Shown piece after piece: positions 1 through 64,000 of a stretch of 64,000 nucleotides of DNA. Positions within the stretch are counted from its first letter, which is position 1, and the number at the start of each line of letters is the position of its first letter. The notes beneath the pieces are model-generated. The model saw nothing but the letters and a program-made list of their open reading frames with translations, did not search any database and was not told the origin of the DNA. The stretch comes from Candidatus Omnitrophota bacterium (lineage in GTDB: Bacteria; Omnitrophota; Gorgyraeia; Zapsychrales; Fredricksoniimonadaceae), in assembly GCA_028870995.1 (NCBI GenBank), contig JAGWOI010000003.1:39955-103954 (forward strand). Direction: 5' to 3'. Both the position numbers and the translations under genes were made by a program.

Positions 1-1226
1 GCCAAGGCCAAAATCCCGTCCTTGCTCCAAAAACCGCTCAAGGGCCAGATGCCGCTCAAGGCCAGGGTGCCGATAAAAAAAGTCCAGCCGGTGATGGGCA
101 TCTTTTTCCACAAGCCCTGCATCTTCCAAATGTTTTGCTCGTGATGAAGGGCGTAAATAACACTGCCGGAACCCAAGAACAAGAGGGCCTTAAAAAAGGC
201 GTGGGTGGTCAGGTGATACATGCCTTGCGTCGGACCGCCTAATCCCAGTGCCATGACCATCAGTCCCAACTGGCTGAGGGTCGAATAGGCCAAAATCCTT
301 TTAATATCATTCTCCGCTACGGCCAAAATCGCGGCCATCAGCGATGTAATGGCGCCGACATAGGCAATGATGATAAGCGCTGTCGGTGCCGGCGCAAAGA
401 TGAAAAAGACACGGCTTAAAAGATAAATACCTGCCGCCACCATCGTGGCCGCATGGATGAGGGCGCTGACCGGTGTGGGGCCTTCCATGGCGTCGATAAG
501 CCAGACGTGCAGCGGGATTTGGGCGGATTTGCCGATGACCCCGCAGAAAAGCAGCAATGCGATGGTGGTCAACAAGCCCGTATTTAAATGGGGGATGACC
601 GCCGTTAAATCGGTGAATTGAAAACTGCGGCCGGCGCCGATATCAGAGACGCCCCACAATAAAAGGATGCCGCAGAAGAAACCGAAGTCGGAGAGGCGGT
701 TGACCAGGAAGGCCTTGACCCCGGCATCGGCCGCCGAGGGCTTGGCGTACCAGAAACCGATGAGCAGATAGGAGCTTAAACCTACCAGTTCCCAGAAAAT
801 GAACAGCTGGATAAAATTATTGGACAGCACAATCCCGATCATGGAAAAGGCGAACAGGCTCAACTCCGCGAAAAACCGTGGGCTGCCGGGGTCTTCATTC
901 ATGTAGGCCCTGGAATAAATGAAGATGGCGCTGCTGACACCCGTGACGATCAAGAGCATGACAATGGCCAAGGGATTGATGAGAAAGCCGAAATTGACCG
1001 TCAAGTTATCGAAATGGATCCACGGCAGGGACTGCTGTAACGCATAAGGCGGATTGGCATGGAATATCTGGCCAAAGACCAGGCAACTGCAAATAAATGA
1101 AAGCAGGATGCCGGCAATGGCGATCAGGCTGCTGGTGTTCTTGTTGCTTAAAAAGAAAAGCGTGATCAAGACGCAGGCCGCAAGCGGCGCGAAAAAAGCG
1201 GTCCAAACTAAACAAGGATTTATCAT
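1..1226 (-). CDS. nuoL: NADH-quinone oxidoreductase subunit L (partial; the C-terminal part runs off the window start)
   Basis: The minus-strand frame is open from the ATG at 1226..1224 to the window edge. My translation starts MINPCLVWTAFFAPLAACVLITLFF and continues as a multi-TM antiporter-like sequence (…HAATMVAAGIYLL…, …HAFFKALLFLGSGSVI…) typical of NuoL/ND5. It lies immediately downstream of nuoK in the canonical J-K-L order. It is absent from the ORF track, presumably because the window edge truncates it. Confidence 0.75.
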   Translation of the reverse strand, partial: MINPCLVWTAFFAPLAACVLITLFFLSNKNTSSLIAIAGILLSFICSCLVFGQIFHANPPYALQQSLPWIHFDNLTVNFGFLINPLAIVMLLIVTGVSSAIFIYSRAYMNEDPGSPRFFAELSLFAFSMIGIVLSNNFIQLFIFWELVGLSSYLLIGFWYAKPSAADAGVKAFLVNRLSDFGFFCGILLLWGVSDIGAGRSFQFTDLTAVIPHLNTGLLTTIALLLFCGVIGKSAQIPLHVWLIDAMEGPTPVSALIHAATMVAAGIYLLSRVFFIFAPAPTALIIIAYVGAITSLMAAILAVAENDIKRILAYSTLSQLGLMVMALGLGGPTQGMYHLTTHAFFKALLFLGSGSVIYALHHEQNIWKMQGLWKKMPITGWTFFIGTLALSGIWPLSGFWSKDGILAL

Positions 1227-1231
1227 AACCC

Positions 1232-1534
1232 CTACCACTTCATCTCTTTTAATTCGTCCGCCTGAATCGTTGACAGGCGGCGGTACATCAAAACGATAAT
1301 GGCAAGCCCGATGGCGACTTCGGCGGCAGCCACCAGGATGACGAAAAACACGATCAGCTGACCGGCATAATCGCCGTTGAATTTGGAAAAAGCCACAAAG
1401 GAAAGGTTGGAGGCGGCCAGCAGGAGCTCCAGCGACAGCAGCACCTTAAGTACGTTGCGGCTGGTGGTCACCCCAATGAGGCCTATGGAAAAAACGATAC
1501 CGCTTAAAATTAAATAATGGCCCAGGCTGATCAT
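1232..1534 (-). CDS. nuoK: NADH-quinone oxidoreductase subunit K
   Basis: 100 aa with 3 TM helices and an ND4L/NuoK-like sequence (MISLGHYLILSGIVFSIGLIG…AAAEVAIGLAIIV). It overlaps nuoJ by 4 bp. Confidence 0.85.
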   Translation of the reverse strand: MISLGHYLILSGIVFSIGLIGVTTSRNVLKVLLSLELLLAASNLSFVAFSKFNGDYAGQLIVFFVILVAAAEVAIGLAIIVLMYRRLSTIQADELKEMKW

Positions 1535-2049
1535 AAGGCCTCGTCCTTACCTGTACTTAAGGCGCCCTGGGCGAGGGAGACGATCCCGAAGACAGCGACC
1601 AGCAAAAGAAGAGACGTCATTTCAAAGGGCAGCAGATAATCCGTAAACAGGATTTTCCCTACGGCTTCTATGGTGCCGCGAAGGTTCGAGGCAGGTATGG
1701 CCTGCGCCTTGAAGAAACTCATCAGGGCCAAGGCAAATGAGCCGGCAAACAGCATGCCGGCCAGGGTGCCTAAGCCTTGGAACAGCCACGGGCTTGCCTG
1801 TTGCCGGCCGGCGGTATTCAGGTTCAGGCAAATGACAACGAACAAAAAGAAGACCAGCACGGCACCGGCATAGACCAACAGCAGGATCATCCCTACAAAA
1901 AAGGCCTCCAGCGTGACAAAAAGGCAGGAAAGGGCAAAGATGGTCACAACCAGGGCCAACACATTATATAAAGGATTACGGGCGTAGACCACTGCAAGGC
2001 TGGCGGCGATCAAAATGGCGGCAAAAAGAAAAAAGAAAAAAAAAGACAT
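1531..2049 (-). CDS. nuoJ: NADH-quinone oxidoreductase subunit J
   Basis: 172 aa, hydrophobic, with a poly-Phe N-terminus (MSFFFFFLFAAILIAASLAVVYA), ND6/NuoJ-like. Operon position is upstream of nuoK. Confidence 0.75.
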   Translation of the reverse strand: MSFFFFFLFAAILIAASLAVVYARNPLYNVLALVVTIFALSCLFVTLEAFFVGMILLLVYAGAVLVFFLFVVICLNLNTAGRQQASPWLFQGLGTLAGMLFAGSFALALMSFFKAQAIPASNLRGTIEAVGKILFTDYLLPFEMTSLLLLVAVFGIVSLAQGALSTGKDEAL

Positions 2050-2150
2050 GGCTTCCCCTTCCTACCTGAAGTTTCGTATATCCCATCATAGAAATAAACA
2101 CAGTATTGTCAAGAGGATACTAAAAAAATGATATCCGTCAAGGACTTTAA

Positions 2151-3443
2151 ATGCAACAAGAAGCTAATAAACACTTGAGGCAGCCTTGCGATTATGTTAT
2201 CTTAGTAAACCTTATGGCACAACGAATGAGAAATAAAAAATTAAGCGTGACCGCTGCCCAGGAACTGCAGATCCTGCGCAATATCGTCGATATCGCCTCC
2301 TCGGAACTTGACCTGAGCCTGACTTTGCAGCTGATTGTCAAGATCGTCACGGAAATGACGGACGCGGACTCCGTTTTTATCTACCTTTTCGATGAGAGCA
2401 AGCATAATTTAGTGCTCATGGCGTCCAAAACCCCCCACAAAAAGGAACTGGGGAACGTGGTCTTGAAAGCCGGTGAGGGCATCACCGGATGGGTGGCCCG
2501 TGAAAACAAGACCGTGGCCATCAAGGCGCGCGCTTATAAGGACCCCCGCTTTAAGAATTTCGATGTCCTGCCGGAAGACCGTTACGAGGCTTTTTTGTCC
2601 GTGCCCATCATTTATAAGGGAAGGGCGGTGGGTGTGGTCAATGTGCAGCACAAGAGCCAGCAGGATTATTCCGCCGAAACCGTCAATTTGATCGAAATGA
2701 TCGCCAAGCAGGTCGGCGGCATCATCGAGCATGCCCGGCTTTTCGAGGAAACCAAGAAAAAAGCCCTGCAATTCGACTCCCTGATCAAGGTCAGCCATTC
2801 CATTACCAGTGAAAATTACCTGGACGAGATCCTCAACTTGATCGTGGTGGTCACCGCGGAGATGCTTAATTCCAAAATCTGCTCCATTATGCTTTTGGAT
2901 GAGAAGGGTGAGGAGCTGTCCATCAAGGCCACCCAGTCTTTGAGTTCGGAATACAAATTGAAGCCCAATATCAAGGTGGACAACAGCCTGACCGGCTCGG
3001 TCATCAGGACAAAGAAGCCTGCCATTGTTTATGATGTGAGCAAGGATGAAAAATATTTTTACCGCGACCTGGCCCTCAAGGAAGGGTTGACCTCCATGGT
3101 GGCCGTGCCGATGATCGTCAAAGATCTGGCCATCGGTGTCATCAATGTGTACACCAAACAGCACCATGATTTTACCGGGGAAGAGGTGGGTGTTTTACAG
3201 ATGATCGCCAACCAGGCGGCGGTGGCCGTGGAAAATACCAAATTGATGCAGGAGGCCTTGAAAGCCAAGGAAGCCCTGGAGACCCGAAAGCTGATCGAGA
3301 GGGCCAAAGGGATCCTCATGAAAATGAACAATCTTTCGGAAGACGCTGCCTACCGCCTCATCCACAAGAAGAGCATGGACACCTGCCGGTCCATGAAAGA
3401 AATTGCCGAATCCGTCATCCTGATGTCGGAACTCCAGAAGTGA
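2151..3443 (+). CDS. GAF-GAF-ANTAR RNA-binding transcription antitermination regulator
   Basis: The C-terminal about 60 aa (…ALETRKLIERAKGILMKMNNLSEDAAYRLIHKKSMDTCRSMKEIAESVIL) match the ANTAR domain (AmiR/NasR/NasT family). Two preceding GAF-like modules are present (…FIYLFDESKHNLVLMASK…, …SIMLLDEKGEELSIKA…VAVPMIVKDLAIGVINVY). There is no receiver domain. The ATG at 2214 (MAQRMRN…) is an alternative and perhaps more likely start. Confidence 0.8.
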   Translation: MQQEANKHLRQPCDYVILVNLMAQRMRNKKLSVTAAQELQILRNIVDIASSELDLSLTLQLIVKIVTEMTDADSVFIYLFDESKHNLVLMASKTPHKKELGNVVLKAGEGITGWVARENKTVAIKARAYKDPRFKNFDVLPEDRYEAFLSVPIIYKGRAVGVVNVQHKSQQDYSAETVNLIEMIAKQVGGIIEHARLFEETKKKALQFDSLIKVSHSITSENYLDEILNLIVVVTAEMLNSKICSIMLLDEKGEELSIKATQSLSSEYKLKPNIKVDNSLTGSVIRTKKPAIVYDVSKDEKYFYRDLALKEGLTSMVAVPMIVKDLAIGVINVYTKQHHDFTGEEVGVLQMIANQAAVAVENTKLMQEALKAKEALETRKLIERAKGILMKMNNLSEDAAYRLIHKKSMDTCRSMKEIAESVILMSELQK

Positions 3444-3543
3444 AAACCCTTTAGGAAAAATTTTCTATTGACAAAATCCTTCAAGCAGGTGTAGGATGCA
3501 ATCCCTATAACAGGAACAGCAAAAGATTTTTAGGGAGGGGTCT

Positions 3544-3762
3544 ATGATACAAGCCAACAGGGTCAAAAGAACAGCAATCAAATCGAGCGCGGCCAAGGGC
3601 AGGACGGAAGAAGTTTCAAGCCCAAAATCCGGCGGCAATGGTGATTTGCATCAGAAAATTTCCGAAAAGGCCTATGAGCTTTATTTGGAGCGTGGCTGTG
3701 AGCATGGCCATGACGCGGAAGATTGGGCCCATGCGGAAAAGATTGTCAAAGGCCAGCTCTAA
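3544..3762 (+). CDS. small DUF2934-like protein
   Basis: 72 aa. The C-terminal motif ISEKAYELYLERGCEHGHDAEDWAHAE resembles the DUF2934 signature (…AYELWEARGRPHGHDLEDWLQAE…), recalled from memory. A GGGAGGGG RBS lies upstream. Confidence 0.5.
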   Translation: MIQANRVKRTAIKSSAAKGRTEEVSSPKSGGNGDLHQKISEKAYELYLERGCEHGHDAEDWAHAEKIVKGQL

Positions 3763-3771
3763 ATTTTTTTC

Positions 3772-3799
3772 TTGACAAATATTTTTTAGCAGCTATACT
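3772..3799 (+). promoter_or_regulatory. sigma70-like promoter for the amtB-glnK leader (TTGACA-16nt-TATACT)
   Basis: TTGACA at 3772-3777 and TATACT at 3794-3799, upstream of a structured leader. A very similar cTTGACAAA lies at about 3466 upstream of the DUF2934 gene. Confidence 0.4.
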
Positions 3800-3912
3800 T
3801 TCCATAGTTGCAGTATAGATATGTCTGGGGCGTTGACGTTCCGGATTGAAACACGGGCAATGAAGGTCCTCTTGGTGAACATAAGTAACTGAGGGGATTT
3901 TTTTATTTTATA

Positions 3913-3995
3913 GCCGCCTTGAACAGGCGGCGGGCATTGGAGTCCGGTTTTTTTAAGCAACGGCAGCTTAGCTTAAAGAAACCGGACTTTTTTTG
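3913..3995 (+). promoter_or_regulatory. amtB leader attenuator: two hairpins (hexaloop AUUGGA) overlapping an intrinsic terminator
   Basis: P1 is GCCGCCU-UGAAC-AGGCGGC (3913-3931). P2 is (C)GGGC-AUUGGA-GUCC(G) (3931-3946). The 3' strand of P2 is the start of the terminator stem AGUCCGGUUU (3941-3950) pairing with AAACCGGACU (3979-3988), followed by UUUUUUU (3989-3995). P2 and the terminator are mutually exclusive. Confidence 0.5.
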
Positions 3996-4018
3996 TCCTT
4001 AAAACAGGGAGGTTGGTT

Positions 4019-4144
4019 ATGAAAGCGACCCACACAAGCACCAAGAAATTGAGGCATGCCGAATTGATTGCCGGGATGTTCGCCTTTTTGCAGATTTTCC
4101 TGGCTTTCGGGTTGTTTTTCGCGTTGAAAGAGCATCTTGTCTAA
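4019..4144 (+). CDS. small hydrophobic ORF (41 aa) between the attenuator and amtB
   Basis: ATG at 4019 preceded by GGGAGG. It encodes MKATHTSTKKLRHAELIAGMFAFLQIFLAFGLFFALKEHLV, a basic N-terminus plus one TM-like helix. It is below the ORF-track size cutoff. Whether it is coding is uncertain. Confidence 0.3.
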   Translation: MKATHTSTKKLRHAELIAGMFAFLQIFLAFGLFFALKEHLV

Positions 4145-4172
4145 CCAGTCATAAAACAGGAGGAAAAAAGTA

Positions 4173-5435
4173 ATGGGAACAACACCAGCAAATCCCCTCA
4201 ATAACGGGGACATCGCATGGGTCCTGACTTCAGCCGCCTTGGTTTTGGCGATGACGGCTCCGGGCCTGGCCTTCTTTTATGGAGGCATGGTAAGGCGTAA
4301 GAATATCAACAGCATTTTGATGCAATGTTTCATGTGTTTGGCCATTGTCAGCGTTTTGTGGGTGGTCGTCGGCTACAGCCTGGCCTTCGGTCCCGGCGCC
4401 CCGGGTTTCTTGAAGGGGTTGATCGGCGGCTTCAACTGGGCCATGCTCAAGAATGTGTCCATGAGCGCGCCTGATCCGTATGCGCCGACCATTCCTCATC
4501 AGGCCTATATGATCTTCCAGTTGATGTTCGCGGTCATCACACCGGCCCTGGCCATCGGTTCTTTCGCCGAAAGGGTCAAGTTTTCCGGATGGGTCTGGTG
4601 GACGGTTTTATGGCTGCTGATCGTTTACTGTCCGGTGGCCCACATGGTCTGGTCCCATGACGGGATCGAAGGCCAGTGGGGCGTTCTGGACTTCGCCGGC
4701 GGTACCGTCGTGCACATGAATGCCGGTATCGCAGGTTTGGCCAGCTGCCTTTATTTAGGCAAGCGCATCGGCACAAACAAGCCCGGCATGCATAACGTGC
4801 CCTTTGTTATGCTGGGGGCTTCCTTATTGTGGTTCGGATGGTTTGGTTTCAACGCCGGTTCGGCGGTCTCGGCCGGCGCCCTGGCGACCAGCGCTTTCGT
4901 TGTCACCAACACCGCGACCGCGGCCGCGGCCATCAGCTGGGTGGTCATGGAGTGGGTCTTCGCAGGCGCTCCCACCATTGTCGGTGCCTGTTCGGGTGCG
5001 GTGGCCGGTTTAGTTGCCATCACCCCGGCCTCTGGTTTCGTGGATGCCGGCGGTTCCTTGTGGATCGGTTTCCTGGTCAGCGTGTTCTGCTACTGCATGG
5101 TGGCCTTCGTGAAACCGAAATTCGGCTATGACGATACTCTGGATGCCTTCGGCGTGCATTATATCGGCGGGCTTTGGGGTGCCTTGGCCACCGGTCTGTT
5201 TGCCGTCAAAGCCGTCAACTCGGCCGGTTCAGGTGTGTTTGATGGCAACCCGGGCCAGTTTTTGACCCAGGCCAAAGGCTGCTTGTTGACCACGGTCTAC
5301 ACCTTTATAATGACCCTGGTCATCTGCTTCATCGTCGATAAGGTTCTCGGCGGCTTCCGCGCCACACCGGAAGATGAGGCCATTGGCATCGATTTAAGCC
5401 AGCACCATGAGCGTGCTTACACCATCTTGGACTAA
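4173..5435 (+). CDS. amtB: ammonium transporter
   Basis: 420 aa polytopic protein with Amt family motifs (…[14 protein letters not shown]…, the twin-His region …[13 protein letters not shown]…). Confidence 0.9.
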
Positions 5436-5457
5436 AAATAAAGGAGGAGTGTTTACC

Positions 5458-5799
5458 ATGAAATTAGTCATCGCTATCATTCAGCCTTATAAGCTCGAAG
5501 ATGTCAAGCAAGAGCTCTATGCGGCGAATGTGAACCTGATCACCGTCTCCGAAGTCCTGGGGCACGGCCGCCAGGTAGGGGTTGATGAGTACTACCGCGG
5601 GGTCAAGGAAACAGGCAATTTGCTGCGCAAAATAAGGCTCGAAATCGCAGTCAACGAGGATTTCGTTGAACCCACGATCAAGGCCATCATTAAAGGCGCC
5701 CGCACCGGCAAAATAGGTGACGGTAAGATCTTTGTCGTCGACCTGCCCAGATGCATCCGCATCCGTACAGGCGAGGAGGGGTCCAAAGCCATCGGTTAA
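5458..5799 (+). CDS. glnK: nitrogen regulatory protein P-II
   Basis: 113 aa starting [18 protein letters not shown], with a T-loop [14 protein letters not shown] that conserves the Tyr and a B-loop [12 protein letters not shown] strong AAAGGAGG RBS is present. The ORF-track start at 5407 overlaps amtB and is unlikely. The position immediately after amtB is canonical for glnK. Confidence 0.85.
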
Positions 5800-5830
5800 G
5801 GACTGTTTTTGAAGAGTGGTAAAGCGATAA

Positions 5831-5875
5831 AGTGGTAGAGTGGTAGGCGGGCTTTATTCCTATCACTCTACCACT
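5831..5875 (+). other. 17-bp near-perfect hairpin after glnK, preceded by GTGGTA direct repeats
   Basis: AGTGGTAGAGTGGTAGG (5831-5847) pairs with CCTATCACTCTACCACT (5859-5875) with one G·U pair and an 11-nt loop. There is no U-tract. Upstream are the direct repeats AGTGGTAaagcgataaAGTGGTAgAGTGGTAgg. It could be a factor-independent or Rho-assisted terminator, or a protein-binding site. Confidence 0.4.
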
Positions 5876-5895
5876 TTCCGCAGGCATAAAAAGCC

Positions 5896-5924
5896 TTGAC
5901 AACATTTGCCTTAGAGAGTAGTAT
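5896..5924 (+). promoter_or_regulatory. sigma70-like promoter for glnA (TTGACA-17nt-TAGTAT)
   Basis: TTGACA at 5896-5901 and TAGTAT at 5919-5924. Confidence 0.45.
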
Positions 5925-5939
5925 TCACCATATTTTCCT

Positions 5940-5990
5940 GAGGGCATTGGCGTCCTCCTTGAAAGATATTTCAGGGAGGACTTTGTGTTT
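5940..5990 (+). promoter_or_regulatory. glnA leader: hexaloop hairpin (AUUGGC) overlapping an intrinsic terminator
   Basis: GAGGGC-AUUGGC-GUCCUC (5940-5957). The terminator stem GUCCUCCUUGAAA (5952-5964) pairs with UUUCAGGGAGGAC (5970-5981), followed by UUUGUGUUUU. The motif GGGCATTGGnGTCC is shared with the amtB leader in the same position relative to the terminator. Confidence 0.5.
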
Positions 5991-6017
5991 TAGAAACAAT
6001 TTATATCAGGAGGTTTT

Positions 6018-8156
6018 ATGAGTCAAACCCGCGAAGAAGTCATCCAGGCGGCGGAGGAATGCTGCTGCAACGGTTCGTTCAGCGAGCATCTGCCCGAACA
6101 TTTCGGCGAAAACGTCTTTAGTCTCAAGGTGATGAAAGAAATGCTTTCACCCAAAGCGTACGCTTCCATCGAAAAAACGATGAAGGAAGGCGGCAAGCTG
6201 GACGCTTCCATTGCCGATGAAGTGGCTGAAGCCATGAAGAAATGGGCTGTGGCCAAAGGCGCCACCCACTATACGCACTGGTTTCAGCCCATGACCGGTG
6301 TTACCGCTGAAAAGCATGATTCCTTTATCGATTGGGACGGCGACGGCGGGGTCATCCTGAGTTTTTCCGGCAAGAACCTGATCCAGGGTGAACCGGATGC
6401 TTCTTCGTTCCCTTCCGGAGGTTTGCGCGCGACCTTCGAAGCCCGCGGCTATACCGGCTGGGATCCGACGTCTCCGGCCTTTATTAAAGAAGGCCCTGAA
6501 GCCACCACCCTGTGCATCCCGACCTTTTATATCGGGTATCACGGCGAGGCATTGGACAAGAAAACACCTCTGCTGCGTTCCATGGTGGCCTTGAGCAAGC
6601 AGATCTGCCGCCTGGCCAACCTATTCGGCATTGATACCAAGGGCAAGCGTGCCTACTGCACCTTGGGTCCTGAGCAGGAATATTTCCTTATCGACAAGGC
6701 CCATTATCAGGCCCGTCCTGACCTGGTGCAGACCGGTCGCACCCTGTTCGGCAAGAAACCGGCCAAGCATCAGCAGCAGGAAGACCAATACTTTGGTGCC
6801 ATTAAACCGCGCATCATGGGCTTCATGGAAGATCTGGACCGCACCCTCTGGGGCTTAGGCATGCCGTCCAAGACCCGTCATAATGAAGTGGCTCCGGCCC
6901 AGTATGAAATCGCGCCGATCTATGAAGATTTGAATACCGGTGTTGACCATAACATGATGGCCATGGAGATCATGCGCCAGATCGCTGACAAGCATGGGTT
7001 GGCCTGCCTGCTGCATGAGAAGCCTTTTGCCGGCATCAACGGTTCCGGCAAACACAACAACTGGTCCGTGGTCGGCCCCGACGGCAAGAATTGGCTGTAT
7101 CCGGGCAAGACCCCGCATGAAAATGCCAAATTTGTGACCACCCTGTGCGCGGTCATCAAGGCGGTTGATACCTATGCCGACCTGCTGCGCGTGGCGGTGG
7201 CTTCCGCCGGCAATGATCACCGTTTGGGCGCCAACGAAGCGCCTCCGGCCATCATCTCCATTTTCTTAGGAGACCAGCTGACCGATATCATCGAGCAGAT
7301 CGAAAAAGGCGGCGCCAAGACATCCAGGGAAGGCAGCACCATCCATGTGGGCGTCGATTCTCTGCCCATCCTGGCCAAGGACACGACCGACCGCAACCGC
7401 ACCTCGCCGTTCGCTTTCACCGGCGCCAAGTTTGAGTTCCGCGCCGTCGGTTCCAACCAGAACCCTTCAGCCGCCAACATGGTGCTTAACACTATCGTTG
7501 CTGAAGCGATTTCCGATATTTGTGACCAGCTGGAAGCCGACAAGAAAGCCGGCAAGGATTTCAATGCCAGCCTGCAAAAAGTTCTCCAGGATATCGTCAA
7601 GAAGCACAAGAAGGTGCTTTTTAACGGCGATGGTTACACCGATGCCTGGCATAAGGAAGCCAAGAAGCGCGGCCTTCCCAATATGAAAACCACGCCGGAA
7701 GCCTTGGAAGTGTTGAAAGAAAAGAAGAACATCAATGTCTTTACCAAGCACGGTGTGTTGACGGAGGTGGAAGTGGCCTCCCGTTATGAGATCAATAAAC
7801 ATGCCTATGTGACGGTACAGGTGCTGGAAGGTGACTGCGCCCTGCAAATGGCCAAAACGCAGCTTATCCCTGCGGCCATCGAATACCAGAAGCAGTTGGC
7901 GGACAACATCAAGGCTGTCGGCTCAGCCGGCAAGACCACGGCGCAGAAAAAACTTCTCAAGGAAGTCTCTGCCTTGATCGACGAGGCCTTGGGGGATTGC
8001 GACGGCCTGGAAGCGGCGTTGGCCAAGCATGACGGCTTGAAGATTAGCGCCGCCATGGCCAAGCTGCGCGGCCCCATCGACGAATTGGAAGGCCTGGTGC
8101 CGGCCCAGTTGTGGCCTGTCCCAAGCTACGCCGAGATGTTGTTGATGAACTATTAA
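6018..8156 (+). CDS. glnN: glutamine synthetase, type III
   Basis: 712 aa, the size class of GS-III. GS catalytic-region motifs are present (…[11 protein letters not shown]…, …[10 protein letters not shown]…) together with a long C-terminal extension. It is next to amtB-glnK and upstream of gltBD. Confidence 0.85.
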
Positions 8157-8182
8157 GGCGGGCTGAAATCAGCCTAAGAAAA

Positions 8183-8210
8183 GGGGACACTTTAGCAGTG
8201 TCCCCTTTTT
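8183..8210 (+). terminator. rho-independent terminator after glnN
   Basis: GGGGACAC-uuuagca-GUGUCCCC followed by UUUUUGUUUUU. Confidence 0.6.
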
Positions 8211-8232
8211 GTTTTTATAGTATAATCCTTCA

Positions 8233-8955
8233 ATGATTTTAATTATCAAGCACATCGACATCGAGGGGCCTGGGACCCTGGGAGATTTTTTTAAGTCCCA
8301 GGGGCAAGAATTTCAAATTGTTGAGCTGGGCGCCGGTGATCCTTTGCCTGCAGATCCTCACGCGTATAAGGCCGTGGTTGTCCTGGGCGGTCCCATGAAT
8401 GTCGATGAAGAGGACAAGTACCCTTTTTTGAAGCCGGAAAATGAATTCATCCGTAAAGTCCTTGAAGCTGAAATCCCTTTTTTGGGGATTTGTTTAGGGA
8501 GCCAGCTCTTGGCCAAGGCCGCCGGGGCCAAGGTCATTCAATCGCCTGTTAAAGAGATTGGTTGGTACCATATCCGGTTGACCCCGGAAGGCCAAAGAGA
8601 TCCGCTGTTTAAAGGATTCAACGCGCAGGACCCTGTCTATCACTGGCACGGAGACATGTTCCAAATTCCGGACCGGGGACAATTACTGGCCACGGCGCAA
8701 GGCTGTCCCCATCAGGCGCTGAAGGTGGGGCCTAACGCCTATGGTTTGCAGTTTCACGTCGAGGTGACGGACCGCAGCATCAAAGAATGGTGCGGGGAGT
8801 ATTGCCGGACCGATTTGCCCGGCCGCGCCGGACATGCCCAGAGCATGCTGGACGATTATTGGAAATATAAAAAAGCCTTCGATCTTCAAGCCCAGGGGCT
8901 GTACCGCAATTTTTTAGAGATCATTCATGATAAAGCTGGCGCTCGCTCAAATTAA
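8233..8955 (+). CDS. class-I glutamine amidotransferase-like protein (standalone GATase1 domain)
   Basis: 240 aa with a nucleophile-elbow GICLGSQLL and a downstream His (…YHWHGDMF…/…GLQFHVE…), typical of the GATase1/GuaA-N family. It overlaps the nadE start by 29 nt. Confidence 0.7.
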   Translation: MILIIKHIDIEGPGTLGDFFKSQGQEFQIVELGAGDPLPADPHAYKAVVVLGGPMNVDEEDKYPFLKPENEFIRKVLEAEIPFLGICLGSQLLAKAAGAKVIQSPVKEIGWYHIRLTPEGQRDPLFKGFNAQDPVYHWHGDMFQIPDRGQLLATAQGCPHQALKVGPNAYGLQFHVEVTDRSIKEWCGEYCRTDLPGRAGHAQSMLDDYWKYKKAFDLQAQGLYRNFLEIIHDKAGARSN

Positions 8956-10531
8956 TCCTACCGTCGGGGATTTAAGCGGGAACACCCGTAAGATCTTGGA
9001 ATACGCCGCTCAAGCTTCCAAAGCCGGTGTCGCCCTAGCGGTGTTTCCCGAACTGGCCGTGTGCGGCTACCCTCCGGAAGACCTTTTGTTAAAGAAACAT
9101 TTCGTGGCGAATAATTTGAAGGCCCTGGATGCGCTGGCCAAAAAGGTCCGCGGCATCACCCTTATAGCCGGCTTCGTAGACAGCGATTCATCAGGCAAAA
9201 TTTATAATGCCGCCGCCATCATCAGCGAAGGCAAGGTGCAGCAGGTTTACCATAAGCAGGAATTGCCGAATTACGGCGTTTTTGACGAGAAGCGTTATTT
9301 TGCCGCTGGGCATGAGCCTTGTGTTTTCACCCTGGAGGGCGTTAAAATAGGGCTTAACATTTGCGAGGATATTTGGATCGACGGGGCTGTTTATCAATGG
9401 GAGGTCAAGGGCGGCGCTCAAATCCTAATCAACATTTCCTCGTCGCCTTATCAGGCCGGCAAGGTCAAAGAGCGCGAGGAACTCCTGAGGCGCCGTGTTA
9501 AGGAAACCCGGGTGCCGTTGGCCTATATCAACTGTGTCGGCGGCCAGGATGAGCTTGTCTTTGACGGGGGCAGCATGGTGGTGGGGGCTGGCGGCCGGCT
9601 GCTGGCACGGGCCGCGCAATTCAACGAAGAGCTTTTGACGGTTGATCTCAACCGGAAGGACAATCCGGTGGCGCCGGTCTTAGACAACAACGAGGAGATC
9701 TACAAGGCCTTGGTGACGGGTACGCGGGATTATGCGTTAAAGAATGGTTTTAAAAAAGTGGCGTTAGGCTTAAGCGGCGGCATCGACTCGGCCCTGGTGG
9801 CTTGCATTGCCTGCGATGCCTTTGGGCCTGAAAATGTGACTGCGATTTCCATGCCCAGCACCTTCAGCAGCCGCGGCACCCGCCAGGATGCCCGGATGCT
9901 GGCCAAGAATTTGCGCATGGAACTCAAAGAGATCCCTATCAAAAAAGTCTTCGCCTCTTATTTAAAAACCATGCAGAAACTTTTTGCCCGACTGCCCTGG
10001 AGCATTGCCGAGGAAAACATCCAGGCGCGCATCCGCGGCAATATTTTGATGGCCATGTCGAATAAATTCGGCTGGCTTATTTTGACCACAGGCAACAAAA
10101 GTGAAATGGCCGTGGGATACTGCACGCTGTACGGCGACATGTCAGGCGGGTATGCGGTCATCAAGGATGTTTTCAAAACCAAGGTGTATGAATTGTCCAG
10201 GTACCGTAACAGCCTAGGGTCCCAGCCGGTTATTCCCAAAAGCATTTTGCTTAGGAGCCCCACCGCTGAGTTGAGATTGAATCAGACCGACGAGGAGACT
10301 CTGGGGGCTTACGAAGACCTCGATAAGATATTGATGGCCTACATTGAGGGGCACGCTTCGCCGTCCGACATCGTCGCGTCAGGGATCGACGAAAAGCACG
10401 TTCTTCAGACCGTGCGCCTGGTTGACATGAATGAATATAAAAGGCGCCAGGCCCCGCCGGGCGTCAAGATAACGCCCTGTGCTTTCGGCAAGGATTGGCG
10501 CCTACCCATCACCAACAAGTATAAGGAGTAA
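8927..10531 (+). CDS. nadE: glutamine-dependent NAD+ synthetase
   Basis: 534 aa. An N-terminal carbon-nitrogen hydrolase domain (MIKLALAQINPTVGD…FPELAVCGYPPEDL…) is joined to a C-terminal NAD synthetase with the PP-loop GLSGGIDSALVA. Confidence 0.9.
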   Translation: MIKLALAQINPTVGDLSGNTRKILEYAAQASKAGVALAVFPELAVCGYPPEDLLLKKHFVANNLKALDALAKKVRGITLIAGFVDSDSSGKIYNAAAIISEGKVQQVYHKQELPNYGVFDEKRYFAAGHEPCVFTLEGVKIGLNICEDIWIDGAVYQWEVKGGAQILINISSSPYQAGKVKEREELLRRRVKETRVPLAYINCVGGQDELVFDGGSMVVGAGGRLLARAAQFNEELLTVDLNRKDNPVAPVLDNNEEIYKALVTGTRDYALKNGFKKVALGLSGGIDSALVACIACDAFGPENVTAISMPSTFSSRGTRQDARMLAKNLRMELKEIPIKKVFASYLKTMQKLFARLPWSIAEENIQARIRGNILMAMSNKFGWLILTTGNKSEMAVGYCTLYGDMSGGYAVIKDVFKTKVYELSRYRNSLGSQPVIPKSILLRSPTAELRLNQTDEETLGAYEDLDKILMAYIEGHASPSDIVASGIDEKHVLQTVRLVDMNEYKRRQAPPGVKITPCAFGKDWRLPITNKYKE

Positions 10532-10532
10532 C

Positions 10533-11222
10533 TTGAAACTATCCATCGTCATTCCAGCTTATAATGAAGAGGCGACCATCGAAGAGATCATTGCTAAGGT
10601 GCGCGCCGCGCCCCTGCCGGCCGGACTGATGCGGGAGATCGTGGTTGTCAACGACGGGTCAAAGGACCGGACAGGGGACATCCTTAGGCGCTTCGAGGGG
10701 CAGCCGGACATAGCCATCGTCCACCAGGCCAATCAGGGCAAGACCGCGGCGCTGCTGACCGGATTCAAAAAGGCCACAGGAGAGATCCTGCTCGTCCAGG
10801 ACGCTGACCTGGAATATGATCCGAATCAATACCCGCGCCTGGTACAGCCCATTTTGGACCGCACCACGGATGTGGTCTATGGTTCGCGTTTTTTGGGGGT
10901 CATCGAGGGTATGGAACCCGTCAACCGCTGGGCGAATCTCATTTCCAATTGGACCTTCCGTCTTTTATACGGCGTCAAGATCACAGACATCAATACGTGT
11001 TACAAGGTCTTTACCTACCGGGCGTGGGCAGACATGGTCATTACATCCAGGAATTTTGCCTTTGAAACAGAGTTTACCGTGAGGCTGCTTAGGCAGGGGT
11101 TTGGCATCAAGGAAGTTCCCATTGAGTATAAGGCCCGTTCCCGGCAAGCCGGCAAAAAGATCAATTGGTCCACAGCCATGGAGATGTTCTGGCCGATCAT
11201 CAAGTACCGGTTTATGCGATAA
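10533..11222 (+). CDS. family-2 glycosyltransferase, polyprenyl-phosphate sugar synthase type (DPM1/ArnC-like)
   Basis: LKLSIVIPAYNEEATIEEII…VVNDGSKDRT…QDADLEYDP is the classic GT2 DxD fold. The probable start is the TTG at 10533, 5 nt after AAGGAG. The ORF-track start at 10479 overlaps nadE. Confidence 0.8.
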   Translation: MKLSIVIPAYNEEATIEEIIAKVRAAPLPAGLMREIVVVNDGSKDRTGDILRRFEGQPDIAIVHQANQGKTAALLTGFKKATGEILLVQDADLEYDPNQYPRLVQPILDRTTDVVYGSRFLGVIEGMEPVNRWANLISNWTFRLLYGVKITDINTCYKVFTYRAWADMVITSRNFAFETEFTVRLLRQGFGIKEVPIEYKARSRQAGKKINWSTAMEMFWPIIKYRFMR

Positions 11223-11228
11223 AATTTA

Positions 11229-13097
11229 ATGTTCCTGTTTCTCCCCGTACTGTTTTTATTTTTCTGTACCCTCGTTGCCCTTCGGTATGTGCCGGGCTGG
11301 AGGGAGTCCTTTCTTATCGCCGCCGTACTGGCGGGGACCTTGTTGACGGCGATCACGGAAATTTTAAGTTTGATGAAGTCCTTTAGTTTTTATCCGCTGA
11401 TGGCCGCCTGGTTGTTCCTGACGGGCGGCGCGGTATGTTTTGTCTGGAATGTCAGGCGCAGCATTCCGAGACCACAGATTAATGTCGGGGATTGGTCCCT
11501 GAGTGAGAAAATACTTTTAGGCTTTATTGTTTTTATCGGTTTCATCACGGCCATCACTGCTTACGTCGGGGCTCCCAATACCTGGGACTCAATGACCTAC
11601 CATCTTTCTAGAGTGGCCCATTGGATACAGGATAAAACCGTCAGCTTTTACCCCACCCATATTCTCCGGCAATTGTACTCGAGCCCTTGGGCCGAATATG
11701 CGGTTGCCCATTTACGCATTTTGGGCGGCGGCCAGACCAGTCCCAATTTTGTCCAGTGGACGTCCATGGCAGGCAGCCTGGTGGCGGCATCGCTTATTGC
11801 CCAGCAACTGGGAGCCGGACGCAGAGGACAGTTATTGGCCGCGGCCCTTGCCGCTTGTCTGCCCATGGGCATTTTGCAATCGGTCAGCACTCAGACGGAT
11901 TATGCCGCAAGTTTTTGGTTGATCGGTTTTGTATATTTCCTGATAGAAGGTATCCGCAAGTTTTCTCTTGTCCGCTGCATTGCCATTGGCTTGAGTTTGG
12001 GGCTGGCCTTTTTAACCAAAGGTTATGAGTATGTTCTTGTCCTGCCTTTTTTAGCATGGTTTTTGACAGGATGCCTTAAGCAGAGTTTTTCCCGAAGCCT
12101 AACGGCCTTAGCGCTGGTCATGCTTTGTGTTCTTGGTTTGAATATGGGCCAATATTGGCGTAATGCCAGGGCCTTCGGTTCCCCGCAGTGGACGGATGTG
12201 TCGCTGACCAATGCGTCCTTCGGCCCCAGAGTTTTGTGGGTCAATGTGTTGCGCAATGCGGCGATTCAATTGGCAACTCCTTTTGAGGATGCCGATGAAA
12301 GCATCCAACAAGGCATGACCAGGGCGGCCCAATGGCTGGGGGCGGACATCAATGACCCCCGCGCGAGTTTCACTAGCAATTTTTCCGTTCCGGGCTTGAG
12401 CTTTGATGAAGATTACGCCGGTAATTTCCTTCATTCCATTTTGTTTATAATAATTTTTGTTGCCTGTTGGTTTTACCGGGAAAACAAAAACAGGGTTCGC
12501 TCTTATGTGCTGTGTGTTTTGACGTCGTTTCTTTTGTTTTGTTTGATCGTGCGGTTTTCTCCCTGGAACGTCCGTTTTCATCTGCCGCTTTATATTTTAT
12601 TTTGTCCCGTCGCTGGAACGGTAACCGAATATTTTTTAAAACAGAAGAGCATCGCTGTCGCGGCTTTGTTCTTTTTGGCGGCAGGGCCGTGGATGTTTTT
12701 GGATCATGAGCATCCGTGGTTTGGTCACCGCAGCATTTGGAGGGTGCCTCAGCCGGCCCAGTATTTTTATAAGCACGCGGACCTGGCCCTGCCGTACGCG
12801 CAAAGCGCAGGGTATATAAAATCCACAGGCTGCCGCAGGGTGGGGCTGCTGTTGGGAGCAGACTCATGGGAGTATCCTTGGTGGGTGCTCCTTGGGCCGG
12901 GAGTCCGTATAGAGCATGTGGGGGTAAAAAACCGTTCAATGGGCTTAAGGTATCCGGCGGGTGATTTTGATGCCTGCGTTATTATTGCCGAAGGCACAGG
13001 TGTTCCTGTCATTATGGAGGGTTCTTCCCTTTATGGTTTGGCAGGGCGGACACCCGGCGGCTTGGTAAGTATTTATAAGAAGATGGAGAGTATATAA
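11229..13097 (+). CDS. GT-C fold membrane glycosyltransferase (ArnT/PMT_2-like)
   Basis: 622 aa polytopic. The first periplasmic loop has a D-S-x-x-Y-x-x-x-R motif (TWDSMTYHLSRV) resembling the DE/DS..Y...R signature of ArnT and PMT-type transferases. A GT2 partner lies upstream. Confidence 0.55.
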   Translation: MFLFLPVLFLFFCTLVALRYVPGWRESFLIAAVLAGTLLTAITEILSLMKSFSFYPLMAAWLFLTGGAVCFVWNVRRSIPRPQINVGDWSLSEKILLGFIVFIGFITAITAYVGAPNTWDSMTYHLSRVAHWIQDKTVSFYPTHILRQLYSSPWAEYAVAHLRILGGGQTSPNFVQWTSMAGSLVAASLIAQQLGAGRRGQLLAAALAACLPMGILQSVSTQTDYAASFWLIGFVYFLIEGIRKFSLVRCIAIGLSLGLAFLTKGYEYVLVLPFLAWFLTGCLKQSFSRSLTALALVMLCVLGLNMGQYWRNARAFGSPQWTDVSLTNASFGPRVLWVNVLRNAAIQLATPFEDADESIQQGMTRAAQWLGADINDPRASFTSNFSVPGLSFDEDYAGNFLHSILFIIIFVACWFYRENKNRVRSYVLCVLTSFLLFCLIVRFSPWNVRFHLPLYILFCPVAGTVTEYFLKQKSIAVAALFFLAAGPWMFLDHEHPWFGHRSIWRVPQPAQYFYKHADLALPYAQSAGYIKSTGCRRVGLLLGADSWEYPWWVLLGPGVRIEHVGVKNRSMGLRYPAGDFDACVIIAEGTGVPVIMEGSSLYGLAGRTPGGLVSIYKKMESI

Positions 13098-13099
13098 AC

Positions 13100-14503
13100 A
13101 TGGCCAGATGGGCTAAGGCGGTTTTGGTTCTTTGTGTGCTGTGGTGGGTTTATTTGTTTTTTGTCACCCAAATCGTCGTGGTTTTTGATTCCACCGGATA
13201 TGAGAGCGCGGGGCGGTTGATTGCCCAGCACGGGTTTGCCGAATTCCTGAGGGAGGGGCCGCAGCGCGAGCCGATGTTCGCCTGCCTGATCGCCTTGTCC
13301 ATGCACCTGGGGCATTGGTGGGGGATCTCCTATTATTATCCTTTAAAAATGATAGGAATTCTCTTTCTGTTTCTGACCATGGTCTTCTCTTACCAGCTGA
13401 TGAAGCTTTTATCCATCCGGCCTTGGCTTGCGGCCTTGACCCTTCTTTACATGGGTCTCTCGCCGGTGATGACCAATTCCAGCATGCGTTTATGGTCGGA
13501 ATTCGCTGCGTATCCCTGGGTGGTCCTGGCTGTGCTCTGGACCATAAAATCGTGGAAAGCCCTTGAAGATGCGGCGCCGGAGGGTCGGGAAGATTTTAAG
13601 ATGGTCCGGCATGGCGCCTTGGTGGCCCTGGCGTTTTTGCTCATCATGTCGGTCAAGGCGGTGGCTGAAGGAGTGATCTTGTGTTATTTGTGGCCTTTTT
13701 ACGGACGGATTTTTTCTTATTGGCGTCAAAAGAATTTTATCAAGGCGCGGCAGGCGGCCTTGTTTGTCCTGACGGCGCTTATGATTTTTGAGGGTGCGGT
13801 AGTTGCGTATAAATGGGCCAATTACCATTATAACAGGCAGTTCACCTTCACCACGCGTGGGGACTATGCCTTCTATGGCAACACGGCGCGCCGCATGCAG
13901 CCCTTGACCGCCAAAAGCCTGGGGGCGGCGGTGACCTTTGTGGCCGGAGGGAACCTGTGCCCGTCGTTGTTTGGACAGGAAGCTTGCGATTTCTGGTCCG
14001 CCCGCCATTCGGATGACATCATCGGCCAGAAGCAAAAAGAACTGGCCCAAAAGAAACTTACGGCTGACGAAGCCTCACGATATTATATCAAGAATTCCAT
14101 TCAGATAATTCTCTCCAATCCCTTGCAGGCTCTGCTGTTGATGGTTGTTGAGGCCCATAAAATGTTTTTTTGGGAATCGGCCATTGCCTTTGTGGCTTAT
14201 CCGGACTGGTTGGAAAAGATTTTTTATAATCCCTCGTTTATCGCCTTGACCAAGAATGTCATGGCTTTTTTGTCTTGGTCGGCGATGCTGTTCGGGTTGA
14301 TTTACCTTTGCCGCCCTCGTCGGCAGGAGGAGGACCGAGGTCAGAGGGAAGCCCTGCTTTGGGTTGTTAATTTTCTTTTTTGGTACATGGGGATGTACTC
14401 ATTGTTTTTTATCCTGGACCGCTATTCCTTTCCCTTAATATCGTTGTATCTGGTTTTGGTCGCGTTTATGGTACAGAAAACATTAAAGGCTTTCGTCAAA
14501 TGA
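13100..14503 (+). CDS. second GT-C fold membrane glycosyltransferase (ArnT/PMT_2-like)
   Basis: 467 aa polytopic, with loop motif FDSTGYESAGRLIAQHG (D-S-x-x-Y-x-x-x-x-R). Confidence 0.55.
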   Translation: MARWAKAVLVLCVLWWVYLFFVTQIVVVFDSTGYESAGRLIAQHGFAEFLREGPQREPMFACLIALSMHLGHWWGISYYYPLKMIGILFLFLTMVFSYQLMKLLSIRPWLAALTLLYMGLSPVMTNSSMRLWSEFAAYPWVVLAVLWTIKSWKALEDAAPEGREDFKMVRHGALVALAFLLIMSVKAVAEGVILCYLWPFYGRIFSYWRQKNFIKARQAALFVLTALMIFEGAVVAYKWANYHYNRQFTFTTRGDYAFYGNTARRMQPLTAKSLGAAVTFVAGGNLCPSLFGQEACDFWSARHSDDIIGQKQKELAQKKLTADEASRYYIKNSIQIILSNPLQALLLMVVEAHKMFFWESAIAFVAYPDWLEKIFYNPSFIALTKNVMAFLSWSAMLFGLIYLCRPRRQEEDRGQREALLWVVNFLFWYMGMYSLFFILDRYSFPLISLYLVLVAFMVQKTLKAFVK

Positions 14504-15342
14504 GGCTGCGCTTTCTAAAAAGACACCCTTTCTATGTCCTGATGGGACTCTTGGTCGCCATTCAGCTGGTCTGGTTTTGGATCTCTCCCACAGGGTTTAA
14601 GGCCGCCTGGAGCCGGAATCCGCTGGTGGCTGAAATCATCAAAGAACATTCCCTGGCCAACCAAAAGGCCAAGATCATGGCCATCAGTTACTATTTTCCG
14701 GACTTTTCTTATTTTTCCGATATCGTTGCGGGCCGTGCCCAGCCAAGAGCCGAACTGATGGACGGCTATCATTTCGGCAAACCGTACATTTTTCATATGT
14801 ATTATCAACTGACGGCCAATTATTTCCCTGATAATGACGTGGCCCAGTACTTGCTGGGGTTTTGTGATTATTACATGGAGCATATGGATAAGGCCAAGAG
14901 GCATTATGAAAAGTCACTGGCCATAAATCCCTATTTTTTTTGGACATATTATAATCTCGGCGTCATTTATTTCCGCCAGCGGGATTATTACCACAGCGCC
15001 GTCTTTCTGAACAAAGCCTTGTCGGTCAGAAAAGAAATAGCGCTAGCCATGTTAAGCCAGAGCCCTTTTTACCGCCAGATTTGGCATAATTTGAACGATC
15101 CCCCCCAAATATTGGAAGGTAACCTGATGACGGCTCAGCAGGATGCCTTGCTTCTGATGGCAGCCTGTTTTGTCAAAGCAGGGGCCTATGACCAGGCGCT
15201 GCGGGTCGTTCAATCCGTTCCAGGCAACGGTTGGCACCAGGGCCTGCGGCGACAAATCAGGCAGCAGGCACTAAGCAGACAACCTCTGGGGGGAGTGCTG
15301 GAAGGTTTGCTGCAAAAGAAGATTGTGGTAAGATTATTCTAA
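14500..15342 (+). CDS. membrane-anchored TPR-repeat protein
   Basis: Start MRLRFLKRHPFYVLMGLLVAIQLVWF (one TM), followed by TPR-like repeats (…AKRHYEKSLAINPYFFWTYYNLGVIYFRQRDYYHSAVFLNKAL…). The ORF-track start at 14380 overlaps the previous gene. The ATG at 14500 gives a 4-bp ATGA overlap. Confidence 0.55.
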   Translation: MRLRFLKRHPFYVLMGLLVAIQLVWFWISPTGFKAAWSRNPLVAEIIKEHSLANQKAKIMAISYYFPDFSYFSDIVAGRAQPRAELMDGYHFGKPYIFHMYYQLTANYFPDNDVAQYLLGFCDYYMEHMDKAKRHYEKSLAINPYFFWTYYNLGVIYFRQRDYYHSAVFLNKALSVRKEIALAMLSQSPFYRQIWHNLNDPPQILEGNLMTAQQDALLLMAACFVKAGAYDQALRVVQSVPGNGWHQGLRRQIRQQALSRQPLGGVLEGLLQKKIVVRLF

Positions 15343-15348
15343 TCATTT

Positions 15349-16053
15349 ATGAAAATATCGATCATTATTCCGGCCAAGGATGAGGCCAAGCGTCTGCCTT
15401 CCTTTCTAAGAGGGGTCATCGATTATTGCCGCCGGTCTTCCCAGAATTATGAGATCATCGTGGTGGACGACGGCAGCCGGGACCAAACCACCCAAGCTGC
15501 GCTGGCTTTCCAGAAAGAATTCCCGGCGTTGAAGGTGATCAGCCTTAAACGCAATCATGGCAAAGGCTACGCCATCAAACAGGGGTTTATGGCCGCACGG
15601 GGGGATATCCTGCTGTTTATGGATGCCGATGGATCGACCCTCCCCGATGAAATCGAACGCCACCTGAAGATTTTTGAGGAAGGTTATGACATCGTCATCG
15701 GCTCCAGGGTGCTTCAGGACGGGCAGTCCCAGGTCAAAACCAAGGTCCATCGCAAATGGATGGGTACGGTCTTTAATTTTCTGGTTGCACAGATGCTCCT
15801 GAAAGGGATCAGGGACACCCAATGCGGTTTCAAAATGTTCCGGGCGGCGGTGGTACCCAAACTGTTCGGCAAAATGCGCCTGGAAGGCTACGGCTTTGAC
15901 CTGGAAATCTTATATTTGGCCCAAAAAAGCGGGCTGCGCATCAAGGAAACAGCGGTCAATTGGACCCATGTGGATGGCAGCAAGGTTGATCTTTTCAAGG
16001 ATTCCCTGCACATGTTCCTCAATATCATCCAAATCAAGAATTGGCACGGTTAA
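15349..16053 (+). CDS. family-2 glycosyltransferase (dolichyl/undecaprenyl-phosphate glycosyltransferase-like)
   Basis: MKISIIIPAKDEAKRLP…VVDDGSRDQT…MDADGST is the GT2 signature. Confidence 0.8.
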   Translation: MKISIIIPAKDEAKRLPSFLRGVIDYCRRSSQNYEIIVVDDGSRDQTTQAALAFQKEFPALKVISLKRNHGKGYAIKQGFMAARGDILLFMDADGSTLPDEIERHLKIFEEGYDIVIGSRVLQDGQSQVKTKVHRKWMGTVFNFLVAQMLLKGIRDTQCGFKMFRAAVVPKLFGKMRLEGYGFDLEILYLAQKSGLRIKETAVNWTHVDGSKVDLFKDSLHMFLNIIQIKNWHG

Positions 16054-16182
16054 GTGCTAAATTAAGTTGCAATTTTTGACCAATAATAATACAATAACCC
16101 CTTCTGACACAACTGCATTTGGTCTTTAAAAACCCTATTGCTTGAAGTGGCGGTAGGGTTAAATTATGAGGCAGGTTAGAGC

Positions 16183-19100
16183 ATGGGTTTTCCGCCAAAA
16201 CAAGGGTTATACGATCCGCAATTCGAGCATGATTCCTGCGGTGTGGGATTTATCGCGCACATCAAGGGCCACAAGTCCCATGACATCATCCGCAGCGGCA
16301 TCCAGATTTTAGAAAATTTGACGCACCGCGGCGCCTGCGGCTGTGATCCCGAGACCGGAGACGGGGCCGGTATCCTGATGCAGATGCCGGACGCGTTTTT
16401 CCGCAAGGAATTGGTTTCGCTTCATCTGGAACTTCCGCCGCCCGGCGACTATGCGGCGGGGCTGGTATTCCTGCCAACCTCGCTGGATGACTGTAACGTC
16501 ATTGAGGAGTGGACCGAGCACATCATCCATGAGGAAGGGCAGAAATTGATCGGCTGGCGCCAGGTGCCGCATGAGCCCAACAAGGTTGGACGGGTGGCCC
16601 GTTCCGTGATGCCGGCTTTCAAGCAACTGTTCATTGCGCGCGGCCCCAAGACGCCCCGGGAAGATTTTGACCGCAAGCTTTATGTGATCCGCAAGCGTTT
16701 GTGGAACAAGGTGTACCATTCCACCCTGCCGCAAAAGAATTATTATTATTTCTGTTCGCTCAATAGCCATACCCTGGTCTATAAGGGGCAGTTGATGAGC
16801 GAGCAGGTGGACCGTTTCTTCCCGGATTTAAGCGATCCTGCCATGGTGTCGGCTATTGCCTTGGTACATTCGCGGTATTCGACGAACACCTTTCCCAGCT
16901 GGGCCCTGGCGCATCCGTACCGCTATATCGCCCATAACGGCGAGATCAATACCCTGCGCGGCAACATCAACTGGATCCAGACGCGGGAAAAGCAGTTCGT
17001 GTCCAAGGCCTTCGGCAGCGATCTGGCCAAGGTGCTGCCTATCGTCGTGCCGCATGGCTCGGACACCGCCACCTTTGATAATGTGCTGGAGATGCTAGTG
17101 CTGTGCGGGCGTTCGCTGCCACATGCCATGATGATGATGATCCCGGAAGCCTGGAGCAATCACCAGGAGATGGACCGCGCCAAAAGGGCGTTCTATGAAT
17201 ACCATTCCTGCCTGATGGAGCCCTGGGACGGCCCGGCGGCCATGGCTTTCTCCGACGGACGGTATGTGGGGGCGCTGCTGGACCGCAACGGGCTTCGTCC
17301 TTCCCGTTATGTGGTGACCAGCGATGATATCGTGATCATGGCCTCGGAAGCCGGTGTTTTGCCGGTGCCCGACGATAAAATAGTGTCCAAAGGCCGCCTG
17401 CAGCCGGGCAAGATGTTCCTGGTAGATATCGCCGAAGGTCGCATCATCGACGACCGCGAGGTCAAGGAAACCTATGCCAAGCAAAAGCCTTATGAAAAGT
17501 GGCTGCGCGAGAACATTGTCGATATCCGCAATCTGCCGGCGCCTAAAAAGGTGCAGGGCCTGGAGGAGGCCACCTTGCTGGAGCGTCAGAGGGCCTTTGG
17601 GTATACCATCGAAGACCTTAAGATCATTTTGCAGCCCATGGCCAAGGGCGAAGAGGCCATCGGCTCCATGGGCAACGACACGCCGTTGGCGGTATTGTCC
17701 GACCGGCCCAAGCTTCTTTTTGAATATTTTAAACAGCTTTTCGCCCAGGTGACCAATCCGCCCATCGATGCCATCCGCGAAGAGATCATCATGGCGGAGG
17801 ACATGATGCTGGGCCCCGAGAGCAACCTGCTTGAGGAAGGGCCGCAGCATTGCCATCGCCTGTGGATCCAGCATCCGGTCGTGACCAATGAGGAATTGGA
17901 AAAGATCCGTCATATCGATCACTCCACCCTGAAGACGCTGACCTTGTCCACGCTCTTTGATAAGAAGGCCGGCGCCGCGGGGCTTAAGAAGTCCTTTGAG
18001 ACCTTGTGTGCCGAGGCGGACCGGGCCATTAAGAAAGGCTACAGCATCCTGGTGCTTTCGGACCGCGGCATTTCGGCCAAGGATGCGCCCATACCGTCGC
18101 TGTTGGCCTGCGCGGGACTGCACCATCATTTGATCCGACGGGGCACCCGCACCAAGGTGAGCCTGGTGGTTGAGACCGGTGAAGCCCGGGAATTGCACCA
18201 TTTTGCTGTTTTGATCGGCTATGGTGCCAACGCGGTTAATCCATACCTGGCCCTGGAAACCATCGAGGCCATGACCAGGGACTCCAAATATGAGCTGGGC
18301 ATTTCTTTCAAGGACGCCCAGAAGAATTTTCAGAAAGCCTGCCATAAAGGTTTGTATAAGATCATCTCGAAAATGGGCATCTCCACGATCCAGTCCTATT
18401 GCGGGGCGCAGATCTTCGAGGCTGTGGGCCTGAGCCAGGAACTGATTGAAAAATATTTTACTGCCACACCTTCGCGCATCGGCGGCATTGACATCGACAT
18501 CGTGGCCAAGGAGGCTTTGATGCGCCATGAGAAGGGGTATCCTCAATGGCCGTCATTAGACCACATGTTGGAAGAGGGTGGAGAGTATGCCTGGCGCAAG
18601 GAGGCGGAGTACCATCAGCTTAACCCGACGACGATTGCCCTGCTGCAGCATGCCACCCGTTCGGGCAATTTCCAGGTGTTCAAACAATATTCCAAGGCGG
18701 TCAATGAGCACAGCCGCCTGGCCGCCAACATCCGCGGTCTTTTGAAATTTAAGCCCGGCAAACCTGTCCCCATCGAAGAGGTGGAACCGGCGTCTGAGAT
18801 CGTCAAGCGCTTTGCCACGGGCGCCATGAGCTACGGTTCCATTTCCAAGGAAGCGCACGAGACCCTGGCCATTGCCATGAACCGTCTGGGCGGCTTCTCC
18901 AATACCGGTGAGGGCGGCGAGGATGCGGTGCGTTTCAAGAAAGACCCTAACGGCGACTGGCGCCGCAGCCGCATCAAGCAGGTGGCTCAGGGCCGTTTCG
19001 GCGTCACTATCGAATACCTGGTCAATGCGGACCAGCTGCAGATCAAGATGGCGCAGGGCGCCAAGCCCGGCGAGGGCGGTCAGCTGCCGGGGCACAAGGT

Positions 19101-20721
19101 GTCGCAGGAGATCGCTTTTACCCGTCACACGACGCCGGGCGTCCAGCTGATTTCTCCGCCGCCGCATCATGACATTTATTCCATTGAGGATTTGGCGCAG
19201 CTGATCCATGATTTGAAGAACGCCAACCCAAAGGCCATGGTTTCAGTCAAGCTCGTTTCTGAAATCGGCGTAGGGACGGTGGCCGCCGGCGTTTCCAAGG
19301 GCAAATCCGATCATGTGCTCATCTCCGGTTACGAAGGCGGAACCGGCGCCTCACCGCAGACGTCCATCAAGCATGCCGGCCTGCCCATGGAATTGGGCAT
19401 TGCCGAGACCCAGCAGGTGCTGGTCATGAACGACCTGCGCGGCCGCATCCGCGTGCAGGCCGACGGGCAGTTGAAGACCGGCAGGGACGTGGCGATCGCC
19501 GCCATGCTCGGTGCAGATGAATTTGGGTTCTCCACCACGGCGTTGGTCACGGTGGGCTGCATTTTACTGCGCAAGTGCCATTTGAACACTTGTTCGGTGG
19601 GCGTGGCCACCCAGGACCCGGAACTGCGCAAGAAATTCGACGGGAAGCCGGAGTATGTGGTCAATTTCTTTACCTTTATCGCCGAGGAAGTGCGCCAGAT
19701 CATGGCGGAACTGGGCTTTAGGAAATTTGAGGACATGGTCGGCCGCGTAGATATGCTGGATACCAAGGAGACGGTCGACCACTGGAAGGCCAAGGGTGTC
19801 GACCTGACCAATATTTTGCACCGGCCTGACGTGCCCAAGGGAGTGGCCATCCGCCATTGCGCCACCCAGGATCACGGCCTGGAGAAAGCCCTGGACAATG
19901 AATTGATCGCCAAGGCGCAGCCGGCCATCGAACAACTTAAAGCCGTAACCATTGAAAGCAAGATCCGCAATATCAACCGCACGGTGGGCACCATGCTTTC
20001 CAGCCAGGTGGCCCGCCGTTACGGGTTCGACGGCCTGCCCAATGATACGATTCAAATCCACTTCAAGGGATCGGCAGGGCAGAGCTTCGGCGCTTTTTTG
20101 GCTCACGGCATCAGCCTCACCCTGGAAGGCGAGGCCAATGATTATGTGGGCAAGGGGCTTTCCGGCGGGCGCATCGTCATTTATCCCCCGCGCGGATGCA
20201 AATATGTTCCTGAAGAGAATATGATCGCCGGCAATGTGGTGTTGTACGGTGCCATTAAAGGTGAAGCGTTCTTCAGGGGGCTGGCCGGCGAACGTTTTGC
20301 AGTGCGCAACTCGGGCGCCCTGACGGTCGTCGAAGGCGTGGGCGACCACGGCTGCGAGTATATGACCGGCGGCCGGGTGGTGGTTATAGGGCCTACGGGC
20401 CGCAATTTCGCCGCGGGCATGTCCGGCGGGATCGCCTATGTCTGGGACCGTGACAAGCTTTTCCACAAAAATTGCAATCTCGGCATGGTCGATCTTTTTC
20501 CCGTGACGGAGGAGAATGACGTCAGCTTGTTGAAAGAGATGATAGAAAAGCATTTCAAGTATACCCAGTCCACCGTGGCCCGGGGCATTTTGGATGACTG
20601 GAAAACGGCACTGGGCCAATTCGTCAAGGTTTATCCGAGGGATTACCGCCGGGTCTTGGAAGAGGCTATAAGCCTCAAGAATGGGGTCCAACCGGACATA
20701 AAGGCAGGAGCAAGCAGGTAA
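16183..20721 (+). CDS. gltB: glutamate synthase large subunit
   Basis: 1512 aa. An N-terminal Ntn amidotransferase ([25 protein letters not shown]) is followed by the FMN/3Fe-4S central domain and the GXGXG C-terminal domain. Confidence 0.95.
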   Translation: [1512 protein letters not shown]

Positions 20722-20723
20722 AC

Positions 20724-22211
20724 ATGGGCGACATCAAAGGTTTCATGAAATACGACCGACAGGATTACAAGAAGGACGAGGTGTCCCGCCGGATCAAAAG
20801 CCATAAGGAATTCACGCATCTTCCATCGGACAAGGATCTGAAGAACCAGGGTGCCCGCTGCATGGATTGCGGCGTGCCCTTCTGCCAATCCGGGTGCCCG
20901 ATCGGCAATATTATTCCTGACTGGAATGATTTGGTCTACCGCGACCACTGGCAGGAGGCCATGGAGCGGCTGGCCAAGACCAATAATTTTCCTGAATTTA
21001 CCGGACGCGTTTGTCCGGCCCCTTGCGAGAATGCCTGTGTCCTTGGTATCAACGAACCAGCGGTGACGATCAAAAATATCGAGCTGGCCATCGTTGAGCA
21101 CGCCTACACGAGCGGCTGGCTCAAACCCCAGAAACCCGCCCACCGCACGGGGATGAAGGTGGCGGTCATCGGTTCAGGCCCCGCGGGCCTGGCCTGCGCG
21201 GATGAGCTTAATAAAAATGGACATAAGGTCACGGTCTATGAAAAAAATGAAGTCCTTGGCGGACTTTTAGCCTTAGGCATACCGGATTTCAAATTGGAAA
21301 AGCAGGTGATCACCCGCCGCCTTGACCGCATGCGCGCAGAGGGTGTTGTTTTTAAGACCAATGCCCATGTCGGCGTCGATGTCAGCGTCCAGGAATTGCG
21401 GGACAAATATGATGCCCTTGTGCTGTGCGGCGGGGCCGAGGCCGGCCGTGAACTGCCGGTGCCTGGACGTGAATTGAAAGGCGTTTATCAGGCCATGTAT
21501 TATCTGCCCCAACAGAATTTGTTGAACGACAAACTGGCGACCGATCATTTTAAGGCCAGGTCCAGGGAACATATCCTGCAGGTGGCGCCGCCTTCCGGAG
21601 AAGATATCAGCGCTAAAGGCAAACGCGTGATCGTCCTGGGCGGGGGAGATACGGGATCGGATTGCGTGGGAACGTCCATCCGTCAAGGCGCCCTCAGTGT
21701 TCAGCAGCTGGAATTGCTGCCACAACCTCCGGTCAAACGCGCGGCCGAAAATCCCTGGCCGAACTGGGCGTTTGTTTTACGCACCTCCAGTTCACATGAA
21801 GAAGGGTGTACACGCGATTACAATATCCTGACCAAGCGTTTGAGCGGAGAGAACGGCCAACTGAAGAAATTGCATGCGGTGCGCCTTAATTGGAGCAAAG
21901 ACCCTGCCACAGGGCAGATGAAAATGGCTGAGATCCCCGGAACGGAATTCGAAATGGATTGCGATCTGTTGCTGTTGGCATTAGGCTTCACAGGTCCGGT
22001 TAAAAAGGGTATGATTGAGCAGTTGGGTGTGGCCCTGGATGCCCGCGGCAACGTGGCGGCCGGTGCCGACAAAATGACTTCGGTGCCGGGGGTATTCACC
22101 GCCGGGGACATGACCCGCGGCCAGTCCTTGGTCGTATGGGCCATCCATGAAGGCCGTGCTGCGGCCCAAGGGGTGCACCGGTATTTGAGCCAATTAAGCG
22201 TCAAAAAATAG
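20724..22211 (+). CDS. gltD: glutamate synthase small subunit (NADPH)
   Basis: 495 aa. Cys clusters (CMDCGVPFCQSGCPIGN…CPAPCENAC) and Rossmann motifs VAVIGSGPAGLACA and VIVLGGGDTGSDC. Confidence 0.9.
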   Translation: MGDIKGFMKYDRQDYKKDEVSRRIKSHKEFTHLPSDKDLKNQGARCMDCGVPFCQSGCPIGNIIPDWNDLVYRDHWQEAMERLAKTNNFPEFTGRVCPAPCENACVLGINEPAVTIKNIELAIVEHAYTSGWLKPQKPAHRTGMKVAVIGSGPAGLACADELNKNGHKVTVYEKNEVLGGLLALGIPDFKLEKQVITRRLDRMRAEGVVFKTNAHVGVDVSVQELRDKYDALVLCGGAEAGRELPVPGRELKGVYQAMYYLPQQNLLNDKLATDHFKARSREHILQVAPPSGEDISAKGKRVIVLGGGDTGSDCVGTSIRQGALSVQQLELLPQPPVKRAAENPWPNWAFVLRTSSSHEEGCTRDYNILTKRLSGENGQLKKLHAVRLNWSKDPATGQMKMAEIPGTEFEMDCDLLLLALGFTGPVKKGMIEQLGVALDARGNVAAGADKMTSVPGVFTAGDMTRGQSLVVWAIHEGRAAAQGVHRYLSQLSVKK

Positions 22212-22236
22212 ATACAAAATTAAAGAAAGGGATTTT

Positions 22237-22776
22237 ATGAAAAAACCCGTACTTCTCCTGATCATTTTACTGGCCCTGGCCGGTTGCCAAAAACCGCAAG
22301 AGCAGCAGCCCTCTCTGGACCAGCGCAAAGACATCGGTCATAAATTGATCGTCAAAAGCTTGCAGGATCTGCAAAACAAGGACCTTAAGGGCTCCATTGT
22401 TGATCTGGAAACCTCCATTAAGGTCAATCCTTCGGAGCCGGAGGCGTATTTGCTGTTGGGCCAGATCCTTTTGAAGGTGCAGCAATACGACCAGGCCGCA
22501 CAATTTTTGGACATGACTGCCAAGGCCTTTCCGGATAATGGGACCGTTTTTTATATGCTCAGCATCGCCAATAAAATGGCAGGCAAGAAATTGCCCGCCG
22601 TACTGGCGGCCCGCCGCAGCGTTGAGATCTTCCAGGCCCAACAGGACAGGGACAATATGCTTAAAAGCGCGGCATTGCTGCATGACCTGATCGGTATGCC
22701 GGAAAACCCGGCAGCAGCGGCTTCAGCAAAAACCGTTCCTGCATCCGAAAAATCCGGCACAGGAACCAAGGACTGA
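22237..22776 (+). CDS. TPR-like lipoprotein
   Basis: Lipobox LLALAGC↓QKP, followed by TPR-like helices (…PEAYLLLGQILLKVQQYDQAAQFLDMTAKAFPDNGTVFYMLSIAN…). Confidence 0.55.
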   Translation: MKKPVLLLIILLALAGCQKPQEQQPSLDQRKDIGHKLIVKSLQDLQNKDLKGSIVDLETSIKVNPSEPEAYLLLGQILLKVQQYDQAAQFLDMTAKAFPDNGTVFYMLSIANKMAGKKLPAVLAARRSVEIFQAQQDRDNMLKSAALLHDLIGMPENPAAAASAKTVPASEKSGTGTKD

Positions 22777-22965
22777 TAAGCGCGCATAATTTTTATAGAA
22801 TTTTTATAAAAAGCCCTTTCTGCAATTTTCATTCCGTCGGTGTTTTATTCGGAAAACGCTTTCCCATTTTCCTCATTCCCCCCTTATTTTCCTTAACTTA
22901 TATTACATACTTTAATTAAGTGGATTTACGGCAGGCCCCTTATTTAAGAAGAAAGATGACTTGGG

Positions 22966-25900
22966 ATGATAAAGGCCAATAAAACGCCCCTTGTTTGGTT
23001 GGTAATCTTGGCATTCTCGGTCAATACCTTGATCACCGGACCGGTCTTTGCCGACGTTCCTTTTTTACCTGCCCCGGGCAGGCTGGTTCCCTTAACACCT
23101 TCGTTTTCCCCACCGATCATTCTTGGCCTGAAGGTATTCAAAAACAACCCGTTCAAGTTTGAGTTTGTCATGTCCGAGGGGGACCGGGCGCCCGGCCCTG
23201 ACTCGGTGGCCCGCAGGGCCTTTCTTAAAGCTGAGGGCGACAAGCTGGTCAAATATTTTCTGGCCTCCCTGACCATTCCGCAGAAAGACATGTGGGTCAA
23301 CCTCTCACCCTATGAGCATGACCGCATCATTGCACCTGAGTTCGGTATCACCGAAATGGGCAAACAAATGCTGGCTCAGGATTATCTGCTCAAGCAGGTC
23401 ACCGCGTCCGTCATGTACCCCAACGGGGCCGTAGGCCGGGAATTTTGGGGCAAGATTTACCGGGAAGCCTATAAACGCTTTGGCACCACCAATATTCCGG
23501 TCAGCACTTTTAATAAGGTGTGGATTTTGCCGGATAAGGCCGAGGTTTACGAGAACCAGGTTGATAACACGGCAGTGATCATCAAGAGCAGTTTAAAGGT
23601 AATGCTGGAGGAGGATTATCTGGCCCTGCGCAAATCGTCCCTGCCCGGGGAAGTCCATAAAGATTCCAGCGCCGACCGGCAGCTGTCCAATGAACTTATC
23701 CGCCAGATCATCCTGCCTTTGATCGAGAAGGAAGTCAATACGGGGAAGAATTTTGCCGGCTTGCGGCAGGTCTATAATTCCCTGATCCTGGCTTTTTGGT
23801 ATAAGAACAAATTAAAAGAGAGTTTGATCAGTAAAGGATATGTCAACCGCAAGAAAATACACGGGGTGGAGGTCAAGGACAAGAACATTGATGAGGAAAT
23901 TTACCGGCAATATTTGAAATCCTATAAAAAGGGGGTTTACAATTTCATCAAGGAAGAAGTCGACCCTTCCACCCAGGAGACCATTCCGCGTAAATATTTC
24001 TCCGGCGGTATCGTCTGGGACAATCTCGGCCGCCAAATGAGCACGGTCTTTGGCAGGGATTCCGCCCAGGCGGCGTCCCTGATCTTGAAATCAGCCAAGA
24101 CCTTTGAGCTGACCGTCGGCTTGGAAGAAATCCAGCATGCTTCGAGTGGCAATCCGCTTTATTTGGACCTGAACAGCATCACCAGCTCCAAGCCCCTCTT
24201 TTCGGCCCAAGATATTACAAGGCTTAATGAGGCCATTACCGATACTCGGAATTTTTTGGAGCCGGAGCCGGTGGAAGATGCCGCCATGCTGGGCACAACC
24301 ACCCGACGCTGGGCTGCCGCGCTGGTCGGGCTCGCCCTGCTGGCTGGGGCCAATACGGTTTACGCCAAAGGGGCATACGACCCCATGCCGCAACAACCGG
24401 CTGCAACAAACGGGCTTTCAGCAACCTCTGCTCCTTCTACAGCTCCTTCAACGGCGGCCGACTTAAATCATTTATTGAGCAATACGGTTACGAATGCGGT
24501 GAATCCGTTACAAATGCCTGGACCTCAGGCGCTGACGAATACCACGGCAAACGCAAACCCGACCAACCAGATGAGTGCGAATGACCGAGATAAATTCGCC
24601 TTAGACCTTCGAAACGACCAAAACTGGACAAAGCTGCAGGATACGCTTTTATCACCGGATGCACCGTATTTTGTTATTGTAAATACATCTAAGACCAACA
24701 CGTACAGCATCATCCGTTCCTTTGATAAATGGCTGGGTGACGGTTCTGGCCATGACCCCCAATCCTATATCGATTTTGTCTATGGCAGCGGCTCGTCACC
24801 TGATAATCAACCGAATGTTACTTTTAAGATCCGCGTACCCCCACCGGCCAGTCAGGGTAAGGTCGATATTTCAACCATCGATTCCTGGACACAAATCGTC
24901 AATCCGGATCAGATCAAGCAAATCCAGTTGGACCGAAAGACGATCTATGTACAGGTCTTTTGGAAGGACAAGGATGGCCATGCCCAAAGCGGAGTCGTTT
25001 ATGCCGGCCCCAAGGCGGCGCTGACCGTCCAACATATGATGAATGATGCTCAGCTGGACAATGATTTGACACAAAAAATTTTAAAGATCACCAGCATCCC
25101 TGATTATGAAGAGCAGATCAATACCATCCTGAAAACCAGCGGGCTCCCCGAGGCAGGGACTAATGATGTTTCGAAGGAGGGGGGAATCATCGTCGGAGCC
25201 TATGTCCAAAGAGACCAATTTGGTTCCATTACTAGTGTTACCGGTTGGATACATGCCAGGGACATCGATACTCAAATCGTCAAAGGAACCGACGATAAAC
25301 CACACTTGGTCCTTTATAACAACGGCAAGGATCCGCAGATCCTCAAATACTGGCCCTATGGGCAGGACATTGATGTTTTCAGTGTACTGACGCCGGCAGA
25401 ATTAAATATGCTGCACGACCCCCAAACGGCCGATCTGGCTTTGAATAAGTATTTATACAATCTCGGCGGCAGTCCTTTGGAAAGAGGCGGTATTGTTTTC
25501 GGGAAGAATAAGTATATCAAGAAAATGATGGAAGTTGAGGCACAAAAGGCCATTGCCGAACATGACAAGCAGGCCACCAAGGAATATCTGCATTATTTGA
25601 AGGTCAGCGAAAAGGCCGATTTGTTATTTTCCGCGGCCAGCGGGGGACTCTCCGCCGTTGGGATCAATGCACCTGTGAATGCCGTAGGGGACATCTTAGT
25701 TGATATGAAATACCAGCCGGAGAAAATAGGCCAATATGTCCCAACCGCAGAAGAATTGCAGCAGTTATTCAATGAATATAATGCACAACAACCGAAGGAA
25801 GATCAGGTTGTACTGAAAAACGGCAGATTTGAAACCGTCAAAGGCTTTTATACCCAACGGGATATTGAATTACTCGATGGCTGGCTGGTCAAAAGAAATA

Positions 25901-28900
25901 AGGAGAAGACGGCTGCCTTCATTCTCCAACAGGTTTCCAGGATGGCGGTCATTGCCAGCTATTATACGCCTACGAAGACGAAATCCAGCGGTGCCTACCG
26001 ATTTCAAGTGCCTGAAAATGATGCCCTCTATCATTTCTTGGCGCAGGATGTCGGCTCCTTCCTGGGTGAGTTTAATGTGGCGGGACTTTATAATACGGTG
26101 AGCAGTCATGGGTTGCAGTACGTTTCGCTGGGGAATCTTCTTAACAAAGGTTCCTTCTTAAACAAACTTACAAGCGTTCTCGGCGTGACCATTAACGGCC
26201 AGTCCCTGATCAATGAAATCACCGGACGCAAGGTATTCGAGCTGGCTCCCTCAAAAACAAGGATTAATTTTTACGTGCTGGGTTTTCCTATTTCTCATTT
26301 TTTTGAAGAGGATTTGGTGGCCAATATCGATAAGATCCTCAATGACAGAGACTCCTATGCCTTTATCGTCAAAGACGGCCATTTCAGAAGCGTTGCGGTG
26401 GCTTTCACCAAGGATCAATTCCAGGCTTTATATAAGTCCGCCGTGCCCATTGGGAAGATCAGCAATATTTCTCCGGTTGATGGCCGTCCCATGTCCGTGC
26501 CGGTTTATGAAGTTGAGACGATCAGCCCCAGCGGTGAGCATATTCATCAGACCATGGTTTTTACGTTAAAGGCGCTTGAGCAGGCCGGGTTGGATGTCCG
26601 CCGGGATTTGGAGCGGTATGATAATTTTACCAAAATGCTGAATGAAGGCGGCGCCGTCTTCCATTACGGTTCCGACGGCGGGACCCTGTCCCAAAACATC
26701 TATACGGGATTATTCAAATCTTTCAGCCAACAAGGCATGGATGATTTTCCCAGCGCCTATACCTTTGACCAGGCAGGCGCAGATCGTTTCTTTATTGAAA
26801 TGGGGAATTTTCAGTCGGCTAAATGGAATTTGGATTTCTTTTTTGATGTCATGAAGGCGCAGCTGAAGTTGAGCGGCCAATTTCAGGGCTTAAGCAAATC
26901 ATATAATGCTTATAATGGGGCTGATGCTTCCGACCAGCCGGATATCGGGGGAACGTCCATGATGGCCCAAACCATCATGGCTTATGAAAAGTCAACCGGG
27001 GATAAGAAATACCATCTACTGCTGACAGAGTCCATCAAATGGCTCCTGAAAGTCCAGAAAGAAAATGGCGGCAAAGCCTTGCCTGACACCCCCGGCGGGC
27101 ATCTTTTTAATCCTGAACCCAATGCCATTGCTTTCGCGGCCTTGCATAATTTTGGGACTATTTATAACGACAAGGACGCTTTGCTTGCCGCCGATCAGAT
27201 CCGGCAATGGGCGGCTGGTTTGTGGGACAAAGAAAATTTTCTTATCAAATCTCCCAACGGCAATTATCCGGCGGACAACAACACGCGTTGGTTGCAGGCC
27301 CTGGGGCCTAAGGCCTTCATGGAGACCTTCCTTGATAATGATCCGGTGAAGCTGGGCAAATTCTTGCGGGCCATGGAGAAGACCTTCGGCGTTACCGTCA
27401 TCAACTATCATACCGGGCAAACGGTTCACCTGCTTGACCTGGCTGACCAGCAAAAGGCCGACGGACGCCTGACCAACGATCAGCATACACCCAATCACAG
27501 GATAGGATTCCCGGAAGTCACCGCTGAGTTTCTTCAAGGGCTCATTGACTCCCGGCCCTATTTAACGCGTGAGGATGCCGCCTTTGCGGATCAGTTGATC
27601 GCCAAGTACAGCGGGCAATTACAAGCCATGACAGACAGGAACGGGAATCTGCCTCAAGCGACCGATAAAGGCAAAGACAGCGGCTACAACGGCTTGACCA
27701 TTCTGGGCAATCACAGCCTAGCTTCCGGTGTGCAGTATCAATTCATGGTTTTGGGGCTTGATCCTCTTCATTTGGACGGTCCCCGGGGCAACGCCCTTGG
27801 GCTGAAACCTGACAAGATCGAGATCCCGCCGGTCCTGAGTTTTAACACTTTAAATCAGGGAGCCGTCATCAAGCCCGGGGAAACGAATTATTTACAAATG
27901 AGCCGGTATTTTAATCAGCTTATCATTGATGAGCATGCGCATCACAACCGCAATCTTATTTATCATGATCCTATTAACAATTTGCACTTTGTTTATATCA
28001 ATACCGCAGACCATATAGTTGATGCCAGGTTGATCCCCTCACCCAAAGAAATCCAGAAGCAGGTGGTTTTGGCCGGTGAAGATGCACAGATGACCGCTTT
28101 GAAGAGTCAGGCCCTTAACGGGCAGGGGGCTTTCCCGCATGGCGGTGTCATCTTCCAGACACCAGACGGGAAACGTTTAGGAATGCTTAGAGGCGTGGAA
28201 GGCCAGAGTGATGCTGTCGAGGATGTGCTTAGCGCCGTTGGCCAGCTCCCCGTTCAGGAGCAATCTTTCATCAATTACAAAGGTTTCAGTAATTTTATGC
28301 TTCATAATTACAAGGTTGACGGGGTCCATCAGGATGTTATGGTAACGGTTGTTTTTCCGCTTCATAAATCCATTGTACATGATGTGAAGGATGATCATAA
28401 CGTGATAACGACCAGTATTTATGAAGGCGGCCGTTTGCGTTTTATCATCAATGACAACACCACAACCGTAATGAATTATGACGACGCCACAGGAGTTGAG
28501 AGCACCACCACAAGTTATCATAATTTTGCCGGCGGCAGGGAGGCCATGGTTAAGATGTTGTCAGACTCCTCAAAGCCGCTGGCAGAGCGGCAAGCTCTAT
28601 TTAACGGCCAGCATCCCTCGAATAAAACCACGACGGTTTGGGCCGGTTACATCGATCCCACCCTGTCCATGGACCGGGTAGATCCTAACGAGGTTTGGAT
28701 CATCAAGCGATCGACCAACCTCGATACGGGACATGTGACGACCCAGGGCTATGGCTTGTTTACCCGTCCTGTCTGGGAAGCGGACCAGTTTACGGTGACG
28801 GAAAATCATTTTGACCAGTCCGGCAGCTTTACCCATGCCGAACAGTTTCAAAATACAGGCACATTGCAAACCCCTCAAAAAGGCCAAGAGCTTTTTGAGA

Positions 28901-31900
28901 TAAAGGTGCTTGATCCAAATGAGATCAAAGGCTTACCGCAGCAGTTCACAGAAAAGCAGCAACAAGCCCATCAAAGCCTCGTTTATAAAAAGGACGTCAT
29001 CCACGGCACAGAGTCATTGATGGTCATGGATAACGAAAACTACGGCCGTTATACCGCCAAATATACGGCGGATCAATTTACCAATCCTGAAGGCCAGACC
29101 TCAAAATTAAGCACGGTCTTAATTCCTGAATACCGCCCCGATTTTATGGGAGGGCAGGTGCCGTATGTGACACGCGAGTACAGCGGTGCCGGCAAACTAA
29201 TGAAGGAAAGCCTGACCATTTCCATTGATGCCGTCACCCAGGTGACAACCGTTCAAGAGAAGAACATGCGCACCGGTGAGGTGATTGAGAAGAATATTGA
29301 GCCTCTTTTCGGTAATTCGCTGACGGAATCCAAGATGGATTCTTTGGGCCGACAAGAGATTGTGAGCAATGTTTACAGCAACGACTACTTGCACGTCTCT
29401 TCCACCACGGTCATAGGCGGAACCTTGGCTGTCGAGACCAAGGGCACCTATAATCAAGCCGCTCAGCAATGGACCCTGGAACAAACCCGCTGGAATTACA
29501 GCAGGAATGCTCAACAGGAAAAAGTCCCTGTCAAATATGAGACAGTTCGCAGCGTCTTAAGTGCCGGCGGGCATTTGATCTATGAAGATACCATGTTTCC
29601 CCAAAATGTTTATGAAATAAACGGGCATACGTACACCGAAAACGACCGCAGGTTTATCCCGGAATACGACGTAAACGGTAATATCAGCCGCAGTACGGAA
29701 GGAATCATTGCCAATGGAGTTTTTACTCCCAAAGAGATTATGGAATACAGCGATTACGGTGATTTCTTTGCGGCGCGGCAATCGTTCACCAAGCGCATCA
29801 TCAATGGTAAGGAAATCATCTATTCGACCTCCCGGCTGCTGACAACGCCGGCGGAATATCAAAAAAGCGGCAAATTACGTTTCGAGGTCACGAGCAAGGT
29901 CTATGACAAGGCCGATGATCCTGCCACATGGATTGAGACGACTGACAGGGACGGGCATTTGGTCGAGAAATCCCTGCAGGTTTATGACGGCCAAAATCTG
30001 GTCGGTGAACAGGTCACGAGTTTCAGTAATTTCAATGTCCAGAATATTCCTGCTCAATCCACCACCTTTATCCGCCAGGGCGCTGCGAATGAGGTGCTTT
30101 CCACATCTATCGATAAGACTTCCCTTGAGGAGGCCAGGCTTGGCCTGGAGAGAACAGAGATCACCAATCAATTCAACGGCCTGGTCCGCCAGGAATTAAG
30201 AGACCGGCGCGGCCGGGTCATCGAAAACGACATTGAAGGCGTCGATCCGGTGACCGGACGGCAGGAGGTCCAGCGAAAGACTGTTTTTTATAATTTTAAC
30301 GAGTTCGATATTGCGGTTGATTCCGTTACAAAGTCCTTGCTGGAAGGGACCTTCACGCCGTACACGACATCCAAACTTTTGTCGGACTACAACGATATCC
30401 TGACCAATCACAGCATCCGTTTTCATGTGCATAATGATTTCTTAAGCAGCACGGCTAACAGCGTGGACTGGCAGGAAGTCAAGGACTATCACGGACACGT
30501 CATCGAATTGGACAAGGGGCATATGAATCCCAACGGCCAATTTGAGGCAACTCGCAAAATCACGTCAACCTATCAAGGGATCCCGGGTCTGATCGATGTG
30601 GCCAACAGCACCAGGACAGTCATGGTCATTGACGGCAAACCCGGGTTGCTGACCGATCAGAGCCATTTGATCACGGCGCATGGGGTGACCATTGACGCGC
30701 ATAATATCAACACCATTCCGGCCCAGGATATTTTTAACGGGGTGCACAAGGTCCGTTACCAAGGCATCAGCTATTTTACCGAATTGGAGGGTATGACGTC
30801 AACGGACCGCGATTATCAGGAGATAAGAAACAGCCTCGGTAATGTGGAGGTTACCCTGTTCGGAACAGTTGACCCGCAGGGCCATTTTAACAAGAACCGC
30901 AGCTTATACCGTGTTTATGGGACGACGGAAAATAATTTCAGCAACTTTGATATTGCAAAAGCCACTGTGACGACAGTGGGTGATAAAGGGCATGAAGAAG
31001 TGGTTTCTTATTCCAACAACACCCACATCACGGACGATGACCGGTACCTAATTTATAAGACTAAAAAGGGGCTAGGGGCGCAAGGACTTGTCCTGACCAA
31101 TGACGTGTTCGCTAATCTTGGCGCCATCACCGCCCAGGTCTCAGGACCGGAACACCAGTTGGATTTGACCCATCTGACAGAGACCATCAGCCAGGTCAAG
31201 GATTCCGAAGGAAGGGTTATATTTACCTTTTCAGGTTTTCCTTCCCTTAATATCAACGGATTCGGAACTGGCAATCCCGTCTTTGTGACGGTCAACCAGT
31301 ACCAGGAAAACAGGATCAGCCAGCCGGTGGCAGCCCACAGCCAGACTTATTTTTGGAAGAAAGCCATGGGGGATTATGACCCCACGGATAATTTCAATCA
31401 ATTGAAGAACTATATTCATAACAACCATCCGACGGTGATTGCCTCGCTCGACAACCTTATGTTTGACAAAGGCGTTGCCACCTATAAAACCGATGATATG
31501 AGGGAAGTCGGCTTGCGCACCGTGTCCATGCGTCTGGACGGGACCATGTACCGTAATTCTTATCAAGGCTCCGGTGTGGACGGCCCGGCCTTGTTTAATT
31601 TGTATTTTGACGAGCATGAATTACCCAGTTACGGCATGGAAATAGGCCCGAGCGGGATCGAAAAACCGTTCTCTATCTATAGACCGACCTTGTTTAACTA
31701 CGGCACCAATCTTGTACCGTATGTCTTGATCGATGAATTCCGTTCCCCGGAAAAAGGCGCTAATAATGAATTTGATTTTCAAAATCAGAAACCTCACGCT
31801 TCCATCCTGATGCATAACGGTACCATCCAGTTGGTACGCACAGGCTCAGCCGTGCGCACAACGCCGTTCTCTTCCATGTTCAGTTTGGGTGATTTGGAAA

Positions 31901-34900
31901 GGAACGGCGTATTCGGCAAGGCAGTGCGCCTTATTCATGAAACCGACCCTGAGAAAATTATGGACGCTGGCCATCAACAAGCCCAAAGCGGAACAGCCCA
32001 GAGCTATGTTTCTTCGTCAGCTAAGAAAATAACCTTTGAGCAAGAAACCTGGGGACAGAAGGCGGCATGGCTGGGACAACAGGCAGGCTTTTTGTTAGGG
32101 TCATTAGGATTCATGTACGCCGTTGTGCTGGCTGCCCGTATCTTCGGTTTTTCAACCAGCTCGCTTCGTTCATTACGGAAAAAAGACATCAATTCCGCCT
32201 CCCAGCAAAACTTCGAAGATCTTGGCTTCACCAAAGAGCAAAGCCAAATTATTCTGGACGAACGTTTCAGGAACGGCGCATTTTTAAGCCATCAGGATTT
32301 CAAAGACCGCCTGGGGGTAAAATTAAGCAGTGCCCACAAGCTTTCCGAGAAATGGCTGCCCAAAATGATTGCCAAGGCCCGCTTCTGGCTTGCCATGCAA
32401 GAGGTCTCATGGGCCAATGGAGAGGTGCCAGCGGAAAAAAGATTCAATACTCAAGACAGCCTGAGGCTGGCTGCCGCAGCCGATGACTCCGTCGTTGATT
32501 TCATGGCTGAACTTAAAGGCCTGTACGGTCTTAAGCCCGAACAGCAGGCGTCTTATGAAAGCGCCCTAAGGATGTTTGGGAAATACCTCAAGGCCGAACA
32601 ATTGCGCGATATTGTCAATACACCGCATTTCCGGTCTCTGGTCGATCATTACAGCAAACAGCGCGCAGCGGAAGTCATCTTGAAATTGATGTTTGAGAAG
32701 ATCCGCGACAATCAGGATTATAAGAATGCCGTCAGGCAGCGCGTTGACGATATTATCAGCAGCACAGGGATGGGCCGTGAATTCCCTGACCAGATTTTTG
32801 CCCTTAAGGACACCTTCCTTAAGAATATCGAGAATGCGCGGCTGCTTCCGGAAGGCCTGCGTTTCCATGATTTCGATATCAGCACGGATTTGCTGGCTTA
32901 TTCCTGGGATGACTTGCGCAAAGGCCCGGACATGGAGCGTCAGGTAAGAAGCGACCTTGTGTCCATCGAGAAATTGTTTGTCTTCCAGGTGATCTTCCAA
33001 AGGGCCCTCTTCGGCCTGGCAGGCCAGGGCAGGGCGGAAGAATATTTATGGGCCAAGTATGTTTGGCCTTCCATAAACAAGCGTCAAGCCCTGAACGACC
33101 CTGATATTCTCCAGAAGATCAAAGCCTTCAAACAGGTCTTTCATGCCTTGCTGCTGGATGAAGTCAATAAACGCCTGGAAGGCAACCGCGATCCCAAAGG
33201 CAAGGTGCTTTATTTTCAGAATATCGTTAATGAAGAGGTGTATAACGATGCCTTCCGTTATTTGTTAGGCCAGAAAGATCCCACCCTGGCTGATGCGGGT
33301 TGGACTCTGTCCGATGATGTCAAAAAGAAGACAGCGCCTATTAGAGAAAAATTGGAAAAGGCCCTGGCCGACATTAATGAGGTCATCGAACTGCCTTCAG
33401 AACAAAGGGCTGAAGAAGTCAAAACGAAAGCGGAAAAGATTAAGCCCCTGGTCCTTGCCTATGTCGGCGCGGTTGATCAACAGATCGGTATGCCGGTGCT
33501 CAAAGGACGCCTGTCTTATTGGCAGCTGACCGTCAACCCCTTGCTTAAGATACTGGGTAATAAAAAGATGCGCCAGCGGATTTTTTCCAAAGGCGGCCCC
33601 TACAACCAAAGCGCGCATGACCTGGTGCGGCGCCTCAATCATTATATTATTTTTGGATCGGTTGCCGTGATGTTTGCCGGCCTGACCCTTAACCTGTTCA
33701 GCGTCTTTCCCTTCATGGTCCCGCCGAGCTTTATTATGGCACCATGGTCCCCTTTGTTGGCAGGCGCGGCCGCCACAGTCACCTCCTTTGTCGGTTCATG
33801 GCTGGTCAAAAAAAGATTGATCAGTTCCTTAAATAAGAAATTAAAGAACGTGAACGAAGAACAAAATAAGGGGAAGAATAAAGAACAGCAGGAAAAGGTC
33901 ATTAAATCGTTCGGCTCCAAGGTAAAGTATCTATACCTTGCTCAAGCCGGTCTTGTCTTAGGCTCCTTGCTGTTGATGCCCACGCTGGCACCGGCGCTGA
34001 CGGCGTGGCTGGGCATTGCTCCTCAAATGTTACCGGTAGCTCCCTTCATTCGTTTTGCCATCCATCTGATACCGGTCATGATCTTCATCGATACCTGGCG
34101 GTTGTCCTTCTATGCCATGAACCATCTGGTTTCAGCCATGGCCTTGCAGCAATATTATGCCACCAATAATGTTTACGAAATCAACAATAAGTCCAGGACA
34201 GACAAAATAACCGGACGTTTAATGGCCCTTTTTAAAGATACCGCTCCGGCACTGGGGACTGTTTATAAAACGCGCGGCCAGGAACGCCTGGCCTCCTTTG
34301 TCAATGTGGTGGATGAAATGACCAGCGAAAAGGACAATTATTTCTTCGCAAAAAATATCGATAAGCAAGGGAAATCTTCTTTGACCGCTAAGCTTTCTCA
34401 ACTGGCAGGGGAACTGGTGGATGCTCAAGGCAAGCCTGATGCAGACAAGATAAGAGATCTGCAGGAAGAAATCGAAACATTTGTGGAAAAAGTAGCAATA
34501 CCTATCAATGTGGAAGGGAAAACAGCTGCCAAATCAGAGAAGCTTGGGCTGCAGAAGCTGGTTGATTTTGTTAATCATAACTACCGCCTGGATAAGGGGG
34601 CGAATCCTTCAACCTGGGGCCATGTGATTCCCACGACCGTGGCCATTATCGGCTACAGTGAAGACTGGTACTTTACCAACGGCGAGCTGCTGGATATCAA
34701 CCGCGGAACGTTCGAAGAGTCGACGATCATTGGAAAATTTGAAAACAGTACGACTGGCCATGACGTCCTGGATAAATTGCTTAAGCACGGCATTCTGCTT
34801 CAAGAAGGCTTAATGTCCAGGAAGGAAGAATTTAAGCGTAAGGTGCGCGTCAACGTGGATTTAAGCGACAAGGAGATCAAACAAATAGCATTGAATGCGG

Positions 34901-37900
34901 GCATAGATGAAAGCGATTTTAATAAAATCGCGCCTCTCCTGAAGGAATGGCGCGACGCCCAGAATGAAGCACAAGAATTTACCCATCGCCTGGGCATGCT
35001 GGCCAAATATAAAACAGAATTGTTCTTGCTCATGGTCAACCGCTTGACCAAGCCAGACTCCCTTGAACGCACAGAGCTTTTGAAAATGATCGATGATCCG
35101 ACCCATGTCCCTGAAGGCATCCTGGACTGGGAGATCTGGCCGCAGATACAGGAATGGGCCAACCTGCAGTTGCCAACGGGCTATGCCAATGCAGTGACCC
35201 AAAAACGTACCCTGATGCGTTTATATACGCATTATGCCAGAATATTCGGCGTAGCTAATCCCGAGGCCGCTGCTGAAGAGAAGATCCGTGTCATTGACCG
35301 CAATCTTATGGCCATGGATGCTTTGAATAAGGTGCTGATTCACGCCGTTGCCAAGACCACCTTTATTAAAGAATTCACGCAAGGGGAGCAGATTTTTAAT
35401 TGGTTGATGGGAAAAGGGTATTTTTATAATGAAGGCAAGAAACAAAATCCGCCCGTGCCTCCGGTTGATGGTCTTCCCAAACCATTGACAGCAGATTCTA
35501 AGAAAAAATTAAAGGAGCAATTCCCCGGGGACTATGAACGTATTGTTCCCATCCTGGAAGAAGCCGGCAGGGGCAGATTAAGAGAGATGCTGGATGTTTT
35601 GATTGAAACAGGGTATCAAGATACTTATAAAGTTTATCCGGATGGGACAAGCAGAGGTGTAAAGGATCCCTATAAGCTTATTAAGGACAATCAAGACAGG
35701 ATCATGGGGGGGATTGATAAAATTAGATACGATATCGATATGTTGACAAAGTTGATGGATTCCATCAAGTATGACCGGCTGTTCCCGGCCAGGTTAAAAG
35801 GCGGAGGGGTAGACACCGCCGATTTATTAACGGGAGAAAATTACCATGGCGCGAAATGGAACCAGAAAACAGCTATCCTGCCTTTCCTGGTGGGACCGGT
35901 TATCCTTAACCTTGATGCCGACCACCGTGCCAATTATGTGGATTACGAATCCCTTCCCAACCATTTGCTGGATTACAATTATTGGCCCGGCCTGGCTGTT
36001 TCAACGCCCATCGTCAAGCACACCTTGACCAAGGGCTTGGGTGTTTTCGGGAACATCCTGCCGGTCTCGGAGAATGCATTTTATTATCATGCCCAGCAGG
36101 CCAAGGAACTTTTCGGCGGCTTGACCGCGACGGGAAAGCTCTTCGAAAGGGTCTCAGCCCTCCGGCATTCCGAGGGAGTTACGGATTCTTATGTCGCCGA
36201 GGATGCGTTGTCGGCAATCAATTACCGGCGGTTCGGTTATGTCACCGGCCGCGCAGGCGCAGTAAAGGTGGAAAAGGGCTGGCCGTTCTCTTTCGCCGCG
36301 GCATCAACCCCGACGAGGAAGTGGTCTTATGACTCGGTGGAATCCGTCAGCGGCAGGACCGCCATGAAGGTGTACATGTCTCCGCTGGTTGACTGGCCAT
36401 TCCTGGTCAACAATTTCTGGCTGGACGGTTTTGGGTTTTATTTCAAGAAACCGGGGATCGTCCGCTATCTGCGCTGGCTGGTGGCGTTCTACCTGGTCAT
36501 GGATTGGAACCTTTTTTCCAACATTCCCCTCTCCATGTGGGTCGGCAGCATGATGCTTTCCCAGTCCATCAGCCAGGGCTTGTTTTTTTATAAGATATTC
36601 GACGAATCGCGGGGCTATGTAAAAGGCACGCTCAGCGCTTTGGGCAGCATTGCGGCCAGGATGTACAGTTATTTTGTGCATCAGGTCTTTGTTTTTGAGG
36701 AAACGGTGGGCAAACTTGCGCCCAACCGTTTGGGTAAATTCCTTTCAACGGCCTCCAAAGGGTCCAACCAGACCCGCATACAGAACAAGGACCTGATGTA
36801 TGTGCGCAGCAATTATGCCATCAAATCAGCCTCTGTTATGGCGGGGGTGACCTTGACCTTGATAGGTTTGTCCCTCAAAAAGTCCGGTTTATGGGCTCTT
36901 ACCCTGGGCATGGGTTTTGCCGGGGTGGCTGCACCGTTTTTGTTAAATCCGGTGCGGATCAGGAAACGTGTAAAAGATAATTTCAGCAATGGGAAGGATA
37001 TTGGAGGCGCTTTTGTCTGGGGCCTGACGGACAATGTGGAAATGCTGATGTATTATCTCAGCGGGTTATTGGCGCGCGTAGGGATAAAATCTTTTCGTTC
37101 AACAGAAGATGACCTGCAGATCAAGGTCTTAGACATGGTCCAGGCCAGAGTATCTCAGCCGTTGGACAAAATCCCTACCGGAAAATGGGGAACGACCTTT
37201 AAGGAAGCCTTTGGTCAGCAGGCCGAAGCCGCGGCTGAATTGGCCGAATACATATATTTATTCCATCAAAAGCCCAGCCATTATCGCAGCATGTATGGCC
37301 GTTCCGTCCTGCCTGCCGTTAACGGACTGTTAAAGATCCTGGCCAATAATCCCGGAAAAGAAGGAACGGATTATTCAAAGAAAATATTAGGGGATGAATT
37401 GGGGGCCTATAAGGAAGCCTTGGGGGTCCGCTTTAAGGAAGTTAAACAATATTTGGAGGTTTTTAAGCATGCCAAGGGGTATGAAAAAATGGTCAGAGAC
37501 GCCGAAAAACAGCTCGCTAAGGCGGATGAAATTTTAAAAAAGACTTCACCGTCAGCAAAGCAGCTGAACCGTGCCGATTGGTTGTTGACCCAGCTTTCCT
37601 GGATCCCGATGCGTATTCAGCGTCAACCTGGAACAATATCAAAACTGAGAGACCAATTTTTAAACACCATGATCGGCGTTGATGCCGTCTCTCAATTAGT
37701 GGCTTTTGCTTGGCTGCCTCTGCGATTATTCTTGGACAGGATAACAAGGACCCCTAAAACTGTTGAGAATGAAAAGAAGGCCTTGGAAATACCGAAATCC
37801 ACCGTTGTTCCTTTGGCGCCCAAAGCCGCGGAAGATAAGGCCATGGCAAGTTCTCCCAAACCCGCAGGAGTCAATAGGATTGCCAAGATTACCAATCCCG

Positions 37901-38085
37901 GCGGTATTGACCTTTCCAAAACAAGGGTCAAAGTCAGTGCCAGGAGTACACCCATTAAAATCAGCTACGATGATCCCGCTTTATTGCGTTTGTTGTTGAA
38001 TGCCGATGGGCTTGCCCCTATAATTTATAGCGTAAGAACAATGACCCCATCCATGGCTGATCATTTTGTAGGTTTGGACTATTGA
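22966..38085 (+). CDS. giant (5,039 aa) secreted / polytopic membrane protein of unknown function
   Basis: A single uninterrupted 15,120-nt ORF in the ORF track. It has an N-terminal signal peptide (MIKANKTPLVWLVILAFSVNTLITGPVFA). There are no internal stops, and none of the ORFs on the other frames or strand exceeds 173 aa. The amino-acid composition is ordinary along its whole length. Domain hints are given in the findings. An RBS-like AAGAAAG lies upstream. Confidence 0.7.
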   Translation: MIKANKTPLVWLVILAFSVNTLITGPVFADVPFLPAPGRLVPLTPSFSPPIILGLKVFKNNPFKFEFVMSEGDRAPGPDSVARRAFLKAEGDKLVKYFLASLTIPQKDMWVNLSPYEHDRIIAPEFGITEMGKQMLAQDYLLKQVTASVMYPNGAVGREFWGKIYREAYKRFGTTNIPVSTFNKVWILPDKAEVYENQVDNTAVIIKSSLKVMLEEDYLALRKSSLPGEVHKDSSADRQLSNELIRQIILPLIEKEVNTGKNFAGLRQVYNSLILAFWYKNKLKESLISKGYVNRKKIHGVEVKDKNIDEEIYRQYLKSYKKGVYNFIKEEVDPSTQETIPRKYFSGGIVWDNLGRQMSTVFGRDSAQAASLILKSAKTFELTVGLEEIQHASSGNPLYLDLNSITSSKPLFSAQDITRLNEAITDTRNFLEPEPVEDAAMLGTTTRRWAAALVGLALLAGANTVYAKGAYDPMPQQPAATNGLSATSAPSTAPSTAADLNHLLSNTVTNAVNPLQMPGPQALTNTTANANPTNQMSANDRDKFALDLRNDQNWTKLQDTLLSPDAPYFVIVNTSKTNTYSIIRSFDKWLGDGSGHDPQSYIDFVYGSGSSPDNQPNVTFKIRVPPPASQGKVDISTIDSWTQIVNPDQIKQIQLDRKTIYVQVFWKDKDGHAQSGVVYAGPKAALTVQHMMNDAQLDNDLTQKILKITSIPDYEEQINTILKTSGLPEAGTNDVSKEGGIIVGAYVQRDQFGSITSVTGWIHARDIDTQIVKGTDDKPHLVLYNNGKDPQILKYWPYGQDIDVFSVLTPAELNMLHDPQTADLALNKYLYNLGGSPLERGGIVFGKNKYIKKMMEVEAQKAIAEHDKQATKEYLHYLKVSEKADLLFSAASGGLSAVGINAPVNAVGDILVDMKYQPEKIGQYVPTAEELQQLFNEYNAQQPKEDQVVLKNGRFETVKGFYTQRDIELLDGWLVKRNKEKTAAFILQQVSRMAVIASYYTPTKTKSSGAYRFQVPENDALYHFLAQDVGSFLGEFNVAGLYNTVSSHGLQYVSLGNLLNKGSFLNKLTSVLGVTINGQSLINEITGRKVFELAPSKTRINFYVLGFPISHFFEEDLVANIDKILNDRDSYAFIVKDGHFRSVAVAFTKDQFQALYKSAVPIGKISNISPVDGRPMSVPVYEVETISPSGEHIHQTMVFTLKALEQAGLDVRRDLERYDNFTKMLNEGGAVFHYGSDGGTLSQNIYTGLFKSFSQQGMDDFPSAYTFDQAGADRFFIEMGNFQSAKWNLDFFFDVMKAQLKLSGQFQGLSKSYNAYNGADASDQPDIGGTSMMAQTIMAYEKSTGDKKYHLLLTESIKWLLKVQKENGGKALPDTPGGHLFNPEPNAIAFAALHNFGTIYNDKDALLAADQIRQWAAGLWDKENFLIKSPNGNYPADNNTRWLQALGPKAFMETFLDNDPVKLGKFLRAMEKTFGVTVINYHTGQTVHLLDLADQQKADGRLTNDQHTPNHRIGFPEVTAEFLQGLIDSRPYLTREDAAFADQLIAKYSGQLQAMTDRNGNLPQATDKGKDSGYNGLTILGNHSLASGVQYQFMVLGLDPLHLDGPRGNALGLKPDKIEIPPVLSFNTLNQGAVIKPGETNYLQMSRYFNQLIIDEHAHHNRNLIYHDPINNLHFVYINTADHIVDARLIPSPKEIQKQVVLAGEDAQMTALKSQALNGQGAFPHGGVIFQTPDGKRLGMLRGVEGQSDAVEDVLSAVGQLPVQEQSFINYKGFSNFMLHNYKVDGVHQDVMVTVVFPLHKSIVHDVKDDHNVITTSIYEGGRLRFIINDNTTTVMNYDDATGVESTTTSYHNFAGGREAMVKMLSDSSKPLAERQALFNGQHPSNKTTTVWAGYIDPTLSMDRVDPNEVWIIKRSTNLDTGHVTTQGYGLFTRPVWEADQFTVTENHFDQSGSFTHAEQFQNTGTLQTPQKGQELFEIKVLDPNEIKGLPQQFTEKQQQAHQSLVYKKDVIHGTESLMVMDNENYGRYTAKYTADQFTNPEGQTSKLSTVLIPEYRPDFMGGQVPYVTREYSGAGKLMKESLTISIDAVTQVTTVQEKNMRTGEVIEKNIEPLFGNSLTESKMDSLGRQEIVSNVYSNDYLHVSSTTVIGGTLAVETKGTYNQAAQQWTLEQTRWNYSRNAQQEKVPVKYETVRSVLSAGGHLIYEDTMFPQNVYEINGHTYTENDRRFIPEYDVNGNISRSTEGIIANGVFTPKEIMEYSDYGDFFAARQSFTKRIINGKEIIYSTSRLLTTPAEYQKSGKLRFEVTSKVYDKADDPATWIETTDRDGHLVEKSLQVYDGQNLVGEQVTSFSNFNVQNIPAQSTTFIRQGAANEVLSTSIDKTSLEEARLGLERTEITNQFNGLVRQELRDRRGRVIENDIEGVDPVTGRQEVQRKTVFYNFNEFDIAVDSVTKSLLEGTFTPYTTSKLLSDYNDILTNHSIRFHVHNDFLSSTANSVDWQEVKDYHGHVIELDKGHMNPNGQFEATRKITSTYQGIPGLIDVANSTRTVMVIDGKPGLLTDQSHLITAHGVTIDAHNINTIPAQDIFNGVHKVRYQGISYFTELEGMTSTDRDYQEIRNSLGNVEVTLFGTVDPQGHFNKNRSLYRVYGTTENNFSNFDIAKATVTTVGDKGHEEVVSYSNNTHITDDDRYLIYKTKKGLGAQGLVLTNDVFANLGAITAQVSGPEHQLDLTHLTETISQVKDSEGRVIFTFSGFPSLNINGFGTGNPVFVTVNQYQENRISQPVAAHSQTYFWKKAMGDYDPTDNFNQLKNYIHNNHPTVIASLDNLMFDKGVATYKTDDMREVGLRTVSMRLDGTMYRNSYQGSGVDGPALFNLYFDEHELPSYGMEIGPSGIEKPFSIYRPTLFNYGTNLVPYVLIDEFRSPEKGANNEFDFQNQKPHASILMHNGTIQLVRTGSAVRTTPFSSMFSLGDLERNGVFGKAVRLIHETDPEKIMDAGHQQAQSGTAQSYVSSSAKKITFEQETWGQKAAWLGQQAGFLLGSLGFMYAVVLAARIFGFSTSSLRSLRKKDINSASQQNFEDLGFTKEQSQIILDERFRNGAFLSHQDFKDRLGVKLSSAHKLSEKWLPKMIAKARFWLAMQEVSWANGEVPAEKRFNTQDSLRLAAAADDSVVDFMAELKGLYGLKPEQQASYESALRMFGKYLKAEQLRDIVNTPHFRSLVDHYSKQRAAEVILKLMFEKIRDNQDYKNAVRQRVDDIISSTGMGREFPDQIFALKDTFLKNIENARLLPEGLRFHDFDISTDLLAYSWDDLRKGPDMERQVRSDLVSIEKLFVFQVIFQRALFGLAGQGRAEEYLWAKYVWPSINKRQALNDPDILQKIKAFKQVFHALLLDEVNKRLEGNRDPKGKVLYFQNIVNEEVYNDAFRYLLGQKDPTLADAGWTLSDDVKKKTAPIREKLEKALADINEVIELPSEQRAEEVKTKAEKIKPLVLAYVGAVDQQIGMPVLKGRLSYWQLTVNPLLKILGNKKMRQRIFSKGGPYNQSAHDLVRRLNHYIIFGSVAVMFAGLTLNLFSVFPFMVPPSFIMAPWSPLLAGAAATVTSFVGSWLVKKRLISSLNKKLKNVNEEQNKGKNKEQQEKVIKSFGSKVKYLYLAQAGLVLGSLLLMPTLAPALTAWLGIAPQMLPVAPFIRFAIHLIPVMIFIDTWRLSFYAMNHLVSAMALQQYYATNNVYEINNKSRTDKITGRLMALFKDTAPALGTVYKTRGQERLASFVNVVDEMTSEKDNYFFAKNIDKQGKSSLTAKLSQLAGELVDAQGKPDADKIRDLQEEIETFVEKVAIPINVEGKTAAKSEKLGLQKLVDFVNHNYRLDKGANPSTWGHVIPTTVAIIGYSEDWYFTNGELLDINRGTFEESTIIGKFENSTTGHDVLDKLLKHGILLQEGLMSRKEEFKRKVRVNVDLSDKEIKQIALNAGIDESDFNKIAPLLKEWRDAQNEAQEFTHRLGMLAKYKTELFLLMVNRLTKPDSLERTELLKMIDDPTHVPEGILDWEIWPQIQEWANLQLPTGYANAVTQKRTLMRLYTHYARIFGVANPEAAAEEKIRVIDRNLMAMDALNKVLIHAVAKTTFIKEFTQGEQIFNWLMGKGYFYNEGKKQNPPVPPVDGLPKPLTADSKKKLKEQFPGDYERIVPILEEAGRGRLREMLDVLIETGYQDTYKVYPDGTSRGVKDPYKLIKDNQDRIMGGIDKIRYDIDMLTKLMDSIKYDRLFPARLKGGGVDTADLLTGENYHGAKWNQKTAILPFLVGPVILNLDADHRANYVDYESLPNHLLDYNYWPGLAVSTPIVKHTLTKGLGVFGNILPVSENAFYYHAQQAKELFGGLTATGKLFERVSALRHSEGVTDSYVAEDALSAINYRRFGYVTGRAGAVKVEKGWPFSFAAASTPTRKWSYDSVESVSGRTAMKVYMSPLVDWPFLVNNFWLDGFGFYFKKPGIVRYLRWLVAFYLVMDWNLFSNIPLSMWVGSMMLSQSISQGLFFYKIFDESRGYVKGTLSALGSIAARMYSYFVHQVFVFEETVGKLAPNRLGKFLSTASKGSNQTRIQNKDLMYVRSNYAIKSASVMAGVTLTLIGLSLKKSGLWALTLGMGFAGVAAPFLLNPVRIRKRVKDNFSNGKDIGGAFVWGLTDNVEMLMYYLSGLLARVGIKSFRSTEDDLQIKVLDMVQARVSQPLDKIPTGKWGTTFKEAFGQQAEAAAELAEYIYLFHQKPSHYRSMYGRSVLPAVNGLLKILANNPGKEGTDYSKKILGDELGAYKEALGVRFKEVKQYLEVFKHAKGYEKMVRDAEKQLAKADEILKKTSPSAKQLNRADWLLTQLSWIPMRIQRQPGTISKLRDQFLNTMIGVDAVSQLVAFAWLPLRLFLDRITRTPKTVENEKKALEIPKSTVVPLAPKAAEDKAMASSPKPAGVNRIAKITNPGGIDLSKTRVKVSARSTPIKISYDDPALLRLLLNADGLAPIIYSVRTMTPSMADHFVGLDY

Positions 38086-38121
38086 GAGGCCGTTTATTAA
38101 TTTAAATAAGGAAGGAGTCCC

Positions 38122-38430
38122 ATGAAATTGACATTAAAGAAGATATCCATAAAATCGTTTACCGTTATTTTCGCTTCCATCAATGTCATTGCCGGCTTTA
38201 TTTTAGGGACCATCGTTACCATCGTCTCCCTTGTGTCGCCGCCTGAACAGGGGGCAAGCCAGGCTGGTGTCTGGGCCATCCTTCTTTTCCCTATCTTCAA
38301 CGGTCTTTTGGGTTTGGCCACGAGTGCCTTTTTGGCCGGGCTTTATAACCTGCTGGCCGGCTGGATAGGTGGTGTGGAAATGGAATACGAGGCCAAAGAG
38401 ACTCCTTCGACGCAGGAACAAGTTAAATAA
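38122..38430 (+). CDS. small 2-TM membrane protein
   Basis: 102 aa with RBS AAGGAAGGAG. There are two hydrophobic helices (FTVIFASINVIAGFILGTIVTIVSLV and VWAILLFPIFNGLLGLATSAFLAGL) and an acidic C-tail. Confidence 0.5.
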   Translation: MKLTLKKISIKSFTVIFASINVIAGFILGTIVTIVSLVSPPEQGASQAGVWAILLFPIFNGLLGLATSAFLAGLYNLLAGWIGGVEMEYEAKETPSTQEQVK

Positions 38431-38468
38431 AATCAGTGAATCTGACTCCTAAATATCCGCAGGATAAA

Positions 38469-39221
38469 ATGGTGCCTTTAAATCGATGTTTGCCGGGTGT
38501 TCTTTTCCTGTTTGTCTTCAGCGCGGCGCCGGCCCATGCCATGATGATCATGAAGGTCCAGCAGATGAAGGCCATGAGGGAGCGTCAAGCCCAGCAGGCC
38601 CGGTACCAGCAGTACCAGGAATATCAGCAGGGTATGTCCCAAGGTCAGCAGCAGGCCCAGGCCATGAATGCCGAGCAGGCCTATCAACAGCAGATCGATA
38701 ACCGCAATCAGGCCATAGCCCAGGCCATTATCGGTGCACACAACAAAGTCGTTTCAGAGCCAAGCCCGCCGGTAAGATACGCCCAGGCCCAGCAGGCACC
38801 TGCTTACGCGCCCGGGCCGACGCCTTCACCGGCCGTCTCCGGCGAAGCAGCGGGGCCTCAAGAGACCGTCGATCTGGCCGAGGTGTGGAAAAAGCTTGAT
38901 CAGAGATCGACCATATGGACCGCCATCCTCGACGATAACGCCAAGCTTCTGACGGTTTCGGAATACATCGGCCGTTTCCAGAAAGAAGGCGTCAAGATCA
39001 GCGCGCCCCCGGAACACTACGTGAAGCTGTTGGACCAGTTGGCCCAGCAAAACCCCCAAATGTTGGACAAGCCTTTCGGCGAGTTGATCCAGATCCTGGC
39101 CATCATTGATTATGATTTCGATAACGGGATGGACAAGGACGCCCTGGCCAAGGCGGTGCTGGGGCCCCAGGGTTATGAACAGAACAAGAAACGATTCGCC
39201 CAGGCCCAACAGTCTTCATGA
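38469..39221 (+). CDS. secreted Gln-rich low-complexity protein
   Basis: Signal peptide MVPLNRCLPGVLFLFVFSAAPAHA↓MM, then a Q/A/M-rich tract (…RERQAQQARYQQYQEYQQGMSQGQQQAQAMNAEQAYQQQIDNRNQ…) and a globular C-terminal half. The track's 38436 start is a GTG immediately after the previous stop. The ATG at 38469 is preferred. Confidence 0.5.
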   Translation: MVPLNRCLPGVLFLFVFSAAPAHAMMIMKVQQMKAMRERQAQQARYQQYQEYQQGMSQGQQQAQAMNAEQAYQQQIDNRNQAIAQAIIGAHNKVVSEPSPPVRYAQAQQAPAYAPGPTPSPAVSGEAAGPQETVDLAEVWKKLDQRSTIWTAILDDNAKLLTVSEYIGRFQKEGVKISAPPEHYVKLLDQLAQQNPQMLDKPFGELIQILAIIDYDFDNGMDKDALAKAVLGPQGYEQNKKRFAQAQQSS

Positions 39222-40696
39222 AAAAATACATCCTATCGATTGATCAGGGAACGACCGGCTCCAGGGCCTTTGTTTTTGATGCCCGGGGCCGTGTCCTGCA
39301 AAGCGCCTACCAGGAGTTCAGGCAATATTATCCCAAACCCGGCTGGGTGGAGCACGATGCCTTGGAGATCTGGCACAGCGTTGAGGCTGTCATCCGGCGG
39401 GCGGTAGCCAAGGCACGCATTGATCCCAGGGCCGTTGCCGCCATCGGCATCACCAATCAGCGGGAGACCACCGTTCTTTGGGACCGCCGTTCCTCCGAGC
39501 CTTGTTACCAGGCCATTGTCTGGCAGTGCCGGCGCACGGCCGAAGCCTGTGCCCGGCTTAAGAAGCAGGAGTCCTTGATCCGCCGGACAACAGGACTGGT
39601 GGCGGATGCCTATTTTTCCGGCACTAAAATCCAATGGATCCTGGACCATGTGCCTGGTTTGCGGCGTAAGGCCCTGCGCGGCCGGATCGCCTTCGGTACC
39701 GTCGACAGCTGGCTTATCTATAAATTGACCAAGGGGGCTGCCCACGTCACGGACCTGACCAATGCCAGCCGGACGCTGATTTTTGACATCAACACCAAGT
39801 CCTGGAGCAAGCCCCTGTTAAAACTGATGGACGTTCCGGAACAGATTTTGCCCAAGGTGCTTCCATCATCATCGGTATTTGGATATACCACCCAGGGGGT
39901 GGCCGGATTGCCGGCCGGTATTCCCATCGCCGCGGTGATGGGGGACCAGCAGGCGGCGCTATACGGGCAGGGATGCTTTGCGCCGGGCTCCGTCAAGAAC
40001 ACCTACGGCACGGGTTGTTTCATGCTGCTTAATTGCGGTGCCAAGCGCACTTTTTCAAGGAATGGGCTTTTGACGACGCTGGGCTGCGATGCCGTAGGTA
40101 AGCCCGTGTATGTGCTGGAAGGGGCGGTATTCATCGCCGGCGCTGTGATCCAGTGGCTGCGGGATGAATTAAAGGTGATCAAAGATTCAGCGTCGAGCGA
40201 GAAGGCTGTTGCAGGGCTTGAAGGGACCCAGGGCGTGTATTTGGTGCCGGCCTTTGTGGGATTGGGCGCGCCTTATTGGAATGCCGATGCCCGGGGAATC
40301 ATCACCGGCCTTACCCGGGGGACAAACACGTCTCACATCATAAGGGCGGCGCTGGAATCCATGGCGTATCAGACCAAGGACGTCTTTGATGTGATGAGCA
40401 AGGAATCAGGCCTGCGGATAAAATCGCTGGCCGTGGACGGAGGCGCCTGCCGCAACAATTTCCTCATGCAATTCCAAGCCGATATGCTGAGCGTTCCCCT
40501 GATGAGGCCGGCCATGGTCGATTCCACTGCTGCCGGGGCCGCCTATCTGGCCGGGGTCACCATCGGTCTATGGGACCCCAAGCAGGTGCTTAAGATCAAG
40601 GCCATCGAACGCACGTTCAAGCCGCGCATGCCTCGCAAAGAAACGGCAGCCAAGTATGCCGGCTGGCAGCATGCGGTGCGGCAAGCCTTAGCATAA
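39218..40696 (+). CDS. glpK: glycerol kinase
   Basis: 492 aa, MKKYILSIDQGTTGSRAFVFD… FGGY sugar-kinase signature. Confidence 0.9.
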   Translation: MKKYILSIDQGTTGSRAFVFDARGRVLQSAYQEFRQYYPKPGWVEHDALEIWHSVEAVIRRAVAKARIDPRAVAAIGITNQRETTVLWDRRSSEPCYQAIVWQCRRTAEACARLKKQESLIRRTTGLVADAYFSGTKIQWILDHVPGLRRKALRGRIAFGTVDSWLIYKLTKGAAHVTDLTNASRTLIFDINTKSWSKPLLKLMDVPEQILPKVLPSSSVFGYTTQGVAGLPAGIPIAAVMGDQQAALYGQGCFAPGSVKNTYGTGCFMLLNCGAKRTFSRNGLLTTLGCDAVGKPVYVLEGAVFIAGAVIQWLRDELKVIKDSASSEKAVAGLEGTQGVYLVPAFVGLGAPYWNADARGIITGLTRGTNTSHIIRAALESMAYQTKDVFDVMSKESGLRIKSLAVDGGACRNNFLMQFQADMLSVPLMRPAMVDSTAAGAAYLAGVTIGLWDPKQVLKIKAIERTFKPRMPRKETAAKYAGWQHAVRQALA

Positions 40697-40716
40697 TACC
40701 TGTGTAATCCTTAATT

Positions 40717-42219
40717 ATGATCCGTGATATAGCGCGTCTAACTAAAAACAAATTCGATCTGCTTGTTGTCGGGGGAGGGATCAACGGGGCGGCTGCGGCG
40801 CACCTGGCAGCGGCCAGCGGTGCCAGTGTTGCGCTGTTGGAAAAAGGCGACTGGGCCAGCGGCACTTCATCCAAGTCAACCAAGCTTTTACACGGCGGCA
40901 TCCGTTACCTGGAACATTTCGAATTCGACCTGGTGGCCGAATCCCTTAAGGAGCGCTTTATCCAATGGCAGGCGGCGCCTCATCTGGTCAAGCCCCTGCC
41001 CTTCGTGGTCCCCGTCTATAAAGGCGATCCCCGGCCTTTGTGGATGATGCAAGCCGGAGTTCGGCTGTATGACTTCTTAAGCGGCGAACGGCGGATCGGC
41101 GATCACCGCTTCCTGTCCGCGGCAGATGTCATGGCTTTGGCGCCGGGCATCAATCCCGACGGGCTCTGCGGCGCGGTTGAATACATGGACGCGCAGATGG
41201 ACGATGCCAGGATCTGCCTGGAGAATGTCTTGATGGCGGACCTGCGCGGGGCCGTGGCCGCCAATTATGTCGAGGTCGAGAGCTTCATCAAGAATGAGCG
41301 CCGCCAGGCCACGGGAGTGCATGCCCGGGATATTTTAAGCGGCGCCCAATTGCAAATTTTTGCTTCCACGATCATCGTGACCGCGGGCCCCTGGACGGAT
41401 CAAATTACGGCCAAGGATGTGCCCCACGCGGTCCGGCGGCTGCGCCCCACCAAGGGGGTCCACCTGGTTTACCGGGGCGAGATCTCTTCCCATGCTTTTT
41501 TGCTGCAGAGCCGGAGGGACCGGCGCATTTTTTTTGTGATCCCCTTTAAAGGCAATACCCTGATCGGCACGACGGACACGGATTTCAATCAAAGTCCGGA
41601 CAAGGTGGAAGTTCAAGACAGCGACATTCAATATTTGCTGCAGGAGGCCGGCCGGGTTTTTCCCCACATCAGTTTTGACCGCTCCCAAATCATCACCACC
41701 TTTGCCGGCATCCGGCCGCTGGTGGCGGACAAAGGCAACCCCTCCCGTATTTCCAGGAAACACGTCATTGAGAAACACGCCTCCGGCATTTATTATGTCA
41801 TGGGCGGCAAGTACACCACCTACCGGGCCATCGCCCGGGAGGCCGTTTTAAAGGCCATGCCCCAGCTGGCGCCGAAGATACCGTACGGCGGTCAATATGT
41901 GCTCTACGGCAGCGGCGGCAACGAAGAACTTAAGATCTTAAGCCAGCGCCTGGAGGTGCCTTTGGAGCTGGCCAAATATTTACAGGGCATCTACGGCAGC
42001 CGCTGGGTGGATGTTTGGGAGATGGCGCGGGGCAATCCGGCGCTAAAACAACGGATCTGTTCCTGTTCACAGGCCATCGCCGCCCAGGTTGTTTACAGCC
42101 GCCAGGTGGAAATGGCGCAGAACACCGGCGATATTATCGAACGAAGGCTGGGCCTGACCTACCTGGATTGCCCCACCAAGGCCTGCCGGCGGGCCATTGA
42201 AGAAATTTTCAAAGCATGA
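40717..42219 (+). CDS. glpD: FAD-dependent glycerol-3-phosphate dehydrogenase
   Basis: 500 aa. FAD-binding DLLVVGGGINGAAAAHLAA…GTSSKSTKLLHGGIRYLE. Confidence 0.85.
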   Translation: MIRDIARLTKNKFDLLVVGGGINGAAAAHLAAASGASVALLEKGDWASGTSSKSTKLLHGGIRYLEHFEFDLVAESLKERFIQWQAAPHLVKPLPFVVPVYKGDPRPLWMMQAGVRLYDFLSGERRIGDHRFLSAADVMALAPGINPDGLCGAVEYMDAQMDDARICLENVLMADLRGAVAANYVEVESFIKNERRQATGVHARDILSGAQLQIFASTIIVTAGPWTDQITAKDVPHAVRRLRPTKGVHLVYRGEISSHAFLLQSRRDRRIFFVIPFKGNTLIGTTDTDFNQSPDKVEVQDSDIQYLLQEAGRVFPHISFDRSQIITTFAGIRPLVADKGNPSRISRKHVIEKHASGIYYVMGGKYTTYRAIAREAVLKAMPQLAPKIPYGGQYVLYGSGGNEELKILSQRLEVPLELAKYLQGIYGSRWVDVWEMARGNPALKQRICSCSQAIAAQVVYSRQVEMAQNTGDIIERRLGLTYLDCPTKACRRAIEEIFKA

Positions 42220-43142
42220 AAGACTTGGGCCCCCTCATCCATAAAGCCATCCGCCGGCGAGACAGGTTGTCATCCGTCACCAATGCCCTGCGTCTGGTCA
42301 ACGGCCGGGGGGATGGATTGGACGGGTTATTGATCGACCGGTATCACAAGCACCTGCATGTTCAGGTTCTGAATGATCAGTGGCACAAGCAAATCCTTCT
42401 CATCCAAGAGGCCCTGACCGCCGCCTTGGCCGTAGATTATCTGGTAGTCAAAATCCGCCGGGGGCTGCATTTTGAGGCCAAGGAACTGATCACGGGCCCA
42501 TCCCAGACAACGGTCGAGGAGTATGGCGTTAAATTCAAGGTCGATTTAAACGACGGGCTTAATTGCGGTCTTTTTTTGGACATGCGGCACAACCGCCGGC
42601 TGGCCGCCGGGTTTGCCGCAGGCAAAAAGATGCTCAACTGTTTTGCCTACACCTGCTCCTTCGGCGTTCATGCCCGCAAGGCCGGGGCCGCTCAGGTCAT
42701 TAATACGGATATCAGCCGTAAGGTTTTGGAGCGGGGCAAGGACAATTACCGGCTTAACGGCCTGCCGTTTTCCGGCGCAGAATTCTTAAGGGCGGACTCG
42801 GTCTCATTTTTACAGAGGGCAATTAAAAAAGGGCAAACCTATGACCTGGTGATCCTTGATCCTCCTTCCTTTGCCCGCCATGAAGGCAAGGTATTTCAGG
42901 TCAAGCGTGACCTGCCTAAGGCCGTGGCCTTGAGTGCGGCGGTGCTCGAGCCCGGCGGTGCGCTGCTGGTGACGACCAACTACAGCGATCTGAACCATGC
43001 CGGCCTGGAACGCATTCTCTCCCGCGGTCTCAATGGCCGACGGGTGGACGGTATTGAACGGGTGGGGCAGGACGAGGATTTTGTCGGCACCAACAGTTTT
43101 AAGGAAAGTTACATGGTGGGGTTATGGGTCAGGTTCCTTTAG
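42216..43142 (+). CDS. class-I SAM-dependent rRNA methyltransferase, RlmI-like
   Basis: …NALRLVNGRGDGLDGLLIDRYHKHLHVQV… resembles the RlmI N-terminal region (…GEADGLPGLTIDRFGNFLV…). A Rossmann MTase core (LNCFAYTCSFGVHA…YDLVILDPPSFAR) follows. Confidence 0.65.
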   Translation: MKDLGPLIHKAIRRRDRLSSVTNALRLVNGRGDGLDGLLIDRYHKHLHVQVLNDQWHKQILLIQEALTAALAVDYLVVKIRRGLHFEAKELITGPSQTTVEEYGVKFKVDLNDGLNCGLFLDMRHNRRLAAGFAAGKKMLNCFAYTCSFGVHARKAGAAQVINTDISRKVLERGKDNYRLNGLPFSGAEFLRADSVSFLQRAIKKGQTYDLVILDPPSFARHEGKVFQVKRDLPKAVALSAAVLEPGGALLVTTNYSDLNHAGLERILSRGLNGRRVDGIERVGQDEDFVGTNSFKESYMVGLWVRFL

Positions 43143-43825
43143 AGCGCGCCCTCTCCAAGCTGGGCGTGATGTCCCGCGCCGAGACGAGGCGGATGATCGA
43201 AGCCGGCCGCCTGTCGGTCAACGGCAGGGTCATCAAGGACCCGTCATTCTTGGTGATCCCGGAAAAGGTCCGTATCGCCGTCGACAGTAAGCCGGTGGGA
43301 CGGGCCGAGGCCTGCACCATCATGTTGTATAAGCCCAAAGGCCTGGTCACCACCCGGTCGGACGAAAAGGGCCGAAAGACGGTTTATGAGCTTCTGCCGC
43401 CCCGCCTGCAGCACCTCCATCCGGTGGGAAGATTGGACATGGCCACCACCGGTCTTCTGCTGATGACGACCGACACGCAGCTGTCCAATTTTTTGACCGA
43501 CCCCGGCAACGGCATCCCCCGCGTCTATGCCGTTACGGCAAGGGGCAGGATCAGCGGCAACGATATCCGGCGGATGACCAAGGGCATTCCGGACAAGGGG
43601 GAGCTGCTAAAGGCGGCTAAAGCCTCTGTGCGCAAGGCCAGCGGCAAGGAAACTCATCTAATATTGGAATTGAACGAGGGCAAGAACCGGGAGATCCGGC
43701 GCATGATCGAAGCTGTCGGTTCTCAAGTGACCAGCCTCAAGCGCATCGCCTTTGGCAAGCTGACCTTGGGCACGCTTGAGCCGGGCGGATTTAGAGAAGT
43801 TGCCAAGCGGGACATTTTATCTTAA
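43124..43825 (+). CDS. pseudouridine synthase, RsuA/RluB family with S4 domain
   Basis: N-terminal S4 (LERALSKLGVMSRAETRRMIEAGRLSVNGRVI). Catalytic motif HPVGRLDMATTGLLLMTTD. Confidence 0.8.
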   Translation: MGQVPLERALSKLGVMSRAETRRMIEAGRLSVNGRVIKDPSFLVIPEKVRIAVDSKPVGRAEACTIMLYKPKGLVTTRSDEKGRKTVYELLPPRLQHLHPVGRLDMATTGLLLMTTDTQLSNFLTDPGNGIPRVYAVTARGRISGNDIRRMTKGIPDKGELLKAAKASVRKASGKETHLILELNEGKNREIRRMIEAVGSQVTSLKRIAFGKLTLGTLEPGGFREVAKRDILS

Positions 43826-43851
43826 AATGAACATTGAAGGAAGGAGACATC

Positions 43852-44232
43852 ATGAGCAAAACGATCATTAAAACGGACAAAGCGGCCTTGCCGGTAGGCC
43901 CGTACAATCAGGCGGTTGCCGTCGGCAATTTGATCTATACCGCCGGACAGATCCCCTTGGACAAGCAGGGCCATATGGTTGCCGGCGGGGTCAAGGAACA
44001 GACCGAACAGGTGATTCAGAACCTTATCGCCGTTTTGGGCCAGGCGGGGTCTTCCTTGGACAAGGTGGTCAAATCCACCGTTTTTTTGAAGGACCTGAAT
44101 GATTTCGCCGGGATGAATGAAGTGTACGGCAAATATTTCAAAAACGAAACGGCGCCGGCCCGCAGCACCCTGCAGGTGGCCCGCATCCCCAAGGACTCGC
44201 TGGTCGAGATAGAGGTAGTGGCCTATATTTGA
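43852..44232 (+). CDS. ridA: RidA/YjgF family reactive-intermediate deaminase
   Basis: MSKTIIKTDKAALPVGPYNQAVAVGNLIYTAGQIP… ARSTLQVARIPKDSLVEIEVVA. Confidence 0.8.
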   Translation: MSKTIIKTDKAALPVGPYNQAVAVGNLIYTAGQIPLDKQGHMVAGGVKEQTEQVIQNLIAVLGQAGSSLDKVVKSTVFLKDLNDFAGMNEVYGKYFKNETAPARSTLQVARIPKDSLVEIEVVAYI

Positions 44233-44233
44233 T

Positions 44234-44806
44234 ATGAAATTGCCGGCGGTTTTGTTGACAGGTATTTTTATTTTTGTGCCCCTGTTGCAGGCGCAGCAGC
44301 TGCCGGAGGCGGCCAACGCCATGCCAAGCATCTATGATTTCAAGGTCAAGACGATCGACGGCCGCGACGAGAACCTGGGCGATTATAAGGGCAAGGTGCT
44401 GTTGATCGTCAACACGGCCAGCCGCTGCGGCTTTACGCCCCAGTATGCGGGGCTCGAAAAATTGTACGAGCGTTATAAAGACCGGGGGTTTGTGGTGCTG
44501 GCCTTTCCTTCCAATGATTTCCTGGGCCAGGAGCCGGGAGATGATGCGGCCATTAAGCAATTTTGTGCGTTGAAATACAAAACCACCTTCCCGCTGTTTT
44601 CCAAAATAAGCGTCAAGGGACCGCATATCGCCCCGCTCTACCGCTATTTGACCACGGCTTCCGGTTTTAACGGGGGCATCACCTGGAACTTTAATAAATT
44701 TCTCGTTGACCGTCAAGGCCATGTCATCGGCCGCTTCGGTTCGCGCACCGCTCCCATGGATCCCGGCTTGGAAGAGGATGTGCTCGTGGCCTTGTCCCGT
44801 CAATAA
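44234..44806 (+). CDS. gpx: glutathione peroxidase (secreted)
   Basis: A signal peptide, then VNTASRCGFTPQYAGLEKLYERYKDRGFVVLAFPSNDFLGQEPG. Confidence 0.85.
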   Translation: MKLPAVLLTGIFIFVPLLQAQQLPEAANAMPSIYDFKVKTIDGRDENLGDYKGKVLLIVNTASRCGFTPQYAGLEKLYERYKDRGFVVLAFPSNDFLGQEPGDDAAIKQFCALKYKTTFPLFSKISVKGPHIAPLYRYLTTASGFNGGITWNFNKFLVDRQGHVIGRFGSRTAPMDPGLEEDVLVALSRQ

Positions 44807-44815
44807 GGGAGGGGA

Positions 44816-45434
44816 TATGACTTTCGAAAGCATCGTTAAAAGTCTTTCCTTGGCGGACCAAAAAATTATTCAAGAGGTGATGGCCTTATTCGAAACCGTC
44901 GACCGTCGGACCCAGGCCTTTTGCCGGCAGACGGGGCTTAAATGCAAGGAGGGCTGCGGGGCCTGTTGTGAAAACCCCCAGGTGGAAAGCACGGTCACTG
45001 AAGTCCTGCCCTTGGCCGTGTACCTTTGGTCGCAGGGCCAGGCTCTGGATACCTTGAAAGAGATCCGGGCCAGGGAGTCCCAAGGCCCCTGCGTCCTGTA
45101 TGAGCCGCACGCTTTTAATCACCACCGAGGCCGCTGCACCATTTACGTCTACCGGCCGGGCCTATGCCGGCTGTTTGGCTTTGCCGTCCGTAAAAACAAA
45201 TACGGCGAGCAGGAATTGATGACTTGCAAGGTCATCAAGGAGGAGCAGCCCGGCATTTGTGAGCGCACCGAGGAGAAATTGCGTAAAGGTTTGGAGGGGC
45301 CCCTGCTGACGTCCCATGCCTTTGATGTGGCCAATATCGATCCCGCCCATGGACGCGCCTTTTTGCCCATCAATGAGGCGCTGGCTCAGGCCATCGAAAG
45401 AATAGGATACGCGCTGGAAAAAGCAAAACAATAG
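44816..45434 (+). CDS. YkgJ-family (UPF0153) putative Fe-S/zinc-cluster protein
   Basis: CxxCxxCC motif (CKEGCGACCEN) and a downstream CTIYVYRPGLCRLFG, characteristic of the YkgJ family. The probable start is MTFESIV at 44816 after GGGAGGGG. Confidence 0.6.
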
Positions 45435-45473
45435 TTGCCGACCCTATCGCAAAGGTTGTATACTCGAAGCATC

Positions 45474-45845
45474 ATGGCTGCGAAAAAGACAATCCTATTT
45501 ATCGATGACAATCCTGTGGATAGGACCCTGATCAGCAGGCTTCTGGCCAAGCATGATTTTAAGGTTTTGCTGGCCGAGGACGGTCCGACGGGCCTGCGCA
45601 TGGCCAAGGAGCAGCCGCTGGACCTGATCCTGCTCGACATCCTGCTGCCGCAGATTTCAGGGATAGAGCTGTGCAAGAAGCTGAAGGCCGACGTGACCAC
45701 CTTTGATATCCCTGTCATTTTTTATACGTCCATCGATACTCCCAAACACCTGATCGACTACAGCTCTTACGGCGCTTGCGATTACATCCAAAAGACGACG
45801 CCGCCCGAAGAGCTGATTGCTTCCATCAAGGCCATCCTGGAATAA
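45474..45845 (+). CDS. single-domain response regulator (CheY-like receiver)
   Basis: KTILFIDDNPVDRTLISRLL…LDLILLDILLPQISGIELCKKLK…, with the receiver Asp pocket. The preferred start is the ATG at 45474 (MAAKK). TTGCCG-18-TATACT sits immediately upstream. Confidence 0.7.
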   Translation: MAAKKTILFIDDNPVDRTLISRLLAKHDFKVLLAEDGPTGLRMAKEQPLDLILLDILLPQISGIELCKKLKADVTTFDIPVIFYTSIDTPKHLIDYSSYGACDYIQKTTPPEELIASIKAILE

Positions 45846-45847
45846 GT

Positions 45848-45876
45848 TGACAAGGGCCGCTCCTTGCCTTATATTG
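45848..45876 (+). promoter_or_regulatory. sigma70-like promoter upstream of carA (TTGACA-17-TATATT)
   Basis: TTGACA at 45848-45853 and TATATT at 45871-45876. Confidence 0.4.
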
Positions 45877-45945
45877 TATAAGGCACGGAGATAATTCTTC
45901 CCGCCACAAGTCATTTCCACATCATTTTTCGACGAAAAGCAGGGC

Positions 45946-47032
45946 ATGAAAGAGGCCATTCTATATTTGCAGGACGCCGCGAGTTTTCGCGGCCGTACGT
46001 TAAAAGAAGCAGGGGAGACCGCAGGCGAGGTTGTCTTCAATACAGCCATGACCGGTTACCAGGAAGTCCTCACGGATCCCTCCTATACCGGCCAGATCGT
46101 CGTGATGACCTATCCGCTGATCGGCAATTACGGCGTCAACGAAGAGGACATCGAATCCGACCGGGTGCATGTCAAGGGCTTCGTAGTCAAGGAATTCTGC
46201 CGCCGTCCTTCCAATTGGCGCGCCAAGAAAAGCCTCACCGAATATTTAAATGAAAATAAGATCATTGCCATGGAAGGCGTGGACACCCGCGCCCTGACCC
46301 GTCATTTGCGCATTTCCGGGGCCATGAAGGCCATTATCTCCACGGAAGATTTCGACCCTAAAAGTTTACAGCGTAAACTGGATGCCATGCCGTCGATGGA
46401 GGGAATGGATTTCGTCAAGGACGTCAGCACGGCCAAAAAATACGTGTGGAAGCATTCCGGTCCCCGCCGCTACAAGATCGCGGCCATCGATTGCGGCATC
46501 AAATACAATATCTTGCGCATTTTGGCGGACTTAGGCTGCGAGATCCATGTGTTCCCGGCCAAGACGAGGCCCGCGGAGATCATGGCCATCAAGCCGGACG
46601 GCTTATTCCTGTCCAACGGTCCCGGCGATCCGGCCGTGGTCAACTATGTCATTGATACGGTGCGGGAATGCTTAGGGAAGCTGCCCATCTTCGGCATCTG
46701 CCTGGGCAACCAGATCTTGGGGCTGGCCCTGGGCGGCAAGACCTATAAATTGAAGTTCGGCCACCATGGCGCCAACCATCCTGTCAAAGATTTTGAAGGC
46801 AACCGTATTGCGGTCACCAGCCAAAACCACGGCTTTTGCGTGGATCTTAAAAGCCTTAATAGCGACGATGTTGAAGTGATCCACACCAATTTGAACGACC
46901 AAAGTGTGGAGGGCATCCGGCACAAGCATTTTCCGGCTTTTTCCATCCAATACCATCCGGAATCGGCGCCGGGACCGCATGATGCCCATTATTTGTTCAA
47001 CCATTTTATCGCCATGATCGAGAAGCATAAAA

Positions 47033-47040
<8 letters not shown>
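45946..47040 (+). CDS. carA: carbamoyl-phosphate synthase small subunit
   Basis: 364 aa. CPSase small-subunit N-domain plus GATase1 ([31 protein letters not shown]). Confidence 0.9.
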
Positions 47041-50347
<3,307 letters not shown>

Positions 50348-50353
50348 GGTTTT

Positions 50354-51727
50354 ATGTGCGGGATCGTAGGCCTAAGTCATCATAAAGAAGCGGGCAAGAT
50401 AGCCTTTTTGGGCTTGTACGCCCTGCAGCATCGCGGCGAAGAGGCCGCGGGCATCGTTTCCTACGACGGCCAACAGATGCACGTCGTCAAAAAGGACGGA
50501 TTGGCCGTCGATAATTTCGATGAGGAGAACATCTCCAGGCTGAAAGGCCACATGGCCATCGCCCACACCCGTTATTCCACCACCGGCAGCTCTCAAAGCA
50601 AGAACATCCAGCCCCTGGTGGTCAACCACCGCAAGAAAACCATGGCCCTGGCGCATAACGGCAATCTGGTCAACACCGAGGAGCTTTGTACAAAACTTGA
50701 GGGGGAAGGCTCGATTTTTCAGACCTCCATGGACTCCGAGGTTTTTATGCACCTGCTGGCCAAGACACCCAACGGCAACATGGCCGAATGGCTGACCAAG
50801 GTCTTTGTCCAGGTTAAGGGGGCGTATTCCGTGGTGATGCTGTTGAATGACTGCCTGGTCGGCGCCCGCGATCCCCAAGGGTTCAGGCCTTTGTGTTTAG
50901 GAAAACTTGGCGACGGCTATATTTTGGCCTCGGAGAGCTGTGCCTTTGATCTGATGAACGCGGAATTTGTGCGGGAGATAGATCCCGGTGAAATTGTCAT
51001 CATTAAAGGCAATAAACTGGAATCCATTTATCTGCCCGGAAGCCGTGAAGCCCAAAAGGCCTTTTGCATTTTCGAGAACATTTATTTCGCGCGTCCGGAC
51101 AGTACTATTTTCGGGGACAATATTTACCAGGTCCGCAAACGGCTGGGGGCCAGGCTCGCCATCGAGCACCCGGCAAGCGCCGATTTTGTCTTAGGCATTC
51201 CCGATTCCGGCAATTATGCCGCCCTGGGGTATGCCCAACAATTGAACATGCCTTTCGAACAGGGGATCATCCGCAACCACTATATCGGCCGCACCTTTAT
51301 CCAGCCGACACAATTTTTGCGGGAATTCCGGGTGCGGGTAAAACTTAATCCCATCCGCGATCTTATCAAAGGCAAAAGGGTGGTGGTGATCGAAGATTCC
51401 ATCGTGCGCGGCACCACGTCCCGCAGCCGCATTGAAGGCATCCGCGAGGCCGGCGCCAAGGAGATCCATATGCGGATCTCCTGCCCGCCCATCAAGTCCC
51501 CGTGCTTTTACGGGATCGATTTCCCGTCGACGGGTGAATTGATCGCGCACAACAAGACCATCGCACAAATCGCAGATTTTATCAAGGTCGATTCTTTGGG
51601 TTTTTTAAGCTTGGGAGGCATGCTGTCCGTGATGAAGGAGAAGGGCAATTTCTGCTCCGCCTGTTTCACCGGCCAATACCCCACCGATATCCCGAAGAAC
51701 ACCGATAAATTAAAGTTGGAAAAATGA
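50354..51727 (+). CDS. purF: amidophosphoribosyltransferase
   Basis: MCGIVGL Ntn start, a PRTase domain, and C-terminal cysteines for a 4Fe-4S cluster. Confidence 0.9.
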
Positions 51728-53337
51728 GCAAATACATATTTGTGACAGGCGGTGTGGTTTCAAGTCTTGGTAAAGGCATTGCGGCGGCCTCGATCGGCAA
51801 GCTGCTGGAGGCCCGCGGCCTTAAGACGGCCATCATCAAGTGTGACCCTTATCTGAACGTGGACCCCGGCACCATGAACCCCTTTCAGCACGGCGAGGTG
51901 TATGTCACCGACGACGGCGCGGAAACCGACCTGGACCTGGGGCATTACGAGCGCTTCACCCACACCCAGCTTTCCAAAGACAGCAGCATCACGGCCGGCA
52001 AGGTGTACTATTCCGTGATCACCAAGGAACGCCGCGGCGATTACCTGGGCAAGACCGTGCAGATCATTCCGCACATCACCGACGAGATCAAGGAGCGCAT
52101 CAAGAAGGTGGCCAGGGCCAATGATGTGGATGTGACGATCGTTGAGATCGGCGGAACGGTGGGCGACATCGAAAGCCTGCCCTTTTTGGAAGCCATCCGC
52201 CAGCTGCGCTGGGAACTCGGCGAGTCCTACGCGCTTAACATTCATGTGACCCTTTTGCCGTATATCAAGTCCGCAGGCGAAATGAAGACCAAGCCCACCC
52301 AGCACAGCGTCGGGCGTCTGCGTGAAATAGGCATTATCCCGCAGATCCTCATGTGCCGCACCGAACGGGAGATCACCCAGGAGCAGCGCGAAAAAATCGC
52401 CTTGTTCTGCAATGTGGACGTGGAGGCGGTCATCGAAGCGCCTGACGTCAAGCACATCTATGAAGTGCCTGCCGTTTTCAAAGAAGAAGGCCTGGATGAC
52501 CTGATTCTAAAGAAGCTCAACATCAAACTGCCGGACCGCGGCATCAAGAGCTGGGAAGACGGCGTTTTAAAACGCTTGAGGGCGCCGGCCAGGGAAGTCA
52601 AAATTGCGGTGGTCGGCAAATACATCACCCTGCAGGACGCTTATAAATCCATTTACGAGGCTCTGGTGCACGGGGGCATTGCCAATAATGCCCGGGTCAA
52701 TATCGTGAAAATAGATTCGGAAGAGGTGGAGGCCCACGGCCTCAAAAAATATTTGAAAGATGCCCAGGGGATTTTGATCCCCGGCGGGTTCGGCTCCCGC
52801 GGCATCGAGGGCAAGATCGCGGCGGTCAGGTTTGCCCGGGAAAACAACATTCCGTTCTTCGGGATTTGTTTAGGCATGCAGATCGCCACCATCGAATTCG
52901 CCCGGCATGTGGCCGGCCTTAAGGACGCCAATTCGACCGAATTCGACAAAGAGACGCCATGCCCTGTCATCAGCCTGATCGAGGAGCAAAAAGAGGTCAA
53001 GGACATGGGCGCCTCCATGCGCCTGGGGGCTTTTGCCTGCCTTTTGGACAAGGGCTCCAAAAGTTTTGAGGTTTATAAGTCCGATAAAATTTCGGAACGT
53101 CATCGCCACCGCTATGAGTTCAATAACGCGTTCCGTCAGCAGTTGACCGCCAAGGGTTTGTCCATTGCCGGGATCAATCCCGACCAGGACCTGGTGGAAA
53201 TTGTCGAGATCAAGGACCATCCGTGGTTTGTGGGCTGTCAATTCCATCCGGAATTCAAGTCCAAGCCTGACAGCGCCCATCCTCTCTTTAGGGGCTTTAT
53301 CGCTGCGGCGGCAAATAAAGTGGTGAGTGTGCATTGA
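51724..53337 (+). CDS. pyrG: CTP synthase
   Basis: [25 protein letters not shown]… and C-terminal GATase GICLGMQ. Confidence 0.95.
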
Positions 53338-53351
53338 TAAAATAGGTTCAA

Positions 53352-53436
<85 letters not shown>

Positions 53437-53458
53437 TTAATAGTTGAAAACAGCAATT

Positions 53459-54163
53459 ATGGGAAGACCCATTGAAGTATCGGCCAGTATCCTGGCTGCT
53501 GATTTTGCCAACCTGGAACGCGACATCAAGCGCTGCGAGGCCGCCGGAGTGGCACGTTTTCATATCGATTGCATGGACGGCCATTTTGTCCCCAACCTGA
53601 CCATCGGCCCCGTCATCGTGGAGGCCATTCGCAGGCATACCAAGCTTCCCCTCGAGGCCCATTTGATGATCGAGCATCCCGGGGATTATATCGGGCACTA
53701 TGCCAAGGCCGGAGCGGACATCATCCAACTCCAGGCGGAATGTTACGGCCGGCGCCGGGCTGCCTGCGGCCTATGGAACCAATGGCCCAAAGAAACCGAC
53801 CATGTGGATGCCGCCGCCCTGTGTGCGGATTTAAAGAAGATCCGGGGACTCGGGAAAAAAGCCTTCGTGGTTTTTAATCCCGGTACACCCCTGGCCGAGG
53901 ATGTGCTTGGCACGTGTGACGGCGTCCTTATCATGTCGGTCAATCCCGGGTTTGCCGGCCAGAAATTCATGCCCGAAGCCCTGCCTAAACTAAAACGCCT
54001 GAAGGAAATTTTTAAGGGCGATATTGCCATTGACGGAGGAGTCAATGCCCAAACCGCGCCATCTGCGGTGGGGGCGGGGGCCCGTGTCCTTATCACCGCC
54101 AGTTATCTTTTCGGCGCCCCGGATCTTTCAGCCGTGGTCGAGACCCTTAAATCCTTGGGTTGA
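53459..54163 (+). CDS. rpe: ribulose-phosphate 3-epimerase
   Basis: …SILAADFANLERDI…HIDCMDGHFVPNLTIGP…MSVNPGFAGQKF…. It contains a ~19-aa in-frame insertion relative to E. coli Rpe (see findings). The track start is a TTG 8 nt after the tRNA. The ATG at 53459 is preferred. Confidence 0.85.
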   Translation: MGRPIEVSASILAADFANLERDIKRCEAAGVARFHIDCMDGHFVPNLTIGPVIVEAIRRHTKLPLEAHLMIEHPGDYIGHYAKAGADIIQLQAECYGRRRAACGLWNQWPKETDHVDAAALCADLKKIRGLGKKAFVVFNPGTPLAEDVLGTCDGVLIMSVNPGFAGQKFMPEALPKLKRLKEIFKGDIAIDGGVNAQTAPSAVGAGARVLITASYLFGAPDLSAVVETLKSLG

Positions 54164-54235
54164 TTTTGCTCTTCCCGTTTTTATATGTTATATTTGTATT
54201 ATCTCGCGCTTTAGAAAACCTGTCTCAAGGAGAGT

Positions 54236-55999
54236 ATGAGGATATCTGTCAATCATAGCTCTTTCAGAGGCCAGACCTCCATAGAATACCTTTTGCTTTT
54301 GGCGGTGGTGGCGGTGGTCGTGATAACCGCTTTCAGCCGCGGGGGCTTGATCGACAAGGTGCGCAACACGGCAGGGGATTATTATAATACCGTCACCCGC
54401 GTTATCATGGATAGTGACGACGGCACCCGGACCCTTCCCAACGGTAAGACAGCTTCCGTAGATACGCCCAATCCCATCGACGGCGGCTGGTGCCCGGTCG
54501 TTTGTCCGACCGGCAGCGGCCCTACTACCATTTACGGCGCCTGTGAATGCCCGGCGCCTGCCTTCGGCGGGCAAGGCTGTCCCAGCCTCACGGTTTCCTG
54601 TCTGGAGGGCAAGGAGACGGCCGGCCCCAATACGGGAGGGGCTTGCAAAGGCCAGGTCATATACTGCGGCGGGACGACAAGCTGCGGTCCTTGTCCGGCT
54701 GGTCAATCTTGCGGCGCGCCGCCTCCGGTGGTTACGAATACACCAGGATGCGGCTGTGCCGATGGCCTGACCTGTGATCCCAATCAACGTTGTACCCCGG
54801 GCCTTTACGGGTGCCCGGACAGCTGCACTCCCAGTTGCACCAGGCAAACCTGTCCTCAATGCTATCCTCCGACCGGCTCCATTCCAGATGCGCAGTGCAG
54901 CAGCTGTGAATGCCCGTCGGGCTCATTTTACGATCAAGCCAGCAACAGCTGTCTCAGTTATTGCCCGAAACCGCCAGGGGCTGTTTCTTCATGTAATACT
55001 TGGAACGGGACATCCTGCGTGCCGGTCAACTGCGGCACCAATCAATATTGCGATACGTCCAAACCTCCCGCCTGTCAATGCCAGTGTGATCAGTATTCCT
55101 ATTGGAATGGTTATGCCTGTGTTTATTGCACTGCAGATACTCAGGGCCATTGTACCCTGCCTGTGTCGACGGGCGGCAGCGGCCCATGTAATACAGGGGC
55201 GACGACGACGTGCCAGTCGATCACTTGCCCGAATAATATGTATTGCAACACAGCGCAGAATGCCTGCCAGTGTATCGCTGGGACTTCCTGGAACGGCACG
55301 GCCTGCGTTACGACCAAGATCAATGGGGCCTGTGGAACAACAGAGGGTTCTTGTACGGCAGGCACCGCCGGGAGCATTACTACGACCAATTCTACCTATA
55401 CGTGGACCTGTCAAGGCAGTGGCGGCGGCTCCAACGCCTCTTGCTGCGCGCCTGTTGTGGCCTGTCCTACGTCTGGGACCATTTGCGGCAAAGATGCGTG
55501 CGGCAATACCTGCCCCGGCGCAACCACATGTGGGGCAGGATATCAATGCAGCAATAATATTTGCCAGGATTGCTGCACGGGATTCTGTGGGGGAACCAGA
55601 TGCGGCAAAACTTGCCCTAATACCTGTGGATATACCAATGGGACGGGGACGCAAGACGAGTGCTGTTCGACGAGTACGCCGCCATACACGCGGTGCCTGG
55701 GAGCAGAAACGATTACGACATATCCCAAGCCTTCCGCCTGCAAGAGTGTGCAAATTCCCAATACATCACCGACGTCGAATTATTACTATACCTGTGCTCT
55801 AAAAGTAACCGGCGGCTGGGTAACGCCTTCATGCAGTAATTATAATGGCGCCAGTTGCAAGAAAAATACCGGCGGGGCGGCCTGGCCGGGTGTCTGCTTC
55901 TCCAATAATAGTTCTACGACCAGCGCCGTGTCGATGTATTATAACAAGGCCGTCACCATCGAGTGCTCCCAGGTTTACATCCCCGGCGGGGGCGCGTAA
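54236..55999 (+). CDS. Cys-rich secreted protein with a Flp/TadE-type (class III) prepilin N-terminus
   Basis: N-terminus MRISVNHSSFRG↓QTSIEYLLLLAVVAVVVITAF carries the G/xxxxEY prepilin-peptidase motif plus a hydrophobic helix. The remaining ~550 aa are about 12% Cys with repeated C-x-C motifs and two copies of the module C..N.YC[DN]T....ACQC......WNG.AC. An AAGGAGAG RBS is present. The long overlapping ORFs on other frames and the opposite strand are Arg/Ala/Pro-rich shadows. Confidence 0.6.
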   Translation: MRISVNHSSFRGQTSIEYLLLLAVVAVVVITAFSRGGLIDKVRNTAGDYYNTVTRVIMDSDDGTRTLPNGKTASVDTPNPIDGGWCPVVCPTGSGPTTIYGACECPAPAFGGQGCPSLTVSCLEGKETAGPNTGGACKGQVIYCGGTTSCGPCPAGQSCGAPPPVVTNTPGCGCADGLTCDPNQRCTPGLYGCPDSCTPSCTRQTCPQCYPPTGSIPDAQCSSCECPSGSFYDQASNSCLSYCPKPPGAVSSCNTWNGTSCVPVNCGTNQYCDTSKPPACQCQCDQYSYWNGYACVYCTADTQGHCTLPVSTGGSGPCNTGATTTCQSITCPNNMYCNTAQNACQCIAGTSWNGTACVTTKINGACGTTEGSCTAGTAGSITTTNSTYTWTCQGSGGGSNASCCAPVVACPTSGTICGKDACGNTCPGATTCGAGYQCSNNICQDCCTGFCGGTRCGKTCPNTCGYTNGTGTQDECCSTSTPPYTRCLGAETITTYPKPSACKSVQIPNTSPTSNYYYTCALKVTGGWVTPSCSNYNGASCKKNTGGAAWPGVCFSNNSSTTSAVSMYYNKAVTIECSQVYIPGGGA

Positions 56000-56003
56000 C
56001 TTT

Positions 56004-56933
56004 CTAACCTTTTCTCTGATCCCTCTGAAAATTACTTTTGCCCATGGACTTGGCGAATTTTTTTAACTCCGCGCCGATTTCGCCGATCTGGGCCACATGG
56101 GTGATTCTTTGGTTGGCATTGCTGACAATACCGATGGAGACTGAGACCAAGCCTGCCTTGATGGGGTTGCCCTGGCGGTCAACACCGCTTATAAAACCAG
56201 CCTGCCGGTCATCGTCTTTATAAAAGCTGGGAGATAGTTTATCAAAGGCGTCGATGACGGACTGGCTGACCCGGTCGGCTTTGTCATCGTCGCAGATAAA
56301 GACAAAGTCGTCCCCGCCGATATGCCCCACAAAAGCTTCCGCGCCGCAGAATTGCTGGCTGGCCTCAACCAGGATACGGGCTAGGGCCCGGATGACCTCA
56401 TCGCCGTGTTCAAACCCGTACTTGTCGTTGTAGACCTTGAATTTGTCGAGGTCCACATAGCCGACCGCAAAGGGTTTGTCGCTGTCGATACGGCCCTGAA
56501 GCTCGTCCATGATGGAGGTATTGCCGGGCAGGTGCGAGAGGGGATTGGCGTCCAGCGATCGGCTGGTGCGCTTGAGGATCATCTTGATGCGCGCCACCAG
56601 GGTCTCGGGCTCGAAAGGTTTGACCAAGTAATCGTCGGCGCCGGATTCTATGCCGGTGACCATGTCCCTGGTCTCTCCCTTGCCGGTCAGCATGATGACC
56701 GGCAGATGGCGCAGCAAGATGTCCCGCCGCAGCTGCCGGCAGAATTCCGCGCCGTTCATGACCGGCATGTTATAGTCGGTGATGATCAGGTCCGGGTTTT
56801 TGGCCTTGACCATTTCCAGCCCTTCCTTGCCGTTGCTGGCAGCCAGGACGGTATAATGTTCCGACAGGCTCAAGTCCAGGACATCACGGATGTCCGGGTC
56901 GTCATCGATGATCAGTATCCGTTCACGCCGCAT
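56004..56933 (-). CDS. response regulator with GGDEF output (diguanylate cyclase, PleD-like)
   Basis: Receiver (ILIIDDDPDIRDVL…LITDYNMPVMNGAEF…LTGKGETRD) followed by GGDEF (…YVDLDKFKVYNDKYGFEHGDEVI…GHIGGDDFVFI). Confidence 0.85.
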   Translation of the reverse strand: MRRERILIIDDDPDIRDVLDLSLSEHYTVLAASNGKEGLEMVKAKNPDLIITDYNMPVMNGAEFCRQLRRDILLRHLPVIMLTGKGETRDMVTGIESGADDYLVKPFEPETLVARIKMILKRTSRSLDANPLSHLPGNTSIMDELQGRIDSDKPFAVGYVDLDKFKVYNDKYGFEHGDEVIRALARILVEASQQFCGAEAFVGHIGGDDFVFICDDDKADRVSQSVIDAFDKLSPSFYKDDDRQAGFISGVDRQGNPIKAGLVSVSIGIVSNANQRITHVAQIGEIGAELKKFAKSMGKSNFQRDQRKG

Positions 56934-58461
56934 AATTTTTCTCTAGGTTGATGCGTTCCTCGAATGCCTTTTGGGAAGCAGGCAGGGTGAAATAAAAAAT
57001 GGTCCCCGTGCCTACCGTGCTCTCCACCCATATTTTACCATGATGGGCCGCCACAATGTTCTTAGCCAGGACCAATCCCAAGCCGGTGCCTTTAACGTTC
57101 TGGTTGATCTCGTTGTCCACCCGGAAGAATTCGTTGAACAATTTCTGGATCTCCGCCGCCGGGATGCCGATGCCCGTGTCGGACACGCTTAAAACCGCGA
57201 ACCCTTCATCGAGAGCAGGGGAAACCCCGATGGTGACAGTGCCCTGCGCGGGGGTAAATTTAATGGCATTGCCTAAGAGATTGATGAAGACGCGTTCCAC
57301 CTGGGAGGCGTCCACGTAGATGTTTTCAACCTCAGTGCAGAGGCGCTGCTGTAATTTGATGCCCTTGGCCGTCATTTGGGGCGCTAAAAGATCGGCCACA
57401 TTGTCCACCATGCTCTTGATTTTGTACAGTGCAAACTTCATTTCCTGGCGGTTGGACTCGATGCGGGCGATGTCCAGCAGATTATTGATGAGACTCACCA
57501 GGTTGTCCGAATGGGTGTTGATTTTGGACAGGCGTTCCTTGACGGCAGCAGGCACATCCCCGATCTTGCCGGCGATCAGGATGGAGGCATAGCCTTTGAT
57601 GGAGGTCAGGGGCGTGCGCAGTTCATGCGAGACGGCGGAGATGAACTCCGATTTCTTTCGGCTGATCTCATTGACCTTTTGCAGCGCCGTGGCCAGCTGT
57701 TTGGTGCGTTCGGCCACCTTAAGTTCCAGATGCTGGCTGGAAAGGAACACCTTTTCGAACAGCCGGGCATTCTCGATGGACTGGCCGATCTGGCCGGCCA
57801 GGATGGTGATCAGTTCCTCGTCGCCCTGGGTCATGGCCGGCGCGTTGAACCCGTAGCCGGCAAAGACGAAGCCGATGGCCCCGGTTTGGGCGGTGACAGG
57901 GGCCAGGATAAAGTGGTCGGATTCGAAGATCTGGATGATGCGTTCCCTGGTTTTGGTGGGGCAATTATTGAGGGATAGGGCAGCGGTCAGTCCTTTAAGG
58001 GTCTCTTCGCTTTCGAATTCTTTCAGGATAGCGTCGGCCCGACTGTCCTTGTAACCGATGTTAAGGCGTACTTTAAGCAAGTTGTTATCATTGATGCAGG
58101 CAATGAGGATGCGGGAAAACCCCAGGTCTCCAAAAAGTGAGGGCGAAATTTTTTGGAAGATTTCGCTTTCATTGAGCGCCTGGCTCATTTGCCGGGATGT
58201 CCGCTGGAGGGCATTGAGGCCGTTGAGGCGCTTGTCCATTTCCTCGCGGGTTTTATGCAGCTCCAGGTCCGTGCGGACAATGAGCTTGGCCTGCTCATCC
58301 AATTCGTTGAAAGAACTCAGCAGTTTGTCCTGTTGGGCTTTCATACGGGCGATAGTTTCTTCCCGGGAGACGAAGGAATAAACAAGATAGACGATGATGC
58401 AGATCAGGATAAAAATAAAAACAACGAGCGCATGGAGCATGAGGGGAGGCGTCACATCCAT
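56923..58461 (-). CDS. membrane-anchored GAF sensor histidine kinase
   Basis: One N-terminal TM, a coiled coil, a GAF-like module, HisKA (FISAVSHELRTPLTSIKGY) and HATPase_c (…GTGLGLVLAKNIVAAHHGKIWVEST). Confidence 0.85.
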   Translation of the reverse strand: MDVTPPLMLHALVVFIFILICIIVYLVYSFVSREETIARMKAQQDKLLSSFNELDEQAKLIVRTDLELHKTREEMDKRLNGLNALQRTSRQMSQALNESEIFQKISPSLFGDLGFSRILIACINDNNLLKVRLNIGYKDSRADAILKEFESEETLKGLTAALSLNNCPTKTRERIIQIFESDHFILAPVTAQTGAIGFVFAGYGFNAPAMTQGDEELITILAGQIGQSIENARLFEKVFLSSQHLELKVAERTKQLATALQKVNEISRKKSEFISAVSHELRTPLTSIKGYASILIAGKIGDVPAAVKERLSKINTHSDNLVSLINNLLDIARIESNRQEMKFALYKIKSMVDNVADLLAPQMTAKGIKLQQRLCTEVENIYVDASQVERVFINLLGNAIKFTPAQGTVTIGVSPALDEGFAVLSVSDTGIGIPAAEIQKLFNEFFRVDNEINQNVKGTGLGLVLAKNIVAAHHGKIWVESTVGTGTIFYFTLPASQKAFEERINLEKNYAA

Positions 58462-58464
58462 ATT

Positions 58465-59652
58465 TTATGAAATGGCCATGATGAGAATGCTCTCATTGTG
58501 CAAATGGGTGCTCTTTATATCATTAATGCCCAGGGGACCGATCTCCCCGTAGGAACACATGCCTATCAGGGGGACGGTGTGGCCTATAACGTCCCGGATC
58601 ATTTGGGTCTCCCTGAAGGCGTCCCGCCCCAGCAATTTATGACGGGCCAGCGATTCGATGACCATGATCAGGTGGGGCGGCCTTTGTTCCAAGGAAGCCT
58701 TGACTGTCTGGGCCGCTTGCACGGCCGAATCAAGGCAGGAATCCACATTACTGATCATCAAATGCACCTGCGCGCCTTGAGGGATGCCTTCATGACATAC
58801 GATACTACCGTCCGTAAGGATGTCAATGGGGTTGCGCAACAAATATTGGCGCGGCTCTTCCAGGAGAATGCCCAAGGGATAGAGCGCCGCGTAAGAATTC
58901 AGCGGCGAGCTTTTCATGCCATCCGCTTCCGTCCCCAAGAAATGCCGGTAGATATCGACGGCGGGTTTATCGTCAATGCTGCGGATGATGTGGCCTTCCA
59001 CCTGGGTGATGGTGCGCGGTTTACCCAGCGGCTTAAAACCGTGCCTGCAGCCGACGCCGACCTTCAACGGCCCGCCCAGCATGAGGCCGACGGCCCCGTT
59101 ATATAGGATCTGGTCCTGGAAAAATTGAGAGATGTTTTTGTAGGCAAAGGCATCACTGGCAAGGGCGCCAATGATGGGAAAACCGGCGCCCACCGATTCC
59201 CGGGCGCCCCGGATGAATTGTGAGAAGTCCCGTTCGATACCTTGAGAAAATGTGATGAAAACCTCACGCTGGTGGAACTCATAGAGGTTTTGGGCCGCCC
59301 GGTAGGCGAGGTCGACGCCGGTCAAGTAGGTGTCCCGTTTATCGGCACTGGTGACGGCTGAAATTCCGCAGCTCATGTCCGTGGAATTAAGTCCCATCAT
59401 GACGATCCCGCGGTTGACCATGCCGTTGGCCAGGATGATGCCGCCGGTGGAACAGCCCACCAGGTGCTTCGGCCGCAGCGTGCGGGTGATGGTGGTTGGC
59501 ATATCGCCCGTGACACAGTCGGGGGAGGCGAAAACAACGACCAGATCGGTGTTCGTTGTGTTGAGCTGGTTTTTGAGCTGTACGCAGGCCTGCAGGACGG
59601 CTTTTTGCGGATCAGGATGCTGACTGAAGCCGATGCTGATACTGGTCGACAA
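58465..59652 (-). CDS. FIST-domain sensory protein
   Basis: 395 aa with the FIST_N pattern (…LVVVFASPD…GCSTGGII) and a FIST_C region. It is the first gene of a FIST-HK-REC/GGDEF operon. Confidence 0.7.
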   Translation of the reverse strand: MSTSISIGFSQHPDPQKAVLQACVQLKNQLNTTNTDLVVVFASPDCVTGDMPTTITRTLRPKHLVGCSTGGIILANGMVNRGIVMMGLNSTDMSCGISAVTSADKRDTYLTGVDLAYRAAQNLYEFHQREVFITFSQGIERDFSQFIRGARESVGAGFPIIGALASDAFAYKNISQFFQDQILYNGAVGLMLGGPLKVGVGCRHGFKPLGKPRTITQVEGHIIRSIDDKPAVDIYRHFLGTEADGMKSSPLNSYAALYPLGILLEEPRQYLLRNPIDILTDGSIVCHEGIPQGAQVHLMISNVDSCLDSAVQAAQTVKASLEQRPPHLIMVIESLARHKLLGRDAFRETQMIRDVIGHTVPLIGMCSYGEIGPLGINDIKSTHLHNESILIMAIS

Positions 59653-59842
59653 CTTGTGGCTCCTTTTGGGCTTTACGATGCTTTCTTCGATTATAAATTG
59701 AAGGGCAGGGGTGTCAACCTTAAATAATAAACCTGCTTTTAGAGATGTGCCGCTACCAAATATATATTTATTAGATAGGCGGCCAACGATATTTGTTGAC
59801 GGCTATCAAGCTTTGAGATATCCTTACATCTTCTTAGATATC

Positions 59843-59920
59843 GGCCCCATCGTCTAGCCTGGTCCAGGACGTCTGCTTCTCAGGCAGAAAACACCGGTTC
59901 AAATCCGGTTGGGGCTACCA
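59843..59920 (+). tRNA. tRNA-Glu (anticodon CUC)
   Basis: Hand-folded. Acceptor GGCCCCA/TGGGGCT (G·U at 1-72), D-arm GTCT…AGGAC, anticodon stem TCTGC/GCAGA with loop TTCTCAG, T-arm ACCGG-TTCAAAT-CCGGT, discriminator A and CCA. Confidence 0.8.
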
Positions 59921-59929
59921 AAAATATAA

Positions 59930-59959
59930 GGGACACGTTTGCGTGTCCCTTTTTATTTT
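59930..59959 (+). terminator. rho-independent terminator after tRNA-Glu
   Basis: GGGACACG-uuug-CGUGUCCC followed by UUUUUAUUUUU. Confidence 0.6.
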
Positions 59960-60029
59960 TGAGGCTTCCTTCCTTAAAATAGAATAGCCGGCAAGCCGGC
60001 GCTTTTGATGATCCGCCTTTCTTCTTCGA

Positions 60030-60120
60030 TTTTTAATTCTTTTTTAATCTCTTCTTTAGGAAACTTCAGTTAAAAAGGAACTAACCGGGCGAAATAGAGG
60101 TATAGGCAGTGTTGGAAAGG
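60030..60120 (+). repeat. conserved ~90-bp intergenic element, copy A
   Basis: tttttaattcttttttaatctcttctttaggaaacttcagttaaaaaggaactaaccgggcgaaatagaggtataggcagtgttggaaagg. It is about 80% identical to copy B at 63376-63470. Confidence 0.45.
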
Positions 60121-60134
60121 GATAAACATTTAAG

Positions 60135-60203
60135 TTGCATTATTGACCTTCAAGGGCTTTTGGTCATGGATTTCACGGCTGAAGTGCTTGCTGCCTTTCT
60201 AAG
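60135..60203 (+). pseudogene. decayed 5' fragment homologous to the start of the CDS at 63818
   Basis: gaccttcaagggcttttggtcatggatttcacggctgaag… translates in one frame to LQGLLVMDFTAEVLAAFLSPPE. Compare PDLQGLLVSDFTADPLAAFLNLPE at 63827-63895. DNA identity is about 70% over 69 nt. There is no start codon, and the fragment ends at the RBS of the 60228 gene. Confidence 0.4.
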
Positions 60204-60227
60204 CCCTCCTGAGAGGAGGATTAGGCA

Positions 60228-63200
60228 ATGTTAAAACTTCTATTTTTCCTAGTGATGTCATTTGGTGTAAGTTCGGCAGCTTTTGCCACGAATTATTATA
60301 TCGATTGCCAAGGGAATGATTCCAACAACGGTTTAAGTGCTACGACCGCTTGGGCTAGTTTCAAGCCGACGGAATCGACTAATTTTTTGAAACCTGGCGA
60401 TGTGGTCAACGTTAAGGCAGGCTGCACTTTCACCGGAAGCGCTTCGGAGGCTTTCATTTATTCTGCCGGGACCGCCGCCAATCCTATTACGATCCAACCC
60501 TATGGGACGGGTGCCAATCCGGTATTTGACGCCACCGTCGATCCTTCCACGGTGCCGGGCTGGTCGGGCTGGACCGTATCCGATTCGACCAATGGCGTTT
60601 ATGTTTCCAATGTGCCTGTGCCGTGGTCGGTAAATTCCATCATCGTAGACGGAACGTATAGTTTAAGGAAATTAGATAGCTATCAATGTTCGCAGGGGGT
60701 CATAAGCAAGGAGCCCTACAGTGAATGCCAAAATGGCGCCGGCTCGCAGATTTATATTCATTTGGCCCAGGAGGCGAATCCATCAGGGCATAAGATAGCC
60801 TTCAGTAAATACGGCAATGGCGATGGGGATGGGCATACCCGCGGTCAATTCGGCGTGCACGACTCCACGGAACAATATGTTAACATCAACAATATCAGCA
60901 TTGTCGGATCGAATTCCCAGGGCTTCTCTTCCGGCGCGCCCTATGTTAATTTTAACGGTGTCAGCAGCTTGGGAGCGGCACGGGAAGGGATCTACATTAT
61001 ATCCCATGCCGTTCAGAATGGCACAGGGGCCGCCTATAATACGATCAACCAATCCACTTTTTCATGGTCTAACTCCAATTTCGGACAGCAGGTGACCATA
61101 GAGTCGCCCCATGTGGATCTGGTCGATGTGATCTCTAAGAATGGCTGGATGGCCGGCATCGATTGGCTGGATTATACCTCGGATACGAACGCCTCTTTTG
61201 GCCGGTGTATCCGTTGCATAGCGCATGACAATGGCCAGAGAAGCTGGTCTTCGGATTATAACGGCTATGATCCCGTGGGTATTTATGTTGACGGGGGGCA
61301 TGACATTCAAATCATCGATTCAGTAGTTTACCAGAGCCCCTTGCCGGCGGGCATCACCAGCCAGAACGCGATTTATGGGATCGCCTTCCAAACGGAACAT
61401 CCCAGCATAAAACCTGAATCCAATAACTTTATCATCAATAGTTTGGTTTACGGCATCAATTACCAGGATGTGCTTTTGTCAGGGGCCATTAATTGCACCG
61501 GGACCGCGTGTAATGTCAATGACAACATGGGCATGATAGGCACGACCCTCATCCGGGGAGGCTATCAGTTAATGTCCATGAATTCGCTCATACCCAATAA
61601 AAGTCTGAAAGGCGTATTTTTATACAACAACGTTTATTATAACGGCAGCAACACTGTCGGGGCAGAGCCGCTTATTAACTCTTATAATGTAACTTCCGAT
61701 TACAATGTTTATTATACCTCTCCTTCGGGGCAGTACATTTGGGATCCCAGCATAACCCTGTCGGCATGGCAAGGGGCCTCGGGCCAGGATGCCCATTCGC
61801 AATATGCCAATCCCTTATTTGCTGGATCAGGGATCACCGGCGAAATCGACCAATCCTATCATTTATCATCGGTCGCAGCCGGCCAGAATGCCAATTCGCC
61901 CGCTATAGGCGCAGCCACCCATGCACAACCGGGAAGCGCTTATGTTTATTCAAGTATTGGGACGGTACGCACGGATAACGTGGTAGACAGTTCCTCCACA
62001 CCGGCGGCGGGGTATCACTATTTGGCCAAATATTCACTTCCAACGACTGGGACCGGCGGCGGAACGCCTCCCAGCGGCGGCACCACCCCTCCCACTCCCA
62101 CTGTCTATAGTTTAACCATCTCAACTTCCGGCAGCGGTTTTGGGATGATCTTTGATGCGACCAATCTCATCAACTGCGGCGTAAACCCCGGTGCGACACA
62201 ATGCAGCGCATCCATTAACGGCGGCACTGCTGTCAGTTTAACGGCAACACCGGCGAGCGGATCGTCTTTTAACGGCTGGACCATTACAGGCTCTCAGGCA
62301 GGGACCTGCACATCAACGACCAGCCCGTGCACATTGACGGTCACCGGAAATACTACGGTAACCGCTAATTTTGGGCCAACGACGACTACGAACACGGGGC
62401 TTTCCATAACCACACAACCGGCAAACCAAACCGTGACTGTGGGGCAGACAGCGGCCTTCAGCGTAGTTGCGTCCGGGGCCCAACCCTTGTACTACCAATG
62501 GCAAAAGGACGGGGTCAACATTACAGGGGCCAACAGCTCAACGTACACAACGCCTCCCACTACAGCAGCTGATGACTGGCGCACGTTTAAAGTTGTCATC
62601 AATAATGGTACGGGTGTTCTCATCAGCAACATGGCCACGTTAAGGGTCAATGCCGCCGCTGCCACGACTCCCCCAACCGGGGGTACGACTCCTCCCACCG
62701 GAGGCACTACAGGCGGCACAGGAGCGCCTTCCATCACCACACAACCGGCAGACCAAACCGTCGCTGTGGGACAAGCAGCGACCTTCAGCGTAGCTGCGTC
62801 CGGGGCCCAACCCTTGTACTACCAATGGCAAAAGGACGGGGTCAACATTACAGGAGCCAACAGTCCGACGTATACAACGGCACCCACCACAACCGCTGAT
62901 GACTGGCGCACGTTTAAAGTCGTCGTCAATAACAGCGCGGGTGTTGCCATCAGCAACCTGGCCACGTTAAGGGTCAATGCAGCTGCTGCCACTGGGGGCA
63001 CTACAGGCGGCACAGGAGCGCCCTCCATAACCACACAACCGGCGAACAAAACAGTGACGGCAGGGCAAACGGCGACCTTCAGCGTAGTGGCCACCGGCGG
63101 CCAACCCTTGTACTACCAATGGCAAAAGGACGGTGTCAATATTGCAGGGGCCAACAGCCCGACGTACACAACGCCGCCCACCACAACGGCGGATAATTGG

Positions 63201-63281
63201 CGCACATTCAAAGTTGTCGTCAGTAATACCAAGGGCGTCGCCATTAGCAATATGGTTGTATTGATGGTCAATCAAGGGTAA
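60228..63281 (+). CDS. secreted right-handed beta-helix (pectate-lyase-like) protein with three C-terminal Ig-like (I-set type) repeats
   Basis: Signal peptide MLKLLFFLVMSFGVSSAAFA. Then NYYIDCQGNDSNNGLSATTAWASFKPT…PGDVVNVKAGCTF, the typical start of parallel beta-helix proteins. G/T/P-rich linkers follow, then three ~85-aa repeats (ITTQPANQTVTVGQTAAFSVVASGAQPLYYQWQKDGVNITGANS.TYTT.PTT.AD.WRTFKVV…LRVN). RBS GAGGAGGA. Confidence 0.75.
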   Translation: MLKLLFFLVMSFGVSSAAFATNYYIDCQGNDSNNGLSATTAWASFKPTESTNFLKPGDVVNVKAGCTFTGSASEAFIYSAGTAANPITIQPYGTGANPVFDATVDPSTVPGWSGWTVSDSTNGVYVSNVPVPWSVNSIIVDGTYSLRKLDSYQCSQGVISKEPYSECQNGAGSQIYIHLAQEANPSGHKIAFSKYGNGDGDGHTRGQFGVHDSTEQYVNINNISIVGSNSQGFSSGAPYVNFNGVSSLGAAREGIYIISHAVQNGTGAAYNTINQSTFSWSNSNFGQQVTIESPHVDLVDVISKNGWMAGIDWLDYTSDTNASFGRCIRCIAHDNGQRSWSSDYNGYDPVGIYVDGGHDIQIIDSVVYQSPLPAGITSQNAIYGIAFQTEHPSIKPESNNFIINSLVYGINYQDVLLSGAINCTGTACNVNDNMGMIGTTLIRGGYQLMSMNSLIPNKSLKGVFLYNNVYYNGSNTVGAEPLINSYNVTSDYNVYYTSPSGQYIWDPSITLSAWQGASGQDAHSQYANPLFAGSGITGEIDQSYHLSSVAAGQNANSPAIGAATHAQPGSAYVYSSIGTVRTDNVVDSSSTPAAGYHYLAKYSLPTTGTGGGTPPSGGTTPPTPTVYSLTISTSGSGFGMIFDATNLINCGVNPGATQCSASINGGTAVSLTATPASGSSFNGWTITGSQAGTCTSTTSPCTLTVTGNTTVTANFGPTTTTNTGLSITTQPANQTVTVGQTAAFSVVASGAQPLYYQWQKDGVNITGANSSTYTTPPTTAADDWRTFKVVINNGTGVLISNMATLRVNAAAATTPPTGGTTPPTGGTTGGTGAPSITTQPADQTVAVGQAATFSVAASGAQPLYYQWQKDGVNITGANSPTYTTAPTTTADDWRTFKVVVNNSAGVAISNLATLRVNAAAATGGTTGGTGAPSITTQPANKTVTAGQTATFSVVATGGQPLYYQWQKDGVNIAGANSPTYTTPPTTTADNWRTFKVVVSNTKGVAISNMVVLMVNQG
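62400..63281 (+). repeat. three tandem near-identical ~300-bp coding repeats (Ig-like modules)
   Basis: For example 62461 agcgtagttgcgtccggggcccaacccttgtactaccaatggcaaaaggacggggtcaacattacagg, 62779 agcgtagctgcgtccggggcccaacccttgtactaccaatggcaaaaggacggggtcaacattacagg, 63079 agcgtagtggccaccggcggccaacccttgtactaccaatggcaaaaggacggtgtcaatattgcagg. The minus-strand ORFs 62313-63275 are shadows of the repeats. Confidence 0.75.
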
Positions 63282-63318
63282 CGCTATGGCTCAATCTATT
63301 TTAATTGGTTTTGGAGGT

Positions 63319-63345
63319 GAAGAGGAGACACCCTGTCTCCTCTTC
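63319..63345 (+). terminator. terminator-like hairpin after the Ig-repeat gene
   Basis: GAAGAGGAGACA-ccc-TGTCTCCTCTTC, an 11-12 bp stem. The U-tract is weak (followed by aaattg). Confidence 0.4.
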
Positions 63346-63375
63346 AAATTGCCGTTAACAAAACTCTAATCCTTA

Positions 63376-63470
63376 ATTTTTAATGCTTTTTTAATCTTTT
63401 CTTCATGAATTTTCCATTAAAAAGGGAGTAACCGGGCGAAATAAAGGTGTGCAGGTTGGAAACCAGGAAA
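63376..63470 (+). repeat. conserved ~90-bp intergenic element, copy B
   Basis: tttttaatgcttttttaatcttttcttcatgaattttccattaaaaagggagtaaccgggcgaaataaaggtgtgcaggttggaaacc. Confidence 0.45.
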
Positions 63471-63507
63471 GAGCCACTTTAAGTTATTTTTTTAGGAGGA
63501 TTCTGTC

Positions 63508-63828
63508 ATGAGTTTATCCGAAGATGTGACTAAAGAGGTGTTTGCGGCCATCGATGAATTCAACTTGAGTGAACCGCAACAATGGCACATCGAAAAGGAT
63601 TTAAGCGCCGTCCTGCTTGGTGATAATGGGACGCTGGATTCCCTGGGATTTGTCATGCTCATTGTTGCCCTGGAGCGCAGGCTTGAAGAAAAGCTTGGGC
63701 AAAACGTATCTTTGACGGATGAGAAGGCCATATCCCAACAGGACAAGGTCTTCAGGACAGTGGGAGACCTGATCGCTTACATTTGCACATTGATCGACAA
63801 TGAAAGGACCTGCGAATATGCCGCCTGA
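63508..63828 (+). CDS. acyl-carrier-protein-like small protein
   Basis: 106 aa. DSLGFVMLIVALERRLEEKLG resembles the ACP phosphopantetheine-attachment region (DSL + helix II). RBS AGGAGGA. Confidence 0.5.
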   Translation: MSLSEDVTKEVFAAIDEFNLSEPQQWHIEKDLSAVLLGDNGTLDSLGFVMLIVALERRLEEKLGQNVSLTDEKAISQQDKVFRTVGDLIAYICTLIDNERTCEYAA

Positions 63829-64000
63829 CCTTCAAGGACTTTTGGTTTCCGATTTTACCGCTGATCCGCTGGCCGCGTTTTTGAACCTTCCTGAGTGGCC
63901 GTCCTGCCGGATGCAGACGCTTCGTTTCGGTGAGCCCTGCGTTCACGAAACACCGGTTGATTTTTCGGTCATCTGGACACAGGCCGCCGGCACCATGCCC
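63818..64000 (+). CDS. unknown protein, partial (N-terminus only; continues beyond the window)
   Basis: ATG at 63818 overlapping the ACP-like stop. MPPDLQGLLVSDFTADPLAAFLNLPEWPSCRMQTLRFGEPCVHETPVDFSVIWTQAAGTMP. It is homologous to the fragment at 60135-60203. Confidence 0.4.
   Translation, partial: MPPDLQGLLVSDFTADPLAAFLNLPEWPSCRMQTLRFGEPCVHETPVDFSVIWTQAAGTMP

Follow-up and report, generated by a model that had tools for sequence, protein, structure and literature searches.

The 64,000-nucleotide window analysed here, a stretch of a Candidatus Omnitrophota contig, carries an ammonium assimilation locus downstream of a gene (REG) for a GAF-GAF-ANTAR protein, which raises the question of how its ammonium transporter, P-II protein and glutamine synthetase genes are controlled and by what signal. 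The favored answer, held with a probability of roughly 0.7, is that a one-component circuit, working by ANTAR transcription antitermination and gated by a GAF sensor, governs ammonium assimilation (Table 1). RNA binding by REG, its ligand and the direction in which it regulates are putative throughout and are predicted from sequence.

Table 1. Genes, promoters and leader RNA elements of the locus, in window coordinates
Feature	Position (strand)	Details
REG regulator gene	2151..3443 (+)	GAF, GAF, coiled-coil helix, ANTAR; assigned from Pfam, NCBIfam and PDB matches and AF2
DUF2934 small protein gene	3544..3762 (+)	own promoter-like site at 3468-3497
amtB leader promoter	3772..3799 (+)	sigma70-type; TTGACA-16-TATACT; 11/12 matches
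P1a	3823..3846 (+)	9-bp hairpin; loop GUUGAC
P2a	3855..3869 (+)	GGGC-AAUGAAG-GUCC, GGGCAAUGAAGGUCC; 7-nt loop; A1 and G4 retained
T1	~3862..3904 (+)	first intrinsic terminator of amtB leader; stem and U7AUUUU
P1b	3913..3931 (+)	GC-rich hairpin directly 5' of P2b
P2b	3932..3945 (+)	hexaloop hairpin, putative antiterminator element; GGGC-AUUGGA-GUCC; loop 3936-3941
T2	3942..3994 (+)	second intrinsic terminator; stem 3942-3987, U7 3988-3994
sORF	4019..4144 (+)	41 aa; hydrophobic; conserved; ribosome-binding site
amtB	4173..5435 (+)	ammonium transporter; Pfam
glnK	5458..5799 (+)	P-II signal protein; Pfam, NCBIfam
glnA promoter	5896..5924 (+)	sigma70-type; TTGACA-17-TAGTAT; 10/12 matches
P2g	5940..5957 (+)	single hexaloop hairpin of glnA leader; GAGGGC-AUUGGC-GUCCUC; loop 5946-5951
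Tg	5952..5991 (+)	glnA leader terminator; 13-bp stem 5952-5981, then UUUGUGUUUU
glnA	6018..8156 (+)	type III glutamine synthetase (GS-III); Pfam

The REG reading frame contains two GAF domains and an ANTAR domain (76 bits; cutoff 27.3), and a Pfam search returned no Response_reg domain in it, bearing out the receiver-less architecture of the original prediction. PDB matches comprise 3ci6, 6wsh, 1s8n and 4akk, and an AF2 model (pLDDT 77) places a long helix at residues 322-372, N-terminal to the ANTAR domain. Because homologs are 409-411 amino acids long, translation may in fact begin at M22 (position 2214). The ANTAR domain can be aligned to EutV, Rv1626 and NasR, and retains the G4-binding residues of EutV (E160 and Y164), its M172 plug and its RNA contacts R142, K143 and K149. 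All of these are invariant across 30 family members except at the Y164 position, which is Y or H; K147 is replaced by arginine in the family. Four backbone-contact positions are changed in REG (R168 to H, N173 to D, R175 to C and R177 to S). Judged by alignment, REG thus holds the EutV residues that grip a flipped-out G4.

REG lies upstream of amtB-glnK, although not directly adjacent as first proposed, since the DUF2934 gene and the sORF intervene. The amtB-glnK operon probably has the sORF as its first cistron. No leader module stands in front of the DUF2934 gene here; one precedes the orthologous gene in 5/13 loci. Sigma70-type promoters are present in both leaders, as expected, with transcription predicted to start near 3806 for amtB and near 5931 for glnA. 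The −35 and −10 hexamers of the amtB promoter are kept in orthologous leaders, and those of glnA in loci L011, L016, L019 and L020, where the spacer varies.

Each leader also contains the strong intrinsic terminator and small overlapping hexaloop hairpin that had been described, with the 3' arm of the hairpin (GUCC) forming the 5' base of the terminator stem both in T2 and in Tg. The exact motif GGGCATTGGNGTCC occurs in the whole window only at 3932-3945 and 5942-5955. Its position is identical in the two leaders relative to the terminator, but not relative to the promoter, lying ~10 nt past the predicted transcription start of glnA and ~125 nt past that of amtB. The amtB leader consists of two modules in tandem, the upstream one being a dual hairpin (P1a/P2a/T1) in which P2a shares its 3' arm with T1; P2a scores 16.5 bits with model R1, from whose training it was left out. 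The P1a loop, GUUGAC in the source genome, reads A-N-N-G-A-N in 16/19 orthologs, and the loop of P1b, a hairpin found in only some orthologs, departs from the A..G.. pattern. RNA folding of both leaders predicts hairpins and terminators to be mutually exclusive, with P2 hairpins between −4 and −9 kcal/mol, the terminators that they overlap between −17 and −27 kcal/mol, and a cost of 8-14 kcal/mol when P2 formation is forced.

These features resemble the eut leaders of Enterococcus faecalis recognized by EutV/EutW, in which A1/G4 hexaloops likewise include a P2 hairpin exclusive with an intrinsic terminator (PMC3369931, PMC8934654). The order P1, linker, P2 of EutV targets recurs in the upstream module of the amtB leader. 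Unlike eut leaders, the present ones have a linker of ~8 nt, a P2a loop of 7-8 nt, a single hairpin ahead of glnA, and two or three complete modules in series. Only one of the three modules comes near the classical layout, because position 1 of the P1a loop is G, the P2a loop has 7 nt and the glnA leader is without a P1. The minimal site for ANTAR binding consists of one hexaloop (PMC8934654).

In the proposed circuit, constitutive-looking sigma70-type promoters would start transcription of (sORF)-amtB-glnK and of glnA, and by default the nascent leader would fold into its intrinsic terminator and stop, at two terminators in series ahead of amtB and one ahead of glnA. An active, dimeric GAF-GAF-ANTAR protein, encoded just upstream, would grip the A-N-N-G-N-N hairpins (P1a/P2a, P2b and P2g). 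Holding P2 closed would withhold its 3' arm (GUCC) from the terminator stem base beside the U-tract, allowing RNA polymerase to read through. The tandem GAF sensor would control RNA binding, with low glutamine and/or high 2-oxoglutarate (nitrogen limitation) as the switch-on signal, and the two serial terminators ahead of amtB-glnK may give a steeper, tighter response than that of glnA.

Conservation across 31 orthologous Omnitrophota loci (332 kb) is consistent with this arrangement. All 46 modules gathered from orthologous loci keep the hairpin/terminator arrangement, and the P2 3' arm reaches at least 2 nt into the terminator stem base in 46/46 and at least 3 nt in 41/46; the stem adjoins a U-tract in 40/46. 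Where the P2 arm varies (GUCC, GCCC, GCUC, GUCU), the terminator 3' arm changes to match. A module stands ahead of amtB in 21/21 loci, with at least two modules in 19/21, and ahead of GS-III in 8/17. In L001, the closest relative, glnA lacks a module, so glnA control is not universal. Synteny between the REG gene and its putative targets is seen throughout these Omnitrophota loci and again in distant phyla. A generic scan for hexaloop hairpins overlapping terminators, confined to the window, found 2 against a shuffle mean of 0.73, which is not above chance. Taken with the EutV contact residues and the A1/G4 hexaloops exclusive with terminators, the 46 conserved modules and the synteny support antitermination by a receiver-less ANTAR regulator as originally proposed.

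The GAF domains offer clues to the signal. GAF1 is nearest the PtsP GAF (NCBIfam 1.4e-40; PDB 3ci6 7.7e-22; TM-score 0.85-0.90), with 31-33% identity to 3ci6, and GAF2 is nearest the N-terminal GAF of the NifA model (1.1e-29, NCBIfam). Both EI-Ntr and NifA bind 2-oxoglutarate, and Lee et al. 2013 reportedly points, by its title, to 2-oxoglutarate binding. For the EI-Ntr GAF, direct glutamine binding has been reported (PMC4848567). The PtsP/EI-Ntr and NifA GAFs, to which GAF1 and GAF2 respectively correspond, report nitrogen status, although their outputs, a PEP-phosphotransferase and a sigma54 AAA+ activator, differ from the RNA-binding domain of REG. Since GAF1 is PtsP/EI-Ntr-like and GAF2 NifA-like, low glutamine and high 2-oxoglutarate are the likeliest signals, and REG is probably a sensor of one or both, that is, of nitrogen status. 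The earlier guess of such sensing is thereby strengthened, and this likeness to PtsP and NifA falls short of fixing the ligand.

It is possible, if unlikely, that the same RNA switch takes a different input, the GAF domains docking the P-II protein GlnK from the regulated operon or binding another ligand, for instance a cyclic nucleotide. Docking would have parallels in the NifA GAF domain, on which P-II acts in certain diazotrophs, and in AmiR, which AmiC sequesters. The NifA-like GAF2 would fit docking of GlnK, as would the co-regulation and adjacency of glnK here and in L044, L047, L049 and L051; some homolog loci, however, have no P-II gene nearby, and GAF1 is nearest a GAF type with reported glutamine binding (PMC4848567). 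In structure comparison, the overall REG fold also resembles the tandem GAFs of PDE2A and CyaB2, which bind cyclic nucleotides, and NasT, another ANTAR protein, is reported to bind c-di-GMP (PMC10783516), both of which would suit another ligand.

Control of amtB, glnK and GS leaders by ANTAR proteins is already known (PMC2995071, PMC3369931). In Geobacter sulfurreducens, CAGGCAANGGCGCC overlaps terminators ahead of glnK and amtB (PMC2995071). The GnfK/GnfR system described there resembles the present locus in acting on nitrogen genes with leader terminators, including glnK and amtB, and GnfR also acts on nifH and nifEN. GnfR sites carry CAGGCAANGGCGCC on the terminator 5' side, where GGGCAUUGGCGUCC stands here and CAGGCAAAGGCGUC in L045, and an ANTAR protein, proposed or shown as antiterminator there, is proposed here. 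GnfR, a phosphorylated response regulator, has a partner kinase and stands under a sigma54/GnfLM cascade, whereas REG lacks a receiver, has no kinase gene nearby, is associated with promoters that look sigma70-type and fuses tandem GAF domains directly to ANTAR.

Given how closely the Geobacter sites, served by a REC-ANTAR protein, resemble those described here, the leaders could be targets of another ANTAR protein encoded elsewhere, for example a GnfR-like one, with REG serving other targets. ANTAR domains are not believed to be specialized by architecture (PMC7496416), and the genome is visible for 64 kb only. This explanation is nonetheless improbable: the window holds no second ANTAR domain, and REG is linked to the modules in the 31 Omnitrophota loci and to nitrogen genes well beyond them. 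Homologs 42-56% identical to REG occur in Nitrospira, Latescibacteria, Elusimicrobia and other contigs, with amt/PII/GS/NadE/GOGAT linkage in 6/10 distinct contexts; in the linked contexts, hairpins with A..G.. loops overlap terminators in or beside the target leaders. The other 4/10 are not beside nitrogen genes.

Less probable still is that the conserved GGGCANNGNNGUCC is simply the foot of an ordinary or attenuating terminator, or a protein-independent RNA sensor, with no ANTAR protein needed. The motif is always fused with a terminator, and the 4-bp P2 stem, though conserved, gives covariation measures not above shuffles. Against a terminator foot, loop positions A1 and G4 are not part of the terminator helix and have no role there, yet they are kept in 33/36 sense GGGC-N6-GTCC sites in the orthologous loci versus 0/10 antisense sites, so the signature is no artefact of site selection. 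It also recurs on P1a, a separate helix that shows covariation (98.8% of cells paired, compensatory changes in 6/9 pairs, a score above all 500 shuffles), and an ANTAR gene accompanies the motif. As for an RNA sensor, the hairpins are too small to form a ligand pocket, and Rfam returned no family, riboswitches included, matching the leaders. That the motif is instead a DNA operator of a conventional nitrogen transcription factor is scarcely credible: it does lie near the glnA promoter (~+10), but it is non-palindromic, its distance from the promoter ranges from ~+10 to +125 while its terminator register is fixed, promoter spacers are not conserved, and GGGCANNGNNGTCC is strictly strand-specific (33 sense and 0 antisense occurrences in the 31 loci, against 0.66 expected).

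With antitermination by REG as the preferred reading, what distinguishes the locus is an unstudied GAF-type sensor on a known mechanism. EutV responds through a phosphorylated REC domain in ethanolamine use, whereas REG would respond through GAF domains. The only characterized one-component ANTAR proteins are NasR (NIT-ANTAR, Klebsiella oxytoca) and PAL (PAS-ANTAR-LOV) (PMC7496416). Like REG, they hold sensor and ANTAR in one polypeptide, with a ligand or light gating RNA binding, and NasR runs a nitrogen-assimilation operon by leader antitermination; they sense nitrate/nitrite through NIT or light through LOV, and the tandem GAF of REG is without a characterized ANTAR counterpart. Ramesh et al. 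2012 (PMC3369931) predicted ANTAR target RNAs ahead of genes for ammonium transporters, P-II and glutamine synthetase, the same class of cis-element and of target gene as here; their survey drew no link from these sites to a GAF-ANTAR protein, noted that GAF- and PAS-ANTAR proteins were still uncharacterized and, in the text consulted, does not describe the Omnitrophota and Nitrospira loci. Because GnfR and Ramesh et al. 2012 precede this work on nitrogen control by ANTAR and no GAF-ANTAR protein has been characterized, the novelty lies in the sensor type.

This sensor type is conserved over several phyla, while the regulatory mechanism itself is a known one. In other lineages, REG-family homologs co-occur with rpoN and glnD in L047 and with a MerR-type gene beside GS-III in L045, and on the gene content of these loci the family is therefore not a general replacement for NtrBC or GlnR, as had been suggested for this locus.

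The regulator (REG) stands at the start of a nitrogen-assimilation locus in which a DUF2934 gene, a small hydrophobic ORF (sORF), amtB, glnK, glnA, a glutamine amidotransferase (GATase) gene and an NAD synthetase gene (NadE) follow on the same strand (table). GATase and NadE are overlapping ORFs, with 29 nt in common. NadE combines CN_hydrolase and NAD_synthase domains and is repeatedly a neighbor of REG, in the window and in three loci from distant lineages (L044, L047 and L051). The nearest relatives of REG are found in metagenome-assembled genomes (MAGs) of Candidatus Omnitrophota. Because homologs are mostly 409-411 aa long, the true start of REG may be M22, at position 2214. Pfam confirms the architecture claimed in the original prediction, two GAF domains and an ANTAR domain without a phospho-receiver: the N-terminal 340 residues form the two GAF domains, ANTAR (PF03861) scores 76 bits (cutoff 27.3) at residues 372-423 of 430, no Response_reg match is present in REG, and no kinase gene is adjacent. 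The AlphaFold model (pLDDT 77) consists of GAF1, a long connecting helix, GAF2, a second long helix and a three-helix ANTAR domain, which a continuous helix (322-372) enters in the AF2 monomer model.

Features of the locus in the window, positions of modules before DUF2934 genes in orthologous loci, and gene orders in distant nitrogen-linked loci
Feature	Location	Strand	Basis or remark
REG, 430 aa, two GAF + C-terminal ANTAR	2151-3443	+	ORF listing, Pfam
DUF2934 protein, 72 aa	3544-3762	+	ORF listing, Pfam
Promoter-like site, amtB leader	3772-3799	+	11/12 matches
P1a, 9-bp hairpin, loop GUUGAC	3823-3846	+	Folding
Linker, 8 nt	between P1a and P2a	+	
P2a, GGGC-AAUGAAG-GUCC, 7-nt loop	3855-3869	+	
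T1 terminator	~3862-3904	+	
Hydrophobic sORF, 41 aa, good ribosome-binding site	4019-4144	+	ORF listing
amtB	4173-5435	+	ORF listing, Pfam
glnK, P-II gene	5458-5799	+	ORF listing, Pfam
Promoter-like site, glnA leader	5896-5924	+	10/12 matches
glnA, type III glutamine synthetase (GS-III)	6018-8156	+	ORF listing, Pfam
Class-I glutamine amidotransferase (GATase)	downstream of glnA	+	ORF listing, Pfam
Glutamine-dependent NAD synthetase (NadE), after GATase	8927-10531	+	ORF listing, Pfam
Modules before DUF2934 genes	L003:7311, L004:11510, L005:5934, L006:2532, L007:7316, L030:13106		
amtB - P-II - GS-I - NAD synthase - REG - NadE	L044		69% GC
Amt-P-II fusion gene divergent from REG; MerR-family gene and GS-III near	L045		
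REG - NadE - amtB - P-II - GlnD; rpoN upstream	L047		Nitrospira
REG - three ORFs - Amt - P-II	L049		
Glutamate synthase genes upstream of REG	L050		Elusimicrobia
REG - NadE - sigma/GerE-like gene - Gcw_chp (10131-10889) - Amt - P-II - P-II	L051		Latescibacteria

The ANTAR domain of REG aligns to those of EutV (6wsh, 2e-09), Rv1626 (1s8n) and NasR (4akk). RNA contacts were taken from the EutV-RNA crystal structure, mapped, and checked in 30 members of the REG family. R142, K143, K149, E160 and M172 (EutV numbering) are invariant in these 30 sequences, the K147 position is Arg in all of them, and the Y164 position is Tyr (24 members) or His (6 members). In EutV, E160 and Y164 bind the G at loop position 4, with Y164 stacking on this flipped-out base, and M172 serves as a plug. 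REG differs at four backbone-contact positions in and beside the α7-α8 loop, where R168, N173, R175 and R177 are replaced by H, D, C and S, with one Arg between them.

In the 64-kb window, exact copies of the motif GGGCATTGGNGTCC are confined to 3932-3945 and 5942-5955, in the amtB and glnA leaders. Both leaders contain a promoter-like site and a strong terminator, as had been proposed, with terminator stems at 3942-3987 (T2) and 5952-5981 (Tg). Folding also bears out the proposed hexaloop hairpins that overlap the terminator 5' arms. P2b, in the amtB leader, is GGGC-AUUGGA-GUCC, P2g, in the glnA leader, is GAGGGC-AUUGGC-GUCCUC, and in both cases the terminator stem begins with the 3' arm of P2. 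The leader folds are very stable relative to shuffles (z-scores of -7.1 and -5.1) and are dominated by terminator hairpins and U-tracts. P2 and terminator are mutually exclusive and the terminator is favored, with computed energies of -7.2 vs -26.8 kcal/mol for P2b and its terminator and -8.7 vs -21.7 kcal/mol for P2g and its terminator. Closing P2b or P2g by constraint costs 14 or 9 kcal/mol, respectively, and reduces the terminator to an AU-rich remnant that no longer adjoins the U-tract. Since the terminator far outweighs P2 in energy, termination is predicted to be the default state, and a factor would be needed to hold P2 closed.

The amtB leader contains a second complete module upstream of the first, missed in the original prediction and made up of a 5' hairpin (P1a), a linker, P2a and terminator T1. 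This brings the modules in the window to three, two ahead of amtB and one ahead of glnA. In the downstream amtB module, a GC hairpin (P1b) whose loop is not of the A..G.. type precedes P2b and T2, and the glnA leader has no P1, its one hairpin lying about 10 nt from the 5' end of the transcript. Exceptions to a hexaloop with A at position 1 and G at position 4 (A1/G4) within the window are P1a, whose loop begins with G, and P2a, whose loop has 7 nt. A covariance model built in this analysis and trained on hexaloop P2 sites only (R1) nevertheless returns P2a as its best untrained sense-strand match in the window, the remaining matches being at chance level. Of these, an R1 match at 7723(-), antisense within glnA and with no terminator, was rejected, and the others have E > 0.3. 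A one-mismatch copy of the motif at 56540 lies within an antisense coding region, also has no terminator, and was set aside as a chance occurrence.

A generic hairpin-plus-terminator scan of the window was not significant against shuffles, and the case therefore rests on comparative data. At Rfam gathering thresholds, the whole window yields two tRNAs only and no curated family for the leader element, and an E-value search of 3400-6100 gives chance matches only (isrK, mir-974 and others). A riboswitch reading of the leaders was rejected on this basis. A sigma54 reading was also rejected, as there is no sigma54 promoter in the leaders and neither a GAFTGA-type activator nor an RpoN box in the 64-kb window.

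A scan of a genome collection recovered 31 orthologous loci (332 kb), with regulators 63-90% identical to REG. Most share the order regulator - (DUF2934) - (sORF) - amtB - glnK - GS-III - GATase - NadE. Across these loci, GGGCANNGNNGTCC occurs 33 times in gene sense and 0 times in antisense, against 0.66 occurrences in Markov shuffles with both strands summed. This strand bias led to rejection of the reading in which the motif is a DNA operator. The module lists were partly assembled with patterns requiring A..G.. loops, and the controls for this are a loop-unconditioned count and a set of P1a hairpins defined by position. In the former, with no loop condition imposed, 33/36 sense-strand GGGC-N6-GTCC sites have A1/G4, compared with 0/10 antisense sites.

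All 46 collected hexaloop modules have part of the P2 3' arm within the base of the terminator (mean terminator energy -17.9 kcal/mol), and the terminator stem abuts the U-tract in 40 of them. Where the P2 arm reads GCCC, GCUC or GUCU in place of GUCC, a matching change is found in the terminator 3' arm. Covariation of the 4-bp P2 stem itself is not significant because the stem is too conserved. The P1a helix, aligned from 19 loci, is 98.8% paired, 6 of its 9 pairs show compensatory changes, and its covariation score exceeds those of all 500 shuffles. Its loop reads A-N-N-G-A-N in 16 of the 19 loci, and the linker to P2a is about 8 nt. Since these hairpins were collected solely by their position upstream of P2a, they provide independent support.

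A module precedes amtB in 21/21 loci; 19 of these have a series of at least two, and L026 has three. In L026, the three complete modules (7428, 7470 and 7524) stand before a divergent Amt gene whose product is 31% identical to the window AmtB. Modules also precede GS-III in 8/17 loci and DUF2934 in 5/13 (L003-L007), with L030 as a further example outside this count, and the DUF2934 protein appears to be nitrogen-regulated in some lineages. Neither the window nor its closest relative, L001, has a module before DUF2934, where the promoter-like site 3468-3497 alone remains. The promoter hexamers are conserved among orthologs, but the spacers are not. In L017, L019 and L020, a module precedes a putative glutamine synthetase region with weak tblastn similarity (29-36% identity) to the catalytic domain. 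L001, whose proteins are ~90% identical, retains the glnA promoter and entirely lacks the P2/terminator module at 9790-9950, suggesting that modules are gained and lost quickly, even between close relatives.

Four loci (L002:7395-9500, L014:7406-8728, L015 and L022) encode a large secreted protein after the regulator, with a signal peptide followed by ...LNLPAPGTM... and no Pfam match. Hexaloop-plus-terminator modules precede its gene in L015 (7320 and 7368) and L022 (7404), and the protein may be an unexpected regulon member. A Gcw_chp-family (porin-like) gene at L029:1294-2074 also lies behind a module.

Full-length relatives of REG occur well outside Omnitrophota, in a Nitrospira MAG (50% identity over 409 residues), a Latescibacteria MAG (56% identity) and MAGs labeled Elusimicrobia, Nitrospinota, Ca. 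Manganitrophaceae and Syntrophus, with taxon labels as recorded for the MAGs. Giant multi-GAF proteins dominate a search of 1.84 billion representative proteins, leaving about eight usable full-length relatives. Ten distinct contexts were inspected, corresponding to 11 loci because L040 and L041 share one context. Six of the ten are tied to nitrogen assimilation (table), and the leaders of these six loci have A..G.. hexaloop hairpins in or beside them, near or overlapping terminators. The remaining four (L040/L041, L043, L048 and L046, the last with only a GDH gene 4 kb away) have no nitrogen genes nearby, making the linkage frequent and not universal. The ANTAR gene and the modules are adjacent in the window, in the 31 orthologous loci and in six distant loci.

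The distant leaders vary in layout. L045 has a textbook dual hexaloop with AAAGGC in each loop. In L047 and L051, the regulator gene is immediately followed by NadE, with modules in the NadE leader, and L051 has two of these in series. In both L047 and L049, it is the upstream P1 that carries the A1/G4 hexaloop; the loop of the hairpin overlapping the terminator begins with G or U. In L050, the hexaloop hairpin AAGAC-AUUGAU-GUCUU overlaps a terminator at 5865-5915, upstream of the regulator gene, suggesting autoregulation there. Another L050 module, at ~895-945, precedes a glutamate synthase gene. As regards the suggested replacement of NtrBC or GlnR, REG homologs coexist with rpoN and glnD in L047 and with a MerR-family gene beside GS-III in L045. 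In two distant lineages (L042:1-6004 and L047:1185-6076), the genes ahead of the regulator are rpoN - hpf - (rapZ) - shikimate-pathway genes, a neighborhood that in Proteobacteria houses the PTS-Ntr genes.

Both GAF domains resemble those of nitrogen-related sensors. GAF1 matches the N-terminal GAF of PtsP/EI-Ntr over NCBIfam PRK11061 profile positions 2-161 (E 1.4e-40), with PtsP GAF structures among its PDB matches (3ci6, 7.7e-22; 3trc, 7.1e-16) and as the best single-domain structural match in Foldseek (TM-score 0.85-0.90, rmsd 2.2-2.6 Å). For GAF2, the NCBIfam match is to the NifA model, in its N-terminal GAF (1.1e-29). A Foldseek search of the full model against the PDB is uninformative as a ligand clue, being dominated by generic tandem-GAF proteins (PDE2/5/6, CyaB2 and phytochromes). 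The NifA GAF of Azotobacter binds 2-oxoglutarate, and Lee et al. in 2013 reportedly claimed, in their title, reciprocal 2-oxoglutarate control in E. coli. In three species, glutamine is a ligand of the EI-Ntr GAF (PMC4848567). Given a PtsP-like GAF1 and a NifA-like GAF2, glutamine and/or 2-oxoglutarate are, by homology, the leading candidates for the input of REG, which strengthens the earlier guess. The main alternative is that a P-II protein (GlnK) interacts with the NifA-like GAF instead. The GAF-GAF unit is also fused, at ~40% identity, to an HWE/HisKA_2-type histidine kinase in Armatimonadota/Fimbriimonadales MAGs (L032:5854-7593 and L033), suggesting that the tandem GAF sensor is a portable unit.

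Action of ANTAR proteins at nitrogen genes has precedent in GnfR of Geobacter, which acts on terminators before nifH, glnK and amtB carrying CAGGCAANGGCGCC (PMC2995071). For many bacteria, Ramesh et al. 2012 (PMC3369931) predicted that ANTAR sites lie upstream of genes for P-II, ammonium transporters and glutamine synthetase. EutV, GnfR, NasT and PdtaR are of the REC-ANTAR type with a partner kinase, whereas REG is GAF-GAF-ANTAR. The one-component ANTAR proteins studied are NasR and PAL (PMC7496416), and papers of 2012 (PMC3369931) and 2020 (PMC7496416) state that no GAF-ANTAR protein had been characterized. A 2026 paper still lists a Streptomyces ANTAR-GAF protein as of 'unknown function'. 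Our literature searches found 'GAF-ANTAR' in passing mentions only, with no function described for any such protein, and nothing on ANTAR in Nitrospira or Omnitrophota. The classical dual hexaloop (P1, short linker and P2) is matched by the upstream amtB module in orthologs and by L045, unlike the single hairpin of the glnA leader and the downstream amtB module, in which the P1b loop is not A..G... The minimal ANTAR site has been redefined as one hexaloop (Walshe 2022; PMC8934654), which the glnA site would fit. The ANTAR output and RNA logic are thus standard; the input is new and plausibly nitrogen-sensing, and the layout with serial terminators is conserved.

The ANTAR antitermination core of the original prediction is supported by the ANTAR contact residues, the structure of the modules, the strand-specific motif and synteny across phyla. 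In the proposed mechanism, strong, seemingly unregulated promoters would start leader transcription, and, if the regulator did not capture the emerging hexaloop hairpins, the transcript would end within the leader. When nitrogen is limiting, the GAF sensor would release or activate the ANTAR dimer, allowing read-through and production of AmtB, GlnK and glutamine synthetase. Two serial terminators should multiply read-through probabilities, so amtB-glnK would leak less and respond more steeply than glnA.

We assign a probability of about one in three to a broader reading in which the ~410-aa GAF(PtsP-like)-GAF(NifA-like)-ANTAR proteins of Omnitrophota, Nitrospira and Latescibacteria (50-56% identical) form one orthologous family. 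These proteins would be a widespread, unrecognized class of one-component sensors of glutamine and/or 2-oxoglutarate that set expression of ammonium assimilation purely via transcription termination. In Omnitrophota, with their constitutive-looking promoters, a protein of this family would act as the primary nitrogen regulator, and the two or three serial terminators per amtB leader would provide gain control.

Nitrogen control relies on NtrBC in Proteobacteria, GlnR/TnrA in Firmicutes, NtcA in Cyanobacteria and GlnR/AmtR in Actinobacteria. To our knowledge, little is known about it in Nitrospira and next to nothing in uncultured phyla such as Omnitrophota. The locus offers a concrete, testable model in which one protein would read the glutamine/2-oxoglutarate state and act on nascent RNA at defined sites, with a lineage-dependent regulon core of amtB-glnK, glnA, NadE and GOGAT. 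This would be the first candidate function for GAF-ANTAR, among the commonest ANTAR architectures. The mechanism itself would not surprise a specialist; what the locus adds is a functional assignment across phyla and a sharply testable idea of the ligand for a large family of uncharacterized regulators. Single, double and triple terminator modules form a natural set for comparing how ANTAR dimers handle one and two hexaloops, and the compact pair of sensor and leader is a potential nitrogen-status reporter.

Two further elements of the window flank amtB-glnK. The sORF between T2 and amtB encodes MKATHTSTKKLRHAELIAGMFAFLQIFLAFGLFFALKEHLV behind a GGGAGG ribosome-binding site, has no Pfam or NCBIfam match, and is found by tblastn at 46-88% identity in L001, L003, L004, L006 and L008; it may encode a small protein that partners AmtB in the membrane. 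Directly after glnK, at 5829-5877 (+), lies a 19-bp near-perfect inverted repeat (-33.7 kcal/mol) that is unique in the window and has no proper U-tract. An unrelated GC-rich hairpin occupies its position in L001, and the repeat is probably an operon end or an RNA-stability element.

Follow-up and report, generated by a model that had tools for sequence, protein, structure and literature searches.

The window, that is, the whole 64-kb stretch of Omnitrophota DNA that was analysed, carries amtB together with the following genes and promoter:

2151 to 3443, + strand: GAF-GAF-ANTAR gene; the open reading frame opens at 2151, the likely true start being the ATG at 2214
3772 to 3799, + strand: sigma-70-like promoter of the amtB leader (TTGACA, 16-nt spacer, TATACT; 11 of 12 consensus matches)
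4019 to 4144, + strand: conserved small ORF of 41 codons with one hydrophobic helix and an RBS, GGGAGG, at 4007–4012
4173 to 5435, + strand: amtB (Pfam Ammonium_transp, 1.9e-114)
5458 to 5799, + strand: P-II/glnK-like gene (Pfam P-II, 7.5e-25, on the translation)
6018 to 8156, + strand: GSIII gene, downstream of the third module listed below

Read from the ATG at 2214, the GAF-GAF-ANTAR protein has 409 aa, a length matching its homologs; those from Omnitrophota show 63–90% identity, are 409–411 aa long and give alignments beginning at residue 20–22. Pfam finds two GAF domains and an ANTAR domain (2e-21) in the product and makes this the sole ANTAR gene within the 64-kb window. It lies ~0.5 kb upstream of the element at 3913–3995. 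A DUF2934 gene ends with its stop codon at 3762, upstream of the amtB leader, and is followed by the promoter. When the printed leaders of three relatives (L009, L010 and L031) were read by eye, a TTGACA/TATAAT-like promoter was seen at the equivalent place; no further promoter-like site was found between the 3772–3799 promoter and the small ORF. This ORF is the first cistron 3′ of the switch, beyond both terminators of the leader. The earlier note had placed the element directly upstream of the amtB RBS, a position that must be corrected: the element precedes the RBS of the small ORF, and amtB begins at 4173. By tblastn, the small ORF is 46–88% identical in relatives, where the peptides have 29–46 aa and carry LGLFWAFKAHLV at the C-terminal end, directly before the stop. 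Small ORF, amtB and glnK most likely form an operon under leader control.

The amtB leader is built of two tandem modules, A (3823–3909) and B (3913–3995), and another module lies in the GSIII leader:

3823 to 3846, + strand: P1A, a 9-bp hairpin of the recruitment type with hexaloop GUUGAC, −12.5 kcal/mol
3855 to 3869, + strand: P2A, GGGC-AAUGAAG-GUCC, antiterminator hairpin of module A; 7-nt loop with A1 and G4 kept
3866 to 3909, + strand: terminator A, stem 3866–3876 with 3888–3898, 11 bp, −16.5 kcal/mol
3913 to 3931, + strand: P1, GCCGCCU/AGGCGGC, GC-rich, 7 bp, loop UGAAC, −12.3 kcal/mol, z −4.4
3932 to 3945, + strand: P2B, GGGC-AUUGGA-GUCC, ANTAR-type hexaloop hairpin, −3.4 kcal/mol
3939 to 3994, + strand: terminator B, helix 3939/3941–3958 with 3971–3988/3990, T-run 3988–3994
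5896 to 5991, + strand: third module, in the GSIII leader: promoter TTGACA-17-TAGTAT (5896–5924), hairpin, terminator

Much of the anatomy of module B had been described correctly in the earlier note. Both of its hairpins, P1 and P2 (here P2B), exist where it had located them, and so do the nucleotides common to P2B and the terminator 5′ arm (3941/2–3945/6) and the U7 that follows the terminator (7 T at 3988–3994, then G3995; the first T can pair with A3941). A fifth P2B pair, C3931-G3946, is possible on folding. The terminator itself, proposed as a 10-bp stem with an internal mini-hairpin, is present in another form: a single unbroken helix of 18–20 bp with a 12-nt loop, at −25 to about −27 kcal/mol. 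As a stable G+C-containing stem-loop of conserved structure followed by U7, it is an intrinsic (Rho-independent) terminator by definition; a simple terminator scan missed it because the loop limit of that scan was 8 nt. The sequence 3905–4000 folds with a minimum free energy (MFE) of −48.8 kcal/mol (z = −8.79), and 0 of 200 shuffles were equally stable.

Since the 3′ half of P2B is also the 5′ arm of terminator B, the geometry is that of antiterminator versus terminator. Within 3913–3995 the competition involves P2B only. P1, which had likewise been held to be mutually exclusive with the terminator, coexists with terminator B in the MFE structure and has a pair probability of 0.997. Forcing P2B costs 7.8 kcal/mol (−3.4 kcal/mol for P2B versus −25.4 to −27.4 for terminator B in this comparison), and its equilibrium probability is ~2e-6. 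When forced, P2B strips away the base of the terminator helix, and the leftover hairpin stops 4–5 nt before the U-tract. Co-transcriptional snapshots place P2B in the MFE structure for transcript ends 3946–3958 and again for 3980–3984, with P2B displaced by upstream pairings at ends 3970–3975; terminator B wins once 3988 has been transcribed. As P2B loses unaided to terminator B, the switch needs a trans factor, and a probability of ~2e-6 is what a protein-dependent antiterminator predicts. Folding thus upholds the predicted structures and the overlap behind the attenuator geometry seen in the earlier note, but not a self-contained attenuator: that note had staked its case on P2 competing with the terminator, and by this measure P2, less stable than the terminator state by ~8 kcal/mol, does not compete unaided.

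Module A has the canonical dual-hairpin layout of P1, linker, P2 and terminator. P1A and P2A are separated by 8 nt (3847–3854), and terminator A, with loop 3877–3887 and a tail of U7-A-U4 (3898–3909), opens its 5′ arm with the GUCC of P2A (overlap 3866–3869). The P1A loop reads AnnGAU in most relatives, with A at position 1 in 14 of 17 where the window has G; the P2A loop has 7–8 nt in relatives. The GSIII leader holds a single hairpin, GAGGGC-AUUGGC-GUCCUC (5940–5957), which begins ~10 nt past the predicted transcription start and shares 5952–5957 with a 13-bp terminator (5952–5981) followed by UUUGUGUUUU. The −10 box and GGGC are no more than 17 nt apart, which leaves no room for a P1. This type of layout recurs in seven relatives (L009, L011, L016, L024–L026 and L028), and a hairpin + terminator unit is also found directly 3′ of the promoter of the DUF2934 gene in relatives.

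Conservation was assessed in 18 Omnitrophota relatives for module B and 17 for module A. The stem of terminator B covaries freely: 10 of its 18 pairs show compensatory changes, 92% of cells are paired, and none of 500 shuffles scored as high on all five measures used; its T-run is invariant. For terminator A, 92% of cells pair and 4 of 11 pairs are compensatory, and the observed covariation score, percentage of paired cells and count of compensatory cells were each matched by none of 500 shuffles. P1A is 98.7% paired with 6 of 9 pairs compensatory, and its loop G4 and closing G.U/C-G pairs are invariant. The P2 hairpins evolve in another way. P2B is 100% paired, GG-C/G--C including the C-G closing pair is invariant, and loop A1 is found in 17/18 and G4 in 18/18 relatives; in P2A, all 17 sequences keep GGGCA, loop G4 and GUCCUCU unchanged. 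No both-sided compensatory change was found in the P2 stems of the relatives because the 5′ half, GGGC, is invariant, and P2 is therefore supported by conservation and complete pairing, not by covariation.

P1 of module B has a different history. It is absent from most of the genome relatives and from all 11 metagenomic leaders with a downstream terminator among the matches listed, and one relative, L001, has a different 19-nt hairpin at its position with three both-sided pair changes. This distribution suggests a lineage-specific accessory hairpin, not a conserved recruitment hairpin. The possibility that P1 is a dispersed REP-like repeat was also considered, as CCGCC-N3-9-GGCGG occurs 6 times versus 1.45 expected; the remaining copies differ in sequence, and no repeat family was found.

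On the far side of terminator B, just past the U-tract, relatives carry a conserved AUUGCC(C) with which GGGCA, the 5′ half of P2B, can pair; the counterpart in the window is UGUCC (3994–3998). An outer helix of this kind was rejected, since 79% of cells pair but without covariation and not better than shuffles.

The specificity of the motif was examined with a generic, sequence-agnostic scan of both strands of the window, which required a 4-bp stem, a 6–8 nt loop with A1 and G4, and a 3′ arm that doubles as the beginning of a terminator stem (≥7 bp) with a T-run behind it. The scan returned exactly three sites (3855, 3932 and 5942), each in the leader of a nitrogen-assimilation gene; 100 dinucleotide shuffles gave 0.15 on average and never more than 2. 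Matches to a relaxed motif at 5169, 12357, 42288, 54569, 56540, 57175 and 57978 have no terminator downstream, fail the generic scan and were discarded. Further, the motif and its synteny with a GAF-ANTAR gene recur across Omnitrophota loci, the two being syntenic in most. A pattern scan of metagenomes gave at least 120 matches, mostly chance, and the analysis was restricted to the 11 that had a terminator downstream; among the matches listed, all 11 contigs, retrieved from the RNA motif alone, share the gene neighbourhood of the amtB locus and 6 of the 11 include the GAF-ANTAR gene, whereas L051, also among them, has upstream room on its contig yet no such gene.

By the published definition, an ANTAR target RNA has small stems that carry hexaloops with A1 and G4, the closing pairs are conserved, and P2 and the terminator overlap; the dual-hexaloop form has a pair of hairpins in tandem, each with a stem of 3 bp or more, joined by a short linker (PMC3369931). 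In eut this linker has 5–12 nt, and 3 or 14 nt impair function (PMC3369931); antitermination by EutV needs both hairpins and the correct linker (PMC3369931; PMC8934654). The minimal single-hexaloop definition is a G4 hexaloop hairpin on at least three closing base pairs (PMC8934654). Module A has two hairpins and an 8-nt linker; its P1A hexaloop carries G1 with an invariant G4, and P2A has A1 and G4 on 7–8 nt, longer than the 6 nt of dual-hexaloop RNAs. In module B the P1–P2 linker is 0 nt (C3931 can be shared) and the P1 loop, UGAAC or UUGAACA, is not of the ANTAR type, so that module B, like the GSIII module, is without a canonical P1. The loops of P2B (AUUGGA) and of the GSIII hairpin (AUUGGC) fit the A1/G4 hexaloop, P2B conforms to the minimal definition with its 4–5 bp stem and C-G closing pair, and the 3′ half of the antiterminator overlaps the terminator 5′ arm at all three modules.

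The gene at 2151–3443 encodes a candidate cognate protein with its RNA-binding residues largely intact. In comparisons with PDB structures, the ANTAR domain resembles EutV, Rv1626 and NasR. All four EutV residues that hold G4 (R142, K149, E160 and Y164) are identical in the alignment, and so too K143 and M172; the changes K147R and N173D are conservative, and three backbone-contact (loop) residues are altered (R168H, R175C and R177S). The roles of the EutV residues, including the grip on the flipped G4, are taken from PMC8934654. We infer that this protein binds the P2 hairpins. The best PDB match of GAF1 is the GAF domain of PtsP/EI-Ntr (3ci6, 8e-22), and the PtsP GAF binds glutamine (PMC4848567). 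By analogy, the PtsP-like N-terminal GAF domain would sense glutamine and/or 2-oxoglutarate, and the protein would presumably be active under nitrogen limitation.

Could a different trans factor operate P2? A metabolite (as in a riboswitch), an sRNA or a protein such as P-II or GS might do so, with the targets of the ANTAR protein elsewhere. While the protein–RNA link here is indirect and the leader upstream of module B offers ~100 nt of structured RNA, the conserved unit is a hairpin of 14 nt, which leaves no space for a ligand pocket, and in its GSIII version it starts almost at the 5′ end of the predicted transcript. Rfam returned only two tRNAs at the gathering score in the whole window and, at E ≤ 10, only sub-threshold chance matches (miRNA models and isrK) in 3400–4250, with no riboswitch family, those for glutamine included, matched there; the element has no Rfam family of its own, so there is no curated model to score. 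The A1/G4 loop with its C-G closing pair is a specific ANTAR signature, in a motif that is syntenic with an ANTAR gene in most loci, and we regard a factor of another kind as unlikely.

It is also improbable that the elements are plain, unregulated tandem terminators or insulators for the ANTAR and DUF2934 genes beside which the P2 hairpins are incidental. Each makes a good intrinsic terminator, and the DUF2934 stop at 3762 lies upstream of both, but the near-consensus promoter at 3772–3799 sits between that stop and the terminators and is aimed into them, the same unit occurs right after the GSIII promoter and, in relatives, the DUF2934 promoter, and an invariant GGGCA..G ahead of freely covarying terminator stems would be unexpected. 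Least credible, and in our view very improbable, is a self-contained RNA attenuator in which folding kinetics, pausing, NTP or a ribosome sets P1/P2 against the terminator with no dedicated protein: the alternative-pairing geometry is real, and P2 is made ~25 nt ahead of the terminator 3′ arm and holds the MFE structure over the two transcript intervals given above, but it has just 4–5 bp and the large energetic deficit already described, P1 neither overlaps the terminator nor occurs in most relatives, and the conservation of GGGCA..G points to sequence-specific recognition rather than mere pairing. Ribosome-mediated (leader-peptide) attenuation in particular was rejected, as the only leader ORF (3822–3893, 23 codons) has no Shine-Dalgarno sequence and is not conserved, its ATG being absent in relatives, and the small ORF at 4019–4144 lies past the terminators.

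We therefore consider it likely that 3913–3995 is the second of two tandem ANTAR-type antitermination modules before small ORF-amtB-glnK, with the GAF-GAF-ANTAR protein as the likeliest operator. Transcription would begin at the 3772–3799 promoter, with OFF as the default: the nascent RNA would fold terminator A and, in transcripts that pass it, terminator B, and transcripts would stop at the U-tracts near 3905 and 3994. For the ON state, P2A and P2B (GGGC-AnnGnn-GUCC) would have to be clamped, on leaving the polymerase, by a dimeric protein with an ANTAR domain; the GAF-GAF-ANTAR product of 2214–3443 is the likeliest candidate. With GUCC held in P2, the G-C-rich base of the terminator helix would be lost, and the residual A/U-rich upper hairpin, ending 4–5 nt short of the U-tract, would permit read-through. 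The GSIII gene would be controlled by the same protein-hairpin pair.

The closest precedent is the GnfK/GnfR antitermination of Geobacter. The REC-ANTAR protein GnfR of Geobacter sulfurreducens binds CAGGCAANGGCGCC, a site overlapping the terminators in front of nifH, glnK and amtB, and both its RNA binding and antitermination have been demonstrated experimentally (Ueki & Lovley 2010, PMC2995071). This site folds as GGC-AANGGC-GCC with an A1/G4 hexaloop, almost identical to GGGC-AUUGGC-GUCC of the GSIII leader, and the logic is the same in that ammonium uptake and assimilation are switched on. However, GnfR is a response regulator that GnfK activates through phosphorylation and is under sigma-54/GnfLM control (PMC2995071), whereas the window has two GAF domains without a receiver, sigma-70-like promoters and tandem modules in one leader, and belongs to another phylum. 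The EutV/eut, NasR/nasF and AmiR/amiE leaders similarly share with the window the A1/G4 loops, the closing pair, the P2–terminator overlap, a nearby ANTAR gene and targets in nitrogen metabolism; their regulators are REC-, NIT- or AmiR_N-ANTAR proteins instead of a one-component GAF-GAF-ANTAR, and Omnitrophota differs from the host phyla of the known systems. Predicted ANTAR targets in 2012 included ammonium transporters, P-II and glutamine synthases, and the GAF-ANTAR architecture was listed as uncharacterised (Ramesh et al. 2012, PMC3369931). Our literature search found neither a paper on ANTAR in Omnitrophica nor a characterised GAF-ANTAR regulator of amtB.

Consecutive terminators, each with its own antiterminator and both to be overcome, are also known from tandem riboswitches and T-boxes, and from eut. 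In the window, by contrast, both modules seem to answer to one protein, the second without a recruitment hairpin of its own; and while eut has four terminators spread along the operon, those of the amtB leader are stacked together. Having to overcome two consecutive terminators should make the OFF state tighter and the response steeper.

A more far-reaching version of the ANTAR reading is put forward only tentatively, and we think it rather doubtful. Here the protein would be a one-component nitrogen-status riboregulator, whose PtsP-type GAF domain senses glutamine/2-oxoglutarate and whose ANTAR domain antiterminates on single hexaloops without a P1. Module B, the GSIII leader and the DUF2934 leaders may be such single-hexaloop cases, and the amtB leader may represent a hand-over from the dual-hairpin module A to the downstream single-hairpin module B.

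The ANTAR reading would provide a mechanism and a regulon (small ORF-amtB-glnK, GSIII and, in relatives, the DUF2934 gene) for the abundant and uncharacterised GAF-GAF-ANTAR architecture. To our knowledge, Omnitrophota is a phylum without cultured representatives; its nitrogen assimilation is probably governed after transcription initiation and not by NtrC/sigma-54-type control. For annotation, GGGC-AnnGnn-GUCC followed by a terminator is a marker both simple and specific, with 3 sites in 64 kb where 0.15 are expected. Conserved natural single-hexaloop antiterminators ~10 nt from the transcription start also offer a test bed for the disputed two-hairpin requirement. The one-component version, if true, would show whether single hexaloops are effective on a polymerase in the act of transcription, a question raised but not answered by Walshe et al. 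2022 (PMC8934654), and would give the GAF-ANTAR architecture its first function.

By sequence and predicted folding, the element at 3913–3995 works like, and most probably is, an ANTAR antiterminator/terminator switch. In the published description (PMC3369931), ANTAR targets are small hairpins whose hexaloops have A1 and G4 and whose closing pairs are conserved, the second of the hairpins overlapping an intrinsic terminator. P2 matches these features exactly, with the loop AUUGGA, a C-G closing pair and a 3' half (GUCC) that forms the start of the terminator. From its promoter onward, the amtB leader comprises module A (3823–3909) and then module B (3913–3995):

2151–3443 (+): ORF of the GAF-GAF-ANTAR regulator, immediately upstream; likely start 2214; Pfam ANTAR 2e-21
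3772–3799 (+): amtB-leader promoter, near-consensus (11/12 matches)
3823–3846 (+): module A hairpin P1A, 9 bp, hexaloop GUUGAC, followed by an 8-nt linker, P2A and terminator A
3855–3869 (+): P2A, third copy of the pattern, 7-nt loop, GGGC-AAUGAAG-GUCC, overlapped by terminator A (3866–3898), then U7AU4
3913–3931 (+): module B hairpin P1, GCCGCCU-UGAAC-AGGCGGC, -12.3 kcal/mol by folding
3932–3945 (+): module B hairpin P2 (P2B), GGGC-AUUGGA-GUCC, -3.4 kcal/mol by folding
3939/3941–3958 with 3971–3988/3990 (+): terminator B of module B, continuous 18–20 bp helix, 12-nt loop, -25.4 to -27.4 kcal/mol
4019–4144 (+): conserved small ORF, 41 codons, strong RBS GGGAGG (4007–4012), one hydrophobic helix
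4173–5435 (+): amtB, downstream of the small ORF
5458–5799 (+): P-II gene, downstream of amtB
5942–5955 (+): copy of the 14-mer pattern in the GSIII leader, GAGGGC-AUUGGC-GUCCUC
6018–8156 (+): type III glutamine synthetase (GSIII), downstream of the P-II gene

No Rfam riboswitch family matches the element and no leader peptide was found in the amtB leader. The earlier note described the sequences of P1 and P2 correctly and read the element as a textbook attenuator with a 10-bp terminator containing a mini-hairpin. The terminator and the T-run directly 3' of it (3988–3994) hold, but the stem is a single 18–20 bp helix. Segment 3905–4000 has a minimum free energy (MFE) of -48.8 kcal/mol (z = -8.79). 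P2 gains stability from a fifth pair, C3931-G3946, and dangling ends (-7.2 kcal/mol by folding); the best P2-containing fold of 3913–3995 lies 7.8 kcal/mol above the MFE, with P2 pair probabilities of ~2e-6. In co-transcriptional snapshots, P2 belongs to the MFE structure when the transcript ends at 3946–3958 or 3980–3984, is displaced by upstream pairings in transcripts ending at 3970–3975, and gives way to terminator B once 3988 is transcribed. When P2 is forced, a 13-bp A/U-rich upper hairpin can still form, ending 4–5 nt short of the U-tract, so that the G-C base required for termination is gone. The proposed geometry of P2 versus terminator thus stands, while a self-contained attenuator is refuted by the earlier note's own criterion, as unaided P2 is outcompeted by the terminator. 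Given these energies, the folding model makes termination the default of module B, and switching would require a factor holding P2.

A sequence-agnostic scan for a 4-bp stem, a 6–8 nt A1/G4 loop and a 3' arm opening a terminator of at least 7 bp with a T-run returned exactly three sites on both strands (128 kb): P2A, P2B and the GSIII hairpin, the last overlapped by a 13-bp terminator (5952–5981), then UUUGUGUUUU. Over 100 dinucleotide shuffles, the same scan averaged 0.15 sites and never reached three. Module A has the layout of a canonical dual-hairpin ANTAR target. Across 17 Omnitrophota leaders, P1A is 98.7% paired and 6/9 of its pairs show compensatory changes; its loop reads AnnGAU in 14/17, G4 never varies, and neither do the closing G.U and C-G pairs. 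In terminator A, 4/11 pairs show compensatory changes. In the 18 aligned module B sequences, terminator B has 10/18 compensatory pairs and 92% pairing (0/500 shuffles as high). P2B is 100% paired, with A at loop position 1 in 17/18 and G at position 4 in 18/18; since only its 3' side varies (GUCC, GCUC, GCCC), each version pairing with the invariant GGGC, this is conservation without true covariation.

In relatives, AUUGCC(C) is retained immediately 3' of the terminator-B U-tract, where the window has UGUCC (3994–3998; alignment columns 70–74). The conserved motif complements the P2 5' half (GGGCAAU; 79% of cells pair, without covariation) and, once transcription reads through, would surround terminator B with a longer helix; protein release or mRNA 5' stabilisation are among its possible roles. 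At one relative's locus (L013:7418–7480), the module B hexaloop hairpin (GGGCAUUGAGGCC) lacks a U-tract and the downstream arm of the next hairpin covers the small-ORF RBS AAGGAG; here the switch possibly exists in a variant that acts on translation. L017:7740–7812, L019:7365–7450 and L020:7405–7505 share a ~70–90 nt insert between terminator A and module B (ggttcgactca...gagcgagtc...gacgagtcgaaggatttt), which resembles a small repeat or mobile element that inserted into the leader.

The role of P1 is a separate matter. P2B lies directly 3' of the terminator A U-tract in most relatives; the insert before it is absent from 11/11 further metagenomic leaders found by RNA pattern, among the matches listed, and a minority of loci (L001, L012, L013, L016, L019, L021 and the window) have a hairpin at the P1 position. 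The 19-nt hairpin of L001 equals the window P1 in length with three both-sided pair changes, which suggests that this sub-lineage maintains the structure, two sequences being weak evidence. As the P1 loop (UGAAC/UUGAACA) is not an A1/G4 hexaloop and its linker to P2 is 0 nt against the 5–12 nt that EutV tolerates (PMC3369931), P1 is classed here as accessory or insulating; a role in recruitment, in degenerate form, is rather unlikely.

Single hairpins with terminators precede GSIII and, in relatives, the DUF2934 gene. Their hairpins begin 16–18 nt past the -10 box, making a P1 impossible in transcripts from that promoter. The GSIII switch is present in the window, L009, L011, L016, L024–L026 and L028, and lost in L001 (9757–9947), L003, L007, L010 and L013. 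L001 is a close relative that retains a nearly identical GSIII promoter, a pattern indicating that such modules are gained and lost rapidly. L025 (7439–7560) and L026 (9749–9880) have a pair of hexaloop hairpins before GSIII, GGGCAAGGGCGUCC and GGGCAUUGAAGUCC, ~36–42 nt apart, a linker far above EutV tolerance, and the second alone overlaps a terminator. DUF2934 has its own leader with a single hexaloop and terminator at L003:7311, L004:11510, L005:5934, L006:2532, L007:7316 and L030:13106, placing its protein in the presumed nitrogen regulon. The window gene (3544–3762; upstream region 3444–3543) lacks this leader; in its place, UCCCUA...UAGGGA can pair and might occlude the RBS.

The window has no ANTAR gene besides that of the GAF-GAF-ANTAR protein, whose homologs (63–90% identity) come from Candidatus Omnitrophota MAGs. 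Alignment of its ANTAR domain with EutV (6WSH/6WW6, E = 1.9e-9), Rv1626 and NasR is gap-free. Among the RNA-contacting EutV residues (catalogued in PMC8934654), all four gripping the flipped G4 (R142, K149, E160, Y164) are identical, as are K143 and M172; K147R and N173D are conservative, and R168H, R175C and R177S differ. GAF1 (residues 37–196) best matches the PtsP/EI-Ntr GAF domain (3ci6, 8.4e-22; 3trc), and the JGI annotation of the homologs reads 'signal transduction protein with GAF and PtsI domain'. The EI-Ntr GAF domain binds glutamine (PMC4848567), and among the references of that paper is a report that, in E. coli, 2-oxoglutarate regulates reciprocally. We infer that low glutamine and/or high 2-oxoglutarate might promote RNA binding by the regulator, which would turn on amtB, glnK and GSIII.

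The order ANTAR, DUF2934, small ORF, amtB, glnK, GSIII is conserved. Contigs retrieved by RNA motif alone show the same neighbourhood among the matches listed; six carry the GAF-ANTAR gene, absent from L051 despite room upstream. The element had been placed directly upstream of the amtB RBS; GGGAGG instead serves the small ORF. Its product has no Pfam match, relatives' peptides are 29–46 aa ending in ...LGLFWAFKAHLV*, and it possibly partners AmtB as a small membrane protein. Also downstream are genes for a glutamine amidotransferase and for an NAD synthase with an N-terminal CN-hydrolase domain, probably glutamine-dependent. A long perfect hairpin 3' of the P-II gene (5829–5876 (+), AAGUGGUAGAGUG ... 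CACUCUACCACUU) lacks a clear U-tract and precedes the GSIII promoter; it may mark the end of the operon or act in RNA processing or stability. Two tRNA genes (53352–53433 and 59843–59917, +) are the window's only Rfam matches at gathering score.

Under a strict dual-hairpin ANTAR definition, module A qualifies and module B does not, owing to the loop and linker of P1; under a minimal single-hexaloop definition, module B qualifies. EutV antitermination needs both hairpins, while in its crystal structure the dimer holds one hexaloop, and those authors accordingly reduced the minimal motif to one hexaloop, leaving function during transcription open (PMC8934654). The closest precedent is the GnfR site of Geobacter, CAGGCAANGGCGCC (GGC-AANGGC-GCC), a single conserved element over terminators before nifH, glnK and amtB, with RNA binding and antitermination demonstrated by experiment (PMC2995071); like it, the GSIII and DUF2934 hairpins are single elements overlapping terminators. 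A 2012 study had already predicted, across phyla, that genes for ammonium transporters, P-II and glutamine synthetase are under ANTAR control (PMC3369931). With that prediction and the Geobacter demonstration, the system itself is not new and the element joins an already known class. Its novelty may lie in the one-component GAF-GAF-ANTAR putative sensor, the predicted modules stacked in one leader and the conserved putative single-hexaloop antiterminators.

What the first reader, a model, noticed from the sequence alone, without database searches (positions are those of the whole stretch)
22966..38085. A 15.1-kb single ORF encoding a 5,039-aa secreted / polytopic protein with no recognisable family
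One uninterrupted reading frame of 15,120 nt is extremely rare in bacteria. The opposite strand and the other frames contain only short shadow ORFs. Codon and residue composition stay protein-like across the whole length. The product has a cleavable signal peptide, about 3,000 aa of apparently extracytoplasmic sequence, and then about 2,000 aa containing three clusters of TM helices. I recognise no catalytic domain of a known giant-protein class, such as NRPS/PKS, RTX, Rhs core with the DPxGL motif, cadherin/Ig arrays or filamentous haemagglutinin repeats. Giant genes are a reported hallmark of some uncultivated lineages, for example Omnitrophota. That is established knowledge, but this window cannot be assigned taxonomically from sequence alone. 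This protein, its TPR lipoprotein upstream and the two small secreted or membrane genes downstream are the best candidate in this window for an undescribed cell-surface system. Possible roles include adhesion, predation or attachment, or envelope remodelling.
Basis: partly seen in the sequence, partly recalled or inferred. Interest (0 to 1): 0.85.

Follow-up and report, generated by a model that had tools for sequence, protein, structure and literature searches.

The report
Giant membrane sugar-polymer synthase, Omnitrophota
The 15-kb gene is real and encodes an Omnitrophota envelope protein whose last third is a membrane-embedded sugar-polymer (beta-glucan) synthase related to fungal Fks1 and bacterial cellulose synthase, capped at both ends by two short modules shared with thousands of other, undescribed Omnitrophota secreted proteins.

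The parts
22966..23052 (+). Sec-type signal peptide (aa 1-29, predicted cleavage VFA|DV)
   Evidence: Hydrophobic core aa 9-27 (KD 1.95). Across 81-85 family members: mean n-region charge +2.5, ~21-aa uncharged core, Ala at -1 in 69/85 and Ala/Val at -3 in 62/85, 4-5 aa before the invariant LPAPG. Rule-based only; SignalP was not available.
23053..24009 (+). N-module of an undescribed Omnitrophota family (aa 30-348, LPAPG ... PRKYFSGG)
24010..24372 (+). Linker with DxA(M/Q) motifs (DSAQ 365, DAAM 438) and a second, signal-peptide-like hydrophobic segment (aa 441-467, RRW-AAALVGLALLAGA-NTVYA|KG)
   Evidence: The motif lies within ~5-40 aa of the N-module end in most of 117 members, against a background of 0.38 per 100 aa. 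A comparable hydrophobic segment is present in P0121 and P0122 at different distances. Its role is unexplained.
24373..32088 (+). ~2,570-aa TM-free region, inferred periplasmic or surface-exposed (aa 470-3041). Contains divergent ~95-aa repeats at aa ~2060-2680 and a weak (alpha/alpha)6 hint at aa ~1380-1440
   Evidence: No hydrophobic segment. The side of the membrane is inferred from the positive-inside pattern of the next TM and from the GT domain having to be cytoplasmic. P0121 carries Peptidase_M15_3 (35.6 bits, cutoff 23.2) and a borderline PG_binding_1 in its equivalent segment. hhalign self-matches reach 95-97% probability, E 5e-10 to 2.5e-8, and the DxxG[RHNK] motif occurs 6 times against 0.47 expected. 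PDB profile searches give nothing significant.
32089..32145 (+). Transmembrane anchor (aa 3042-3060), orientation out to in
   Evidence: KD 1.92. K/R count is 1 in the N-flank and 4 in the C-flank. Conserved in P0121 and P0122.
32146..33633 (+). Cytoplasmic helical block (aa 3061-3556), the best-conserved part outside the catalytic core
   Evidence: 65-85% identity to P0121 and P0122 at aa 3200-3500. Shared with other synthase-bearing giants. It sits where Fks1 has its accessory domain, but no sequence match was found.
33634..34101 (+). Four-helix TM bundle preceding the catalytic domain (aa 3557-3712)
   Evidence: AF2 helices 3552-3580, 3596-3633, 3639-3681 and 3693-3734. Alternating positive-inside pattern of 3/0, 0/6 and 4/0.
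34102..36432 (+). Cytoplasmic GT-A glycosyltransferase domain of Fks1/BcsA type (aa 3713-4489; catalytic core aa 4290-4480 = nt 35833-36405)
36433..36948 (+). Post-catalytic TM/interface-helix region forming the presumed glycan channel (aa 4490-4661; FYFKKP, LSQSIS, PFLLNP motifs)
36949..37827 (+). C-terminal helical region (aa 4662-4954) with a conserved, moderately hydrophobic segment at aa 4901-4923
   Evidence: KD 1.46 in the giant, 1.55 in P0121 and 1.85 in P0122. Whether it spans the membrane is undecided, and that decides on which side the C-module lies.
37828..38085 (+). C-module of the same Omnitrophota family (aa 4955-5039: DKAM ... GGIDL ... DDPALLRLLLNADGLAPIIYSV ... FVGL) plus stop codon
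   Evidence: Shared with 61 of 120 listed family members at 26-43% identity. HMM hits in P0121, P0122 and P0139 at 3e-15 to 5e-19. No Pfam or NCBIfam hit.
38122..38430 (+). Conserved small partner gene: 102-aa protein with two hydrophobic segments and no cysteine
   Evidence: 50% identity, E 4e-32, to the ORF directly downstream of P0122. A 92-aa ORF sits at the same place after P0121. A strong RBS (AAGGAAGGAG) lies 36 nt after the giant's stop.

Best explanation
The ORF is a genuine gene of an Omnitrophota bacterium. It encodes a single-polypeptide, inner-membrane-anchored exopolysaccharide synthase that carries its own giant periplasmic arm. Proposed working: a Sec signal peptide exports the N-terminal ~3,000 aa (the family N-module plus a ~2,570-aa, partly repetitive region). 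One TM helix (aa 3042-3060) brings the chain back into the cytoplasm. There a conserved helical block, a four-helix TM bundle, a GT-A catalytic domain and a further TM/interface-helix set form an Fks1/cellulose-synthase-like machine. That machine polymerises a sugar, most likely glucose from UDP-glucose in beta linkage, and pushes the growing chain through its own membrane channel. On the outside the polymer would meet the protein's own arm, which may guide, bind or modify it. The co-transcribed 102-aa membrane protein is probably an accessory subunit. Shown: the gene is real; the fold, homology and catalytic-residue conservation of the synthase; membership of the N-/C-module family. Inferred: the topology, the enzymatic activity, the donor and linkage, and any role of the arm, the two modules and the small partner.
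Confidence: 0.7

Rival explanations
1. Processed polyprotein or cargo model. The N-module and C-module are removable bookends of a lineage-specific secretion or processing system. The precursor is cut at the DxA|(M/Q) motifs, so the N-module is exported by its own signal peptide. The cargo, here a glucan-synthase pre-protein starting at M441 with its own signal peptide (aa 441-467), then inserts independently. This is compatible with the synthase function but changes how the protein is made and what the modules do.
For: The family has conserved ends and unrelated middles and occurs in tandem arrays with different middles. DxA(M/Q) is strongly enriched at both boundaries. Signal-peptide-like segments directly follow that motif in the giant, in P0121 and P0122, and in about 16% of listed members; one (P0037) has a Tat-like SRRKFIR motif. 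This model removes the topological conflict of the second hydrophobic segment. Middles of ordinary members are cytoplasm-type, cofactor-dependent enzymes such as HATPase_c, SAM methyltransferases, GNAT and kinases.
Against: No protease is identified, and no conserved neighbouring gene is seen next to family members. The fourth position is M or Q, so the motif is not simply a retained start codon. AF2 gave no confident contact between the N- and C-modules (pTM 0.48, C-module pLDDT 55-69). There are no proteomic data.
Confidence: 0.25
2. Non-enzymatic giant adhesin or coat protein. The synthase-like region is a degenerate relic used only as a membrane anchor, and the function lies in the extracellular arm (attachment to host or prey), as proposed for other Omnitrophota giants.
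For: The literature assigns attachment and cell-wall degradation roles to Omnitrophota giant proteins (PMC10066038; 10.1101/2023.11.21.568195). The arm is long and partly repetitive. The homologue P0121 carries a peptidoglycan peptidase.
Against: The synthase core is the most conserved part of the protein (62-88% identity to P0121 and P0122), and the catalytic residues are invariant or nearly so in 26-29 relatives. That pattern is the opposite of a relic. No adhesin-type Pfam domain (dockerin, discoidin, Ig, cadherin, TSP3) is found.
Confidence: 0.08
3. Rhs/Tc-type or other polymorphic toxin. The DxxG-containing beta-rich region is a YD-repeat shell that encapsulates a toxin.
For: DxxG[RHNK] motifs recur in aa 2125-2746, and the protein is very poor in cysteine.
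Against: No RHS_repeat, Rhs core or toxin domain is found at E<0.1. The repeat period is ~95 aa, not ~20 aa. The region is followed by a TM anchor and a synthase, not by a C-terminal toxin.
Confidence: 0.03
4. Assembly artefact: a chimeric or frameshift-corrected contig creates an artificial long frame.
For: It is a metagenomic sequence. The gene's G+C (~0.49) is lower than its flanks (0.55-0.58).
Against: There are collinear full-length homologues from two other samples and an identical independent contig over 4.9 kb. The in-frame codon signal matches the host's housekeeping genes along the whole length. There are no repeats.
Confidence: 0.02

Closest known systems
[quoted passage not shown]
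   Same: It is the best sequence-profile match (2e-22 over the GT domain plus a following TM stretch). Foldseek aligns 1,059-1,312 columns. The order is the same: cytoplasmic block, TM bundle, GT-A domain, TM/interface helices. Equivalents of E851, K1082, D1102, E1173, E1221/D1222 and K1246 are conserved.
   Different: The host is bacterial. It has four rather than six TM helices before the GT domain. It has DAD (a true DxD) where Fks1 has DAN, and an RKW motif where Fks1 has TKI. D1080, E1155 and R1248 are not kept. No match to the accessory domain was found. The Pfam GT48 model does not hit the giant itself. It is fused to a ~3,000-aa exported N-terminal part and to the family C-module. There is no Rho1-type regulator context.
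Bacterial cellulose synthase BcsA, with BcsB (GT2; PDB 4P00, 4HG6)
   Different: The sequence-profile match is weaker than to Fks1 (1e-8 against 2e-22). No PilZ domain and no GT2 Pfam hit were found. The periplasmic arm precedes the synthase in the same chain and shows no similarity to BcsB. No bcs-type operon is present.
Omnitrophota giant proteins described so far (Archaeovorin-type, Dockerin-type, multi-enzyme and tandem-repeat classes; 10.1101/2023.11.21.568195, 10.64898/2026.06.07.730766, PMC10066038)
   Same: Same phylum. It has the SP+TM architecture, which is common among them (39% of proteins of at least 10 kaa). It has few or no Pfam hits. The synthase core in other species also lies in very long frames, open across whole 7-kb loci in most of 19 genomes.
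   Different: It is much shorter (5 kaa against 10-147 kaa). It lacks the hallmark SecA_DEAD, C39 peptidase, dockerin and TSP3 domains. The passages retrieved from these papers mention neither a glucan or cellulose-synthase-type domain, nor shared N-/C-terminal modules, nor cysteine avoidance.
Secreted proteins with conserved sorting modules and variable passengers (T9SS cargo with a C-terminal domain; polymorphic toxins with conserved N-terminal trafficking domains)
   Same: The logic is similar: a Sec signal peptide, a conserved terminal module or modules, interchangeable functional parts, paralogous expansion and tandem arrays.
   Different: No sequence or fold relationship was found: there is no Por_Secre_tail, TIGR04183 or other hit, and the N-module has no PDB fold relative. 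Here the variable part is in the middle, between two conserved ends, and the boundaries carry DxA(M/Q) motifs. The resemblance is an analogy only.

Membership tests
GT48 (Fks1/callose-synthase family) | The protein itself scores above the Pfam Glucan_synthase (PF02364) gathering threshold | tested here: not met
   No Pfam hit at E<0.1 for either half of the giant. Distant relatives do hit it: P0176 at 71.8 bits against a cutoff of 37.2, and P0145, P0168, P0170 and P0174 below threshold.
GT48 (Fks1/callose-synthase family) | Profile-level homology of the catalytic domain to solved Fks1 | tested here: met
   A2 profile to Fks1 at 2e-22, residues 806-1275 plus 1376-1498. Close family against the Pfam-positive group: hhalign 99.9%, E 5e-33. 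That group to Fks1: 1.2e-21. Control: close relatives alone do not reach Fks1.
GT48 (Fks1/callose-synthase family) | Conservation of the experimentally tested Fks1 active-site residues (E851, D1080, K1082, D1102/N1104, E1155, K1172/E1173, H1195, E1221, D1222, K1246/R1248; PMC10499315) | tested here: inconclusive
   Kept: E3899, K4297, D4317, E4369, E4412, D4413, K4437, in 20-28 of 22-28 relatives. Not kept: D1080->G4295, E1155->K4351, K1172->S4368, R1248->W4439. H1195 has no clear equivalent.
GT48 (Fks1/callose-synthase family) | DAN motif in place of DxD (metal-independent) | tested here: not met
   The giant has D4317-A-D4319, and the second position is D in 21/27 relatives.
GT48 (Fks1/callose-synthase family) | Domain order: accessory domain, TM1-6, GT domain, TM7-17 (PMC12715860) | tested here: inconclusive
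   The TM bundle, GT domain and following TM set are present. There are only four helices before the GT domain. The upstream conserved block shows no match to the accessory domain.
GT48 (Fks1/callose-synthase family) | Product is beta-1,3-glucan made from UDP-glucose | not testable with these tools
   This needs an enzymatic assay and linkage analysis.
GT2 processive membrane synthases (BcsA/CesA/HAS/Chs type) | GT-A domain packed on a TM channel with interface helices | tested here: met
GT2 processive membrane synthases (BcsA/CesA/HAS/Chs type) | D, DxD, (T)ED and QxxRW motifs | tested here: inconclusive
   DxD (4317-4319) and ED (4412-4413) are present and invariant. In place of QxxRW there is T-R-K-W (4450-4453), with K/R in 29/29 and W/Y/F in 29/29 relatives. 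The Q is absent.
GT2 processive membrane synthases (BcsA/CesA/HAS/Chs type) | Pfam GT2-type model hit (Glyco_trans_2_3, Glycos_transf_2 or Cellulose_synt) on the protein itself | tested here: not met
   No hit for the giant. Glyco_trans_2_3 hits occur only in the distant relatives P0172, P0174 and P0182.
GT2 processive membrane synthases (BcsA/CesA/HAS/Chs type) | C-terminal PilZ domain (c-di-GMP control, BcsA-specific) | tested here: not met
   No PilZ hit. The C-terminal 380 aa are helical plus the family C-module.
Omnitrophota N-/C-module family (undescribed; defined here) | Sec signal peptide with AxA|Q/D followed by LPAPG and the ~320-aa N-module ending in PRKYFSGG | tested here: met
Omnitrophota N-/C-module family (undescribed; defined here) | C-terminal ~65-85-aa module (GGIDL ... 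DPAxLxxLxNAxGxxPVI ... FLG) | tested here: met
   Giant aa 4955-5039 aligns with 61 of 120 members and belongs to the 'RTAF/ADGL' subtype.
Omnitrophota N-/C-module family (undescribed; defined here) | DxA(M/Q) motifs at both module boundaries, and strong cysteine depletion | tested here: met
   Motifs at 365, 438 and 4957. The giant has 0 Cys, and the family has 0.13% against a 1.8% background.
Archaeovorin / Dockerin-type Omnitrophota giants (West-Roberts et al. 2023) | SecA_DEAD-like domain, C39 or S8 peptidase, dockerin/TSP3/discoidin repeats | tested here: not met
   None was found by Pfam at E<0.1.
Rhs / YD-repeat proteins | RHS_repeat units (~20 aa) and an Rhs core with DPxGL | tested here: not met
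   No Pfam hit. The repeats found have a ~95-aa period.
T9SS cargo (C-terminal sorting domain) | Por_Secre_tail / TIGR04183-type C-terminal domain | tested here: not met
   No Pfam or NCBIfam hit in the C-terminal half.

The most novel reading that the evidence does not exclude
The N- and C-modules define a previously undescribed, phylum-specific cargo cassette system. In Omnitrophota, thousands of genes would be built by placing whole, unrelated ORFs (sometimes with their own start Met and Sec or Tat signal peptide still visible) between a secreted ~320-aa N-module of novel fold and a ~70-aa C-module, with DxA|(M/Q) motifs at both junctions acting as processing or recognition sites. The giant would be the case in which the captured cargo is a complete bacterial Fks-like glucan synthase. 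That enzyme lineage, combining GT2-type motifs with GT48-type sequence, would also bear on where the eukaryotic beta-1,3-glucan synthases came from.
Probability: 0.3. Interest if true: 0.85.

Novelty: new variant of a known kind. Interest (0 to 1): 0.66.

Why it matters
There are three reasons. (1) It gives a concrete, testable biochemical function, processive beta-glycan synthesis, to an Omnitrophota giant protein. This is a class whose roles are described in the literature as poorly understood, and it suggests that some of these proteins build a polysaccharide coat and do not only degrade a host's wall. (2) GT48 enzymes (fungal Fks, plant callose synthases) are treated in the papers consulted as eukaryotic enzymes related to GT2 only by fold. 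A bacterial lineage found in 19 species-level genomes, mostly Omnitrophota, has Fks-like sequence but GT2-like DxD and RKW motifs and a BcsA-like structure. It is a candidate link for the origin of that family and a possible simpler model for an antifungal drug target. (3) The work exposed a very large family (more than 4,400 sequences) of secreted Omnitrophota proteins with conserved ends and swappable middles. The family is absent from Pfam and NCBIfam, and its N-module has no solved structural relative. If it is a secretion, display or processing system, it could be central to the host-dependent lifestyle of the phylum.

Tried and rejected
Searches that led nowhere or failed:
- Single-sequence Pfam, NCBIfam, PHROGs and PDB searches of the giant found nothing.
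- The word-indexed search failed on the whole protein (over the length limit) and timed out on 5,000 aa.
- The same search with aa 3850-5039 found nothing, although 60%-identical relatives exist. Its negatives are therefore weak.
- With aa 1850-3040 it found only the identical fragment P0183.
- Three-sequence profiles found nothing significant: aa 1250-1700 gave only E 0.9 to an (alpha/alpha)6 rhamnosidase-type domain, and aa 2350-3050 gave nothing.
- The aa 3040-3560 block showed no match to the Fks1 accessory domain.
- Alignment A1 was too large for structure prediction, A2 was too divergent for the genome scan, and the AFDB fold library was not available.

Ideas tested and rejected or left open:
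- A co-fold of the N- and C-modules in a natural 682-aa member gave no confident contact.
- Cysteine depletion as a marker of the N-/C-module family is rejected, because synthase-bearing giants without the modules are also Cys-poor (0.2%).
- The second hydrophobic segment as a simple TM span is rejected, because it would put the GT domain outside. A crude insertion-energy sum did not separate it from accepted TM helices, so the argument is topological only.
- DxAM as a retained start codon or internal initiation site is rejected as a general explanation, because Q is frequent at the last position.
- The TPR lipoprotein and the 261-aa ORF as parts of a conserved system are not supported.
- The absence of the small partner ORF from the other 18 synthase loci is not informative, because those frames run past the fetched flanks.
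- No other family member occurs in the window.
Full report
OBSERVATION. The window holds one open frame from ATG 22966 to the stop ending at 38085: 15,120 nt and 5,039 aa. The other two forward frames of the same DNA contain 222 and 328 stops, and the chance of 5,039 stop-free codons at this composition is about 1e-112. A codon log-odds model trained on 16 housekeeping genes of the window is positive in frame 0 (+0.23 to +0.42 per codon) and negative in both other frames in all 16 consecutive 900-nt windows. The gene is therefore coding over its whole length and uses the host's codon dialect, although its G+C (about 0.49) is lower than that of its flanks (0.55-0.58). There are no tandem repeats and no BLAST-detectable self-similarity. 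Two proteins from unrelated samples, P0121 (6,502 aa, JGI) and P0122 (5,066 aa, Logan SRR12901036), are collinear with it from the N-terminus to the last residues. Identity per 100 aa ranges from 16-40% (aa 500-2000) to 62-88% (aa 4300-4700). A 4,869-bp contig of an NCBI 'Candidatus Omnitrophica bacterium' MAG encodes P0183, which is identical to aa 1236-2858 without a mismatch. The frame is genuine. Read mapping could not be done.

An unreported feature is the absence of cysteine. There are 0 Cys in 5,039 residues against 1.8% in the other proteins of the window (P about 4e-40), while the two off-frames contain 164 and 189 TGY codons.

CONTEXT AND ORGANISM. The neighbours are housekeeping genes: a GAF-ANTAR regulator, Amt, GS-III, NadE, two GT2s, an ArnT-like protein, GltB and GltD, a TPR lipoprotein, the giant, two small ORFs, GlpK, GlpD, a methyltransferase, RluA, CarA and CarB, PurF, PyrG and Rpe. 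No secretion-system or polysaccharide-export genes are present. The identical fragment P0183 and all named relatives are from Candidatus Omnitrophica/Omnitrophota.

Residues whose mutation inactivates Fks1 (PMC10499315) map as follows, with family conservation from A3:
- E851 -> E3899 (20/22)
- K1082 -> K4297 (26/26)
- D1102 -> D4317 (27/27)
- N1104 -> D4319 (D in 21/27, hence a true DxD)
- E1173 -> E4369 (23/28)
- E1221/D1222 -> E4412/D4413 (28/28 each)
- K1246 -> K4437 (20/28)
- K1261 -> K4452, followed by W4453 (an RKW motif resembling the QxxRW of GT2)
- E1268 -> E4459 (29/29)
- Not conserved: D1080 -> G, E1155 -> K, K1172 -> S, R1248 -> W

The enzyme therefore looks active. By sequence it is nearest to GT48, and by motifs and fold it is nearest to GT2 cellulose synthases. 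Which linkage it makes cannot be deduced. The core occurs in 19 species-representative genomes, mostly Omnitrophota, and usually inside frames that stay open across the whole 7-kb locus.

TOPOLOGY (inferred). AF2 shows four long helices at aa 3552-3734, then the GT domain, then a helix pattern that I read as the BcsA order IF2-TM-TM-IF3-TM-TM. K/R counts in the flanks fit one model. TM 3042-3060 has 1 on the N side and 4 on the C side. The next helices have 3/0, 0/6 and 4/0, and the last two have 3/2 and 2/5. Since a nucleotide-sugar GT must be cytoplasmic (established knowledge), aa 3061-3556 is cytoplasmic and aa 470-3041 is outside, as is the N-module behind its cleavable signal peptide. 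Consistent with this, P0121 carries Peptidase_M15_3 (35.6 bits) and a borderline PG_binding_1 in its equivalent segment. Two things remain open. First, a signal-peptide-like segment (aa 441-467: M-LGTTTRRW-AAALVGLALLAGA-NTVYA|KG) follows the N-module in the giant and, at other distances, in P0121 and P0122. Both of its flanks are predicted to be outside, so it cannot be a simple span. Second, a conserved, moderately hydrophobic segment at aa 4901-4923 (KD 1.46-1.85 in the three orthologues) would, if it spans the membrane, put the C-module in the periplasm alongside the N-module.

THE MIDDLE. aa 470-3041 has no Pfam, NCBIfam, PHROGs or PDB match, even with three-sequence profiles. A profile self-comparison shows divergent repeats of ~95 aa across aa ~2060-2680 (probability 95-97%, E 5e-10 to 2.5e-8), and a DxxG[RHNK] motif occurs six times against 0.47 expected. 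These are not Rhs/YD repeats. The cytoplasmic block aa 3061-3556, up to 85% identical between orthologues, does not match the Fks1 accessory domain.

NEIGHBOURS. The 102-aa ORF at 38122-38430 has two hydrophobic segments and a strong RBS 36 nt after the giant's stop. It is 50% identical (E 4e-32) to the ORF directly after P0122, and P0121 is also followed by a 92-aa ORF. It is a conserved partner. The TPR lipoprotein has no counterpart at the P0122 locus. The 261-aa ORF, a signal peptide followed by a Q-rich region, is not present there either.

INTERPRETATION. The best-supported reading is a one-polypeptide exopolysaccharide synthase. An Fks1/BcsA-like unit polymerises a beta-glycan at the cytoplasmic face and extrudes it, and it is covalently joined through one TM helix to a ~3,000-aa exported arm. 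That arrangement is functionally reminiscent of BcsB next to BcsA, which is an analogy and not homology. The arm's function, the product, and the roles of the two family modules and of the small partner are not known. A compatible alternative is that the precursor is processed at the DxA|(M/Q) sites. The N-module and the synthase, with its own signal peptide at aa 441-467, would then be separate products. This would explain the odd second signal peptide and the cytoplasm-type enzymes found as middles in most family members, but no protease or proteomic evidence is available.

COMPARISON AND NOVELTY. The protein is not a member of the described Omnitrophota giant classes, since it has no SecA_DEAD, C39, dockerin or TSP3 domain. 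It is not an Rhs protein, and it is not a T9SS cargo. It works like Fks1 and BcsA, but it fails single-sequence membership tests for both GT48 and GT2 and mixes their motifs. I rate it a new variant of a known kind (a processive membrane glycan synthase) in a new fusion context. The N-/C-module family is the more novel by-product and deserves its own study.

Noticed in passing
window 23053-24009 and 37828-38082; family members P0001-P0120; L021 2840-14203: A family of more than 4,400 Omnitrophota proteins shares a Sec signal peptide plus a ~320-aa N-module (LPAPG ... PRKYFSGG) and often a ~70-aa C-module (GGIDL ...), with completely different middles. Three members lie in tandem in L021. No Pfam or NCBIfam model exists, and the N-module has no PDB fold relative.
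   Followed up: partly
window 24058-24069, 24277-24288, 37834-37845 (giant aa 365, 438, 4957); family-wide: A short [DEN]xA[MQ] motif marks both boundaries between the conserved modules and the variable middle (1-3 copies after PRKYFSGG, one 5-25 aa before GGIDL). It may be a processing or recognition site. Its function is unknown.
   Followed up: partly
window 24286-24366 (aa 441-467); P0121 aa 862-889; P0122 aa 359-381; P0037: Internal signal-peptide-like segments lie directly after the N-module, and P0037 has a Tat-like SRRKFIR motif before a GH26-type middle. This looks as if whole pre-proteins had been captured behind the N-module. It conflicts with a simple topology.
   Followed up: partly
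window 22966-38085 and relatives P0121-P0182: Extreme cysteine avoidance: 0 in 5,039 aa here, 0-2 in the 5-6.5-kaa orthologues, and 0.2% overall in synthase-bearing giants even without the N-/C-modules. The cause is unknown; export in an unfolded state or an oxidising environment are possibilities.
   Followed up: partly
window 54236-55999 (+): A 587-aa ORF with 69 cysteines (11.75%) and an N-terminal class III (pilin-type) signal peptide hit (PF04021). It is the opposite compositional extreme to the giant.
   Followed up: no
window 4173-22211 and 45946-53337: An unusual concentration of ammonium and glutamine metabolism genes and glutamine-amidotransferase enzymes lies around the giant: Amt, GS-III, GATase, NadE, GltB and GltD, CarA and CarB, PurF, PyrG.
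   Followed up: no
P0121 (JGI 3300050821), segment equivalent to giant aa ~470-1300: The 6,502-aa orthologue has an ~850-aa insert with Peptidase_M15_3 and a borderline PG_binding_1, which are peptidoglycan-directed modules absent from the window's protein.
   Followed up: partly
L002-L020 (19 GTDB species representatives): The Fks-like core is embedded in frames that stay open across the entire fetched 5-7-kb loci in most genomes. This synthase therefore seems typically to be part of very long proteins. Several bins labelled 'uncultured Planctomycetales', 'Desulfonema' or Elusimicrobia also carry it.
   Followed up: partly
window 38436-39221 (+): A 261-aa ORF (GTG start) with a signal peptide and a glutamine-rich low-complexity region overlaps the start of glpK by 4 nt. 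It has no Pfam hit and is not conserved next to the orthologue P0122.
   Followed up: partly
window 60228-63281 (+): A 1,017-aa protein with Ig-like and InlB B-repeat domains is another probable surface protein in the window.
   Followed up: no
tool behaviour: The word-indexed protein search missed the 60%-identical relatives (P0121, P0122) that the exhaustive HMMER search found. For long queries, negative results of the word-indexed search are therefore unreliable.
   Followed up: yes

What the first reader, a model, noticed from the sequence alone, without database searches (positions are those of the whole stretch)
32215..32330. ComEA-like helix-hairpin-helix motif in a predicted cytoplasmic segment of the giant protein
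Residues …LGFTKEQSQIILDERFRNGAFLSHQDFKDRLGVKLSSAHKLSEK… align position-for-position with the competence protein ComEA HhH region (…LPGIGPKKAEAIIEYREENGGFKSVEDLKNVSGIGEKTFEKLK…). Shared residues are G, K, I[IL], R, NG, F, S, D, K, G[IV], K and L. It lies just after the first TM helix (nt 32061-32150). If the ~3,000-aa N-terminal part is outside the cell, this motif faces the cytoplasm. A sequence-nonspecific DNA-binding module inside a giant envelope protein is unexpected. It could tether the protein to the nucleoid. If the topology is reversed, it could bind extracellular DNA.
Basis: seen in the sequence. Interest (0 to 1): 0.55.

Follow-up and report, generated by a model that had tools for sequence, protein, structure and literature searches.

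The report
Degenerate ComEA-type helix-hairpin-helix module
A short stretch of a 5,039-residue Omnitrophota membrane protein really is a distant relative of the ComEA-type DNA-binding helix-hairpin-helix domain and probably faces the cytoplasm, but it has lost half of the motif and the DNA-contacting lysines, so it is more likely a structural remnant than a DNA tether.

Summary
Residues 3074-3122 (nt 32185-32331) of the 5,039-aa ORF 22966-38085 are homologous to the HHH_3/ComEA-type domain. Alone the segment scores 19 bits against Pfam HHH_3, below the 27-bit cutoff. The link is significant through relatives: an exhaustive search pulled out a true 5xHHH_3 protein, a family-versus-HHH_3 profile comparison gave 96.9% probability, and one orthologue passes the Pfam cutoff. 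An AlphaFold model (pLDDT 82) matches only HhH proteins structurally, none significantly.

The module sits right after a transmembrane helix and a K/R linker in 12 aligned relatives; two more carry recognisable copies. All named relatives are uncharacterised giant proteins, mostly Omnitrophota. Charge bias, and a weak BcsA-like GT2 core on the same membrane side, place it in the cytoplasm.

The DNA-binding interpretation is weak:
- Only the first HhH, the R-x-x-N-G-x-F connector and one further helix are conserved.
- The second hairpin is neither conserved nor predicted.
- The hairpin is G-F-T, not G-I-G.
- The position of the essential ComEA lysine is Q, E, V, D or W, never K or R.
- The core is acidic in 9 of 12 relatives.

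I read it as a degenerate juxtamembrane HhH module with a structural or adaptor role. Weak DNA or RNA binding is not excluded. Interest is modest.

The parts
22966..38085 (+). Giant ORF of 5,039 aa that hosts the module. It has an N-terminal signal-like segment, an ectodomain of about 3,000 aa, a TM helix, the HhH module, a conserved cytoplasmic region, TM blocks, a GT2-like core and a C-terminal domain.
   Evidence: Searches show an uninterrupted frame. It aligns along most of its length with P0002 (5,066 aa), in four BLAST segments running to both ends, and with P0001 (6,502 aa).
32089..32145 (+). Transmembrane helix, aa 3042-3060 (FLLGSLGFMYAVVLAARIF).
   Evidence: Kyte-Doolittle peak of 1.92. 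An equivalent helix is present in all 12 aligned relatives.
32146..32184 (+). Basic juxtamembrane linker, aa 3061-3073 (GFSTSSLRSLRKK).
   Evidence: The C-terminal flank carries net +3, made up of five K/R and one D. A K/R cluster sits at this position in all 12 aligned relatives. By the positive-inside rule this is the cytoplasmic side.
32185..32331 (+). HHH_3-type module, aa 3074-3122. It contains the cap D-I-N-S-A (32185-32199), helix 1, the hairpin L-G-F-T (32221-32232), helix 2 ending in R (3101), the connector N-G-A-F (32272-32283) and helix 3. The non-conserved LGVK at 32311-32322 stands in place of a second hairpin.
   Evidence: Pfam HHH_3 at 19 bits, E 0.0015. P0018-repeat HMM i-E 2e-8, with 0 of 2,000 shuffles reaching the score. 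hhalign 96.9%. Profile against PDB: EEPD1 4e-8, ComEA 3-6e-3. AF2 model with pLDDT 82.4 and three helices. Foldseek top hits are all HhH proteins but with E>1.
32332..33633 (+). Conserved region of about 430 aa with no known domain, aa 3123-3556. It lies between the module and the next TM block, on the same membrane side as the module.
   Evidence: Conserved at 26-64% identity in relatives. Pfam and PDB sequence searches found nothing.
33634..34098 (+). Two hydrophobic blocks, aa 3557-3614 and aa 3653-3711, each read as a TM hairpin. A K-rich loop (aa 3615-3652) separates them.
   Evidence: Hydropathy and flank charges: the flanks are +2 and +6, then +2/+3 and +1. The pattern is repeated in P0001 and P0002.
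35845..36333 (+). Probable divergent processive GT2 core (BcsA-like). Motifs: H-G-A-K-W-N (35845-35862), D-A-D-H (35914-35925), Y-V-A-E-D (36190-36204) and R-K-W (36316-36324).
   Evidence: A family profile hits only BcsA chains in the PDB (E 0.22). The alignment places DADH on BcsA D246-A-D248-H249 and AED on T341-E342-D343. Glyco_trans_2_3 hits 5 of 10 members weakly, best E 0.008. The assignment is tentative: the AF2 model of this region failed.

Best explanation
Residues 3074-3122 are a diverged, half-degenerate descendant of the ComEA-type HHH_3 domain. The conserved parts are the N-cap (D/N-x-N-x-A), the first helix-hairpin-helix with a G-F-T hairpin in place of G-I-G, the R-x-x-N-G-x-F connector and one further helix. 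The second hairpin is lost.

The module is held about 14 residues from the inner face of the membrane by a TM helix and a K/R linker. It opens a conserved cytoplasmic region of a giant, mostly Omnitrophota membrane protein. The C-terminal half of that protein looks like a processive GT2 (BcsA-like) synthase.

Shown here: homology to HHH_3, conservation of the module and its position across the family, and loss of the canonical DNA-contact residues.

Inferred:
- Cytoplasmic location, from the positive-inside rule and the side of the GT2-like core.
- That the module no longer works as a ComEA-like stand-alone DNA clamp. Instead it would be a small structural or protein-interaction module at the membrane interface, like the non-DNA HhH domains of GspK or PsbU. 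It might link the TM anchor of the ectodomain to the cytoplasmic machinery.

Any nucleic-acid binding would be weak and would need multivalency, as in EEPD1.
For: Homology:
- An exhaustive phmmer of aa 3030-3560 against 1.84 billion representatives found only 19 proteins. One (P0018, library-wide E 2e-4) matches solely through this module. Pfam reads P0018 as 5xHHH_3 at E 6e-82.
- The orthologous copy in P0007 passes the Pfam HHH_3 cutoff (32.3 bits). P0006 passes the HHH_6 cutoff (31.3 bits).
- 9 of 12 family segments hit HHH_3.
- hhalign gave 96.9%. The profile hits EEPD1 and ComEA in the PDB.

Fold: AF2 pLDDT 82.4 with helices at 11-16, 21-34 and 40-53 of the 62-aa construct. All 16 Foldseek hits are HhH-containing proteins, including XcpX/GspK, KIF22, Tex, ComEA 8dss and Pol III alpha.

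Degeneracy:
- Matches to HHH_3 profiles stop near position 46 of 65 in most relatives.
- The second-hairpin glycine is present in only about 5 of 12 relatives.
- Counting from the hairpin G, position +5 corresponds to V. cholerae ComEA K63 and B. subtilis K164. K63A cut transformation about 250-fold and K63E abolished it. It is Q in 8 copies, E in 4, and V, D or W in one each, so never K or R (PMC3879209, PMC9747964).
- The core pI is 4.1-5.7 in 9 of 12 relatives, against 8.3-9.7 for 4 of the 5 P0018 repeats.

Topology:
- There is a K/R cluster after the TM helix in all 12 aligned relatives.
- The later TM blocks have K-rich flanks.
- The GT2-like motifs lie on the same side.

Multivalency: the isolated tandem (HhH)2 fragment of EEPD1 does not bind DNA (PMC12988330).
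Against: - The window sequence alone is below the Pfam cutoff (19 against 27 bits).
- Foldseek E-values are all above 1.
- No experiment or electrostatic calculation was possible. Basic residues flank the core: the RSLRKK linker, and K/R in the following helix KLSEKWLPKMIAKAR. These could still contact nucleic acid.
- A G-h-T/S hairpin also occurs in EEPD1, whose HhH domains do contribute to dsDNA binding.
- The proposed structural or adaptor role is argued by elimination. It has no positive evidence such as a partner or co-varying interface.
- Topology rests on hydropathy and charge bias only. A conserved internal signal-like segment (aa 449-467) leaves the N-terminal topology unresolved.
- The GT2 assignment is marginal (E 0.2).
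Confidence: 0.55

Rival explanations
1. The module is a working, sequence-nonspecific nucleic-acid-binding module in the cytoplasm that tethers the giant envelope protein to the nucleoid, or to RNA.
For: Homology to a DNA-binding family is real. The closest solved relatives are DNA binders: EEPD1, ComEA and Pol III alpha. EEPD1 uses G-V-T and G-L-S hairpins like the G-F-T here (alignment). The flanking linker and following helix are basic. One relative (P0007) has a tandem second copy, as expected if paired HhH units matter.
Against: The essential ComEA lysine position is never basic in any family copy. The second hairpin is lost. The core is acidic in 9 of 12 relatives. A single HhH gives very little affinity: even the two tandem (HhH)2 domains of EEPD1 do not bind DNA alone (PMC12988330). 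There are no DNA-related genes or domains in the protein or its neighbourhood.
Confidence: 0.2
2. The topology is reversed, so the module faces the periplasm or exterior and binds extracellular or prey DNA like membrane-anchored ComEA.
For: The linear order TM helix, linker, HHH_3 is the same as in Gram-positive ComEA and in P0018. A conserved internal signal-like segment at aa 449-467 would, if it spans the membrane together with the N-terminal one, flip everything downstream.
Against: Net positive charge follows the TM helix in all 12 aligned relatives, whereas in P0018 it precedes the helix. The K-rich loop at aa 3615-3652 and the GT2-like catalytic motifs would end up outside, which is incompatible with nucleotide-sugar use. 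The DNA-contact lysines are absent.
Confidence: 0.07
3. It is a UBA-like or other generic three-helix bundle, and its resemblance to HhH is local or convergent.
For: The family profile hits the HUWE1 UBA domain at E 2.7e-4 through the M-G-F-T...A motif. Single members hit UBA, UBA_3 and UBA_7 weakly. The model has three helices.
Against: The UBA match covers only 23 positions. HHH_3-type matches cover 43-46 positions including the N-cap and the R..NG.F connector. HHH_3 is hit by 9 of 12 members against 1 of 12 for each UBA family. No UBA structure appears among the Foldseek hits.
Confidence: 0.08
4. The match is a chance similarity in a long protein.
For: Single-sequence scores are sub-threshold. 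phmmer against the PDB found nothing.
Against: 0 of 2,000 shuffles reach the score. The HHH_3-repeat HMM gave only one meaningful hit in 5,039 aa. The module is conserved at the same position across relatives that are only about 21-26% identical in this part of the protein. An orthologue passes the Pfam cutoff.
Confidence: 0.02

Closest known systems
ComEA C-terminal DNA-binding domain (Pfam HHH_3, PF12836; PDB 8DSS, 8DFK)
   Same: It shares the N-cap (D/N-h-N-x-A), a first HhH, a helix 2 ending in R, and a loop connector (N)G-x-F in place of a connector helix. That connector is the atypical feature described for ComEA in PMC9747964. The module also follows a TM anchor in the linear sequence.
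   Different: The hairpin is G-F-T, not G-I-G. The second HhH is not conserved or predicted. The key lysine (Vc K63, Bs K164) is Q or E. The core is acidic. It is predicted to be cytoplasmic rather than periplasmic. It is embedded at residue ~3,080 of a 5,039-aa protein. There is no SLBB or oligomerisation domain.
EEPD1 N-terminal (HhH)2 domains (PDB 9YI2 sequence; PMC12988330)
   Same: This is the best solved-structure sequence match to the family profile (E 4e-8, two copies). It has the same G-h-T/S hairpin variant and the same Y/E-R...G-x-F...eD-L/F pattern.
   Different: EEPD1 has four complete HhH motifs per chain and works as a dimeric DNA clamp together with an EEP domain. Here there is one half-degenerate copy and no nuclease domain.
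Non-DNA-binding HhH-clan domains: T2SS minor pseudopilin GspK/XcpX (PF03934) and PsbU (PF06514)
   Same: XcpX is the top Foldseek hit (6utu_C, TMq 0.63). 3 of 12 family members hit T2SSK. PsbU appears at the margin of the PDB profile search. These show that this fold is reused as a structural module outside DNA metabolism. That last point comes from my own knowledge of the Pfam HHH clan and was not tested here.
   Different: There is no significant sequence relationship to either family. The cellular locations and partners differ.
Bacterial cellulose synthase BcsA (GT2), as a comparison for the host protein
   Same: The motifs H-x-A-K-x-N, D-x-D-H and (T/A)-E-D align on BcsA H224/K226/N229, D246/D248 and E342/D343. 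An R-K-W motif lies 40 residues after the ED. That equals the BcsA D343-W383 spacing as I recall it. TM helices lie on both sides.
   Different: E-values are marginal (0.2). There are large lineage-specific insertions and no PilZ domain. The core is fused to a ~3,000-aa ectodomain and to the HhH module.

Membership tests
Pfam HHH_3 (PF12836) | The sequence scores above the curated gathering threshold (27 bits). | tested here: not met
   The window segment scores 19.0-19.1 bits, E 0.0014-0.0015. In long context it scores 12.9 bits.
Pfam HHH_3 (PF12836) | Homology can be shown through a family profile or through orthologues. | tested here: met
   The orthologous copy in P0007 scores 32.3 bits, E 1e-7. 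9 of 12 members hit HHH_3, best E 3e-6. hhalign against bona fide repeats gave 96.9%, E 1.7e-10. P0018 (5xHHH_3) was retrieved at library-wide E 2e-4.
Pfam HHH_3 / (HhH)2-type domains | Two helix-hairpin-helix motifs, each with a G-h-G type hairpin. | tested here: not met
   The first hairpin is G-F-T: the first G is present in 10 of 12 relatives and the second G is never present. The second hairpin is not conserved. Profile matches end at about position 46 of 65. AF2 predicts a continuous helix there.
ComEA (TIGR01259 comE) | The score reaches the curated cutoff (152 bits) for the ComEA subfamily. | tested here: not met
   12.7 bits, E 0.096.
ComEA | A conserved lysine after the HhH1 hairpin (V. 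cholerae K63, B. subtilis K164) that is required for DNA binding and transformation. | tested here: not met
   The aligned position is Q3091 in the window. In relatives it is Q, E, V, D or W, never K or R. Residue roles are taken from PMC3879209 and PMC9747964.
ComEA | Extracytoplasmic location: a secreted or N-in membrane-anchored protein with the HhH domain outside. | tested here: not met
   Charge bias places the module on the cytoplasmic side. This is prediction only, with no dedicated topology predictor or experiment.
ComEA | Binds double-stranded DNA without sequence specificity. | not testable with these tools
   This needs EMSA or anisotropy on the purified fragment.
UBA domain | A three-helix bundle of about 40 aa with an M-G-F/Y loop and a profile match over the whole domain. 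| tested here: inconclusive
   HUWE1 UBA hits at E 2.7e-4 but only over 23 profile positions. 1 of 12 members hits each UBA family. No UBA appears among the Foldseek hits.
Processive GT2 synthases (BcsA-like), for the host protein | The catalytic motifs DxD, (T)ED and QxxRW in order, flanked by TM helices, with a significant profile match. | tested here: inconclusive
   The motifs are present, invariant in the family, and aligned on BcsA D246/D248 and E342/D343. However E is 0.22, Pfam Glyco_trans_2_3 reaches only E 0.008 at best, the longer profile found nothing and the AF2 model failed.

The most novel reading that the evidence does not exclude
The module keeps weak, multivalency-dependent nucleic-acid binding. 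A giant envelope protein would then physically couple a ~3,000-aa surface ectodomain and a polysaccharide-synthase-like core to the chromosome or to RNA in ultra-small Omnitrophota cells. In the reversed topology it would handle prey DNA.
Probability: 0.12. Interest if true: 0.65.

Novelty: new variant of a known kind. Interest (0 to 1): 0.3.

Why it matters
The module gives the first recognisable domain landmark in an otherwise unannotated, very rare family of giant proteins. The family has 19 representatives among 1.84 billion and is mostly Omnitrophota. The module also fixes a likely membrane topology: ectodomain outside, HhH module and GT2-like core inside.

It is a clean example of an HHH_3 domain that has lost the features needed for ComEA-like DNA binding. 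That warns against annotating such proteins as DNA-binding or competence-related. If the module did bind nucleic acid, it would link a giant surface protein to the nucleoid, which would be unusual. The present evidence points the other way.

Tried and rejected
- Word-indexed homologue searches, with aa 3030-3560 and with the domain alignment, found nothing. Only the exhaustive search worked.
- phmmer of the 86-aa piece against PDB sequences found nothing.
- Megablast against plasmids found nothing.
- Pfam and NCBIfam on the first 3,000 aa found nothing. phmmer of both halves against the PDB found nothing useful.
- The AF2 model of the GT2-like region (aa 3840-4680, 10-sequence alignment) failed with pLDDT 39, so it was not fold-searched.
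- The 669-position profile of that region against the PDB found nothing.
- Two Omnitrophota giant-protein preprints were checked for HhH or ComEA. Neither mentions them.
- Rejected: chance similarity.
- Rejected: a full ComEA-like two-motif domain.
- Rejected: competence gene context. The neighbours are nitrogen- and glutamine-metabolism genes.
Full report
WHAT IS THERE

The finding lies inside one uninterrupted ORF, nt 22966-38085 on the + strand, 5,039 aa. Nt 32215-32330 translate to EDLGFTKEQSQIILDERFRNGAFLSHQDFKDRLGVKLS, which is residues 3084-3121. A hydrophobic helix at aa 3042-3060 (nt 32089-32145; Kyte-Doolittle 1.92) precedes it. The basic stretch GFSTSSLRSLRKK follows that helix.

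IS IT MORE THAN CHANCE?

Single-sequence searches are sub-threshold, but all point to the same family.
- Pfam HHH_3 scores E=0.13 in the 2,139-aa C-terminal half.
- On a 64-aa piece it scores E=0.0015 and 19 bits, against a cutoff of 27. HHH_6 is second at E=0.02.
- NCBIfam comE scores E=0.096, 12.7 bits against a cutoff of 152.
- phmmer against PDB sequences found nothing.

Relatives made the link significant.
- An exhaustive phmmer of aa 3030-3560 against 1.84 billion representative proteins found only 19 proteins.
- One of them, P0018 (486 aa), matches only through the module, four to five times over. Pfam reads it as five HHH_3 domains (E 6e-82).
- An HMM built from those five repeats gave one meaningful hit in the giant protein, at aa 3070-3122, with i-E 2e-8. 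The only other reported domain scored -2.1 bits. None of 2,000 shuffles of the segment reached the real score (30.2 bits against a maximum of 10.1).
- hhalign of the 12-sequence family alignment against the repeats gave 96.9% probability and E 1.7e-10 over 46 columns.
- The orthologous copy in P0007 passes the Pfam HHH_3 cutoff (32.3 bits). P0006 passes the HHH_6 cutoff.
- 9 of 12 family segments hit HHH_3.
- The family profile hits EEPD1 (two HhH copies, E 4e-8), ComEA 8DSS/8DFK (3-6e-3) and Pol III alpha (6e-3) among solved structures.

ANATOMY AND CONSERVATION

In all 12 aligned relatives the order is the same. P0003 and P0009 carry recognisable copies as well.
1. A TM helix.
2. A K/R cluster.
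3. [D/N]-x-N-x-A.
4. Helix 1.
5. A G-F-T hairpin.
6. Helix 2, with the pattern ..Q/E...I...R.
7. The connector x-x-N-G-x-F.
8. Helix 3, with the pattern ...D-F..R.

It is part of the HHH_3 signature.

Conservation stops there. The position of the second hairpin (LGVK in the window) is G in only about 5 of 12 relatives. Profile matches end at about position 46 of 65 in most relatives.

An AlphaFold2 model built from 11 family sequences is confident (pLDDT 82.4). It shows three helices, at 11-16, 21-34 and 40-53 of the 62-aa construct. LGVK lies inside the third helix.

Foldseek against the PDB gives no significant E-value, which is usual for about 60 helical residues. All 16 listed hits are HhH-containing proteins: XcpX/GspK, KIF22, Tex, ComEA 8dss (TMq 0.62), TEFM, Rad51, AlkA and Pol III alpha.

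One relative, P0007, carries a tandem second copy.

DOES IT LOOK LIKE A DNA BINDER?

Published work gives the residues that matter in ComEA.
- In V. cholerae ComEA the lysine pair after the G-I-G hairpin is required. K63A cut transformation about 250-fold. K63E and K62/63A abolished it. G60V and G60E, in the hairpin, left cells non-transformable (PMC3879209).
- In B. subtilis the equivalent K164 is described as at least as conserved as the HhH signature residues. K199 in the second motif also matters (PMC9747964).

The family compares as follows, using the profile alignment to 8DSS and the constant 13-residue distance from the hairpin G to the conserved R.
- The second hairpin G is T or S, or occasionally another residue.
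- Position +4 is E in the window and is basic in only one relative.
- Position +5, the K63/K164 equivalent, is Q in 8 copies, E in 4, and V, D or W in one each. It is never K or R.
- The core module has pI 4.1-5.7 in 9 of 12 relatives. Four of the five P0018 repeats are basic, pI 8.3-9.7.

Two caveats apply. EEPD1, the best solved match, also has G-V-T and G-L-S hairpins and no lysine at +5, yet its HhH domains contribute to dsDNA binding. They do so only cooperatively: the isolated fragment with both (HhH)2 domains does not bind DNA (PMC12988330). In addition, the linker and the following helix here are basic. Weak, multivalent nucleic-acid contact therefore cannot be excluded. A ComEA-like stand-alone DNA receptor is not supported.

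TOPOLOGY

- The flank after the TM helix carries net +3, against -1 before it. A K/R cluster is conserved there in every aligned relative.
- Downstream there are two hydrophobic blocks of about 58 aa, aa 3557-3614 and 3653-3711. Each has positive flanks on both sides, including the very K-rich loop at aa 3615-3652. P0001 and P0002 show the same pattern.
- The natural reading is two TM hairpins. That places the module, the K-rich loop and the region after aa 3711 on one side, the cytoplasm.
- That later region contains family-invariant motifs H-G-A-K-W-N, D-A-D-H, Y-V-A-E-D and R-K-W.
- A profile of this region hits only BcsA chains in the PDB (E 0.22). The alignment puts DADH on BcsA D246-A-D248-H249 and AED on T341-E342-D343.
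- 5 of 10 members hit Pfam Glyco_trans_2_3 weakly.
- A nucleotide-sugar-using GT2 core must be cytoplasmic, which agrees with the charge-based topology.

The GT2 assignment remains tentative. The AF2 model of that region failed (pLDDT 39), and a longer profile found nothing.

One feature is unresolved. A signal-peptide-like segment at aa 441-470 (TTTRRWAAALVGLALLAGANTVYA|KG) follows a conserved N-terminal domain of about 390 aa. P0001 and P0002 have an equivalent segment. If both this segment and the N-terminal hydrophobic segment spanned the membrane, everything downstream would flip. Four charge-biased flanks and the GT2-like core argue against that.

CONTEXT

The family is tiny and uncharacterised.
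- Eight of the ten members looked up carry a source name. Six are from Candidatus Omnitrophota or Omnitrophica and one is from Endomicrobiales, and those seven are all called hypothetical. The eighth, P0001 from JGI/IMG, is labelled 'uncharacterized protein YcbK (DUF882 family)'.
- A 40%-identical relative lies in an Omnitrophota MAG.
- A neighbouring gene of the window occurs in MAG GCA_028865175.1, on a contig that breaks off inside the giant gene.
- The neighbours are housekeeping genes of nitrogen and glutamine metabolism, with no competence, pilus or DNA-processing genes.
- Two preprints on giant Omnitrophota proteins do not mention HhH or ComEA.

VERDICT

The functional reading as a DNA tether is not supported.

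The most likely description is a degenerate, cytoplasmic, juxtamembrane HHH_3-derived three-helix module that serves as a structural or interaction element at the start of the conserved cytoplasmic region (confidence about 0.55).

Rivals:
- A working nucleic-acid tether: about 0.2.
- A UBA-like bundle: about 0.08.
- A reversed topology that binds extracellular DNA: about 0.07.
- Chance similarity: about 0.02.

It is a new variant of a known domain in a new architectural context. Interest is modest (0.3).

Noticed in passing
window 22966-38085: The 5,039-aa protein contains no cysteine at all. Sixteen other ORFs of the window average 1.45% Cys (143 of 9,842), giving P of about 1e-32. Relatives are also Cys-poor: 0 in P0002, P0004 and P0009, and at most 0.6% elsewhere. 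The ectodomain and the membrane/cytoplasmic half are both affected.
   Followed up: partly
window 24286-24375 (aa 441-470): An internal signal-peptide-like segment (MLGTTTRRWAAALVGLALLAGANTVYA|KG) follows a conserved N-terminal domain of about 390 aa. P0001 (aa 868-893) and P0002 (aa 359-382) have equivalent segments. It suggests an old gene fusion or an unusual topology or processing step, and it leaves the N-terminal topology unresolved.
   Followed up: partly
window 35845-36333: Family-invariant motifs H-G-A-K-W-N, D-A-D-H, Y-V-A-E-D and R-K-W align with the catalytic motifs of cellulose synthase BcsA (E 0.22). The giant protein may be a processive GT2 synthase fused to a ~3,000-aa ectodomain. 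The AF2 model of the region failed (pLDDT 39).
   Followed up: partly
window 34696-34953 and 35338-35571 (aa 3911-3996, 4125-4202): These are lineage-specific insertions inside the GT2-like region. They are absent from P0002 and most relatives. The first contains a helical unit, ...LLKHGILLQEG...DLSDKEIKQIALNAGI..., which resembles units repeated twice in P0001.
   Followed up: no
window about 29338-31220 (aa 2125-2750): A D-x-x-G-[R/H/N] motif recurs at roughly 100-aa spacing (aa 2125, 2235, 2327, 2413, 2507, 2636, 2746). This hints at about seven divergent repeats of a ~100-aa domain in the ectodomain. Self-BLAST does not detect them, and Pfam finds nothing in the first 3,000 aa.
   Followed up: no
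window 37900-38082: The C-terminal ~60 aa (NPGGIDLSKTRVKV...DDPALLRLLLNADGL...F.GL) are conserved in P0001 and P0002. The GGIDL motif occurs nowhere else in the six-frame translation of the window. This may be a terminal sorting or interaction domain.
   Followed up: partly
window 2151-22211 and 45946-53337: The giant gene is embedded in a run of nitrogen- and glutamine-dependent genes: a GAF-ANTAR regulator, an ammonium transporter, type III glutamine synthetase, NAD synthase, glutamate synthase large and small subunits, carbamoyl-phosphate synthase small and large chains, an amidophosphoribosyltransferase-like protein and CTP synthase.
   Followed up: no
P0007 aa 983-1025 and 1052-1087: One relative has a tandem duplication of the HhH module. 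The first copy passes the Pfam HHH_3 cutoff.
   Followed up: partly
L001 (GCA_028865175.1, JAGWKV010000030.1): The public MAG contig that carries an identical upstream TPR lipoprotein gene ends 339 codons into the giant gene. The gene is therefore fragmented in that assembly.
   Followed up: no
window 60228-63281: A 1,017-aa protein with immunoglobulin-like (Ig_3, I-set) and InlB B-repeat-like domains, probably another surface protein.
   Followed up: no
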